Shown here: positions 1 through 64,000 of the stretch, in pieces | Position numbering within the stretch: position 1 is the first letter of the stretch | Layout: each line of letters starts with the position of its first letter | DNA from: Pristiophorus japonicus | Lineage: Eukaryota | Assembly: GCF_044704955.1 (NCBI RefSeq) | Contig: NC_091987.1 | Location: forward strand, 81,034,001 to 81,098,000 | Direction: 5' to 3' | Length of the DNA: 64,000 nt | The notes under the pieces: generated by a model | Database searches by the model: none | What the model was told of the DNA's origin: nothing | What the model saw: the letters and a program-made list of their open reading frames with translations, nothing else | Made by a program: the position numbers and the translations under genes

Positions 1-3000
1 GCCTGGGTGCTCGCTGTGGAGTTCCCTGATGAATGCTTCCCTTCCCTTCTGGGGCATGACTACCCGGCTGCCCCATAGTAGGCAGTCGGCTTGGATGGAG
101 AGTTCATCCATCCATCTGTGAAACGGTCTGACCTCTTCAGGGCATGCTTCATGTGCGGGCGCCCAATCCCCAGTCAGGACACATTTCTTAATCAAGGATA
201 GGAGGGGATCTCTGTTTGTCCAGGTTTTGATCTGGTGGGCTGTGATGGGGGAGCCTACGCTGTCGAAAGCATCGACAGCCATGACCATCTCAGCGCTTTG
301 CTCCGCTGCCCCCTCAGTGGTGGCCAGTGGAAGCCTGCTGAGCGCGTCAGCGCAATTTTCGGTGCCTGGCCGGTGCCGTATGATGTAGTCATAGGCAGAC
401 AGCGTGAGAGCCCATCGCTGTATGCGAGCTGACGCATTAGCATTGACAGCTTTGCTGTTGGACAACAGGGATGTTAATGGCTTGTGGTCCGTTTCTAACT
501 CGAACCGTCTGCCAAAAAGGTACTGGTGCATCCTTTTCACCCCGTAGACACATGCGAGTGCTTCCTTTTCAACCATCCCATATCTCCTTTCTGCTTGAGA
601 GAGCGACCTGGAAGCATAAGCCACAGGTTGGAGTTGGCCCTCATCATTACTCTGCTGCAACACGCACCCAACCCCATAGGATGATGCATCACATGTCAAA
701 ACCAATTTCTTACAGAGGTTGTACAGAGTCAACAGCTTGTTAGAACAAAGCAGGTTCCGCGCCCGATTGAAAGCCCGTTCCTGACAGTCCCCCCAAAACC
801 AATCACAACCCCTTACACAGGAGCACGTGTAGCGGCTCCAACAATTTGCTTGAGTTCGGCAGAATGTTCCCGAAATAGTTCAATAGTCCCAGAAATGAAC
901 GCAACTCTGATGTGTTGCCAGGCCTGGGTGCTCGACGGATCACCTCCGTTTTGGATTCGGTAGGCCGGATCCCATCTGCGGCAACCCTCCTGCCCAAAAA
1001 CTCAACCTCTGGGACCAAAAACACACACTTGGACTTCTTTAGTCGCAGGCCTACCCGGTCCAGTCGGCGTAGAACCTCCTCCAGGTTGTGGAGGTGTTCC
1101 TCGGTGTCTCAATCCGTGATAAGGATGTCGTTCTGAAATACGATTGTCCTGGGGATGAATTTGAGCAGGCTTTCCATGTTCCTTTGAAAGATAGCGGCTG
1201 CTGATCGAATGTCAAACGGACACCTGTTGTAAACAAACAGCCCCTTGTGCATGGTGATGGTGGTCAGTAGCTTAGATTCTTCGGCCAGTTCTTGGGTCAT
1301 GTAGGCTGAAGTGAGGTCCAACTTGGTAAACAGTTTGCCGCCTGCCAGCGTGGCAAAAAGATCCTCCGCTCTCGGAAGCAGGTATTGGTCTTGTAGTGAC
1401 ACTTGGTTGATGGTGGCCTTGTAGTCGCCACAGACCCTGACCGAGCCATCCGTTTTTCGAACAGGGATGATGGGGCTTGCCTAATCACTGAATTCAACGG
1501 CCAAAATTATGCCCTCTCTTAGCAACCTGTCCAACTCACTCTCAATATTCTCCCGCATCACATACGGCACAGCTCTGGCTTTGTGGTGCACTGGTATGGC
1601 ATCCGGGGTGATGCGTATCACTACTTTGGTACCTTTGAAAGTACCGACACCAGGTTGAAATAATGACTCAAACTTTTGTAGCACCTGTGAGCATGAACTT
1701 CACTCCACAGATGAAATGGCGTGCACATCCCCCCATTTCCAGTTCATCTCGGCTAGCCAGCTCCTCCCCAAAAGCGCGGGACCATTTCCCGGGACAATAC
1801 AGAGTGGCAGCCGGTTCTCTGATCCATTATGTGTGACCACCAACATTGCACTGCCTAGCACTGGGATGATCTCTTTGGTGTACGTCCGTAATTGTGTGTC
1901 AATGCGTTCTAATTTGGGTCTGCTAGCTCTGAGTGGCCATAGTTTCTTGAATTGTTGGACACTCATAAGTGACTGGCTGGCTCATGTGTCCAGCTCCATG
2001 CGTACCGGGATGCCATTTAACAGTACTCTCATCATCATAGGTGGCGTCTTTGTGTATGAGCTGTGGATGTTTGCCACATGAACCCGCTGAACTTCAGCAT
2101 CCATTGCTGTGTCCCATGCATAACCCTGTCTTGCAGACCTCTCTTGTGGTTCATCCGCTTCATAAACCAGCCTCGCTGCGGGCTTTCTGCACATTCTGGC
2201 CAAATGTCCACTGAAGTTACAATTTCTACAGATAAATTGTTGAAACCTGCAAGTTTTCGCAGCATGTCTGCCCCCGCACCTCCAGCATGAGCTGAGATTG
2301 TTGTGAACAAAAGAGCGTTACCAGGCATTCCTCTCTGATTGTCTCTTTGATTACTCTTGAGCACTCTGTTAGTGGGTGTCAATGGCCCCATCCTGGGACG
2401 TATTGTCCCTTGTGATAGTGTAAGTGTCCGTTCAACCTGACATTGTCTCTGTTGAGGACCCACCCTAGAGTCTGTTACTGCCTGGGTGGTGTCGAATTGC
2501 CCTTGCCTGCCTGCGGGGTTCTGAGTCGTGTTTACCATGTTAACTCCCTGCTCCATCGCCATATTGGGAGCAGAGTTGCGCGCGTATATGTCCTCCCCCG
2601 CCATGAAGGTTTGAGCAATCAACGCCGCTGCTTCCAAGGTCAAGTCCTTGGTCTCAATTAGCTTCCTAAAAATCCCGGCATGACCAATGCCCTCAATGAA
2701 GAAATCCCACAACATCTCCCCGCTGCAGGCGTCTGTGAACTTACAGAGGCTGGCCAAGCGCCGAAGGTCCGCAACAAAGTCTGGTATGCTCTGCCCTTCA
2801 CGACGTCGGTGCATATAGAAATGGTGTCGGGCCATGTATATACTGCTTGCCGGATTGAGGTGCTCACCAATCAGTGTGCTGAGTTCCTCAAAGGTCTTGT
2901 CCACCGGCTTCTCGAGAGCGAGCAGGTCTTTCATCAGCACGTGCGTCTTAGGTCCACAGCTGGTCAGTAGATGCGCCTTTCGCTTGTCAGCCGCTGCCGC

Positions 3001-3398
3001 TCCCAGCCAGTCCTTCGTGACAAAGCTCTGCTGCAGCCTCTCAACGAAATCATCCCAGTCCTCACCAACACAGTACCGTTCCTCTGTGCTACCGGTGGCC
3101 ATTCTCGTGAGTCATTGATTCCCGTTTCTCGTCGCCAAATGTTATATCCTTACACTCTACAGCAAATCAACATGAGGCACATACTGGAGACAAGGTCACT
3201 CTGTGACCTGTACCTTTATTCACAGGACCAAGGAGTCTGACCCTGCATGGGACCTCCCTTTATATATCTGGATAACCAGGTGAGGAGTGTCTCCCAAAAG
3301 TTCACCCCCTGTGGTCAAGGTGTGCATTTCTTAGGTGTATACAGTGTACAGTTTTGTTACATGAAGGTTACAGTTGCATGAAGATTACATCCATGACA
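1..3398 (-). mobile_element. Gypsy/Ty3 LTR retrotransposon, degraded (gag, protease, RT, partial integrase region); runs off the window start
   Basis: Gag N-terminus EDWDDFVERLQQSF (2035-3102); CCHC knuckles near 2200-2290; protease ELDT; RT motifs KLDLTSAY, RCPFDIRSAAAIFQ, VFQNDILI, FLGLLNYF; multiple stops and frameshifts. Confidence 0.93.
3140..3398 (-). repeat. 5' LTR of the Gypsy element, followed by PBS TGGCGACGAG (3128-3137)
   Basis: TG...CA termini; AATAAA and TATA-like motifs on the minus strand; PBS matches the 3' end of tRNA-Ser(GCU) as recalled. Confidence 0.8.
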
Positions 3399-3944
3399 GT
3401 CTTGCCCTGCAAATGTCCTTTAAAATCCTGCACCTGAAAAAGCAGGCGTATAGCCTACTTTTACAGGCGCAAGTGGTTAAAATACATATACGAATAAAAA
3501 ATAAAGTTATAAAAGCACTTTTTATGTTTAAAAACCCTCCCACTATGGTAAGTTTATTTTAAGTGTTAATAAAAACATGTTTTTTAAAAGTCGGAAAACT
3601 ATATTTTTATAACAACTTTAATTTAAATGCATGTTAATTATGTACTTTATTTTCTATTCTTTATTAGTTTTTAAGTGTTTGGGGGGTGAGGGGGGGTTGT
3701 CATTCATAGCAATAGGAGTTCCGTACTTCTATTGTTATGAATGAGAAATTATACTGTACCTGATTGGCTGCTGTCACTAGATCCCAGCCTGCGCATGTCC
3801 CCACGTGCACGAGCTGCACAAGCAGTCACCTCTGGGCCTCAGGCTCGGAAGTTCAGACAGTCGTAGCAGCAGCCGGTAAGTGCGTATCTTTTTCCTTTTT
3901 TTAGGTCGTTTCCCCGCGGGAAAAGGTCAAATGGAATTTCAGGG

Positions 3945-4720
3945 CCATTATTTAAATGGAGAAAGATGGAAAAGTGCCGCAGTACAGCGGGACCTGGGGG
4001 TACTTGTGCATGAAACACAAAAGGATAGTATGCAGGTACAGCAAGTGATCAGGAAGGCCAATGGAATCTTGGTCTTTATTGCAAAAGGGATGGACTATAA
4101 AAGCAGTGAAGTCTTGTTACAGCTGTACAGGGTATTGGTGAGGCCACACCTGGAATACTGCGTGCAGTTTTGGTTTCCATATTTACGAAAGGATATACTT
4201 GCTTTGGAGGCAGTTCAGAGAAGGTTCACTAGGTCTATCCTGGGGATGAGGGGCTTGACGTTTGAGGAAAGGTTGAGTAGGTTGGGCCTTTACTCATTGG
4301 AATTCAGAAGAATGAGAGGTGATCTGATCGAAACGTATAAGATTATGAGGGAGCTTAACAAGGTGGATGCAGAGAGGATGTTTCCACTGGTGGGGGAGAC
4401 TAGAATTAGAGGGCTTGATCTTAGAATAAGGGGCCGCCCATTTAGAACTGAGATGAGCAGAAATTTCTTCTCTCAGAGGGTTGTAAATCTGTGGAATTCG
4501 CTGCCTCAAAGAGCTGTGGATGCTGGGACATCGAATAAATTTAAGACAGAAAGAGACATTTTCTTAAACGATAAGAGGATAAGGGGTTATGGGGAGCAGG
4601 CAGGGAAGTGGAGCTGAGTCCATGATCAGATCAGCCATGATCTTATTGAATGGCGGAGCAGGCTCGAGGGGCCTTATGGCCCACTCCTGCTCCTATTTCT
4701 TATGTTCTTATGTTCTTATT
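3945..4720 (+). mobile_element. CR1 LINE 3' fragment
   Basis: ORF2 C-terminal motifs RDLGVLVH, LVRPHLEYCVQFW, RRMRGDLIE; (TATGTTCT)n tail. Confidence 0.92.
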
Positions 4721-4874
4721 ACAACCAATGCATCCTCAAATAAAAAATCTAAATAAAAACAGAGAATGCTGGAAATTCAATCCTCTATCCATGCTAATAT
4801 ATTACCCCCAACCCCGTGAGCTCTGCAACCCTGCAAAGCAGCCACTATCTCTGCAGCTGCCTCTTTTAAGACCC

Positions 4875-6560
4875 TAGGATGAAGGCCATCAGGTCCAGGG
4901 GACTTGTTCACCTTTAGCCCCATTAGTTTGCCTTCTACTTTTTCTTTAGTGATAGTGATTGTTTCAAATCCCGCCCCCAGAAAACCCCTTGTTTATCAAT
5001 TATTGCGATGCATTTAATGTCTTCTACCATGAAGGCCGGTACAAAATATTTGTTCAAAGTCTCCGCCATTTCTCTGCTTCCCAATATTAATTTCCCAGTC
5101 TCATCCTCTAAGGGACCAATGTTTACTTTAGCTACTTGCTTTCTTTTAATATACCTGTAAAAGCTCTAATTATCTGTTTTTATATTTCTTGCTACTTTAT
5201 CCTCATAAGTTATCTTCTCTCTCTTTATCATTTTTTTAGCCGTCCTTTGCTGGTTTCTAAAAGTTTCTGGCCTTCCACTGTTCTTCGCATCATTGTATGA
5301 CTTTAATTTGAATTTGATACCATCCTTCACTTCATATTTAGCAAGGATGGTTCATCCTTCTCTTAGAGTCTTTCTTTCTCATTGGAATATATCTTTGCTG
5401 AGAGTTATGAAATATCTCCTTAAATATTTGCCACTGCTTTTGTCTCCTTGGGAAAGTGCAACATCCCCATCGGCACCTGGGAATCCCTGGCCCAAGACCA
5501 CCCAAAGTGGAGGAAGAGCATCCAGGAGGGCGCTGAGCATCTCGAGTCTCATTGCCGAGAGCATGCAGAAATCAAGAGCAGATAGAGGAAAGAGCTTGCG
5601 GCAAACCAAGCTCCCCACTCACCCTTTCCTTCAACCACTGTCTGTCCCACCTGTTACAGAAACTGTAATTCCCGCATTTGACTGTACAGCCACCTGAGAA
5701 CTCACTTTTAGAGTGAAAGCATATCTTCGTCGATTTCGAGAGACTGCCTATGATGATGATAATCGTCTTACGCTTTAATATATTTTCCCTGTCCACTTTA
5801 ACCAGCTCTGCCTTCATACCTTTGTAATTACCTTTATTTAATTTCAGGACACTGGTTTGAGAACTAGCTATCTCACCCTCAAACTGAATTTGAAATTCTA
5901 CCATGCTATGATCACTCTTCCCAAGAGGATCCTTCACTACGAGATCATTAATTAAAGCAGATTCGTTGCACGTTACCAGATCTAAAATAGTCTACTCCCT
6001 GGTTGGTTCCACAACGTATTGTTCCAAGAAACCATCCCGCATACACTCTATGAACTCTTCCTCAAGGCTAGCTTTGCCAATTTGACTGGTCCAATCAACA
6101 TGAAGATTAAATCGTCCATGATTATTGCCGTACCTTTCTTACAAGCTTCTATTATTTCTTGATTTATACTCTGTCCTTCAGTGTGGCTACTGTTTCGGGG
6201 CTTGAAGACCACTCTCACCAGTGACTTCTTTCCCTTATTATTTCTTATCTCCACCCAAAATGATTCTACATCTTGATCTTCTGAGCCAATATCATTTCTC
6301 ACTACTGCACTGATCTCATCCCTTATTAACAGAGCTACCACACCTCCTTTTCTTTTCTGCCTATCCTTACAAAATGGCAAATAGCCCTGAATATTCAGTT
6401 CCCATCCTTGGTCACCTTGCAACCACATCTTTGTTGTAGCAATCAGATCATACCCATTTACTTCTATTTGTGCCATCAGCTCACCTATTTTGTTACAAAT
6501 GCGGCGTGCATTCAGATATAGCACTTTTAATTTTGTTTTATGTGTATATGCTCTGTCCCT
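4875..6560 (-). mobile_element. Degraded CR1 ORF2 fragment (APE endonuclease and linker)
   Basis: YLNARRICNK, GGVVALLI, LGKSDH motifs; frameshifted. Confidence 0.85.
5440..5762 (+). mobile_element. RTE-like LINE 3' end inserted in the CR1 fragment
   Basis: Interrupts the CR1 sequence; ends in GACTGCCTATGATGATGAT microsatellite tail. Confidence 0.6.
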
Positions 6561-8466
6561 TCCTGTCACACTCTGGTTATCAGTACCCTTATTGTTACCC
6601 TGCACTTTTGCCTTCTCCTTTCTCTTTTTACATGTCCGCTCATCGGATCCCTCCCCATCCCCCCCCCCCCCCCCCCCCCACCACCCCCCCATACTAGTGT
6701 ATGGGGACTAGCAGAAATCCAGAGACAAGATGTTGAGGTGCAAACTGGGAATTGCAGGTGAATATCAAATTTCTGTCATCAATAATTGGACCTTTTGTTG
6801 CTCACTTCTCGTAAAACCAGGCAATAGGAGCCATCTCAGTGACCAAGAGCAATTACTTATCAGTGCTACAAGAGCAACAAATGTAGGAGAAAATGGGTAT
6901 GTTGTCCACAACCTCAAAAAGGGGTACAATTCAGTTTTGTATTTAAAATGTGAACACTTCATATTATTCCTCTGTTAATAGTGATGTTTTCAACTATCTC
7001 CATTGGAAATGGTATTGAAAAGCTGTTGAATTATGTTAGATGTTTATTATCCTACTTGTAATATACCATTGCTGGGGATGAATCCAGTTGCAGGCCTACA
7101 TTTTATGCATGCCGCCAGTCAGGTACCCGCCATAAAGTGGCAGCTGGCCAGTGGCGGGAGTGATCGTTTGGGTGATTGGAGACCACCAGCTAGTGCCAAA
7201 GGAAAGGATCGCCAGCAAGCAGGTAACTCGTGAGGATGGTCTCGCATGAGGGAATGGGGAAGTGGGGGGAATCAGGGTTAGGGAGGGTGCTACTGTACTT
7301 GGGGGGCCTGGAGGAGCAGGAGAAATGCATTAGAGAGGATACCCATAACCTGCAGCCAAAAATCCATTTTTGTTACAATCCCATTTCATGTCCACTTCAC
7401 ATATCTACATGCATTCTATCTACCTTTCCCTCAACAATCACTCCTATTATATTGGTAATATCAGCTGTGTGGTCTGAAAGAAATATTTAATAGGCAAAAG
7501 GAAGGATGTTAAATGGATAAAAGGTAGATGGAGATAATTATTTTTAAATAAATGGATGGACTGAAACATGAAGAATGTTACTCTGTGAAACAGGTTACTG
7601 AATAAATTATCATGGCCTTTTCTTCTACTAGCCTCCTGTATGATAACCATTGTACCATCCAGCACATATAGCGAGCAAATTGTGTTTGCGCCAACCCGCC
7701 TGCTATAAGCGGTGGGGACTGTATTTACATAGGACATGCATGAGCATTGAAGGATAATTATCCAAGACTGTATCTATTTCCAGTCAAAATATAACAATCG
7801 AGATTAACATCAATACACCTAGATGTATCAACAGGAAACCATTTGTATCGCAAAGTTTTTTTAGAAAAGGTGTGCAGGTGAGCAATGCGCAATGCTTACA
7901 CTGAAGATCTATATCTCGCTGAATTCGAACACGAATAAATTATCCCACCAGTGAGCAAGTTAAATAGATCTTTTTTGCATGTGAAAGATCCAGTGAATTT
8001 TTTACATGAATGACAAAATAGTTGGAAGTAAGTAGTAGAAGACGTATGAGGAAGGCAAACTGCAAATAGCAAAAGAAAAGATCTAGTGGAGATTTTTTTC
8101 AGCTAAGCAGGAAGTAGGCAGAGTATTAAAGACTGTAGTAACCATTCAAGGGAAAGATTGAGTGGAAAAATTACGAAGGATCAAGAATAATCAGATGTGT
8201 TGAATTAATTTTTCACAAATGAAAACTGGATAAAGTTTAACTCAGAAAACAATAGCATGTAAAGGTCAGTAAAGCATGGTATGCAGAAACTCAAGGAAGT
8301 CTACAGGACAGCTGAAATCTTCCGGGGAATGAGTGAGGAAACATGCAAGGCTTGGAGAAGGTTTTTAGAAAATCTATAAACACTACAGTTATGCCTGAGG
8401 ACCAAAGGATAGCAAATATTACGCAATATTCAAAAAAAGAGTGACACATAAATCAGGTAACTATAG

Positions 8467-9341
8467 TTGGGGGCAGGCGAGGGTCTATGGAGCGTCCTCC
8501 TCCGTTTCGGATGCCCCCAAAAATTCGTCACTATCCTCCGCCTGCTCCACGATGACATGCAGGCCGTGATCCTTACCAACGGAGCCATTACAGACCCAAT
8601 CCATGTCCAGATCCGGGTCAAACAGGGCTGCGTCATTGCCCCAACCCTCTTCTCAATCTTCCTCGCTGCCATGCTCCACCTCACAGTCAACAAGCTCCCC
8701 GCTGAAGTGGAACTAAACTACAGAACCAGTGGGAACCTGTTCAACCTTCACCATCTCCTGGCCAGGTCTAAGACCATCCCAACCTCTGTCATTGAGCTAC
8801 AGTATGCGGAAGACGCCTGCAACTGTGCACATACAGAGGCTGAACTCCAGGACATAGTCGACATAGTTACTGAGGCATACGAAAGCATGGGCCTTACACT
8901 AGACATCCATAAGACAAAGGTCCACCACCAGCCTGTTCTTGACCCCACAGCACTGCCCCCCAGTCAGCAAGATCCACGGCTCGGCCCTGGACAATGTGGA
9001 CCATTTCCCATACCTCTGGAGCCTCTTATCAACAAGAGCAGACATTGACGACGAGATTCAACACCGCCTCCAATGTGCCAATGGAGCCTTCAGCCTCCTG
9101 TGGAAAAGAGTATTTGAAGACCAGGCCCTCAAATCCGCCACCAAGCTCATGGTCTACACGGCTGTAGTAATACGCGCCCTCCTGTATGGCTCAGAGACAT
9201 GGACCATGTACAGTAGACACCTCAAGTCGCTGGAGATATACCACCAAGGATGTCTCCGCAAGATTCTGCAAATCCCCGGGGAGGACAGACGCATCAACCT
9301 TTGCATCCTCGACCAGGCCAACATCCCCAGCATTGAAGCAC
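8467..9341 (+). mobile_element. RTE-clade LINE reverse transcriptase fragment
   Basis: VKQGCVIAPTLF, LQYAEDA (degenerate YADD), LLYGSETWT, GCLRKIL; one frameshift. Confidence 0.88.
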
Positions 9342-9841
9342 TATTTCCTTGTCTTTGGTAAATAAAGCCTAACAGTGCATGGAATAAATGAATGAACCTG
9401 ATAAATTTTTAAAATAGAATTTAGTTTGAGTGAATAAATGGCAGCACACAATGCGATGTGTGACATTGTGGTCTGCACTGGTTATTCCACTCTCTGTACC
9501 AGTGCACCAGCCAATTGCATTCATTCTGTTTTTGTTAAATTAGTTTCATTGAGCTGAACTGAAAAAATACACATATTGACTGAAAATTACGAATGCTGTT
9601 CCCCTGATGGCCTCGGACAACAATGGCCAAACCACAATCTGTTAGCCACCTGTGGCTCCAGAGTTTCGGAAATCCAGCCCTTGAAGCCACGGCAATTCAA
9701 TCTTATAGATGTTTATATCTGTTATTGGCTGGTTTGTGATGTTTGAATTTTGTGGCCTTGGAGGTTTGAAAATGGATTTAGTTTATCAGGTTCATTAATT
9801 TATTCACTATTAGGCTTTATTTAATAAAGACAAGGAAATAT
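9342..9841. mobile_element. MITE-like element with about 65-bp imperfect terminal inverted repeats
   Basis: TATTTCCTTGTCTTT...AATAAAGCCTAA...ATGAACCTGATAAA (9342-9405) is mirrored by TTTATCAGGTTCAT...TAGGCTTTATT...AAAGACAAGGAAATA (9782-9840). Confidence 0.65.
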
Positions 9842-11207
9842 ATACTTTATACCTGAGTCAGACCATTGTTAACACCTATTCTAATTGGGTGTCTGTAAAT
9901 CCACTAAAATATTAATTAAATGAAGTACTTTCAGAGCAAGGTTCGTTTACTGAAATAGTTTATCACTTATAACAATAACTTTTTGATTTATACTAGCCAA
10001 TGTGTTTATACAACAACAACTGTCCCATGCAAGCTGCTTGCTGGCAATGGAAAAACCACGCATGTGCGGAAATTTGAATAGGCCATACAGCCTGTTAAAG
10101 GGACCATGCACTCCAAAAAAAATTTTCTTAATGCTGCTGCTTTGTTATTGGATAAATCCTAAATCAAAACACCAAGATCCTTTAGTCGTAATAATGTGAG
10201 AAATATAAAAGTTAATGCGGGTATTAATTTAAATTATATATGCCCCCCACCCTCCCCCATGCTAAACACCTGTTGCATACACCCTGTATATGGTACAAAA
10301 TATTACAGAACAGAAGATTACAGATTCAATTGTTTGATCTCAATCAGGGCAGCATTTGAACTGTTACAATTAACTTCAGCATCTGGGGTTACAATAAGTA
10401 GAGTTCTCACCACTGATCATTGCCTGATGGCCCCTTCAGCTTCTGAGTAAGTTGGAGCTGTAAGTTGCTTTGGGGAATCCAACCCAGAGAGCCACAGGGA
10501 GAGAAGCAGTATACATGAACATATCTATCGTTGCCCTTGTCCCTGACGATTAGAATAATGGTCCTGAGAGAGAGGCTATGTATTTGTTTCACTCCACTTG
10601 TCTAACACGCACAGAGAACAGTAAGGACAAGGACTGTAAATATACTCTCGGTGTGATAAATAACAAGAAATAATAGATAATCCGTCACATCAACATTTCA
10701 ACTGTAATTTTAATAAAACACAACGAACTTTGGTATTAATCACAAGGAATGACACATCATAGTATCTACCAAATACTCCTGTTTCGATTCTAGTGTCAAT
10801 ATCATAGTGTCACTTCCAAAACAACATCTATTTCCAATATATTGATTAATTAGAGTCACCCTTTCATCTATCACACATTTTCAGTGAAAATCTCTCATTT
10901 TGTTTCAAATTGTCAAATATTTTAATGTATCGCCTTTTTAGAAATAAATCATTTTAAATGGACTTGCAATCTGTCTGACTCATAAATCTCACTCCAATAC
11001 GTCATCAATGTTGACAGCCCTGATGTTGTCTGGGTACAATACCAACACTGACAACATGCTTTTAAAGATTAACAATTAAGTGTTAAAGATGGTGGTTGAA
11101 TACACTAAATCAGCCAATCTTCACTGCAAAGTGTAAAAAAACCTACTGGACAGTTACTTATCAAAGTTCATTGTTTCCTTTTCTATATTTTCAGAACTTG
11201 TCAAATA

Positions 11208-11271
11208 ATGTTACTGCTGGGAAACCAAGGAGTCCAGATTCCTATTTTACTGCATATCCTTCTCAGTGCAG
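11208..11271 (+). CDS. VJ-C1 IgSF receptor, coding exon 1 (leader MLLLGNQGVQIPILLHILLSA-G)
   Basis: Acceptor ttttcag at 11194; ATG at 11208; hydrophobic peptide; phase-1 donor G|gtgagg matches the V exon. Confidence 0.75.
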
Positions 11272-11929
11272 GTGAGGGAGCTTACAATTCACATTAGAAA
11301 GTTACAAAATTATTCTCGTATTGTTTTACAAGGAGCAATACATGTCCGAATCTTGAAACCTAATAAGGTACTAATTCTGTAAATCCATGGTCTTCGTTCT
11401 CTCCCTCCCCGACATGCCTTCTCTGATTGTCATTTTTACAGCTGGCTAATTAATGAAGAATCCTCACTTTTTCTTCTTCTCCCCCTCCTCCTCCTCCACC
11501 CCCCCTCCCCCGCCCCCCCCCCCCCCCCCCCCACCACCCACCTATTTTTGCATTGTAGCTGGTTTTGGTGGCAGGTTTCTATCCCCTTAATCGTGGTTAT
11601 AACTGACCACTTAAACTTTTTCAGTCGAAATAGAGGTTCCATCGGAAACATTGAGCTGATTTTCTCTTTCAGATGCTGATTAACCCATTGTGTAATTACG
11701 GCATTTTCTGCTTTAATTTCAGGCTTTCAGTACACTTTTCTTTTTACCTCGTCTGCAAAATAACTTAAAATGCAGACTGCAATATTACTTATGCTTGTTT
11801 GAGGTGCTGTTGAGAGAAATTGCTACAAAAGCACTCTCGTGGTGCTGCAGCTGTTTAAACATACTAAAAATATGAAATGAGAAAAAACACATTTGGCCCA
11901 TGAACCCATTCCAGAGCTGTCAGCTTTCG

Positions 11930-12230
11930 GATCAGACATTAAACTGAGGATCTGTCTGATCTCTCTGGTGGACGTAAGTTCCATGGCACTATTCGAAGTT
12001 CCATGGCACTATTTGAAGAAGGGCAGGGGAGTTCTCCCCGGTGCCCTTGTCATTATTTTTCCCTCAACCAACTACACGAAAAACAGATTATTTGGTCATT
12101 ATATCATTGCTGTTGGTGGGACCTTGCTGTATGTAAATTGTCTTCTGCATTTCCTACATTACAACAGTACTTCAATGGCTTTAAAGTACTGTGGGACATC
12201 CTGAGGTTGTGAATGGCCCTACAAGTTTGT
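11930..12230 (+). mobile_element. Deu-domain SINE fragment (SacSINE1-like)
   Basis: CCATGGCACTATTTGAAGAAGGGCAGGGGAGTTCTCCC core shared with other copies in the window. Confidence 0.7.
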
Positions 12231-13340
12231 TCCTTGACTATCTGGTGGCAATCATGGAAATATATAGAGTTCATTAGGGAGTGTACAGTGCAATTTAAAA
12301 CTTCTTTTGAAATTGCAAATGCACTATTTCTGTAACATGTAGTGGCTAATTTCCATTACTAATGTGTACTTCAGAGCTGTTGCAAATTGCACTAGAATTG
12401 TTATTTTAATAGCCTTCAAATTTTGTATGATTATTGACAGCTCCAGGTATAGATTTCAGCAGGTGCAGGGAGCATAAAATCACATCAACAATATAATTCA
12501 TACATTTTGATATAGATAAAGAAAGAATTTGCATTTATACGGTGACTTACTGTGTCTCTCAGACTTTTTGCAAAGCACGACATATAGAATGAATTACATT
12601 GTGCAATTATTTTTTTATGGTTAAATGTGGCTGTAATTTTGCACAAAGCAAGTCTCCAGAATCAGCAGAGATGAAGGACCAATTATTTGGATTGTTTTGG
12701 CAGTGGTAATGAGTGGGTGCTCAAAAGATTTGGATTAATATCATAATTGCTGAGAAAGTCTTCTGGTATACTAATAGACAAAATATAATAATTAAATTAA
12801 AGTACTCAGAGAGTTTTTATCAATGAATTTTCTAATCATTGAAAGTTTCATTTTCTAAATAAAAGTATTCTGTGAATTTGGTGCTTTGTATTGTGATGTT
12901 TTAATACAACAAGCAGGACTTCATGGTACACAGTACAATGAGCTTTGTACCCCTGTACCATAACGTAAGGTTATACAACACTCCACAGGTTACACTGGTA
13001 GATAAATTTGGGGAGAGTTTAACACTGCCCTCCTGACAGAAACAGGGTGGGCTGGCAGGTAAAGCCCATGGGACTTACCTGCCGAGAATCCGCTGCCGTC
13101 ACGCGGGTTCTGATTTTAACCTGCTCTTCTGAGCAGGAGCAGGAAAGGCTGCTGGAAACCGACGGATCCTTCCTTAAATATGCAGATCGGGTTCTGATGA
13201 TGTCGACAAGTCCCAAATACGAATTTAACCAGAGGCCTGTGCAGGGAAGCCATTATGGCATTCTCGCCAGGCCAATCTATCAGGAAGAGACAGGGCCAGA
13301 AAAGGCCTAAGAAAAAAGAAATACTTGTATTTATATAGTG

Positions 13341-13944
13341 TGTTAGCATGAATGTTTTCTTAGAAGAATCACTCAACACTCAGAGTCGGTTCCAACGCCA
13401 ATGCGGCCTTTATTTTCGCATGCGGGGAGGAAGCCTCAGGACTGGATCCAGGCACTTCTCTCCGACGAACAAAGAAACTCATCGATATTTATATGTTTTA
13501 CAATAGTTCTTTACAGTTACTCAGCCCACTTCGGCTGGACACAATCCAATCGTAACGATTATAGATTACTTATAAGTTTCTTTAACCCAATAGAATTTTG
13601 TCAGCTCGGGCTGATTAATGACCTCGTTATGTGAGGCAGGTTCTCCTCTTATCTCTGTTCCTCGGGGTTCGGCTGTGTGAAGTCACTGATTATACCAGTG
13701 TACTATAATGGTTCGTTATAATTATCTTGTATCCAAGGCATTCCTGGTAGTGGGCCTCACAGGGTCATTGCTCGGTCATTGCTCGGTCAGCCCCAGTTCA
13801 TTACTTGACTAATGGGGTTCCCATCATGCTTGGGCAGCCATTTTATATGTGGCCACTTTAAACTTATATGAGTTTAGATATATTCAGCAGGTGCCTAATG
13901 TCTAGTGTTTTGATATATTCGGCAGGTGCCTAATGCCTACAACA
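13341..13944 (-). repeat. 3' LTR; PPT (GAAAGGAGGGAAT on minus) at 13945-13957
   Basis: TG...CA ends; 8 differences from the other LTR by manual comparison. Confidence 0.95.
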
Positions 13945-14082
13945 ATTCCCTCCTTTCGGTAAAGGGACTAGTCCTATTCCCCTTTAACCGACCGCCCTAC
14001 TTTTATTAAGATTTTGTGCACAGCCCGGTACTCCCTGCCTCAACGTGCTGGCCAGTCATGCGGTTTCAGGAGTCCCGGTTGC

Positions 14083-16203
14083 TTAAATCAAATTAACAAA
14101 GGCCAAATCCTCCTGCCCCTTTATTAGACAGGCTTGTTTAGTATCCAGGGACCGGTCATGGGTCCCTCTTCGCTGTGCGTGGTGCCTGCATGCCTGGCAG
14201 GCCATTATACCCCATGTTATTACTAAGATCAATTGTACCCCGACCAGTATGTGTGAAATTATTCGAATCCAAGGATGGATGTTCACATTTATTCCCCAGT
14301 CCTAGACCTTTCTCCACCAACTCTGACTTTGTAAGTCTACATCGATATCTTCTTCCAGTACTTTGATTTTAGTTTGAAGTTGGTGGTAGAGCTTTACGGA
14401 TTGACCCACCCTGAGCCTCAATTCTCGTAATACTTCGGTTAGATGTGGGATAGGGACCTGATCTGGCTCGTCATAATCCTGCAAATGATCGTGGAGCTGA
14501 TCGGTTACATCAATAACTTCGGGCTTCCGGCGCCTAACCTGGGTGATATGCGCTTGCCCAATCGTGACAGGTCGTAGCGGCGCAAAGCAAAAGTTCGGCT
14601 GTGGTATCGGGCACTGCAGATCATTATACCGGTATGAACGCTCTGTGGTAGAGACGCAGTATCTTCCCTTCCCTCCGTAGCCTGCCCTCACAAAGTGCCT
14701 GTGTGCGGGCGCTATTTCTAGTACACACCTGTCGGTTCGGTTAAACCCGCACTCGTCTAGCTCACCTCGGCCTACCGGTTGAGGGCATACTGTGATCTCC
14801 CCCCTTTGCTTGCATTCTGTTAGTTAAATTCCGATAAGTATGTTGTTTCGGCGAACGGCGGAGGTGGTGGTCAGATAGTAACGTATGGAGACATTTTCCC
14901 GTATTACTCCGATATTCTCTAGTTGGTACAGGGGGAACGGCCCTGAGTCCGGCGTGGCTATAGGGATCATCAGGACTATCCCTATCCCAATATTCCTACC
15001 CATCTGGCAATCTGGAATTGCTGGGTATACTTGGGTCAGTCCCTTCAGAGTACAATTATCCAGTGTACCCCTCTGGTTAGCCAACTGAGCCAAATGTGAA
15101 CTGTCTATCCAATCTGGAACTTCCCAGCATTGGATCTGGTCACGATTATGGCGGATCTGTCCCACCATCCACAGACCATAAGCGTGACAGAGTTGCCCCT
15201 GTCTTTGCTTTCCTGTATCTTCTTTTTCTCTATCAATGAGGTGATTGATGGTTTTGGCGTGAGCTTCCAGGACTGAGATGCCATCCAACTGGATTCCTAG
15301 TTTGGCTTGGTCTTCCTGTTTTTGCTCCACCCTCTCTAATAACCCCTTCATCACCCCTCTAAGCTGTTCCACCCTCTCATTTAACCCTTGTATATCTATC
15401 GAGTTTACTACGGAGGTCCCTGTATTGAAACCGGTAGCAACATCATTAACTATTCCCCTCTTTATCCTGGGGGCTGACCCCTGTCCTCGGAATCTACTGG
15501 CACCCATTGCATCGGCAGCCTGCTGCATTACAACTTTACTTAATACATTGTACATTTTCCTTGATTGTTCTGTACAGTATTCCGGCAGCTGGATGCCTGA
15601 AATATTGATCAGGACAGGCACAATTTCATGTTTAACATTATCATACAATAATTCCCCTTCGTTGTACATTACAATCCCATTTTCTGGTCCCTTAGTAGTT
15701 ATGGGACAAGGCAGTTCCTCGGGCAATGTAGTGGTTCTTATGGGGCATGGTGTCGGAGGGGGTGAGAAGCATACATACAATGATATTGCAGCCGCCCCCA
15801 CCTCCTCGTAGTACCCACACAGCCCCACTCCATTTTTACGGATGACTGATTGCTGGGACTGTCCCGGAGGCGCGCAAATTATGCCAAAAGTACATTCATC
15901 AGGCCCTTTGACATCCCTCCGTTTAATGCAGCTGCTCCTTATACCCGTGAAGCACTGTACACATACCCGGTTCTTATTAGGATTCACTTGTAACCATGCA
16001 TTAAAATAAGTCCTGTCCTTGCTCCAGTCCTTGGCTGCTGGGATGCACATTCCATCCGTTAAATTAAACAAGACTCCATAGTTCATGTAGTTGTTTATTT
16101 CCTGAGTGCACTGCAATCCGTTGGTGTCATTTAGTGTTTGTGTGGGTCTTGAGGTTCCCAGTATCATGAGTCCTCAGAGTCGAAGTCACCACTGCGGTCC
16201 CAT
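14083..16203 (-). pseudogene. env: env: class I fusion glycoprotein of about 706 codons, one reading frame with 4 premature stops
   Basis: ORFs 14824-16167, 14302-14691 and 14083-14286 share one frame; signal-like start MGPQW*LRL*GLMILG; furin site RIKR|GIV; heptad repeats; Cys-rich region; WWRKV*DW; TM IISHILVGVQLILVITWGIMAC. Confidence 0.88.
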
Positions 16204-16599
16204 CTTGGTGAGTGTTTTATCTGAAAATTTTAAACAGACAGCCTGGTCGTCACCAGGTGTTAGATTCTGGTCTACTTGTGTCACTGTCACTCTGTGGAAT
16301 CGGAGGTAAGGATTAGGTTAACCATATTCTTTATAGTCGTACCATCTCTATCACTTCATGTCCCTGTCTTGGCTACCATCGGTTTTGCGTTTGAGCCTGC
16401 TGTGCTCGAGCCTGCACGATGACCCATCTAAATATTATCCAAACTCCAATCAACACCAATGCCACCATTATTCCTCCAAACATCGCTGTCTGCTTTACCG
16501 TTAGGTTGCGTTTGTGGACTACACCTACCCACCGTGGGGTACATTGGCTCTATTGCCATAGGTGATGGTGCTATGGCTGCACACTGCACTATCCGTCTA

Positions 16600-18945
16600 G
16601 TCCCGTTTTTTAAAACATCTCTTCCAGCCTGTTTATCTTAGCTTTTAACTCTTGACCAGCTAGTTCCGTTTTATTTTTATTCTGAATATCCCACCATTTC
16701 CTCTGTCTGTCAGGTGAGTCTTCTTTATTTTATTAAGAAATCCAAATTAATAATGTCCAGTATAAAACAGCTGTCAATGGAAAGGGTTAACTCCTTTACA
16801 GATTTGTCAGAAAGCCTGATGTCATTACGTGACTTCACGTAATCATCCGAAAAATTATTTTTTTTCAAGTCTTTGTGCCTTCAAAACTTGCTTAGAAATT
16901 AGGAATCCGTTAAACAGCATAAATCATTAGTAAAGTGGTCATAATAAAAATCTTCTCATCGGGAAAGACAGCATTTTAGATTAAACTCCAATTTTTTCTT
17001 AACTTCTAATTCAAGTACTTGCCAAATAATTTTTTTTTTTAATTGATTTAAAACGAGACCACACATTTTTAATAGCTATTTTGTTTACTGAAATTCAATT
17101 TTTTTTTTTTTATTTCTCTCAGCACAAAATCTAAACTTCTGTGCCAGTTCCATTTTTTCTTTCTGTGCTGAGTTAACATAGCTTAGATCTTTTCTTCTCG
17201 TTATTTTCATACATTCCAACATTTCGGGTTTTTTTACGGTTCCGTTCACTGGGCAAACCTTGTGTTTTATTTCTCTCTCAGCACAAAATCTAAACATCCG
17301 TGCCAGTTCCATTTTCTATAAGAATTTAAAAATTCAGTAAGATTCTCTAGTTCCCAGTTTTTTCTTTCTGTGCTGAGTTCGCATAGCTTAGATCTTTTCT
17401 CCTCGTTATCTTCAAAACCCTCCTGCTTGTTTAGACTGTTCGGGACTTTTCTTGATAAACACTGTCCATTTTGGAAACCTTTTCAAACTGCATTGAAACT
17501 TTCTCATAATTTAAAATCATTATCAATGTAGAGTGTTTTTTACCTCTTCCAATTTTTTTTTCTTTTTCTAATTAAACCAATATCTTTTTCACAGCAAACA
17601 TCAACTAGTATTTAGTAAGTTATGTCTTTTTCCAATCACAAACACATTTTTTTTCAGCACTTATTTAGTATGTTACATCTTTTTTATTCAGATCTCCTTT
17701 CTTCAAATTAGATTTTGTATTTTACACGGAGGGCTCATGACTCCATAAATTTGTTAATTTAAAATCATTTGTTTACTTTCAAAGTGGTGTCTTTATCTTT
17801 TTCTTTTCTCCATAACTGGAATGGAGTCAGCAATTAGGCTTTGAGGGCTGCTTTTCATTATCTCAAAATGCTCCAGTTTCAAAGTCGTTAAAATGTCTCT
17901 TCTAAACTGCTAAAGCTTGTTGTTTTTAACATTTTTCAAAAGTCCCTTTTACACCTTCGCAGATAGCTCGCCACTCGCCCAGGAGTTTGACCTGATCCCT
18001 GAAGGTATTTCTAGATTGTTTCCAAACCTTTTAGTTTTATATCTCCTTTTTTTTCTTTAAGAGATCAGATTTAATTTAATAATTTTTTTTTAATCCACCT
18101 CAGTATTTTGCTGTGCCTTCTCTGAATATCTCAAAATCCCAATTCAAACTTTGTAATTTCAATCTTTATTTAAAACTTTTTTTTTGCTAGAAGCTTTTTT
18201 TAAAAGGCATTCTTTATCTCATTCCGAGACTAAATTTATGTCTTTCAACCCAATGTAATCAATCATTGCATGTTTTCTTTCGACAAGTAAGTGAGCGTGT
18301 CAAATAAATTATTTTTTTTAACCACCGGGACCATGTATTTTTTATCTTTTGCTCAACAAACCTATCCTTTGTACATTTCCTAGCTCCGTAACTTATCATC
18401 CGAATAAATCCACACCTGCGTTTCTAACTTAAAATGTCTTAAAACTTCCCACATACAGGACAACACTACAAAGGGTTAAAAAAACTTTCACTCTGTTTAG
18501 AAAAGTGGGTGGAGCTAAAATAAACAGACACTTGCATTCCTCTTCCAATCAGACTTTCGGAAACATGAAAAAATAAAAAAAATTCATTCCGCAGTCAAAA
18601 AATCACACAAGGACTCTCAACGACAGACATTCACAAAAGTCTCTCTTCATTCAACAAAGCTTATTAATTTTTTTTTTGGCCGGCTCTATTCTTGGATCCA
18701 TACTTCACTTAAGATAATCACTATCAGGTTTTTTTATTTCTTACACATTGATTTACTTCCTCTGTTAGTTTTATGTGGGCTCGCAGTATCAAGACCACAG
18801 CCTTTTCATTTTTATTCGCTGGCAGGTCCTGAGGATCCCACCCTGCTCTAATCATTTTCTCGATTAGTTTCTTTTGTTTTTCTGCCAGGTGGCGGGTAAG
18901 GGACCCTTCTGGTCCCCACTCGAGGTTACTTGCTTTCGTGGCCAT
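16600..18945 (-). pseudogene. Decayed, extremely A-rich gag-like region with internal duplications
   Basis: Lys-rich ORF remnants at 18724-18945 and 17085-17312; position between PBS and env; no RT or integrase motifs seen. Confidence 0.45.
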
Positions 18946-19475
18946 TCCTGGGTAGGACTAGAACCGTTAGGAATCTACTCTCAGAGGTCCGCTTTCTACC
19001 TAGCGTAACTTGTAGTAGACCGTCTCCTGGCTACTGTCAGGTCACAAGTTCTGCTGTTACACAAACTTATACAATTCTTAAAACGCGTTTAAGCAATTCC
19101 CGCAGTGCTCTACGTACCTTAACGACTACCTACCACCGCTCTGCCCGTTGGTCCGACCCTGTTCACAGGTTTGGATTCCGTTAGCAGCTGTATACAGCTT
19201 GGATCTACCCCGGGGTATATCTCAAATCATACTACTGGGTCCGGAAGATGTCTTTCGGTATCATGATCCCACGGTCTAAGTGTGTTCCTGGCACCTACTT
19301 AGTTCCTGGCCATCACGTGAGACTAAAGTCCTCTTAATTCAGGCTCAGGCAAGGTGTTTGAGATATTGGACCGTCTCCTCGTTTCGATCAATGAGCATCC
19401 ACCTTCCGCACCCGTTATAAAATTTTGTTTAAGGTATACTCACCCAGTTTCTCCAAGAGCGTCAGCGACCCCGAA

Positions 19476-19493
19476 ATCCTGTTCATGACGCCA
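19476..19493 (-). promoter_or_regulatory. Primer binding site, tRNA-Ser(CGA)-type
   Basis: TGGCGTCATGAACAGGAT next to the 5' LTR; 17/18 match to the recalled vertebrate tRNA-Ser(CGA) 3' complement TGGCGTCACGAACAGGAT. Confidence 0.8.
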
Positions 19494-19494
19494 T

Positions 19495-20098
19495 TGTTAG
19501 CGTGAATGTTTTCTTAGAAGAATCACTCAACACTCAGAGTCGGTTCCAACGCCAATGCGGCCTTTATTTTCGCATGCGGGGAGGAAGCCTCAGGACTGGA
19601 TCCAGGCACTTCTCTCCGACGAACAAAGAAACTCATCGATATTTATATGTTTTACAATAGTTCTTTACAGTTACTCAGCCCACTTCGGCTGGACACAATC
19701 CAATCATAACGATTATAGATTACATATAAGTTTCTTTAACCCAATAGAATTTTGTCAGCTCGGGCTGATTAATGACCTCGTTATGTGAGGCAGGTTCTCC
19801 TCTTATCTCTGTTCCTCGGGGTTCGGCTGTGTGAAGTCATTGATTATACCAGTGTACTATAATGGTTCGTTATAATTATCTTGTATCCAAGGCATTCCTG
19901 GTAGTGGGCCTCACAGGGTCATTGCTCGGTCATTGCTCGGTCAGCCCCAGTTCATTACTTGACTAACGGGGTTCCCATCATGCTTGGGCAGCCATTTTAT
20001 ACGTGGCCACTTTAAACTTATATGAGTTTAGATATATTCAGCAGGTGCCTAATGCCTAGTGTTTTGATATATTCAGCAGGTGCCTAATGCCTACAACA
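19495..20098 (-). repeat. 5' LTR
   Basis: Direct repeat of 13341-13944; adjacent to the PBS. Confidence 0.95.
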
Positions 20099-20505
20099 AA
20101 GTGCCTTTCACAACCACTGGACTATTTTGTCTATCCTCAGTGAGAATTGGCGGCGGCCAATTTGCACACAGCAAGCACCCACAAACAGCAATGTGACAAT
20201 ATTCAGATAATCTGTGTTTTTTGTTGTGTTGATTGAGGGATAAATATTGGCCACGACACCAGGGATAACTCCCTCTGTTCTTCAAAATAGTGCCATGGGA
20301 TGTTTTACAGCCACCTGGGAGATCAGACAGGGCCTCGGTTAACGTCTCATTCGAAATACACCACCTCCGACAGTGCAGCACTCCCTCAGTACTGCACTGG
20401 AGCGTCAGACTAGATTTATGTACTCAAGTCCCTGGATTGGGACTTGAACCCACAACCTTCTGACTCATAGGCGAGTGTGCTACCCACTAAGGCACATCTG
20501 ACACT
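20099..20505 (-). mobile_element. Deu-domain SINE whose 3' tail (13315-13340) was separated by the ERV insertion
   Basis: tRNA-like head with GGTTCAAGTCCC B-box, Deu core; tail rejoins across the TSD. Confidence 0.8.
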
Positions 20506-20806
20506 GATTGTAAGTTAAGTCTTTTTCATTTTTTTGATGTTCCTTGTGGAGGAGCAGGAGTTCTCCTGCAATCCTGAACTTCCACAGCCATTTTGGGCAT
20601 TTCAGTACCTGATTTCCAGAATATTAGAGTATGCTGCTCTCTCTCAGCATAACATCAGCAGTGTGTGAATACTGGAGTGGAGCGATTATCATCAAAATGA
20701 ACTGAACCTTGACTTTAAATGGGTTGATCTGTGATGTGTCAGCAGGGTGATGGGTTATTAACGTTGGATTTTCTACACAAACTAATTATGTTTTTTTTGC
20801 CCCAAG

Positions 20807-21172
20807 GACAAAGTCAAAAGCTAACAGTTTCCCAGACACCATCTGTGATCAAGGCGCTAAAAGGCCAGACAGTGAAAATATACTGTTCGTACAGCGATGA
20901 AAACGGAGAACAGTTGAGGATTACGTGGGGAAAACATAACAGCGCACATAATCTTTGTGATTATACTTACAATAAAAATAAAACAAAATACAGATCATGG
21001 TATTGTTTAGAACAGGCTAACATTACACTGGACTTCTCAACAAACTCGTCATCTTTAATATTCCATGATCTGCATTTAAATGACTCCGACATTTACTTCT
21101 GTCAGCTTTCAATTGAAATACCTCCCCCTATACAAACAGCAGAAGGTACCGGCACGCACCTAACAGTGGAAG
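20807..21172 (+). CDS. VJ-C1 IgSF receptor, coding exon 2: VJ-type Ig V domain, CD28/CTLA-4/NKp30-like
   Basis: Acceptor ttttttttgccccaag; B-strand Cys (VKIYC), Trp (ITWG), DSDIYFC, EIPPP, J-like EGTGTHLTVE; phase-1 donor G|gtgagt. Confidence 0.93.
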
Positions 21173-22188
21173 GTGAGTTTAACTTAGTGACAGCCTAGAA
21201 TGGAAACTGACACCAAAATAAAAAGAAGTGCCAGCTGCTACATTACAACAGTGAGTACACTTCAACAAGAACGCTGTTGGCTGTAAAGTGCTTTGGAACG
21301 TCCTGAGAGCTTGAAAGGCACTATTTAGGTGCAAGTTTGTTCTTTCTTTTTTGTTGGATGACACCAAGCTTGGGTTTTTAAAACATGCAGGTTATAAGAG
21401 ACCGACGGGAAGGGTTTCCTTCCTCGGAGTGAGATGCATAAATGAAATGGAAAAGAACAAAGAAGCTGATAGAGAAAGAGAATTTGAAGGCTAGAAGTGT
21501 GAAAAGGATAGCTTTTTATTCTCAGTAAGTGTGAGGGAGATGCTGGAAGAGCCTCCTGAGATACGGGGGCAGGTGTTTAGGTTTAGAATGGATTTAGGGG
21601 CTAAAATTGCCCCGTGCTGGGGTTGGAGCGCATAGTTCGAATTAGCTGAAATGTTAGCGCCGGCCGAGATGGTTGGGAGGAAGTTTATCATTTCGACATT
21701 TTGTTTCCCAAATCTGAGAGTTGAGCTGTTGGAGCGCTAAATGGCCTCCATGTGCGCTGTAAGGGCGCTGCAGGGGAGGTAGTGGAAACGAGCCGCCAAT
21801 TTCAGGTGAGTTTGATTCACTCATAACGAGTCACATGGTCATTGAGCTTCTTAAAGCGGATGCCTTGCTCTACTGATTCTCTTCTTCCTCACAGTTCAGT
21901 TGCTGCTTGCTGAGGGCCATCATGGCAACTGGGAAAGGCAGTACAAGGGCCCCGCGGTTCATAGACACGGAATTGGAGACACTGGTGAGGACAGTGGAAG
22001 ACACTGGTGGGGACAGTGGAAGAAAGGAGGCGGATCCTTTCCCTCCAGCTGGGAGGTTCGCTCCACAGCTTCTCAGAGCTATTTGGGCAGAGGTGGCTGC
22101 TGAGGTGCCGGACACCTCTGTCGTTCACCGCACCAAACAATGTTGCAAAATGTTGTGTGATCTCACTCGTGTGGTGAACGTGAGTGCA

Positions 22189-22450
22189 TGTTCCCTCAAC
22201 TCTTCCCTATGAACCTGTGAGCCTCAGTCTGTTCCCACAACTCTGCCCCATGAACCTGTGAGCCTCGGTCTGTTCCCACAACTCTTCCCTATGAGCCTGT
22301 GAGCCTCGGTCTGTTCCCACAACTCTTCCCCATGAACCTGTGAGCCTCGGTCTGTTCCCACAACTCTCCCCTATGAACCTGTGAGCCTCCGTCTGTTCCC
22401 ACAACTCTCCCCTATGAACCTGTGAGCCTCGGTCTGTTCCCTCAACTCTT
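22189..22450. repeat. Minisatellite, 41-bp unit, about 6 copies
   Basis: Unit AACTCTTCCCTATGAACCTGTGAGCCTCGGTCTGTTCCCAC. Confidence 0.92.
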
Positions 22451-22841
22451 ACAAAGCAGCCTCTGTGCAGACTCCGCAAACCAGCATTTAACTCAGGAAG
22501 TGCCTGCTCACAGTTATTGGCTCATTTGATGCTTTGCTTAGAATCACAGCAGCTTGAGCTGCCCATGCATTCCTTCCACATACATAAGTGCACAGTGACT
22601 CACCAAGCTTCCTTTCTTTTGCAGGCCAAGATGGCACATAACAGGCTTCAGCAGCAAACAGGAGCGGTGGGGTGGGGGAGCTTAAACTGCGTGAGCTCAC
22701 AGACGTGGAAGAGCGAGTACTTCGTCTTATGGGCCCGCAGATGGCCATCCCCATGGCAGTGGGGACCGAGCCCGCTCGAGCCAATATTGGTAAGTGAAAC
22801 CCTTCCTCTCATCCCACCTTCCACTTTAAGCATAAAGCCTT

Positions 22842-25590
22842 ATAGAAACATAGAAAATAGGTGCAGGAGTAGGCCATTCGGCCCTTCGAGCCTGCACCGC
22901 CATTCAATAAGATCATGGCTGATCATTCCCTTAGTACCCCTTTCCTGCTTTCTCTCCAATACCCCTTGATCCCCTTAGGCATAAGGGCCATATCTAACTC
23001 CCTCTTGAATATATCCAATGAACTGACATTAACAATTCTGTGCGGCAGGGAATTCCACAGGTTAACAACTCTGAGTGAAGAAGTTTCTCCTCATTTCAGT
23101 CCTAAATGGCCTACCACTTATCCGAAGATTATGTCCCCTGGTTCTGGACTTCCCCAACATCGGGAACATTCTTCCCTCATCTAACCTGTCCATCCCGTCA
23201 GAATCTTATACGTTTCTATGAGATTCCCTCTCATCCTTCTAAACTCCATTGAATAAAGGCTCAGTTGATCCAGTCTCTCCTCATATGACAGTCCAGCCAT
23301 CCCAGGCATCAGTCTGGTGAACCTTCGCTGCACTCCCTCAATAGCAAGAATGTCCTTCCTCAGATTAGGAGATCAAAACTGAACACAATATTCCAGGTGA
23401 GGCCTCACTAAGGTCCTGTACAACTGCAGTAAGACCTCCCTGCTCCTATACTCAAATCCCCTAGCTATGAAGGCCAACATAGCATTTGCCTTCTTCACCG
23501 CCTGCTGGACCTGGATGCCCACTTTCAGTGACTGATGAACCATGACACCCAGGTCTCGTTGCACCTCCCCCCTTTTCTTAATCTGTCGCCATTCAGATAA
23601 TATTCTGCCTTCGTGTTTTTGCCCCCAAAATGGATAACCTCACATTTATCCACATTATACTGCATCTGCCATGCATTTGCCCACTCACCTAACCTGTCCA
23701 AGTCACCCTGCAGCCTCTCAGCGTCCTCCTCACAGCTCACACCGCCACCCAGTTTAGTGTCATCTGCAAACTTGGAGATATTACACTCAATTCCTTCATC
23801 TAAATCGTTAATGTATATTGTAAAGACCTGGGGTCCCAGCACTGAGCCCTGCGGCACTCCACTAGTCACTGCCTGCCATTCTGAAAAGGACCCGTTTATC
23901 CCGACTCTCTGCTTCCTGTCTGCCAACCAGTTCTCTAGCCATATCAGTACATTAACCCCAATAACATGCACTTTGATTTTGCACACCAGCCTCTTGTGCT
24001 GGACTTTGTCAAAAGCCTTTTGAAAGTGAAATACACCACATCCACTGGTTCTCCCTTGTCCACTCTGCTAGTTACATCCTCAAAAAATTCCAGAAGATTC
24101 ATCAAACATGATTTCCCTTTCATAAATCCATGCTGACTTGGTCCGATCCTGTCACTGCTTTCCAAATGCGCTGCTATTTCATCGTTAATGATTGATTCCG
24201 ACATTTTTCCCACTACTGATGTCAGGCTAACAGGTCTATAATTACCTGTTTTCTCTCTCCCTCCTTTTTAAAAAAGTGGTGTTACATTAGCTACCCTCCA
24301 GTCCATAGGAACTGATCCAGAGTCGATAGACTGTTGGAAAATGATCACCAATGCATCCACTATTTCTAGGGCCACTTCCTTAAGTACTCTCAGGCCCCAG
24401 GGATTTATCGGCCTTCAATCCCATCAATTTCCCTAACACAATTTCCCACCTAATAAGGATATCCTTCATTCCTCCTTCTCACTAGACCCACTGTCCCCTA
24501 GTACATTCAGAAGGTTATTTGTGTCTTCCTTCATGAAGACAGAACCGAAGTATTGGTTCAATTGGTCTGCCATTTCTTTGTTCCCCATTATAAATTCACC
24601 TGAATCCGACTGCAAGGGACCTATGTTTGTCTTCACTAATCTTTTTCTCTTCACATATTTATAGAAAATTTTGCAGTCCGTTTTTATGTTCCCTGTAAGC
24701 TTCCTCTCGTACTCTATTTTCTCCCTCTTAATTAAACCCTTAGTCCTCCTCTGTTGAATTCTAAATTTCTCCCAGTCCTCAGGTGTCTTGCTTTTTCTAG
24801 CCCATTTATATGCCTCTTCCTTGGCTTTAAAACTATCCTTAATTTCCCTTGTTAGCCATGGTTGAGCCATCTTCCCAGTTTTATTTTTACTCCAGACAGG
24901 GATGTACAATTGCTGAAGTTCATCCATTTGATCTTTAAATGTTTGCCATTGCTTATCCACCGTCAACCCTTTAAGTATCCTTTGCCAGACTATTCTAGCC
25001 AATTCACGTATCATACTGTCGAAGTTACCTTTCCTTAAGTTCAGATCCCTAGTTTCCGAATTAACTGTGTCACTCTCCATCTTTATTAAGAATTCTACCA
25101 TATTATGGTCACTCTTCCCCAAGGAGTCTCGCACAAGATTGCTAATTAGTCCTTTCTCATTACACATCACCCAGTCTAGGATGGCCAGCTCTATAGTTGG
25201 TTCATCAACATATTGGTCTAGAAAACTATCCCTAATACACACCAGGAAATCCTCCTCCACCGCACTGCTACCAGTTTGGTTAGCCCAATCAATATGTAGA
25301 TTAAAGTCGCCCATGATAACTGCTGTACCTTTATTGCACACATCCCTTATTTCTTGTTTGATGCTCCCAAACCTCACTACTACTGTTTGGTGGTCTGTAC
25401 ACAACTCCCACTAGCGTTTTCTGCCCTTTGGAATTTCGCAGCCCCACACATATAGATTCCACATCATCCAGGCTAATGTCCCTCCTTACTATTGCATTAA
25501 TTTCCTCTTTAACCAGCAACGCCACCCTGTCTCCTTTTCCTCTCTGCCTATCCTTCCTATATGTTGAGTTCCCAGCCTTGGTCACCCTGT
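22842..25590 (-). mobile_element. CR1 LINE, 5'-truncated and frameshifted, inserted in the Harbinger Myb gene
   Basis: APE and RT motifs (GDFN, SDH, GVPQGSVLGP, KFADD); GAAACATA tail. Confidence 0.93.
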
Positions 25591-26899
25591 CTCCGTGATG
25601 CCAATTACATCATTTAGCCGCTCCTGACCATCTTTCTTTCTGCATATCTGGCCCCATTTTCTCACCTTAACGCCACTATTGTGCCATTTGTGCTTTCAGA
25701 CAATGCCCCGGATGAGTCTCAGGCTATTCCTGAGCCCCCCAAAACTCAGTCTGCAGGGAGAAGGAGGAGGGGGCAGAGGAGGAGGAGGATGCAAGCACTG
25801 CATCACTGCTTCTCACACTCACACGCACCAGCTCAGATACTGGGAGTATGCGGTCGTTGCAGTTCAGCTGAGGAGAGGGGCCTGCACTGGGTGATGCACT
25901 GGGGAGCATGCTGCAGCAGGCTCACGGGGTATGGCAAGCTCGGGAGCCTGCTCCCCAGAGGGCGAGTTCGCACACGAGTTCTGCTCCACAGGCCTCAGAT
26001 TAGGACCTCATTGGGGGAGGCGTTTGAACAAAGAGTGATGACCTTGCACTGCGACATAATAGAGGCAATGGCAAGGGTGTCCGAGAGCCTGTCGCAAGTG
26101 GTTAGCAGCATGGAGGAGTCTGCCTCCTGCATTGTAGACAGCTCTACACACACCATAGAGCCCATCATTGCCATTGTGCAGATGATGGTGGACCAGACGG
26201 ACCGTGTGGATCCAAACCTCAAGAGATGTCTCATTGGCGATGTGGCAGCTTCTATTTGGTCACAGGTGGAAGCAACGCAACATCTTCCTGCTGTAATTGA
26301 TTCAATGGTTGCTCGCATGGATGCGCAGACTTTACTCATGCAGTCTCACACTGCCCTGACGGCTGCCATCACCGCTGGGTCCATCACGGTCCACCGGGGA
26401 TCACACGGTGCCACAGCAGTCCAACAATCTGTGCATAGGCTGAGGTGTTGCCCCAGGGGAGTGGCACTGGCTCAGTGGAGCAGGAACCTGCTGTCCTCTC
26501 TCAGGACAACAGCATTTCTGATCCTACCACTGCCACTCCGTGATTGCAACTATCCATGGGCGTCACCCAGCCTGAGGTGCTTCAGTCTGCAGCTGGGCCT
26601 TCAGCCAGAGGACGTCCTAGAAGGCCATCTGTAGTCTCTGGCTCAGAAACACATCAGCCTTTCACCAGCTGCAGCCAGAGGGGAGACACTTGGGCGTAGT
26701 TGTTTACATAAAAGTGGATATAAAATGCACAAAGGTGAATGATATAAGTTATGTTGATGTAGCACTTTTTACACAGAGATATTGATTTTCATCTTTACTG
26801 TTTGCGCTTGTATCTGATTTCAATGTTGGGCATGTGGTCGGGAAAGAAGGGCTCATGATGTGTTTATCGGGGGTGGGGGGTGGAAGTGGTAAGTGGCGA

Positions 26900-29800
26900 G
26901 GACCTTATTGGAACTGAGATCTTCTGAGACGGTCTCGGACCTCCCTTGTTGTATCGGAACACTGTCGATGCTTCCTGCCTGCTGGCTGTGCCTCCTCCTG
27001 AGGTGTAACGTCTATGTCTTTGGCCAATGGCTGTGCCATCATTATTGCCAGGTTGTGATCATGTAGCAGACAACGACAAAGAGGGATACCTGGTCAGGCG
27101 AGGACTGCAGGACTCCTCGTGAGCGGTCAAGACAGCGGAACCATTGCTTCAGCACTCTGATGGTCTGCTCAATGATGCTCCTGGTGGTGGCATGGCTCTC
27201 ATTGTAAGAGTGCTGGGCAGGAGTGGTGGTGTCGCGGAGGGGAGTTATCAGCCAGGAGCATAGCAGGTAGCCCTTGTCTCCAAGGAGCCAGCCGCGAGCT
27301 GGCACCCCGGTCTGATGCAAGTGGAAGGCATCGTGGCTGCTGCCAGGATAGCGGGCATTAACAGCCTCTATTATGCGTGTGTGGTCACACACCAAGTGGA
27401 CAATGAGTGAGTGGCAGCATTTTCGGTTTCTAACGATCTCAGGATTGCGGTGCGGAGCCCTCAATACGACGTAGAAACATAGAAACATAGAAACTATGTG
27501 CAGGAGTAGGCCATTCGGCCCTTCTAGCCTGCACCGCCATTCAATGAGTTCATGGCTGAACATTCAACTTCAGTACCCCATTCCTGCTTTCTCGCCATAC
27601 CCCTTGATCCCCCTAGTAGTAAGGACCTCATCTAACTCCTTTTTGAATATATTTAGTGAATTGGCCTCAACAACTTTCTGTGGTAGAGAATTCCACAGGT
27701 TCACCACTCTCTGGGTGAAGAAGTTCCTCCGCATCTCGGTCCTAAATGGCTTACCCCTTATCCTTAGACTGTGACCTCTGGTTCTGGACTTCCCCAACAT
27801 TGGGAACATTCTTCCTGCATCTAACCTGTCTAACCCCGTCAGAATTTTAAATGTTTCTATGAGGTCCCCTCTCATTCTTCTGAACTCCAGTGAATACAAG
27901 CCCAGTTGATCCAGTCTTTCTTGATATGTCAGTCCCGCCATCCCGGGAATCAGTCTGGTGAACCTTCGCTGCACTCCCTCAATAGCAAGAATGTCCTTCC
28001 TCAGGTTAGGAGACCAAAACTGTACACAATACTCCAGGTGTGGCCTCACCAATGCCCTGTACAACTGTAGCAACACCTCCCTGCCCCTGTACTCAAATCC
28101 CCTTGCTATGAAGGCCAACATGCCATTTGCTTTCTTAACCGCCTGCTGCACCTGCATGCCAACCTTCAATGACTGATGTACCATGACACCCAGGTCTCTT
28201 TGCACCTCCCCTTTTCCTAATCTGTCACCATTCAGATAATAGTCTGTCTCTCTGTTTTTACCACCAAAGTGGATAACCTCACATTTATCCACATTATACT
28301 TCATCTGCCATGCATTTGCCCACTCACCTAACCTATCCAAGTCGCTCTGCAGCCTCACAGCATCCTCCTCGCAGCTCACACTGCCACCCAACTTAGTGTC
28401 ATCCGCAAATTTGGAGATACTACATTTAATCCCCTCATCTAAATCATTAATGTACAGTGTAAACAGCTGGGGCCCCAGCACAGAACCTTGCGGTACCCCA
28501 CTAGTCACTGCCTGCCATTCTGAAAAGTACCCATTTACTCCTACTCTTTGCTTCCTGTCTGACAACCAGTTCTCAATCCATGTCAGTACACTACCCCCAA
28601 TCCCATGTGCTCTAACTTTGCACATCAATCTCTTGTGTGGGACCTTGTCAAACGCCTTCTGAAAGTCCAAATATACCACATCGACTGGTTCTCCCTTGTC
28701 CACTCTACTGGAAACATCCTCAAAAAATTCCAGAAGATTTGTCAAGCATGATTTCCCTTTCACAAATCCATGCTGACTTGGACCTATCATGTCACCTCTT
28801 TCCAAATGCACTGCTATGACATCCTTAATAATTGATTCCATCATTTTACCCACTACCGATGTCAGGCTGACCGGTCTATAATTCCCTGTTTTCTCTCTCC
28901 CTCCTTTTTTAAAAAGTGGGGTTACATTGGCTACCCTCCACTCTATAGGAACTGATCCAGAGTCAATGGAATGTTGGAAAATGACTGTCAATGCATCCAC
29001 TTTTTCCAAGGCCACCTCCTTAAATACTCTGGGATGCAGTCCATCAGGCCCTGGGGATTTATCGGCCTTCAATCCCATCAATTTCCCCAACACAATTTCC
29101 CGGCGAATAAGGATTTCCCTCAGTTCCTCCTCCTTACTAGACCCCCCGACCCCTTTTATAACCGGAAGGTTTTTTGTGTCCTCCTTCGTGAATACCGAAC
29201 CAAAGTACTTGTTCAATTGGTCTGCCATTTCTTTGTTCCCCGTTATGACTTCCCCTGATTCTGACTGCAGGGGACCTACGTTTGTGTTTACTAACCTTTT
29301 TCTCTTTACATATCTATAGAAACTTTTGCAATCCGTCTTAATGTTCCCTGCAAGCTTCTTCTCATACTCCATTTTCCCTGCCCTAATCAAACCCTTTGTC
29401 CTCCTCTGCTGAGTTCTAAATTTCTCCCAGTCCCCAGGTTCGTTGCTATTTCTGGCCAATTTGTATGCCACTTCCTTGGCTTTAATACTATCCCTGATTT
29501 CCCTTGATAGCCACGGTTGAGCCACCTTCCCTTTTTTATTTTTATGCCAGACAGGAATGTACAATTGTTGTAGTTCATCCATGCTGTCTCTAAATGTCTG
29601 CCATTGCCCATCCACAGTCAACCCCTTAAGTATCATTCGCCAATCCATCCTAGCCAATTCACACCTCATACCTTCAAAGTTAGCCTTCTTTAAGTTCTGG
29701 ACCATGGTCTCTGAATTAACTGTTTCATTCTCCATCCCAATGCAGAATTCCACCATATTATGGTCACTCTTCCCCAAGGGGCCTCGCACAATGAGATTGC

Positions 29801-30960
29801 TAATTAATCCTCTCTCATTACATAACACCCAGTCTAAGATGGCCTCCCCCCTAGTTGGTTCCTCGACATATTGGTCTAAAAAACCATCCCTTATGCACTC
29901 CAGGAAATCCTCCTCCACAGTATTGCTTCCAGTTTGGTTAGCCCAATCTATGTGCATATTAAAGTCACCCATTATAACTGCTGCACCTTTATTGCACGCA
30001 CCCCTAATTTCCTGTTTGATGCCCTCCCCAACATCACTACTACTGTTTGGAGGTCTGTACACAACTCCCACTAACGTTTTTTGCCCTTTGGTGTTCTGCA
30101 GCTTTACCCATATAGATTCCACATCATCCAAGCTAATGTCCTTCCTAACTATTGCATTAATCTCCTCTTTAACCAGCAATGCTACCCCACCTCCTTTTCC
30201 TTTTATTCTATCCTTCCTGAATGTTGAATACCCCTGGATGTTGAGTTCCCAGCCCTGATCATCCTGCGCACCATCGTGACAAAGCCAGTCGACCGCTCCA
30301 GCTGCTTCTGTCTCGTCATGGGGAGTGAGAAGTATTCCATCCTCCTTCCGAACAGAGCATCTGTGATGTCACGAATGGAGCAATGGGCAGCATACTGGAA
30401 GATGTTGGAGATGTCTGCTGTGGCTCCCTGGAAAGATCCATTGGCATAAAAATTGAGGGCGATGGTGACATTCACTGCCACTGAGAGAGCTGTCCTCACC
30501 CTTGTCTGATGCTCCAGGTCTGGCTGCAGCAGATGACGCAGCTCTGTCACCACATCTTTCCTAAATCGCAGTTTCGGACACAATGCTCCTCAGAGAAGTT
30601 AACGTAGGAAAACTGTTACCAATAGACCCTGGATGTGTACAGCCTTCTATTGCCACATCTGTGTATGCGTCATCCTCTGCCCACGTCCTTATGGACCTCT
30701 TGTTCCTGTCCCTCTGCATCCTCCTGTTGGTGTACCTCTGCTTTTGTTCCCTTTGCCTCTCCCCATCCCTTTCCCTGCCTGTGCCTGTCCCTCTCCCTGA
30801 TTCTCGGAGCATAGGCCTCTCCCACTGCACGTCCCTCTCCTAGTGGGAGCTTTTATCTTTCCCTCTCCCGATGCATCTGCCTCACTAATTCACGACACCG
30901 TTGTCTTCTGTGAACCATCCTCTGATGGTGAAGTTGGAGGAGGCGGTCCACTGCCCATGA
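26900..30960 (-). pseudogene. Harbinger DDE transposase (HARBI1-like) split by a CR1 insertion
   Basis: LRFRKDVV...ALNFYANGSFQ (30265-30583); ARYPGSSHDAF, LLGDKGY, IIEQTIRVLKQWFRCL (27042-27470). Confidence 0.85.
27472..30264 (-). mobile_element. Young CR1 LINE, 5'-truncated, with an uninterrupted 869-aa ORF2 portion (27570-30179)
   Basis: Open APE-RT frame; (GAAACATA)n tail. Confidence 0.95.
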
Positions 30961-32069
30961 TTGCCAAATAATCTTGTTGTGTCCAAATGGACCTGAGTAA
31001 AGCAGGGGGAGGCGATGGGAGTCAAATTAAACTGAGACCCAGCAACCTATGATGGCAGTGGCACATCGAAAAAACAAAATAGCTACAAGCTGGAAAAATT
31101 ATGCCCGACAAAAAAAATGTTCAACAGCACGCCTTTAAATATTGTTAACGCTGCACCTTTCCAACTTGAAGTTAACAGCAAAAGCTGTCGTTGACATCAG
31201 CAAGCGTAAGGTAGAGGGGCGTGGGGCAATTTAACTTCCGGGGCGGTCACGAGGTGATGCGCACAGTGATGGTGTCATCATCACTGTGCACAGAAGAGCT
31301 CGCAAGCGATGCCGGAGCGGCTCGATAAACCGTTGCACCATCGGCGAAGAGGTGACCAATTCTGCATTTGTCGTTGTGGCCGCCGTGCCCGTGCGCTAAC
31401 TCATTACCGCTCCGTTAACACCGGGCGGAGGCGCTAATGGGCCTTGCGCAAAGGGGCAATTTTGGCCCCTCAGAGTGTATAGAGTGTTAAGCTTGGGGCT
31501 GAAATTGATCTTGGGCAGTAGTGCAAAATAAGCGATGACAAATTTACAAAATGGCTCAGTATCCGCTGATGGGCCAGCTGAAGAGGAAAAAAAAACTTGC
31601 ATTTTTATAGTGCCTTTCACAACCCCAGAGTGACCCAAAGCACATTACAGCCAAAGAAGTAATGAATAATAATAAGCAATGAAGAGGAGATGACAGGTAA
31701 GCTGGTGTTCAATTTTGTGTGGCCGGGAGGAGCAGAAGTGTTCCTCTGGGCTCCACAGCTCCAGCCTGGGCCGCTGCCACTCCCCCCCACTTCCCGAGAT
31801 CGCCCTTCTTCTCCACGACGGAGGCCACCCAATATTGCAGTGGCCTGGAGCTGGCAGGCTGCCCGGGGTGCTCATTTTGTACCCAAAGCCCGCCAGTTAA
31901 ATGCTAACAAGACCCGACTATCAGATGACAGGCTGGCACTCTCTGCCACTGGCTGCCCAAAGTCTGCTCAGGGTGAAAGTCTACCCCTAAGTTTCTTGGA
32001 GGCTGCTTTTACACTCAAGGAAATCAGGAAGTTTCATTTGAGGTCAGAGGAGATAGTGAATAGAAGAAG

Positions 32070-32440
32070 GAAATACATTTATGTAGTGCCTTATGTCCCA
32101 AAGTGCTTCACATCCAATGGATAATTTTTTTGATGTATGGTCACTTGTATATGGGCAAATATGGCAGAAAAGTTTCATACAGCAAGATCCCAGTGATGAG
32201 TTAATCAGTTTTTGATGGTATTCATTGAGGGAGAAATGTTGGTCAGGATACCAGAAGAATTTACTGTTCTTCTTCACATCGTACCATGGGATTTTTACAT
32301 CCACCTGAACAAGCAGATAGGGCCTTGGCTGTGTCTCTGACAATGCAGTACTCCCTCAGTACTGCACTGACATGTCAGACTATAACTATGTGGTCAAGTC
32401 CTAGAGTGGGATTTAAATGCCTTCTGACTCAAAAGTGAGT
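32070..32440 (-). mobile_element. Degenerate Deu-domain SINE
   Basis: Shares CTCCCTCAGTACTGCACTG and the Deu core with other copies. Confidence 0.65.
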
Positions 32441-33127
32441 GATCGGACTACAGATGGAGCCATCAAAGGTAAGAACTAATGATTTGTTGACTTTCACAAT
32501 TCCAAAGCTCCATATATTTATAACACTTTTCAGTTGATACAATTTCCACTTCACAGTCAGCATTTTCTCGAATGTTTGAGTAACACAACTTATGAGGACA
32601 GGAAGCATACACTGGACAATCTATTCCATCATCTTGTATAAACAGCAGTGTGTTTCAAAGACAATGTTTTTGTCAGAATCAGCAGATTTCTGATATGCTG
32701 AAAATGGAATGTATTGTTTCATACAAGAATCTAAAGCCCCACGTACTCAATTGGGGGAAGAGGAAACATGGCAGCCATTCTGTGCATGTAGTGCTCATGT
32801 AGTCTGTTGCTGTTTCGATTATTATTATACTTCATGATCACCTGATTGTGCAAAATGATAGAGCTCCTTTCAACTGAACTAAAACTAACTGTAACTAAAA
32901 TAAACCAACATGTGCTGAAACACCAGTCTGTTAACATTAACTGTATTCACATTAAAAGTAATGGCAACGTAAAGATAAACTCAGATTTTGACCTGGATTC
33001 ACAGTTATTCCCATCAATAACATGGTTACACTACTTGAACAGAAATGAGTGGCCAATGCTCCTGAATTAACCACAATCCTTACAGGAGGCCCAAATCATT
33101 TTAGAAATCAGCTTTGGTTATTAATTA

Positions 33128-33600
33128 AAGAAAGGCTTGGATTTTATATAGTGCCTTTCATGACCGCCAGACGTCTTAAAGCACTTTACAGACAATGAAG
33201 TACTTTTTGGAGTGTAGTTATTATTGTAATGTGGGAAACGCAGCAGCCAATTTGCACACAAGCAAACTTCCACAAACAGCAATGTGATAATGATCAGATA
33301 ATCTGTATTTTTTTGTTGTATTGATTGAGGGATAAATATTGGCCGGGACACCAGGGATAACTAAACTGCTCTTCTTCGAACTAGTGCCACGGGATCTTTT
33401 ACGTCCACTTGAGGGAGACGAGGCCTCGGTTAAACCTCTCATCTGAAAGACGGCACCTCAAACAGTGCAGCACTCCCTCAGTACTGCACTGGATTGTCAG
33501 CCTAGATTTTTTTGTGCTTAAGTAGCTGGAGTAAGACTTGAACCCACAACCTTCTGACTCAGAGATGAGTGGGCTACCCATTGAGCCACAGCTGACACTG
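33128..33600 (-). mobile_element. Complete Deu-domain SINE (SacSINE1-like)
   Basis: tRNA-like head (GTGGCTCAATGG A box, GGTTCAAGTC B box), Deu core, GCACTATATAAAA tail. Confidence 0.82.
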
Positions 33601-34049
33601 AATTAGTTTTGACAACTATATGAACAGTTATTGTAATTTAATCCAAAGATTGTTCTCTGAGGTTAAGTTATTTTTCACTTCCCACCCTCCAAAAAAGCAG
33701 ATTCACTTTGTGATGTTGTGTTTTACCCATAAAGAGTTAAGGCCTTAAAACATTTTTTAATCCATAATTAAATCAAATATATTTAAATCTCTCGGGCCTA
33801 AAACAACTTTCAGGAGAATCCAAGTATAGAAACACTTCAATCAAATTACTGAGCAGGAGTGCAACCTATTCCAACTTTCTTATTTCTGAAGTTTTTTTAA
33901 TTCAGGTCTCACAATAAAACATAATGTAACTTTGATTAAATAGTTCCTCAATCTCTCAAAGCAACAGTTGAAGAAGCAGCAAAGAAAAATGACAGACAGT
34001 GTGAACAATGGAAATACAAGTCTAACAACATGTTACAATTGATTTTCAG

Positions 34050-34355
34050 CTCGTCCAACAGTCCAGTTAAGAGCAGAGACTCTGCCTTACCCTAATGAAG
34101 GTGTACAGCTAATCTGCACATCACTGGAGTTCTATCCTGACAGCATTCAAGTGTCCTGGTTTAAAGATGGACAGTTAATCACCAATGGGACTGAGAATGG
34201 GACCCTCTACTGTAACAGTGACGGCACCTTCTCCATCACAAGTTTCCTGAATCTTTCTGTATTTGACTGGAATGAAGGTGGAAATTATTCCTGTCAGGTG
34301 AACCACTCAACACTGTCTGCACCCATCACTGAACGAGCTCCTGGCAGTAACCGAG
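34050..34355 (+). CDS. VJ-C1 IgSF receptor, coding exon 3: C1-set Ig constant domain
   Basis: Acceptor gattttcag; LICTSLEFYPDSIQVSWFKDG, SDGTFSITSFL, DWNEGGNYSCQVNHSTL; 306 nt, phase 1/1; donor G|gtacga. Confidence 0.92.
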
Positions 34356-34539
34356 GTACGAATAGTAGTGTGTTCTATTGTGCAGATATTATTTAATATA
34401 ATATCTTTCGTAAAATACATGACTTTAACTGAAGACTTGATGCTTTAACTGCTGATTAGCTTCACTGAACAGCATCCTTTATCTGCTTTTTGATGCTGGG
34501 TGGGAGAGAAATAATCATCAAGACAACTGGCGAACTCCT

Positions 34540-35350
34540 TTTTTTTAAATTTATTCGTTCCTGGCATTTATTGCCTATCCCTAATTGCCATTGAGAAGGT
34601 GGTGGTGAGCTGCCTTCTTGAACCGCTGCAGTCCGTGAGGTGAAGGTACTCTCACAGTGCTGTTAGGGAGGAAGTTCCAAGATTTTGACCCAGCGACGAT
34701 GAAGGAACGGCGATACATTTCCAAGGCGGGACGGTGCGTGATTTGAAGGGGAACTTGCAGGTGGTGGTGTTCCCATGCGCCTGCTGCCCTTGTCGCGGGT
34801 TTGGGAGGTGCTGCCGAAGAAGCCTTGGTGAATTGCTGCAATGTATCTTGTAGATGGTACACACTGCAGCCACGGTGTGCCAGTGGTGGAGGGAGTGAAT
34901 ACTGAAGGTAGTGGATGGGGTGCCAATCAAGCGGGCTGCTTTGTCCTGGATGGTGTCGAGCTTCTTGAATGTTGGATCTGTGCTCATCCAGGCAAGTGGA
35001 GAGTATTCCATCACACTCCTGACTTGTGCCTTGTAGATGGTGAAAAGGGTTTGGGGAGTCAGGGGATGAGACACTCACTGCAGAATACCTAGCCTCTGAC
35101 CTGCTCTTGTAGTCACAGTATTTATGTGGCTGGTCCAATTAAGTTTATGGTCAATGGTGACCCCCAAGATGTTGATGATGGGGGATTCGGCGATGGTAAT
35201 GCCGTTGAATGTCAAGGGGCATTGGTTAGACTCTCGCTGGTTGGCACTTGTGTGGCACGAATGTTACTTGTCACTTATCAGCCCAAGCCTGAATGTTGTC
35301 CAGGTCTTGCTGCATTCGAGCAAGAACTGCTTCATTATCTGAGGAGTTGC
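34540..35350 (-). mobile_element. 3' fragment of a second CR1/L2-group LINE family
   Basis: IYKAQVRSVMEYSPLAW, LDTIQDKAARLI, MQQDLDNIQAWADK. Confidence 0.8.
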
Positions 35351-35781
35351 GAATGCTCTTCTTCGAATAGTGCCACGAGATCTTTAATGGCCACCTGAAC
35401 AGGTTTAATGTCTCATCCAAAAATTGACACAAGCTCCCTTGCTGAAGTGTCAGCCTAGATTGTTTGCCCAGGTCCTTATACTCCTGAGAAGCGCCTTGGG
35501 ACATTAAAGGCACTATATAAATACAAGTTGTTGTTGTTACTGTTGCTGCAGAAAGTGCTAGCAACTGAGCCAAGCTGACATCCATAAAATCAATTCCATT
35601 GTATCATTTCCAAAATACTCCAAAATATTCATTACGCTGCAGGAAAGGAGTAAAGGAGCTTCCTCAGCAGTGCTCTCAAGGAAAGCAAAATAATGCTAAT
35701 TTTGTGTTCAAAACTCAAATGAACTACAAGCAGAGGACAGCCATCCATACAGATCCAAGCCTTGGCATCACATTTTCAGAA

Positions 35782-38193
35782 TACATTCGTATCCGGGTAA
35801 ACGAGAGTTTACTGTAACGGAAAACCCGCCGTAACGGAATTTTAAATATTGCGAGATTCGGAAATTTAACTGTCACACAAGTGAATATCTCGCTCACGTC
35901 AACCTGTCCACATTTGCGATAGTTGATCAATTACACATAAATTGACGCAGGCGTGGACTTCTTGTTCACTTTTCAACTGTCGCACACATTGAAAGCAGTT
36001 CATTGCAACGCATCAGTCTGTCGAGTGTACTTGTTCAAAACACCCTGGAATCAAACAATTTAAAACGCCTTCTGACAGCACCAAAAGCAAATGCAACATA
36101 AGGAAACGAAAAGTATTGAACATTCAGCAGAAATTAGAAATTATAAAGAAGTCTGAAGCTGGCAGAAGTGTGTGTACTTTGATGGACGAATATGAAGTTG
36201 GATCATCAACAATTTATGATATCAAGAAGTAAAAGAAAGATTGAGAAAGTTTCACCGCTGCTTCTGAATCTCCCGTGAAGGCAATGTCCCGCACGAATTT
36301 GCGAAAGCTGAAGCTTGACAAACTAGACCAAGTGCTTTATGAATGGTTTTCTTTGAAACGGTCTGAAGGTGTGGCAATTTCAGAGTCAATGATTACAGCA
36401 AAGACCAAGGACTTGAAGATGAGAATGAATTTAACTGAAGAGTACATTTTTTCACAAGGCTGGCTCACACGTTTTAAGCATCGACACGGCATTTGCCAGC
36501 TGGATGCGACGGGCGAAAAAAAATCAGCAGACAATGAGGCCGCACAGAATTATTCAAGAACATTTGCTGAAATGGTGCAGGAAAAGAAATTGACTGCAGA
36601 TCAAATATACAACGCCGATGAGACTGGCGTACTATGGAAGTGTTTGCCAACTGCTACATTGGCTGCAGCAGGGGAGAAGGAAGCTGTAGGCTTTAAAATA
36701 AATAAGGAGGTTAACAATCTTGAATTGTGCCAATGCCTCTGGAGAACATTCCACTTTTAGTGATTGGCAAATCAAAGAAACCACGTGCTTTAAAAGGAAT
36801 TGCTCATTTACCAGTTAGCTATAAAGCTCAGAAAAGTGCGTGGATGGACAAGGACATATTCATGGAAAGGTTTTCAACAGAATTCATTCCCCAAGTTCGA
36901 GAAAACATGAAGAAAATAGGCAAACCTAATGGAAAGTGTGTGCTGCTTTTGGACAATTGCATAGCACACCCGCATAAGTCAAAATTAGTGTCTAGCTGTG
37001 GCAACATCTTTGCATGCTATTTGCCCCCCAATGTGACCTCGCTCATTCAACCTATGGATCAGGGCGTCATACAAAACTTCAAGTGCCACTATAGGAATAA
37101 CTTCATGCGCAAATTAATTAATAGCGATCAAACAATCTCTGATTTCCAGAGAGCATACAATATTAAAGATGCCATCTACGCATGTTCGCTGGTATGGAGA
37201 GAAGTAAAAAACATTACAATGAAGAGGTGTTGGTGCAAGTTGTGGCCCGCTGTCATAGTTGAAGAGAGTGCTTCTGATGACGAAGAATTTGAAGGTTTTC
37301 ATGTATGAGCTAATAAAAAACAGGCTGTAAAAGAAATCATGGAAATTGTTAGCAGTACACACGAAACAACCACACTTAAATCCTTAGCAGAAGATGACAT
37401 TGCTAAGTGGATAGATGTTGACATCGAAACAGATGTAACACAAACTTATACTGACGAGGAACTTATCGGCGTAGTCACCAAGAAAGACAAATCTAACAAA
37501 GAGATGAGCGATTCAGACAATGAAATAGCATGCAAAGATGTCGCCACAACTAAACACTAATTTTGACTCATGCGGGTGTGCTCTGCAATTGTCCAAAAGC
37601 AGCACACACTTTCCATTAGGTTTGCCTATTTTCTTCATGTTTGCTCGAACTTGGGGGACGAATTTTGTTGAAAACTGTTCCATGAAAAGCAAAAAAAGAC
37701 TTGGACATGTGCTGAAGAAGCAATGAAATATATCGTTGTTTTTTTTGAGGAGAATTCTCATTTTACTTCTCAGGAGGTTCTGCAAACTCATATCATCCAC
37801 AACATTTTAATTAAGAAGAAAATGAATTCATTTAAACAAGCAGATATAAGATTGCTATTTTGAAAATCAATCTCAAATGTCAACGCAGAAAAAGGAGCTT
37901 CTGCAGACGAAGAAACATTGGCAGAAGTAACAAATTTAACAGAATAAAATAATGAACTAAATATTTTGTTTCATTTATTAGACATTTATTTTTAATTTCA
38001 AAAAAGTTTTAATTTCTGAATAGCTCATTGGAAAGAGCGGATCAAGATCTATATACGATTTATAAAATATTTTGTGGGTGGTTCTATCACCTTCAAATAT
38101 TAACTTTAAAATGTAAACTTGCCCTACCGAAAAATTAGTTTATCCGGAAATGCCGAATCCCCAAACAATCCGGGTAAACGAGAGTTTACTGTA
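35782..38193 (+). mobile_element. pogo/Tigger-type DNA transposon with disrupted transposase (about 36090-37910)
   Basis: CENP-B-like HTH (KRKVLNIQQKLEII), [35 protein letters not shown]; right TIR ...GAGAGTTTACTG followed by TA. Confidence 0.9.
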
Positions 38194-38907
38194 TTGAATT
38201 ATTTTGAAACATTGAATTTCTAATCCAAACACTGCCAGTGGAGATCCAATCTCAATCCCAAAAATCTAAGTTCATATGCATACAGCTACAGGAAAAACTA
38301 AACTTTCCTTTCTGTTTGCAGCACAAATCTGTTTATTTACTTCTCGTTTTTTCTTTCATTGCCTTCTATTTCAACTTTTAATTTCTTTCCCTCTGTCATT
38401 CCTACATTGTTTATTTCTTTATTCACTGTTTTTCTTCTCATTTTCAGTGCCCAAGATAGCCAGGCAGGTCTATCCTTTATAGTTTAAGTGCCATCCACCT
38501 ACTACTAGGAGATGTTGATATAATTTACAATGCAAATGCAAGTGGCAATTTTGAGTGGTGATAAATGGGGCAACAACTGCTACAGATGTGGAAAGGATTG
38601 GAAACAGCAGAATTAAGTAGATACTTTTACACATCAGTTGGTGCATTTTTAGTTTGACCCATATGAAAGTTTGGAGAACTTAATCAACAGAAAATGATCA
38701 ATAAAAGATTACTACAATTGTTAAGTTTTGCTTCATAGAGTGAAGAAAATAAAACTTAATTATACCCATAATTTTAACAGCCAGATGTATGTGTTATTGT
38801 AAAAAAATTCTCCATCAAAGACAACGTGGTGATAATGAAACGGTGTTATATCAGTGTCTGCCTATTGGTGGATAGTCATGTGATGCCTTATCAATAACTC
38901 TTCACAG

Positions 38908-39017
38908 GTAAAAGCGATGACAACAGTAGAACATGGGCAATAGTACGAAGAGTCATTATCCTTGCTGTGGCAACACTGATTGTGATGGCAGCATTTATTT
39001 TCTATTTCAGACTTCAT
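38908..39017 (+). CDS. VJ-C1 IgSF receptor, coding exon 4: stalk and TM (GKSDDNSRTWAIVRRVIILAVATLIVMAAFIFYFRLH)
   Basis: Acceptor ctcttcacag, phase 1; hydrophobic helix; phase-0 donor CAT|gtatgt. Confidence 0.85.
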
Positions 39018-39298
39018 GTATGTACTCTGATTTATTGTCATTTTATGAAGTATGTGATGTCTGCTGGATTACTAGATTCCTTCAAGGACCAGTGAGCACT
39101 GCATAGATTTTTAACTTGTACTATATTAAATTTATGTATTTAATTCTTGCTTTAAAAATAGCACAGACATGTCAAATCCCTCCCCCAGTTTTTTTTTGTG
39201 GTGTTACCTCTTTAAGGGGAGATATTTGTTTGTATTCCGTTGGGATTAGGTTCTGCTCACCCCACAGATTCACCAGCCAATTTAAAATAGGCTGTGTG

Positions 39299-39332
<34 letters not shown>

Positions 39333-39844
39333 CTGGTCGCTGGTGGAGTAGTGAATAACCCCAGGTATGAAAAGCATCCCTATTCTCCCATAAGAAATCA
39401 TTCACCATACTGAATAACATCTTGAAAAGAGAACTGGATCAATAGCTAGTCATAAAATATAGAATGCACTTGGCCATCCTAGAATAATGTTATGCATTAT
39501 AGCAATAGGTAGCATCTTGGAGTTTGTCCTTCTTTGAGATTTTGTGGGTGGTTATATTTTCATCAGGAGATTAGACAAACTAGAGAAAGCCTATGATATT
39601 GTAAATTGTACCCAATGGAACATCTTTGATAGCTGAATGGCCTTATCATTTTGTTCTTTGTGAAGTATATATTCCTCCATTTGTTAAAATTAATGAAAAA
39701 GTCATGTGAGTATAATATGCTGAAACCTACTCTATATTCAATAACCTTTTTGATAACATTAGCAGAGGAAAGTATATCCCATTTGTTCATACATGCTTGA
39801 TTTATAATCTGATTGTAGAGGATGTTCAGAATTCCAAATAAAGA

Positions 39845-42260
39845 AAGAACTTTAGCATTTATAAAGCACCTTTCATGACCTCAGGATGTCTCAAAGCGCT
39901 TTACAGCCAATTAAGTACTTTTGTAGTGTAGTCTCTGTTGCAATGTAGGAAACCTGGCATCAATTTGCTCACAGCAAGGTCATGAGAACGTAAGAACATA
40001 AGAAATAGAAGCAGGAGTAGGCCATATGGCCCCTCGAGCCTGCTCCGCCATTTAATACAATCTTGGCTGATCTGATCATGGACTCAGGTCCACTTCCCTG
40101 CCTGCTCTCCATAACCCCTTATCCCCTTTAAAAAAGGAAGGAGAGAAAAAACAGCCTGACATCAGTAGTGGTTAAAATGATGGAATCAATTATTAAGGAT
40201 GTCATATCAGCGCATTTGGAAAGAGGTGACATGATAGGTCCAAGTCAGCATGGATTTGTGAAAGGGAAATCATGCTTGACAAATCTTCTGGAATTTTTTG
40301 AGGATGTTTCCAGTAGAGTGGACAAGGGAGAACCAGTTGATGTGGTGTATTTGGACTTTCAGAAGGCTTTCGACAAGGTCCCACACAAGAGATTAATGTG
40401 CAAAGTTAAAGCACATGGGATTGGGGGTAGTGTGCTGACGTGGATTGAGAACTGGTTGGCAGACAGGAAGCAAAGAGTAGGAGTAAATGGGTACTTTTCA
40501 GAATGGCAGGCAGTGACTAGTGGTGTACCGCAAGGTTCTGTGCTGGGGCCCCAGCTGTTTACATTATACATTAATGATTTGGACGAGGGGATTAAATGTA
40601 GTATCTCCAAATTTGCGGATGACACTAAGTTGGGTGGCAGTGTGAGCTGTGAGGAGGATGCTATGAGACTGCAGAGTGACTTGGATAGGTTAGGTGAGTG
40701 GGCAAATGCATGGCAGATGAAGTATAATGTGGATAAACGTGAGGTTATCCACTTTGGTGGTAAAAACAGAGAGACAGACTATTATCTGAATGGTGACAGA
40801 TTAGGAAAAGAGGAGGTGCAACGAGACCTGGGTGTCATGGTACATCAGTCATTGAAGGTTGGCATGCAGGTACAGCAGGCGGTTAAGAAAGCAAATGGCA
40901 TGTTGGCCTTCATAGCGAGGGGATTTGAGTACAGGGGCAGGGAGGTGTTGCTACAGTTGTACAGGGCCTTGGCGAGGCCACACCTTGAGTATTGTGTACA
41001 GTTTTGGTCTCCTAACTTGAGGAAGGACATTCTTGCTCTTGAGGGAGTGCAGCGAAGGTTCACCAGACTGATCCCCGGGATGGCGGGACTGACATATCAA
41101 GAAAGACTGGATCCAACTGGGCTTGTATTCACTGGAGTTCAAAGAATGAGAGGGGATCTCATAGAAACGTTTAAAATTCTGATGGGTTTAGACAGGTTAG
41201 ATGCAGGAAGAATGTTCCCAATGTTGGGGAAGTCCAGAACCAGGGGTCACAGTCTAAGGATAAGGGGTAAGCCATTTAGGACCGAGATGAGGAGAAACTT
41301 CTTCAGCCAGAGAGTGGTGAACCTGTGGAATTCTCTACCACAGAAAATTGTTGAGGCCAATTCACTAAATATATTCAAAAAGGAGTTAGATGTAGTCCTT
41401 ACTACTAGGGGGATCAAGGGGTATGGCGAGAATGCAGGAATGGGGTATTGAAGTTGCATATTCAGCCATGATCTTATTGAATGGTGGTGCAGGCTCGAAG
41501 GGCCGAATGGCCTACTCCTGCACCTATTTTCTATGTTTCTTATCGGTTAAGAAACTGTCTATCTCTGTCTTAAATTTATTCAATGCCCCAGCTTCCACAG
41601 CTCTCTGAGGCAGCGATTTCCACAGATCCACAACTCTCTGAGAAAATAAATTTCTCCTCATCTCAGTTTTAAATGGGCGGCCCCTTATTCTATGATTATG
41701 CCCCCTAGTTCTAGTCCCATCAGTGGATACATTCTCTCTGCATCCACCTTGTCAAGCCTCCTAATAATTTTATACTTTTCAATAAGATCACCTCTCAATC
41801 TTCTGAATTCCAATGAGTAGAGGCCTAACCTACTCAACCTTTCCTCATAAATCATAGGTCCTACAAATAGCAATGAGATAATGACCAGATAATCTGTTTG
41901 TGATGTTGGTTGAGCGATAAATATTGATCAAGACACCGAGAGAAATGTCATTCTCTTCTTCGAATAGGATCTTTTATGTCCACCTGAGACAGCAGATGGC
42001 AGATCATCCAAAAGACGGGACTCTTTTTGGGTAGGGGTATGGAGAGAAAGCAGGAAAGGGGTACTGAGGGAAAGATCAGCCATGATCTTATTGAATGGTG
42101 GTGCAGGCTCGATGGGCCGAATGGCCTACTCCTGCACCTATTTTCTATGTTTCACTCTAATTGTGCAGCATTCCCACAGTACTGCACTGCAGTGTCAGCA
42201 TGGGTTACATGCTCAGGTCTCTAGAAAGGTGCTTGAAAGCACAAACTTCTAGTCAAAGGT
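39845..42260. mobile_element. Nest: Deu SINE (-) containing a CR1 3' fragment (-), which contains a CR1 (+, 40128-41540, 427-aa ORF 40168-41451)
   Basis: Flanking halves rejoin across each insertion; RT motifs present. Confidence 0.85.
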
Positions 42261-42894
42261 GAGAGGCCTGCAGGAGTGAGAATCAAAGTCTGCTGCGGGA
42301 TGTTAGAGTGGGTTGCAGCATAGAGGATCTGGCCACACTATTGGAACCAGCAACACAAGTACATTAAGGAGGTCGGGGGAGGTGGGAAAGGGGAGTAAGA
42401 AGAGATGGGGAGTGAGAAGGGGCGAGTAGAGGGATAAGGGGTAGAGGATGAGGAAAGGGGAGAAGGGAAGAGAGGATCAGGAGTAGGGCAGAAGATGGGG
42501 TAAAAGATGAGATAAGTCAAAAGTAAAGATGGAATTCAAAATGAATTGAACACTGTAATCCTCCAGTCGTTAGGATAATTATTGAGCTTACTGTAAACAT
42601 CTGGTAGCAGCAATGCAGATGCCTGGAGAGATCAGGGGACAAATTACAGTGCAACCTGGCCTGAATCTCAAAGGTTATTGTTGTCTACTGTATGCTGCTC
42701 AACTTTACCATCCAGACAGGCCTAACAATGGAGAAGGAGATCAACCACGGTCAATGGCCCAGATGACATCTCTACTGAAAGATGTTCACAGACAGGAAGG
42801 GTTATACAAGAGGCTCTCATAGATTACCAAGCTGTACACAATTTCCCATTTCTATAATCAATCATCTAACATGTTACTCATTTCTTACTTCTAG

Positions 42895-43032
42895 GATGTT
42901 GATGATGAATTTGAACCACCTTCCATGTGCCAAGTGATTAAACACCCAACAGAGTTACAAACAGAATTCATTAGAGCAACAAGTGCCAAGAAACAGGGCT
43001 TTGAGGTCTACAACAGTCTAATTGGGAAATAA
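42895..43032 (+). CDS. VJ-C1 IgSF receptor, coding exon 5: cytoplasmic tail DVDDEFEPPSMCQVIKHPTELQTEFIRATSAKKQGFEVYNSLIGK*
   Basis: Acceptor tttcttacttctag; phase 0 matches the TM exon; YxxL near the C-terminus; AATAAA downstream. Confidence 0.68.
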   Translation, partial: DVDDEFEPPSMCQVIKHPTELQTEFIRATSAKKQGFEVYNSLIGK

Positions 43033-43311
43033 GGTTACAGTTTTTGTGTTTCCAACTTAACATAAGCATACTTTACAGTATTTGCTGTTAAGCGTATGAT
43101 TTGTCCACTGGAAACTTGTCTACAGACAGAGCTGATTGCTCATGATCAAAATGTGAACATTTATTTATATCAGTCACAGATTCTTTTGAATCACTATTGT
43201 AGCCAGACTGCTATTCATTTTTGTTTTTCACCATGAGCTTTTCATCGTGTTCTAGAAGTAACAGTTATCAATTTGGGAAACCAGGGACTCTACATTTTAT
43301 TTCGATAAAGG

Positions 43312-43317
43312 AATAAA
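43312..43317 (+). terminator. Candidate polyadenylation signal of the receptor gene
   Basis: AATAAA about 280 nt after the stop codon. Confidence 0.45.
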
Positions 43318-43734
43318 ATTCTGTGAGATATGCTTGCTGGAGAAGCTCAGACAACTATGATTCATATATAATTCTATTGTAGCACCTGACTCATCCCACA
43401 GTTTACAGATTTTCATTTTTTAAGGGTAAAAGTGTGGCACGGGAAGGTTTGGCTCCCAAAAGGGTGAAGGGTTCTCTGGGATTCTCATGTAAAATGGTAA
43501 CACCAATAATATAGCGATATGGACCATTCGCGGGGCACTCAGGAAATCTCCCGATTTACCATATGGCCAGTCCACCTCTGCTGGGCAAACTTGATTTGTG
43601 CATATTAGAAGTTGATTCCTAGCTTTATCCTGATAAAGGCAAGTCTGCAGTTATACATTTTACATTGCCACTTCTGTTATGTGTGACCTTTATGTCTTGC
43701 CCTATTCCATGTGAAAGGAGAATACTAAAAGAAA

Positions 43735-44040
43735 AAAGACTTGCATTTATAGAGCATCTTTTACGACTTCAGGATGTTCCAAAGCACTTTATAGGCAATG
43801 AAATACTTTTGAAGTGTAATTGTTGTTATACTGTAGGAAATGTGGCAGCCGATTTACACACAGCAAAGTCCCACAAACAACATGATGATGATCAGATAAT
43901 CTGTTAGAATGATGTTGGTTGAGGGATAAATATTGGCTAGGACACCAGGAAGAATTCCCCTGTTCTTCTTCGAAATAGTGCCATGGGATCTTTTACATCC
44001 ACCCGAGAGAGCAGATGGAGCCTTGGTTTAATGTTTCATA
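43735..44040 (-). mobile_element. Deu-domain SINE fragment
   Basis: Deu core and ACTTGCATTTATA tail. Confidence 0.7.
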
Positions 44041-45406
44041 CTAAACCACTAATTTTACATTATTGACAGATGAATTTGTCAATAACTCATGCAACGTTTT
44101 GAATGGCATGGCATCAGTTCTCTAAATCTATCCCTGCAATGATTGGAGATCAGGAAATGCATGTCCAGGACGTATAGAATGCTGCTGGGAAAATGCTCAA
44201 ACCTCATGATGAACATATGCATTACACCAATAGGGAGCTGAGTAACCTGTCATCATGCTTCCTTTCATCTCTCCTCTTGGATACTCTGCCCTCCCAAATC
44301 CCTACCCCAATCCTTCATTACTCTTCAACCTTTCTACCCTCCTGCCGCTGTCCCATGCTTGACTCCCTCCTAGATAAGCCCACAGCTTCCCACTGTGCTT
44401 CTCTTGGCATCCTACGAAAGGCCCATTGCGGCACTCGTCACTGCCTCCTTACGAGCAGCAACCCCAACTCTCTCGCCGACCTTCCCGTCCAGCGCACCCA
44501 CTGGGGGCTAATCTTGCCAATCTCGTCCACGTCCAACTCACCCCAACCCAGCACTGACCCTGTGGACGCAGACAGTGGATCAGCCATCAGTGACCCTCTC
44601 CGCATCTCTCTCCAGAACGTCCGTTCACTTGCGGACAAGGCCCTTCCCATCCATGAGTTTATCGTGGATGATGGCCCCGATGGAAACTTGGTTGAGGGGC
44701 GATGTCACCTTACCCTTATAGGAAGCCATCCCGCCTGGCTATACCTTCCACCACTTGTCCCGCTCAGACCACCATGGTGGTGGTGTGGCTCTCATCAGCA
44801 AATCACACCTCGGTCTGTCCCTGTACTCCTCTGGCATTTTCTCCTCCTTTGAGAATCTCACCCTATTCCACCCCTCTCACCTCTCATTTAAAATTCTCAT
44901 TCTTTCTCACCCACCCAAGTACCATAAATATTTTATTACAGATATTTCTTCACTGCTTTCCTCCCTCTGCATCTGCACCAAACAACTTCATTCTCGGTGA
45001 TTTCAACCTCCATCTAAATTCATCATGCTCTCTCTCCTTTGAGTTCACTAGTCTTCTATCTTCCCTTAATCTCTCCCTCCTTGTAAACTCACCAACCCAT
45101 ATTCATGGCCACCTCCTTGACCCATCTCTCCTGGCCTCATGACTCCCATCGTGTCAATCACAGATAAGGCCATCTCTGACCACTTCCTCATATCGCTCTC
45201 CACCCACATTCCCCTTCCACCTCTTGCAACTCTTCCTCCTTCTGTGTCCGCCCCGGGAAAAAACTCTCTCCCGACTCTCTTACAACTGCACTCTCCCAAT
45301 TGCCCAGCCTTTGGCCCTCCATTCACCATGACGTTTCTGCAGATACTAATCTGCTCAATCGCACCCTCACCACCACCTTTGATGCCCAAGCCCATTAAAA
45401 CAATTA

Positions 45407-46352
45407 GGGGCCGAAACTGCCCACTGCTGGAAGCGGAGCACACTGAACCCCCTTTCTAGTGTTTTTAGCGCTGTGGTGGTTGAGGTGGCCTTGAGCGAAA
45501 TTCCACTCTCTGGCTTTTTTTCCCAGGCGGACCAGAAGGTGCTCATAATGGGGCAGTAGTGCGGTGGTGAGCACACTACAGGGGCGGAAGTTGGGTAGGG
45601 GTCAAGTTCCGCTATTGTCAGTCATCAGCGTAGTGCTGATGACGTCACCATGGCTCTCCCCTTCAGTTAAAGAGAAGAGCCTGCACGATTTAAAAAATTT
45701 GGTCCACTGGGCCACCAGGGAGGATTTCGGCTGGGCCAGCAGCCCAGCCGTACCCAGAGGCATAATTGGTGGCCCAACATGACAGTTGACTGACATAATT
45801 TGCCACTTCCTGGCCTTCAGACCTTTTGTAGGTATAGAACCGGTACCTCATCATCAGAACGCTTTCCTTCGGGTCCAAATGCTCTCGGACCAGTGTGCAC
45901 AAATCGTCGTACGATTTCTCCATGGGTTTCGCTGGAGTGAGCAGATTCTTCATGAGGCCATACGTTGGTGCCCCACAGACGGTGAGGAGGATCGCCCTTC
46001 GTTTGGTAGCCATCTAGCTCCTTGGCCATAAAATATTGGTCGAGTCGCTCCACAAAAGATTCCCAATCATCTCCCTCCAAGAATTTCTCCAGGATGCCCA
46101 CTGTTCTCTGCATGTTTGGGTTCGCTATCTGTATCTCATCGCCAGTTTTTGTTTATGGAGAAAGAATCAGACTGAACACTGTGAGCTCAAAGTAAAGTGT
46201 GACCTTCTATTGCAGGTCTCCAGAGTGCCTCTCCAACCTGTGAAGCCTCCTTAAATATCTTTGTTCCTAAGGGATTATAGGATCCCTTGGAACTCCAGGG
46301 GATGAGCCCTCTGGTGGCTGTACAGAGTAAATACAAGTCCACATATATAACA
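45407..46352 (-). mobile_element. Harbinger-type terminal fragment plus a Gypsy 5' remnant (gag start, PBS TGGCGATGAG, LTR 46150-46352)
   Basis: GGGGCCGAAACTGCCC TIR-like sequence; GDDWESFVERLDQYF gag motif; TG...CA LTR ends. Confidence 0.7.
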
Positions 46353-49300
46353 CTTCCTTCCCCTAGTTCACGGATCCCCCCAGCCTAGCCCTGACCATAC
46401 ATCTTTTTCCAGTTTCTCTCCGATCTCCCCTCATGATCTTTCCGAGCTCATCCTGTCCATGAGACCCACTTCCTGCTCCCTTGACCCTATTCGCATCAAA
46501 CTGTTGATCACCCAACTTCCTTTTCTGGCTCCCACGTTAGCTGACATTATTAACGGTTCTCTTTCCTCGGGTCGCATCTCCCTTTCCCTCAAATCTGCTA
46601 TCATTGCCCCTCTCCTCAAAAAACCAACCCTTGACCCATCTGTCCTTGCAAACTACCATCCCATCTCCAACCTCACTTTCCTCTCAAGTCCTTGAACGTG
46701 TTGTCGCCTCCCAAATCCATGCCCATCTGTCCCACAATTCCATGTTTGAATCCCTCCAAACCGGATTCCGCGCTTGCCGCAGTACCAAAACAGCTCTCAT
46801 CAAAGTCACAAATTACACCCTTTGTGACTGTGACAAAGGCAAACTATCCCGCCTCATCCTTCTTGGCGTGTCTGTTTCCACATGTACACTGATGACACCC
46901 AGCTCTACCTCACTATCACTTCTCTCAATCCCTCCAAGGTCTCTAAATTGTCAGACTATTTGTCTGACATCCAGTTCTGGATGAACAGAAATTTTCTCCA
47001 ATTTAATATTGGGAAGTCCGAAGCTATTGTTTTCGGTCCCAGCCACAATCTCGGTTTCCTAGCAACTGACTCCATCCCTCTCCCCAGCTTCTGTCTGAGG
47101 CTGAACCAGGCTGTTCGCAACCTTGGTGTCATATTTGACCCTGAAATGAGCTTTCAACCTCATATCCACAGCATAACTAAGACCACCCATTTCCACCTCC
47201 ATAACATTGCCCGTCTCTGCCCTTGCCTCTGTTGCTGAAGCCCTCATTCCATGCCTGTTACCTCTAGACTTGATTATTTCAATGCACTCCTGGCTGGCCA
47301 CCCACATTCTATCCTACGTAAACTACAGGTGATCCAACATTCGGCTGCCCATGTCCTAACTCGTACCAAGTTCCGCTCACCCATCACCCTGTGCTTGTTG
47401 ACCTACATTGGCTTCTGGTTAAGCAACGCCTTGATTTCAAAGTTCTCATCCTTATTTTCAAATCCCTCCATGGCCTCAACCCTCCCTATCTCTGTAATCT
47501 CCTCCAGCCCCACAAGCCCTGCCCACCCCACCCCCGAGATGTCTGTGCTCCTCTAATTCTGCCCTCGAGCATCCCTGATTATAATCGCTCAACCATTGGT
47601 GGCTGTGCCTTCTGTTGCCTAGACCCCAAGCTCTGGAACACCCTGCCTAAACCTCTCCGCCTTTCTTTCCTCCTTCAAGACGCTCCTTAAAACTTACCTC
47701 TTTAACTTGTCTGTTTCCACATGTACGCTGATGTACCTGGGGGTCCTTGTACACGATACACAAAAAGTATGAAGTTACAGCAAGTAATCAGGAAGGCAAA
47801 TGGAATGTTGGCCTTTATTGCAAGGGGGATAGCGTATTGATGAGGCCACACCTAGAGTACTGCGTACAGTTTTGGTCTCTGTATTTAAGGAAGGATATAC
47901 TTGCATTGGAGACTGTTCAGAGAAGGCTCACTCGGTTGATTCCGGAGATGAGGGGATTGACTTATGAAGATAGGTTGAGTAGGTTGGACCTATACTCATT
48001 GGAGTTCAGAAGAATGAGAGGTGATCTCATTGAAATATATAAGATAATGAGTGGGCTCGACAAGGTGGATGCAGAGAGGATATTTCCACTCATAGAGGAA
48101 ACTAAAGCTAGGGGACATAGTCTTAGAATAAGGGGCCACCCATTTAAAACTATGGGGAGGAATTTCTTCTCTCAGATGGTTGTAAATCTGTGGAATTCTC
48201 TGCCCCAGAAAGCTGTGGAGGTTGGGTCATTGAATATATTTAAGGCGGAGATACAGATTTTTGAATGATGAGGGAATAGAAACATAGAAAATAGGTGCAG
48301 GAGTAGGCCATTCGGCCCTTCTAGCCTGCACCGCCATTCAATGAGTTCATGGCTGAACATGCAACTTCAGTACCCCATTCCTGCTTTCTCGCCATACCCC
48401 TTGATCCCCCTAGTAGTAAGGACTACATCGAACTCCTTTTTGAATATATTTAGTGAATTGGCCTCAACAACTTTCTGTGGTAGAGAATTCCACAGGTTCA
48501 CCACTCTCTGGGTGAAGAAGTTTCTCCTCATCTCGGTCCTAAATGGCTTACCCCTTATCCTTAGACTGTGACCCCTGGTTCTGGACTTCCCCAACATTGG
48601 GAACATTCTTCCTGCATCTAACCTGTCTAAACCCATCAGAATTTTAAACGTTTCTATGAGGTCCCCACTCATTCTTCTGAACTCCAGTGAATACAAGCCC
48701 AGTTTGATCCAATCTTTCTTGATAGGTCAGTCCCGCCATCCCGGGAATCAGTCTGGTGAACCTTCGCTGCACTCCCTCAATAGCAAGAATGTCCTTCCTC
48801 AGGTTAGGAGACCAAAACTGTACACAATACTCCAGGTGTGGCCTCACCAAGGCCCTGTACAACTGTAGCAACACCTCCCTGCCCCTGTACTCAAATCCCC
48901 TCGCTATGAAGGCTAACATGCCATTTGCTTTCTTAACTGCCTGCTGTACCTGCATGCCAACCTTCAATGACTGATGTACCATGACACCCAGGTCTCGTTG
49001 CACCTCCTCGTTTCCTAATCTGTCACCATTCAGATAATAGTCTGTCTCTCTGTTTTTACCACCAAAGTGAATAACCTCACATTTATCCACATTATACTTC
49101 ATCTGCCATGCATTTGCACACTCACCTAACCTATCCAAGTCGCTCTGCAGCCTCATAGCATCCTCCTCACAGCTCACACTGCCGCCCAACTTAGTGTCAT
49201 CCGCAAATTTGGAGATACTACATTTAATCCCCTCGTCCAAATCATTAATGTACAATGTAAACAGCTGGGGCCCCAGCACAGAACCTTGCGGTACCCCACT

Positions 49301-50068
49301 AGTCACCGCCTGCCATTCTGAAAAGTACCCATTTACTCCTACTTTTTGCTTCCTGTCTGACAACCAGTTCTCAATCCATGTCAGCACACTACTCCCAATC
49401 CCATGTGCTTTAACTTTGCACATTAATCTCTTGTGTGGGACCTTGTCAAAAGCCTTCTGAAAGTCCAAATATACCATATCAACTGGTTCTCCCTTGTCCA
49501 CTCTACTGGAAACATCCTCAAAAAATTCCAGAAGATTTTTCAAGCATGATTTCCCTTTCACAAATCCATGCTGACTTGGACCTATCATGTCACCTCTTTC
49601 CAAATGTGCTGCTATGACATCCTTAATAATTGAATCCATCATTTTACCCACTACCGATGTCAGGCTGACTGGTCTATAATTCCGTTTTCTCTCTCCCTCC
49701 TTTTTTTTTTAAAAAGTGGGGTTACATTGGCTACCCTCCACTCAATAGGAACTGATCCAGAGTCAATGGAATGTTGGAAAATGATTGTCAATGCGTCCGC
49801 TATTTCCAAGGCCACCTCCTTAAGTACTCTGGGATGCAGTCCATCAGGCCCTGGGGATTTATCGGCCTTCAATCCCATCAATTTCCCCAACACAATTTCT
49901 CGACTAATAAGGATTTCCCTCAGTTCCTCCCCCTTACTAGACCCTCTGACCCCGTTTATATCCAGAAACATAGAAACATAGAAACATAGAAAATAGGTGC
50001 AGGAGTAGGCCATTCGGCCCTTCTAGCCTGCACCGCCATTCAATGAGTTCATGGCTGAACATTCAACT

Positions 50069-52972
50069 TCAGTACCCCATTCCTGCTTTCTCGCCATACC
50101 CCTTGATCCCCCTAGCAGTAAGGACCTCATCTAACTCCTTTTTGAATATATTTAGTGAATTGGCCTCAACAACTTTCTGTGGTAGAGAATTCCACAGGTT
50201 CACCACTCTCTGGGTGAAGAAGTTCCTCCGCATCTCGGTCCTAAATGGCTTACCCCTTATCCTTAGACTGTGACCCCTGGTTCTGGACTTCCCCAACATT
50301 GGGAACATTCTTCCTGCATCTAACCTGTCTAACCCCGTCAGAATTTTATATGTTTCTATGAGGTCCCCTCTCATTCTTCTGAACTCCAGTGAATACAAGC
50401 CCAGTTGATCCAGTCTTTCTTGATAGGTCAGTCCCGCCATCCCGGGAATCAGTCTGGTGAACCTTCGCTGCACTCCCTCAATAGCAAGAATGTCCTTCCT
50501 CAGGTTAGGAGACCAAAACTGTACACAATACTCCAGGTGTGGCCTCACCAATGCCCTGTACAACTGTAGCAACACCTCCCTGCCCCTGTACTCAAATCCC
50601 CTTGCTATGAAGGCCAACATGCCATTTGCTTTCTTAACCGCCTGCTGCACCTGCATGCCAACCTTCAATGACTGATGTACCATGACACCCAGGTCTCTTT
50701 GCACCTCCCCTTTTCCTAATCTGTCACCATTCAGATAATAGTCTGTCTCTCTGTTTTTACCACCAAAGTGGATAACCTCACATTTATCCACATTATACTT
50801 CATCTGCCATGCATTTGCCCACTCACCTAACCTATCCAAGTCGCTCTGCAGCCTCACAGCATCCTCCTCGCAGCTCACACTGCCACCCAACTTAGTGTCA
50901 TCCGCAAATTTGGAGATACTACATTTAATCCCCTCATCTAAATCATTAATGTACAGTGTAAACAGCTGGGGCCCCAGCACAGAACCTTGCGGTACCCCAC
51001 TAGTCACTGCCTGCCATTCTGAAAAGTACCCATTTACTCCTACTCTTTGCTTCCTGTCTGACAACCAGTTCTCAATCCATGTCAGTACACTACCCCCAAT
51101 CCCATGTGCTCTAACTTTGCACATCAATCTCTTGTGTGGGACCTTGTTGAACGCCTTCTGAAAGTCCAAATATACCACATCAACTGGTTCTCCCTTATCC
51201 ACTCTACTGGAAACATCCTCAAAAAATTCCAGAAGATTTGTCAAGCATGATTTCCCTTTCACAAATCCATGCTGACTTGGACCTATCATGTCACCTCTTT
51301 CCAAATGCACTGCTATGACATCCTTAATAATTGATTCCATCATTTTACCCACTACCGATGTCAGGCTGACCGGTCTATAATTCCCTGTTTTCTCTCTCCC
51401 TCCTTTTTTAAAAAGTGGGGTTACATTGGCTACCCTCCACTCCATAGGAACTGATCCAGAGTCAATGGAATGTTGGAAAATGACTGTCAACGCATCCACT
51501 ATTTCCAAGGCCACCTCCTTAAGTACTCTGGGATGCAGTCCATCAGGCCCTGGTGATTTATCGGCCTTCAATCCCATCAATTTCCCCAACACAATTTCCC
51601 GGCTAATAAGGATTTCCCTCAGTTCCTCCTCCTTACTAGACCCCCCGACCCCTTTTATAACCGGAAGGTTGTTCGTGTCCTCCTTCGTGAATACCGAACC
51701 AAAGTACTTGTTCAATTGGTCCGCCATTTCTTTGTTCCCCGTTATGACTTCCCCTGATTCTGACTGCAGGGGACCTACATTTGTCTTTACTAACCTTTTT
51801 CTCTTTACATATCTATAGAAACTTTTGCAATCCGTCTTAATGTTCCCTGCAAGCTTCTTCTCATACTCCATTTTCCCTGCCCTAATCAAACCCTTTGTCC
51901 TCCTCTGCTGAGTTCTAAATTTCTCCCAGTCCCCAGGTTCGCTGCTATTTCTGGCCAATTTGTATGCCACTTCCTTGGCTTTAATACTATCCCTGATTTC
52001 CCTTGATAGCCACGGTTGAGCCACCTTCCCTTTTTTATTTCTATGCCAGACAGGAATGTACAATTGTTGTAGTTCATCCATGCGGTCTCTAAATGTCTGC
52101 CATTGCCCATCCACAGTCAACCCCTTAAGTATCATTCGCCAATCCATCTCAGCCAATTCACGCCTCATACCTTCAAAGTTAGCCTTCTTTAAGTTCTGGA
52201 CCATGGTCTCTGAATTAACTGTTTCATTCTCCATCCTAATGCAGAATTCCACCATATTATGGTCACTCTTCCCCAAGGGACCTCGCACGAGATTGCTAAT
52301 TAATCCTTTCTCATTACATAACACCCAGTCTAAGATGGCCTCCCCCCTAGTTGGTTCCTCGACATATTGGTCTAAAAAACCATCCCTTATGCACTCCAGA
52401 AAATCCTCCTCCACCGTATTGCTTCCAGTTTGGTTAGCCCAATCTATGTGCATATTAAAGTCACCCATTATAACTGCTGCACCTTTATTGCACGCACCCC
52501 TAATTTCCTGTTTGATGCCCTCCCCAACATCACTACTACTGTTTGGAGGTCTGTACACAACTCCCACTAACGTTTTTTGCCCTTTGGTGTTCTGCAGCTC
52601 TACCCATATAGATTCCACATCATCCAAGCTAATGTCCTTCCTAACTATTGCTTTAATCTCCTCCTTAACCAGCAATGCTACCCCACCTCCTTTTCCTTTT
52701 ATTCTATCCTTCCTGAATGTTGAATACCCCTGGATGTTGAGTTCCCAGCCCTGCTCATCCTGGAGCCACGTCTCCGTAATCCCAATCACATCATATTTGT
52801 TAACATCTATTTGCACAGTTAATTCATCCACCTTATTGCGGATACTCCTTGCATTAAGACAAAAAGCCTTTAGGCTTGTTTTTTTAACACCCTCTGTCCT
52901 TTTAGAATTTTGCTGTACAATGGCCCTTTTTGTTCTTTGCCTTGGGTTTCTCTGCCCTCCACTTTTCCTCAT
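50069..52972 (-). CDS. CR1 ORF2, uninterrupted 967-aa APE endonuclease-reverse transcriptase
   Basis: CLNARSI, ITETW, GDFN, SDH, GVPQGSVLGP, KFADD; element spans 49965-53867. Confidence 0.95.
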   Translation of the reverse strand: MRKSGGQRNPRQRTKRAIVQQNSKRTEGVKKTSLKAFCLNARSIRNKVDELTVQIDVNKYDVIGITETWLQDEQGWELNIQGYSTFRKDRIKGKGGGVALLVKEEIKAIVRKDISLDDVESIWVELQNTKGQKTLVGVVYRPPNSSSDVGEGIKQEIRGACNKGAAVIMGDFNMHIDWANQTGSNTVEEDFLECIRDGFLDQYVEEPTRGEAILDWVLCNEKGLISNLVRGPLGKSDHNMVEFCIRMENETVNSETMVQNLKKANFEGMRRELAEMDWRMILKGLTVDGQWQTFRDRMDELQQLYIPVWHRNKKGKVAQPWLSREIRDSIKAKEVAYKLARNSSEPGDWEKFRTQQRRTKGLIRAGKMEYEKKLAGNIKTDCKSFYRYVKRKRLVKTNVGPLQSESGEVITGNKEMADQLNKYFGSVFTKEDTNNLPVIKGVGGSSKEEELREILISREIVLGKLMGLKADKSPGPDGLHPRVLKEVALEIVDALTVIFQHSIDSGSVPMEWRVANVTPLFKKGGREKTGNYRPVSLTSVVGKMMESIIKDVIAVHLERGDMIGPSQHGFVKGKSCLTNLLEFFEDVSSRVDKGEPVDVVYLDFQKAFNKVPHKRLMCKVRAHGIGGSVLTWIENWLSDRKQRVGVNGYFSEWQAVTSGVPQGSVLGPQLFTLYINDLDEGIKCSISKFADDTKLGGSVSCEEDAVRLQSDLDRLGEWANAWQMKYNVDKCEVIHFGGKNRETDYYLNGDRLGKGEVQRDLGVMVHQSLKVGMQVQQAVKKANGMLAFIARGFEYRGREVLLQLYRALVRPHLEYCVQFWSPNLRKDILAIEGVQRRFTRLIPGMAGLTYQERLDQLGLYSLEFRRMRGDLIETYKILTGLDRLDAGRMFPMLGKSRTRGHSLRIRGKPFRTEMRRNFFTQRVVNLWNSLPQKVVEANSLNIFKKELDEVLTARGIKGYGEKAGMGY

Positions 52973-53049
52973 CTCCTTTCTGTCTTTTGTTTTTGCCTCC
53001 TTTTTGTTTCCCTATATCTCCCTGCATTGGTTCCCATCCCCCTGCCATA

Positions 53050-53867
53050 TTAGTTTAACTCCTCCCCAACAGCACTAGCAAACACTCCCCCGAGGACATT
53101 GGTTCCGATTCTGCCCAGGTGCAGACCGTCCGGATTGTACTGGTCCCACCTCCCCCAGAACCGGTTCCAATGCCCCAGGAATTTGAATCCCTCCCTGCTG
53201 CACCATTGCTCAAGCCACGTATTCATCTGAGCTATCCTGCGATTCCTACTCTGACTAGCACGTGGCACTGGTAGCAATCCCGAGATTACTACTTTTGAGG
53301 TCCTACTTTTTAATTTAGCTCCTAGCTCCTTAAATTCATTTCGTAGGAACTCATCCCTTTTTTTACCTATGTCATTGGTACCAACGTGCACCACGACAAC
53401 TGGCTGTTCTCCCTCCCTTTTTAGAATGTCCTCCACCCGCTCCGAGACATCCTTGACCCTTGCACCAGGGAGGCAACATACCAGCCTGGAGTCTTGGTTG
53501 CGGCCGCAGAAACGCCTATCTATTCCCCTTACAATTGAATCCCCTATCACTATCGCTCTTCCACTCTTTTTCCTGCCCTCCTGTGCAACAGAGCCAGCCA
53601 CGGTGCCATGAACTTGGCTGCTGCTGCCCTCCCCTGATGAGTCATCCCCCTCAACAGCACTCAAAGCGGTGTATCTGTTTTGCAGGGGGATGACCACAGG
53701 GGACCCCTGCACTACCTTCCTTGCACTACTCTTCCTGCTGGTCTTCCATTCCCTCGCTGGCTGTGGACCCTTCTCCTGCGGTAAGACCAACTCGCTACAC
53801 GTGATACTCACGTCATTCTCAGCATCGTGGATGCTCCAGAGTGAATCCACCTTCAGCTCCAACTCCG
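53050..53867 (-). CDS. CR1 ORF1, 5'-truncated, with SGNH/GDSL esterase domain
   Basis: IVIGDSIVRG, VHVGTND, DGLHL blocks; the ORF-track N-terminus comes from the flanking older CR1. Confidence 0.88.
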
Positions 53868-55094
53868 CAAGATTGTTAGTGTTCTCCTTAGTGAATACCG
53901 AACCAAAGTACTTGTTCAATTGGTCTGCCATTTCTTTGTTCCCCATTATGACTTCCCCTGATTCTGACTGCAGGGGACCTACGTTTGTCTTTACTAATCT
54001 TTTTCTCTTTACCTATCCGTCTTAATGTTCCCTGCAAGCTTCTTCTCGTACTCCATTTTCCCTGCCCTAATCAAACCCTTTGTCCTCCTCTGCTGAGTTC
54101 TAAATTTCTCCCAGTCTCCAGTTTCGCTGCCACTTCCTTGGCTTTAATACTATCCCTGATTTCCCTTGATAGCCACGGTTGAGCCACCTTCCCTTTTTTA
54201 TTTTTACGCCAGACAGGAATGTAGAATTGTTGTGGTTCATCCTTGCGGAATAAAGGGTTATGGAGAGCAGGCAGGGAAGAGGAGCGGAGTCCATGATCAG
54301 ATCAGCCATGATCTTATTAAATGGCGGAGCAGGCTCGAGGGGCCAGGTGGCTTACTTCTGCTCCTATTTCTTATGTTCTTAACCAAGCTTTTGGTCACGT
54401 GTGCAAATTTCTAGTTATGCATCTCGGTGTCAAATTGTTTTATCTCATAATACTCCTGAGAAGTGCCTTGGAATGCTTAACTATGTTAAAGGCGCTATAT
54501 AAATACAAGTTGTTGTTGAATTGTATTAATAAAAACAGATGCATTTGTCATGATACGGACTTGTGGCTTAATGAGGGTTGTTTGTGTGTTGAGAGTCACA
54601 AATCTATAAACTGTGTCATCACAGTAGTTTAGAAAGAAGGACTTGAATTTATATAGCGCCTTTCATGGCCTGGGAATGTGCCTAAGTATTTAATGAAATA
54701 GCCATTTAGAATAAGATGGAAGACCTGCACAGCTGAGCAATGTAGTGCAGAAACCTACGAGGCAGCATTTGTGCTCTGTGCTATATCTACAGTACCATTA
54801 CAGTCAGGACTGAGCTTAGAGATATGTGGGAATTGTAATTGGTCATTTCAACATGATTAATCGTGTTTCCATGTTCATTTTCTGATGTGTATATTTTAAA
54901 AATTAGTTTTTCTTAAGTTTTTCCTTGTATAGCATTTGGATTGTCATATAATTACTAATACCATGTAAACTGATTTTAAAAAACAGCTCACCAATGTATA
55001 AAGATTAACATTGATTTAAAGATTAACATTGATTTAAATTTACCAAAGACCAAGGTCTTCATGAAGTTTTGTGCACTTAATTCATTAATCACCA

Positions 55095-55380
55095 CTTGCG
55101 AGGGAATCCAAAACTAGGGGTCACAAATTTAAGATAGTCACTAATACATCTAATGAGAAATTCAGTAAAACTTCTTTGCCAGCGTGGTTAGAATGTGGAA
55201 CTTGCTACCACATGGAGCAGTTGAGGCGAATAGCATAGATTAATTTAGGTGGAATCTAGACAAGGACATGAGGGAGAAAGGGACAGGATATGTTGACAGT
55301 GTGAGGTGAGGCTGGTGTGGAGCATAAACATCAGCATAGAACAGTTGGGCTGAATGACCTGTTTCTGTGCTGTAAATTCT
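55095..55380 (+). mobile_element. Old CR1 3' end fragment
   Basis: ACTAGGGGTCAC...GTGGTTAGAATGTGGAAC...GGGCTGAATGACCTGTTTCTGTGCTG. Confidence 0.65.
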
Positions 55381-56027
55381 AAGTAATCTCCATTTTCGAG
55401 CATTCAGTTGGAGCATGGCGCTTTGCACATTTACACAAAACTTTGGAAGTGTAGCTTTGTATTCAGCCGACAGTGAATGCAGCTTTAAAATGTGGGGCTG
55501 ATGGGTGCTTTCTCTTCTTGCATCAGCTGAGAGCAGTTAATTACAGTGGGGCCCTGCAGTAATTCTATCACTTACTGAATAGAGACATGTTCAAATTTCA
55601 GCTGGAACGGTCAGAGATCCCAATGTATAACCCGCAGATTCCGACTCCATCTATCGCTGGAGGAAACAGGGCATGTAATTCATGTTTTCCTGCAAGTATT
55701 GTTCTGTTCCAACTTTGGGGAAATGATATCAAGTACAATTATATTCATGTTTTATTTTGAAAGTTAAGCATGCGCTTGCTCTTCGTTTCAAAACCGGCAG
55801 AAAAGCCCCTGTGAAATGCTCCGTGAGGCTCGGATTTATGTAATTTAGCGCAGTCTGGCCCGGTAACATGTTCGTGCAATACACAATCAGAATACAACAG
55901 ATTTTATTATTTTGAAAAAAAAAACGTGGTTCCACAATGTTTATGGATTCTTGGGAGTTTGTATAAACTCTTTACCCTGACACTCACTAGTTTTCACTAC
56001 ATTAAAGGATATTCCATGTTCACAGGG

Positions 56028-56086
56028 TTGATCACATGGCATTTGATCACGTGACATCTGATCAGCTGACGTTTGATCACATGACT
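56028..56086. repeat. Four 15-bp tandem units, each containing an E-box
   Basis: ttgatCACATGgcat ttgatCACGTGacat ctgatCAGCTGacgt ttgatCACATGact. Confidence 0.8.
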
Positions 56087-59000
56087 ACTCCAGGACCAGC
56101 CTGTTGACGGTAAAGACTTAATTTAATTCTTGTGTGCTCAAACGAAGAAGCGATCAGTGTAAATATGCAAACAAACTGATCCAGAGAGACCAGGAACAAA
56201 AGTTTAGCTTGTCTCACAGTTAGGGTGGCGGTAGGGGGCGCTACATTAGCCTCCGCTCCCCTGGGTTAGGGTGGGAGAAAAGCAGCCAAGGATTCCCACT
56301 CCTGTTCGCCAACTATGTCTTTAAAAACAGAGGCCTAAGAAAAGCTGCTCTGCTGATCACAAGTTTGTTTAACTTTTGGCAGGGTAATACTATTTCCTTT
56401 TTTTCTCTCTGCTAGACCAATCACCATCAGAGCAAAGAGCAATACCTAGATGATCTACCTAGTTTGCACAATATCAAAGCTCAATCATTATTCAATTTTA
56501 ATCATCGACTTAATCTTCACTCCAGTACTATGAATGGACAGAAGTTAATGATTGCAATTATTTTCTTTTTAGAAGTTAATACCCTCAAAATGTTTAATTT
56601 GGAAATCATTGAGACTATTTGTTTGAACATTGCATTATTCCACAAGTTTTAAGTCATGTCAGAAACAAATAAGTTCATCCTAAAAAGAAAATAGGACGTG
56701 TATTCTATTTCACCAGAGATGCTGCATTAACATTTAAAATGTAGTTGTATTGGAACAGACTTGACTTTTCTCCATCGCTTACAGTAGTAGTGTAAACCCA
56801 ACAAAGGATTACATGCAGCTCTGCAATGGATCCCGTTGTACTGAATACTGTATAAACATATAAACTGCACAGGATACATTTCTTAAAAAGCAGATGTCTA
56901 TTTTCAGCAACTCTTAGTAGTTTACTCAAAGCTTCCGTAGGCTTGAAATGTTTATATAGAAACTTTGGAGGGCTGGCTGGAGATAAGAAAATATAATAGC
57001 ATTAAAAGACTGCAGCGGACCAGATAGCTAGATCGATTAATTTAAATATCTAAAATGTCTTGGGATTTAAAACCCAGCAGCTACGACATTTCTGGGCTGA
57101 GATATTTCCTAATCAAAAGAAGCATAATACATTTGAGAGGAACTGAAGTAATGCATATTAAAATGAAGACACTAACTTTACCCAGTTTTTAAAAAGTTAT
57201 ACATCCACTTCCAGCATGCTACTCATCAGTCTGGGAGTCAGAGAAGATGGTGAGGTGCTTTCATTTCTCTTTTAAGGTGAACTTTGCTGCACTGTTAGCC
57301 ACTGATAATCCTCTTTTCCCATGGTGGGAGCAGGAAGCGCAGCTATGGACTATAGGAGCACGCAAACACAAACCGCCAATACAAAGTACATTTCTCCCGG
57401 GCTGCTAACTGCCGTGCTCGGGGGATCAATCCACAATTCCAGAAGATTCCCAGACAATCCAGGAGGTTGGCAACCCTACTTGCATTGCAGATAGCCTAGT
57501 CAATTCTTGAGCCAAGGTGCTCAGCAATGTGATCAAATGCAAATTGACATGGTCATCCTTTACCTTGGTGAGAAATACACATTAAATATAATAAGTTATA
57601 TCAATCATTCATCCGAAATCATTAGTTGAAGGTAAATTAAGTCACGTTCTTTTAATGTCTGCACAAGTAATTCAGTAACTAGAATTAAATTTGGGTTGAC
57701 TTTGTAAATCAAGATTTCATTTTTTTAATAAATAATCATCTCACTCATTTGTATAATACTATACAATATGCTTTATTGCCTGCTAGGAAATAATGATAGA
57801 GAATAACACTGCAGCAGCATACAGCATTATAACAGAGGAAAAAGGAAATCTGTGTTTCAATCACAAAACTAAACAGACAGGCAATAAACAGTACGCAATA
57901 TAAAATGATCATCTGTCAAATTATGCAACTTTTATATAATTAGTGGCTTTAAACTCTTAATTATCAGTAGTAAAATTTCTGAATTCAATTTCTACAGAGC
58001 ATATTAGTAAGAAATATATAAGGGACTCTGCTCAAAGCAATACAAAGGAGCTATATACACAGGCACCTTCTGTAACAAGAACTGATTCTCGTGTGATGGG
58101 GATATCCTAATATCACCAAGAATTTTGCTTCATGTTTTCAAAATTATACTTCACTGAAATTACTCTTCTAGGAACATCAAAATGATAACCTACAGCAATC
58201 TCCCAGTCACCATAAGTGTGTTTAACCAAATAGCTTACAACCACATTCACTCTGCAAGATTAAACGGAGGATGACATTCAATCGCACCATGTACCCTTTC
58301 AATTAATGTTCTGAACTGTCGTACACTATTGAACATTGTACAACTAAAGGCTCTATGTCATCTACTTTGTTGCCTGCAACAAGAGAAAAAAGGCAAATAT
58401 TTCAGTATAGTGATGATGTTGTTGAGCATCAACAACGTCACCTCTGCTCTGTGCATGCCTATTAGTGTACTGATCCTACAAATAATTTTAAATGCCACTG
58501 CCACAGGAACCACAATTAGCCCTTTTCAGACATTATGGGTCCACCCAGAACAAATCATGAGACGACACAGGGCCTTTAAGTCTTAATTCTTGCTGCAATA
58601 GATCTCAATTCTTCACACTTGATGTCAGGATTGCTTGTCACTGAACAGCCAGCTCTTTGGAAGTGCATTGACTGGGACAACAACATAACTCAAGAAAGCT
58701 GTTAAACAAGTTTATATAATAGGAACCAGGACTGAGCAACAACAAGCACACTGGTCAGCCTCAGCTTGTGACTTTTGGTTCTGTAGAAACAAACAGTCCT
58801 ATTATGGGCAATGTAATTGCATCACTAATGTGGATACTCTTGTGAATTAAGTGATGTTGTAAAGTGTCTGATACATGAATCTAATTAATGTAAGTAGAGG
58901 TTTCAGCACCTTCCTGAGTTTTCAAACTGTAGATGGATCATTTGCCACCAAAACACTGCCATAGCGACACTACTGGTATCAATGGTTACATTTGCACATC

Positions 59001-62000
59001 TGAAACTCTATTTACATTTTATTGATATAAACAATTTGAAGTATATGGATCATCAAAGCCTCCAAAAACTGAATTGAACAACTACTGATTGTGATCCGTC
59101 TCATTAAAGGAGGAACATTTGCACAATTATAGCCTGTTGCTGATATAATGTTGACATCAAAACCATTGGCTCATTAGTGCAGTTGCCCAGTTCCCTGCAC
59201 CATAAACCCAAAGAATAAAATGAAAGTGAGCCAGTGGGTTCTTTCCAGCCTCCGGGAGCTACATCAATGTAAGTTCACTTGCTATGAATGTTCAAAAGGA
59301 AGTGTTCCACACCTTTCCATGCATCTGTAAAGATTGGGCAGTTGGCATTTCATTTAAGACCCAAAATGTGGTATGGTAATAGCACTGTTTAAACAAGGCC
59401 ACCAATCTAGACTTTAATTGGAATCAAAAATTACGATGTGAACAGTACAAAAACAATAGAGTGGATGTTAATTAAAAAACAAAGAGAGAATCTATAAACA
59501 AACTTTTTAAAAAAAAGACAGAAACAATCTAATTAAAGTTTATTTGGGGCCCATAATTAATTTATTTAATCACTGCTAGAGACAAGACTACAATGGACAT
59601 GTAAATTGTCATTCAACTGATGCTATGGATGTGTAAAGTTTAAACTGCAACTTTGCTCTGCTTTTTTACAAACTGAACACATTTTTACCTGCACAGTCTA
59701 CTCTTAATTCATAGTTGCTTAATTCAAATTATCTGAATTATTAATTTTTAAGCATCTTATGGCATCTTAATTCCCACTTTGCTGTCTTATTTACATTGTT
59801 TAATTCAAAATATTAGAGATTTCAATTTTTAATTGGAAAAAAATGACAATTACAAGAATGTATAAACCACTGTTGGTATGAAACAAGTGGGGGTCTCAGA
59901 ATATCATAACCAAAGCCCAAACGCTACAGTTCAGATGTTTATAAGGATAACTGTTGGTTTGCTAGGCTAGTCAACACAGTTTTGACTGCCCACTGCAAAC
60001 TAAGTATTCTAATGAAATATAATTCCTTTAATACTTCGTGAATCAGGAAACATCCCTCCATTTTTGGTATTAAAATTAAAATCAATTGTACATCATTACA
60101 CCATCCCACCCACCCACCCTCCCAAAAAATTAAATATTTCAGCCGATCTGTTGAGCCACCATTTAAAAATATACTACTGGAATCATTTTGTTAATTGGCC
60201 TAAAACAAATTTGAATTTATAAAATAAACTGCATTGTACATTTGGTCAAAAAATACAGATGTATCACTCAGCTCTCTATGAACCCTTTGTAGGCAATATT
60301 CCATGCTTCTATTAGTAGGCAATGTTTTATTACTGTACATCCTCTCTATCATTATTTGGGTGCTCTACTGGTCTTGCTGCTTTGGCCAGGACTTGAACCT
60401 GTGACCAAAAGGGTAAAACACAAACATGTCAGCTGGAACACACAACTGGGTCAGTAGAGTTATCTTTTCTTCCAAATTTATATTTTCCAAATATTAAACT
60501 TTCTCTCAATTCAGAATCAAATATCTAAGAAATGCTGTTACGAATGATCTCTTTGGCTACAAGGTGTTACTGCAGCACTTATAAATAAGACATCACACGA
60601 TAAAACAAGTTTAACTTTTGTAAAGCTGTCTTTGTTTTCAACTCCAATTCAAAAAAAAGTTAAATACCATCCTAAACATTTTTAAGGCCAAATAAAAGTG
60701 TCTCCTAGAATACACTGCATATTTTGAGTTTGTTAAATATGCCTAACTATAGTACGTAAACAAAAATCTTTTTTTCCAAGTTATATTATCCATTCTGTTA
60801 AAATTCTAACTTTATTTAAAATAAACATCTACAATAAAAAAAAATGTGCATGTTAGATCTGAGTCAGGAAATTTATTCTCAACCACAATGAAAGTGTAGA
60901 TCAACATCCCAGGTTCACTTGTCTGAATGAAACATTAATTACTTGGCAGTAATAATTTGTTGCTGTTTCAGTCACTATTTATAGGGTATTGTTTAATGAT
61001 AAACTTATTAACTCTCAGCTCAGCAATTACTTATTTATGTGACAAGGGTTCTCAAGTCCATCTTTCGTTAACCGAGTAACTTGTCAACTTGGTCTGAAAC
61101 AAAATTAACTGGGATAACTGTTTACAATCAGAATTAGTCAAATTTCCAGTCTATGTATGTAGGATATGGAGTGATGCATTTAAGACTGCTATATTGTTTT
61201 CCCTCTTTTCTGCATCAATACAAGAGAAAAAAACTCTAAATACACACAACGGCATTCTTAGAAATGTCACACCCATTGCACTCTCAATGGAAAAAGCGAT
61301 AGTAATCCATTTATTCAGGGGCTACAGTGAATGATCAGTTACTGCATTTCCTAATACTAAAAGCCCCAATTAAAAGTCACTAGCATAAATTATTTGGATG
61401 GTGCTTTGTAAGTAAATCTCATCAAGGATTAGACAAATCCTTTCTGTATAAATCAGGCTATAACTGCCTGAACTATTTCCATACAGAATAATATATTTTT
61501 TTAGGAGCAGATGGATCTGTTAGGTGTTTTTCTTTTACTAAGTCTCTTGCAATAATGGTCAGTGTGTATTAGTGAGCACTTCAATGATACTTTAAACTTC
61601 TTTTTTGACGAGCAAGATTTGACAGTAGCATGGGCATTGCTAACCAGCCGTAACTGGCATTGTTTTTAAGTGTTTCCAAATGACTCTAAAGAAAGTTACA
61701 TTAAAAGAGATATCAAATTGTGACAGAATTCTCAGGCCACCAGGGAATGCTGTTAAAAAGAACTTCCTGCTCACAGTTCTATTACCAATTAACAGGCACA
61801 GTATCAGTTGGGCGCAATCAAAACTGGCTCTTTATCACACCCATCATCTCACCAACAGCTACAGTTTGATTTAGTTGTTCTTCAATGATTACCCAGTATA
61901 TTCTTATAAAAAACAATATATTACTGGGTAATTTTGATAACTATCTTGCCAATAATTTCCTTCACCTCTAACCAATGTATTAAAAAAAAGGAGTGTGAAA

Positions 62001-64000
62001 ACAGACATTCTGAACCCTTTGAAAAACAGCAGGTTTCCTGTAGATAGTTAGAAAATTTGCTTCCTTTAATCGAATAGATCATTTGTAAATGAACAGTTAG
62101 ACAACTAATTTCTTCATTAGATGGTAGGAGATTACCCTATATGTTGTAATGCTTGGGTTAGTGCATCTTATTGGTTTATTCTGTGAAAATTCAACATCGT
62201 ATAACTAATAGTGTAACTTGTAATACCGGGTGTCAAATGCAGATCCATGGGCCATTATAGCAGGTTAGTAGCACTGTCAATCACAGCAACTCCAGTGGGT
62301 GGAACAATTTAGAAGTCTTACATAAACCATTATTATTGCCACACATTTAACAGGGATATTACAATAGGAATTTTCCCTGTAGTAATCACCCTTGCATCCA
62401 CCTATTAGCTTAACTCTTAATGATGGGGCATGCATATTTTCATCAAAATAATATAATGTCTGGTTATAGTTAAACAATCCTAATATATAAATGTTCCATG
62501 GACACTTTGTCCAATTGTTATATTCAACATTAATACTTCAATAAACCAAATGCCATAAGGTCAAAATGATACTTTTTAAAAACAGTAGTGAACATTGAGT
62601 GCCCAAAGGGTTAATCTCCTGTTTATTAAATTTCCACTGTGAGAATTTCTAAGGGGCTTCTCCTGCCCTTCAGCAGAACCTTGTTTACATGCTTATACCG
62701 GGTTTCTGTCAAACTCCCTAAAGTTATGGCATTGGAGCAGGAGCAGCCTCAAGGAAATTTCTGGCACAGATCTTATCTATCGTTTCCAAGTCTCACATGG
62801 TGTCTCCATTCAAATATGTGCAAGGGCAAAATTTAAGAGTCTGCTACCATTTTGAAAAAGGAAAATAAACAGCGAGTCATTCCTGAAACCCAACAATATC
62901 CATCTTCCTGTCCATTTCTGCGTAACAGCAGAAAGAATAGTAAATTCTCTGTGATAACTCTTGCTGTTCTCACTGCTTCTGACACAATAATTTATAGCAG
63001 TGAAAACAGAAGCAGTAGTACATGCATATGAATGATCAATTCTCCGTGTTGTCCACTCTCCTCATCCATGAATGTTAATGCTCTTCAGTGTAAGCAAATG
63101 GGCACACTCCCATAATAAGCACCAGGATAACTGATTTTAAAAACTCACACATATCTATGTTGGTGACCAAATCTTGGGGTCTTTTCACATGCTAAAAAGT
63201 GATATCAAGTGCAATAAGCTATACTTCAAAATAGTCACACTCTTTTGTTATAATTCAAAGAAAGGAGATCACAGCTAAACTCCATATCCCACCTGTCAAT
63301 GTCATGGAAATGTCACTTAATGGTAAAGGAAACAAAAATAAATGCAAAAATACATTGAATTGTATTCTACTTGGTCAGGCATAAAATGTAGACATTTTTC
63401 TCATACTCCACTTTTGTGAAAAAGCATTGTGAACATTTAAATACAGTAACTTGTGTATTTTTTCCATCTTTAAATATTAGCTAGACTTTGGGCAAAAGCT
63501 GGTTTCTACGACGAGGAAAAGACGTTATTTCTAATGACAAGCAAAGGATGACAATTGCACAAAACTTTAACAAAATGTTCTTTTACAGCTAGAGTGACAA
63601 AGAGTAAATGAAATATTGTATAAAACAGTCACAAAAGGATCATGTTACCAGGATGGGATGTTGCAGTCTTTACTTGTTAAGCCAGTGAAAGAGATGTGCA
63701 AACCCCAAACCAATTGAGAAACTGTCCTACCCATCTTCCAGAAGTTGAGTACAATGCAGTCTTACTCCAATTAATTCTACAAAGGTTATGGCTATAAAAG
63801 TCACAATATGCCACTTTTATTTAATGAGCAAAGACCATTTTTTGCTTAACTGTACAGTTTAGTTTAACCCTGATTCCTCCTTTAACTAACTTTAATTAAC
63901 TCAATGTTAATCTTACAGTCCAACAAGTGTAAACAGAAAGTTTCAAAATCCTTTTGTAAATGAAAACAGCAATTTTATGTCTAATTATAATCTGTGCTCT

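Follow-up and report, generated by a model that had tools for sequence, protein, structure and literature searches.

The question raised by this locus was to which retroviral lineage an envelope gene with the layout of a viral fusion (F) protein belongs, and how a shark retrovirus came to carry it. In the initial annotation of the window, i.e., the whole 64,000-nucleotide stretch analysed, positions 14083 to 16203 had been described as an ERV envelope with F-like architecture, and two readings had been offered, a cartilaginous-fish lokiretrovirus and an independent capture of an F-type env. Our analysis favours a different answer. We assign a probability of roughly 0.78 to the following explanation: the env gene, broken by stops, is that of a pol-less copy within an abundant shark ERV family; pol-bearing relatives have a true retroviral reverse transcriptase (RT), likely of the grade of snakehead retrovirus (SnRV); and the Env of the family is predicted to be of the F type (class Ib).

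The motifs named in the initial annotation were all found in place in one frame, 16203-14083 on the minus strand. The N-terminal subunit (15457..16203) contains a Cys-rich head, a Pro/Thr linker, F2-like strands plus a helix, and the RIKR furin site (15468-15457). The F1-like C-terminal subunit (14083..15456) comprises 457 aa, in agreement with the earlier estimate of about 460 residues after the furin site, and is built in the order fusion-peptide position, heptad 1, beta-rich Cys domains, heptad 2, Trp-rich segment, TM and tail. A single TM helix was located at about 14262-14206 (hydropathy peak 2.16). Regex tests on the Env frame for the gamma-type traits, CX6CC and an immunosuppressive domain in a short TM subunit, were negative for both, as had been noted before. 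Four in-frame stops, rather than two, were present, two of them in the leader (16188-16186 and 16176-16174) and two in the C-terminal subunit (14826-14824 and 14304-14302). The first stop was common to all 26 pol-less copies that cover its site, and the ATG at 16203 therefore opens no working frame; each of the remaining three was found in only 1 of 25-27 covering copies. Given the shared stop in the leader and the missing clear signal peptide, the env of the pol-less subfamily may never have been functional. In the first heptad, the window env falls short of most copies by 15 nt. The N-terminal head had no match in Pfam and PDB sequence searches or in the Atlas feature search, and no Ig-like head was seen in the window-copy Env; one distant family member gave a weak V-set match (E 0.045).

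This env is part of a provirus of 6.76 kb that runs from 20098 to 13341 on the minus strand, the strand of all features that follow, and from which pol is absent. The 5' LTR (19495..20098, TG...CA, 604 bp) and the 3' LTR (13341..13944) are 98.7% identical, with 8 differing sites, 5 of them at CpG (K2P 0.0134). By two rates, taken from PMC7947760 and PMC4422223, this divergence would date the insertion to about 3 to 30 million years ago. The primer binding site (19476..19493) is complementary to tRNA-Ser(CGA), with one mismatch in this copy, and its pattern was found within a tRNA-Ser cga gene predicted by ARAGORN in the same genome. A candidate splice donor in the leader (19128..19133), the motif of which is kept across copies, and a candidate env splice acceptor (16221..16222) are suggested by a junction in the annotated protein P0003. 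A remnant of the gag N-terminus (18727..18945) matched, at 95% on the DNA level, the beginning of gag in copies with pol. In place of gag-pro-pol there is an A-rich block (16650..18700, 32% GC) with many A-runs, 93-97% identical across pol-less copies. Decayed gag-pol was considered as the source of this 2-kb block and rejected, as blastn, nhmmer and tblastn gave no match to gag-pol of the pol-bearing copy L043. Upstream of env there is a diverged, broken ORF remnant (16320..16500); its counterpart in copies with pol, located between that gene and env, encodes 66 aa with a single TM. A polypurine tract (13945..13957) adjoins the 3' LTR. The target-site duplications (20099..20103 and 13336..13340) are 5 bp long and differ by one mismatch. 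Among 10 distinct insertions, four had perfect 5-bp duplications, two had five-bp duplications with a mismatch, three had four-bp duplications and one had none, and target-site length was rejected as a class marker because of these mixed lengths.

The provirus was presumably inserted in the tail of a SINE-like repeat (13320-13340 and 20099-20130). An Rfam search over positions 12500-20800 gave no match. On the plus strand, opposite to the provirus, positions 20728-21198 hold a host exon for an Ig V-set domain (Pfam E 2e-14). It is separated from the 5' LTR by some 630 bp and may resemble an NKp30-type receptor exon. Elsewhere in the window, Gypsy-like fragments, a 41-bp tandem repeat, a pogo/Tigger-like transposase remnant and several CR1-like LINE copies were recognised by eye from translations (1-3111, 22148-22516, 36245-37305, 23000-30400 and 48200-54200).

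The family is not confined to this copy, and the Env frame is no chance pattern. A first look at the same genome yielded 15,555 env candidates, and all 150 that were scored had 92-100% identity. Eight named proteins, all from shark, matched Env at E<=5e-127, in support of a shark host at clade level, and named homologues came from four shark genera, a skate and frogs. When the Env profile was run against 1.84 billion proteins, the named matches were again from shark, skate and frog, and none of the 10 that were looked up (2 without a name) was from a ray-finned fish. Among the 29 closest copies, shared env variants had a pN/pS of 0.23 in frame vs 1.25-1.30 in the shifted sense frames, and private variants 0.56 in frame vs 0.93-0.95 in the shifted frames; by these ratios, env was under purifying selection during the family's spread. 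In 27 copies of the pol-less type, shared variants were distributed 27/18/55 over the codon positions and private variants 145/161/182 (Fisher p=0.001). However, 51 of the 100 shared variants of the pol-less copies also occurred in pol-bearing copies, and the rest were few by codon position (3/3/10). In view of these variants and of the leader, the pol-less copies may not themselves have supplied a functional Env. The pol-less element was also observed in two tandem arrays, arranged head to tail (G000:C7:121289112-121318015 and G000:C2:23963534-23976121), in which the repeat unit measures about 5.65 kb and 5.97 kb, and the pol-less copy L056 was nested in pol of a different ERV.

Next, the relationships of Env were analysed at the level of sequence profiles. 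Searches with a single Env protein against Pfam and PDB sequences found nothing, and none of 47 family members matched Pfam Fusion_gly as a single protein. In the Atlas feature search, clusters of Baculo_F/Gypsy and of Fusion_gly came up at 0.89-0.90; recognition was low, and this is a lead only. A profile of the family was more informative: its best match in PDB was foamy Env (E 9e-4), and among the matches listed at E<=10 there was no F protein. Reference viruses were taken from IMG/VR records without names. Most labels follow lengths and motifs; L137, for instance, is taken by us to be walleye dermal sarcoma virus. The 10,688-nt record was taken as SnRV on the basis of its gene layout and the length given in PMC12193657. 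HHalign aligned the Env profile with SnRV Env at a probability of 95.7 over 288 columns spanning the furin site, and with the Env of an epsilonretrovirus (12,708-nt record) at 96.1 over 263 columns. The probability was weak for a foamy Env (52%) and 2.2% for gamma Env, and no gamma Env scored above 3.4 bits against the profile. SnRV Env scored 21.4 bits, vs at most 2.6 bits for 200 shuffles of the same protein.

The core of Env (15693-14275) was modelled as a monomer with AlphaFold from a 47-row alignment with X at the breaks (pLDDT 74, pTM 0.57). In VIA-align, ranks 1-10 were all F proteins, among them hMPV F (Z 11.1, rmsd 5.8, 276 aligned) and RSV F (Z 10.7, rmsd 5.0, 275 aligned). Foamy Env followed (Z 8.2, rmsd 5.1, 252 aligned), and the first unrelated chain had a Z of 6.4; many of the structural matches have a large rmsd. 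The best Foldseek match in PDB was RSV F (E 7e-11). In BFVD, mononegaviral and baculoviral F-type proteins were found together with WEHV1 Env (2e-9), WDSV Env (5e-6) and feline foamy Env (1.5e-4), and no gamma Env was among the 50 matches listed. The three fold searches thus back the F-like architecture proposed in the initial annotation, and the Env core is predicted to be class Ib F-like, with an F core contributed by both subunits and two heptads. It had been held that best structural matches to gamma-, epsilon- or spuma-type Env would speak against this; F proteins did rank first, but foamy Env came next and epsilon Envs appeared in BFVD. The accompanying assumption, short TM subunits in all other retroviruses, was wrong, because foamy Env is itself a published F homologue (PMC11468914), and for the same reason a spuma-type match and F-likeness are not alternatives.

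These results also bear on the idea that a shark retrovirus captured an F gene independently from a negative-strand RNA virus. It could draw on the structural searches, in which F and lispivirus-type glycoproteins were the best matches, above retroviral Envs; this ranking likely reflects the compact size of the shark protein. The profile searches tell against it, as the best PDB match was foamy Env with no F protein at E<=10 and as SnRV and epsilon Env aligned at 96% probability, and so does the family's range of sharks, skate and frogs. Given the homology of this Env to those of SnRV, epsilonretroviruses and foamy viruses, we consider a fresh capture improbable, and inheritance of the F-type Env from early retroviruses is the likely alternative.

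The initial annotation had proposed LTR and env probes as a means to find pol-containing relatives, and this search was successful: relatives with gag-pro-pol were present in the same genome. Pol sequence lay between the same LTR and env in 4 of 20 fetched stretches, two of which represent one duplicated insertion. Their env was 90-93% identical, and their LTR pieces were 90-97% identical in three and 87% in L057. An integrase search gave 145 scored matches, and env was within 1.5 kb in 23 of the 30 loci listed. Gag carries two CCHC knuckles and is followed by an in-frame stop, after which protease, RT, tether, RNase H and integrase are encoded in turn, and the Pfam matches were RVP, RVT_1, tether, RNase H, H2C2, rve and two zf-CCHC. 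The pol-bearing relatives, as distinct from the window copy without pol, therefore have the Retroviridae layout LTR-PBS-gag-pro-RT-tether-RNase H-IN-env-PPT-LTR together with an RT on the retrovirus side. The 66-aa single-TM ORF between pol and env (L043:6440-6650) was open, by pattern, in 21 of 30 loci (L062-L091) and is a candidate accessory protein. Seven integrase loci (L069, L070, L076-L079, L087) kept the small TM ORF and had no env within 1.5 kb; they are possibly an env-less subfamily.

The pol genes made it possible to place the family. Two database proteins, labelled by motif match to the supplement of PMC7947760, served as loki references. The RT motifs of the pol-bearing relatives are LPQG and QYVDD, vs CPFG and IYVDD in the Loki-Str polyprotein of that supplement (PMC7947760). 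The RT scored 195 bits with SnRV, 152-158 with gamma, 132-151 with epsilon-like, 133-143 with foamy and 123-132 with loki-type RTs, and it was 33-34% identical to loki-type RTs vs 46-48% to eel and herring ERVs. A scan of viral contigs with a single RT gave no match. The RT tree and the AU tests used 35 of 56 rows (21 were omitted for redundancy and run time), without ERV-L, ERV4 or fish foamy-like references; from an earlier tree, 3 rows with bad spans had been left out. The shark RT fell on the retrovirus side (93/97), beside a herring ERV (94/93) and outside class I+II (84/97), in an unresolved basal grade with an eel ERV, SnRV, frog ERVs and foamy viruses; no starred clade held it, and it was not part of a loki clade sister to other retroviruses. 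Grouping of the RT with known ERV classes had been named as evidence against the original reading; in the tree, the RT is inside Retroviridae with eel and herring ERVs and outside class I+II. A clade with WDSV-like RT was rejected (p=3e-5), and a clade with loki-type RT was narrowly rejected (p=0.044). Neither a clade with SnRV (p=0.13, and 0.27 in the clade-Huo test) nor one with foamy viruses (p=0.17, fish foamy-like ERVs being outside the set) was rejected or recovered. RNase H scored 8-10 bits against loki-type, below 5 against foamy and 60-86 against gamma, epsilon and SnRV proteins, and by these scores it did not belong to the loki/foamy group. The integrase scores pointed the other way: loki-type integrases gave the best scores (178-180 bits vs 88 for SnRV). 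In the integrase tree (without CGIN1), shark and loki integrases were not sisters, eel and herring ERVs belonged to the same grade, and long branches met at the root.

A lokiretrovirus of cartilaginous fish would account for the best integrase score and for the Env layout and motif order, which by eye are as in the loki Env of the PMC7947760 supplement, and the AU rejection of a shark-loki clade is marginal. The LPQG/QYVDD motifs vs CPFG/IYVDD, the low RT identity and the RNase H scores oppose this assignment. Furthermore, loki RT was found in none of 6 chondrichthyan genomes in PMC7947760, including that of a bamboo shark species with this env in its annotated proteins. The lokiretrovirus reading is thus largely refuted, and we regard it as very improbable. 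Alternatively, a recombinant could have joined gag-pro-RT-RNase H of SnRV grade to a loki-derived integrase-env half. The two loki-like parts, integrase and Env, are indeed adjacent, and env-pol exchange is reported to be frequent in anamniote ERVs (10.1101/2021.11.23.469661). Yet the integrases are not sisters and their grade is shared with eel and herring ERVs, and the named matches of the Env profile are from shark, skate and frog, with no ray-finned fish among the 10 looked up (2 unnamed), so that we consider such an origin unlikely. The family is likely to represent a shark retrovirus of basal, SnRV-like grade whose F-type Env is compact, and not a lokiretrovirus.

In the parent virus, Env would have been translated from a spliced RNA and presumably cut by furin at RIKR. 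By homology of fold, cell binding would fall to the N-terminal head, and membrane fusion would be driven by the two heptads as they close up into a six-helix bundle on the F-like beta core; trimer formation and fusion are putative. The window copy belongs to a deletion subfamily that retained LTRs, primer site, leader and env and has lost gag-pol. Its spread would therefore need proteins of pol-bearing relatives. Because a virus with an F-like Env has an ordinary retroviral polymerase, envelopes of this kind are likely old and widespread in fish retroviruses and not peculiar to lokiretroviruses. Tentatively, and at somewhat less than even odds, we suggest that the class Ib F-type fusogen is the ancestral retroviral Env and that Envs of the gamma and beta types arose later, by replacement or reduction; as part of the same proposal, the shark-skate-frog Env would be a compact form bridging lokiretrovirus, foamy, snakehead and epsilonretrovirus Envs, so that two orthoretroviral lineages also carry the F type. 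Env screens that start from gamma- and beta-type sequences would likely overlook this family, which numbers thousands of candidates in one shark genome. Our literature search found no description of this ERV family and no mention of SnRV or epsilon Env as F-type; supplements such as the Viro3D class I tree and bioRxiv files may bear on this.

Compared with known systems, paramyxovirus and pneumovirus F share with the shark Env the predicted fold, the furin site followed by a fusion-peptide position, and two heptads. They differ in sequence (7-16% identity), and the shark Env has an extra Cys-rich N-terminal head and resides in a retroviral genome. Epsilonretrovirus Envs (WDSV, WEHV1) match in profile and fold, whereas they measure about 1200 aa and an RT clade with WDSV-like viruses was rejected (p=3e-5). 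Foamy Env (8RM0/8RM1; PMC11468914) has a class Ib F core and was the best PDB profile match (Z 8.2 in the fold search); in contrast, the shark Env is smaller, with no N-terminal membrane-spanning leader peptide seen, and shark Gag has CCHC knuckles (two zf-CCHC), which foamy Gag lacks according to PMC5210030. Lokiretroviruses resemble the shark family in an F-type Env of similar size and, by eye, motif order, in a loki-like integrase and in tether plus RNase H (PMC7947760). The features that define their Env (F/PF00523 likeness, RXKR, heptads, TM) were recovered by the fold searches without a direct Pfam match. Unlike theirs, the shark RT is outside the loki clade, RNase H differs, there are two CCHC knuckles and the protease-RT spacing is short; cartilaginous fish are also a host class not reported for lokiretroviruses in PMC7947760.

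Also among the closest systems are SnRV and SnRV-like ERVs (clade Huo), which gave the best RT and protease scores and the second-best Gag score. SnRV has a near-identical last zinc-knuckle stretch, a gag stop in frame with pro-pol, and an Env homologous across the furin site. On the other hand, the shark Env has about 700 aa vs an SnRV frame of 1134 codons with a much larger N-terminal part, the integrase differs, and one clade with the shark virus was neither recovered nor rejected. The primer site of SnRV corresponds to tRNA-Arg, that of the shark family to Ser. SnRV has its env start codon upstream of gag; the shark gene model P0003 uses such a leader, but an ATG was present there in only 1 of 23 leader matches. 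SnRV-like ERVs with env are known in elephant shark (CmiERV lineage I; PMC4422223). Foamy and loki Env are known F homologues (PMC11468914 and PMC7947760), and orthoretroviral Env was placed in a separate class Ia (PMC11468914). Wang and Han left four scenarios open for the origin of loki and retroviral Env, because the two showed no similarity in their analysis (PMC7947760). A compact F-type Env on a retrovirus with LPQG/YVDD motifs, the profile of which also reaches SnRV and walleye-virus Env, favours those scenarios with an F-type Env in the common ancestor, and such an ancestral Env is now testable via Env structures and trees.
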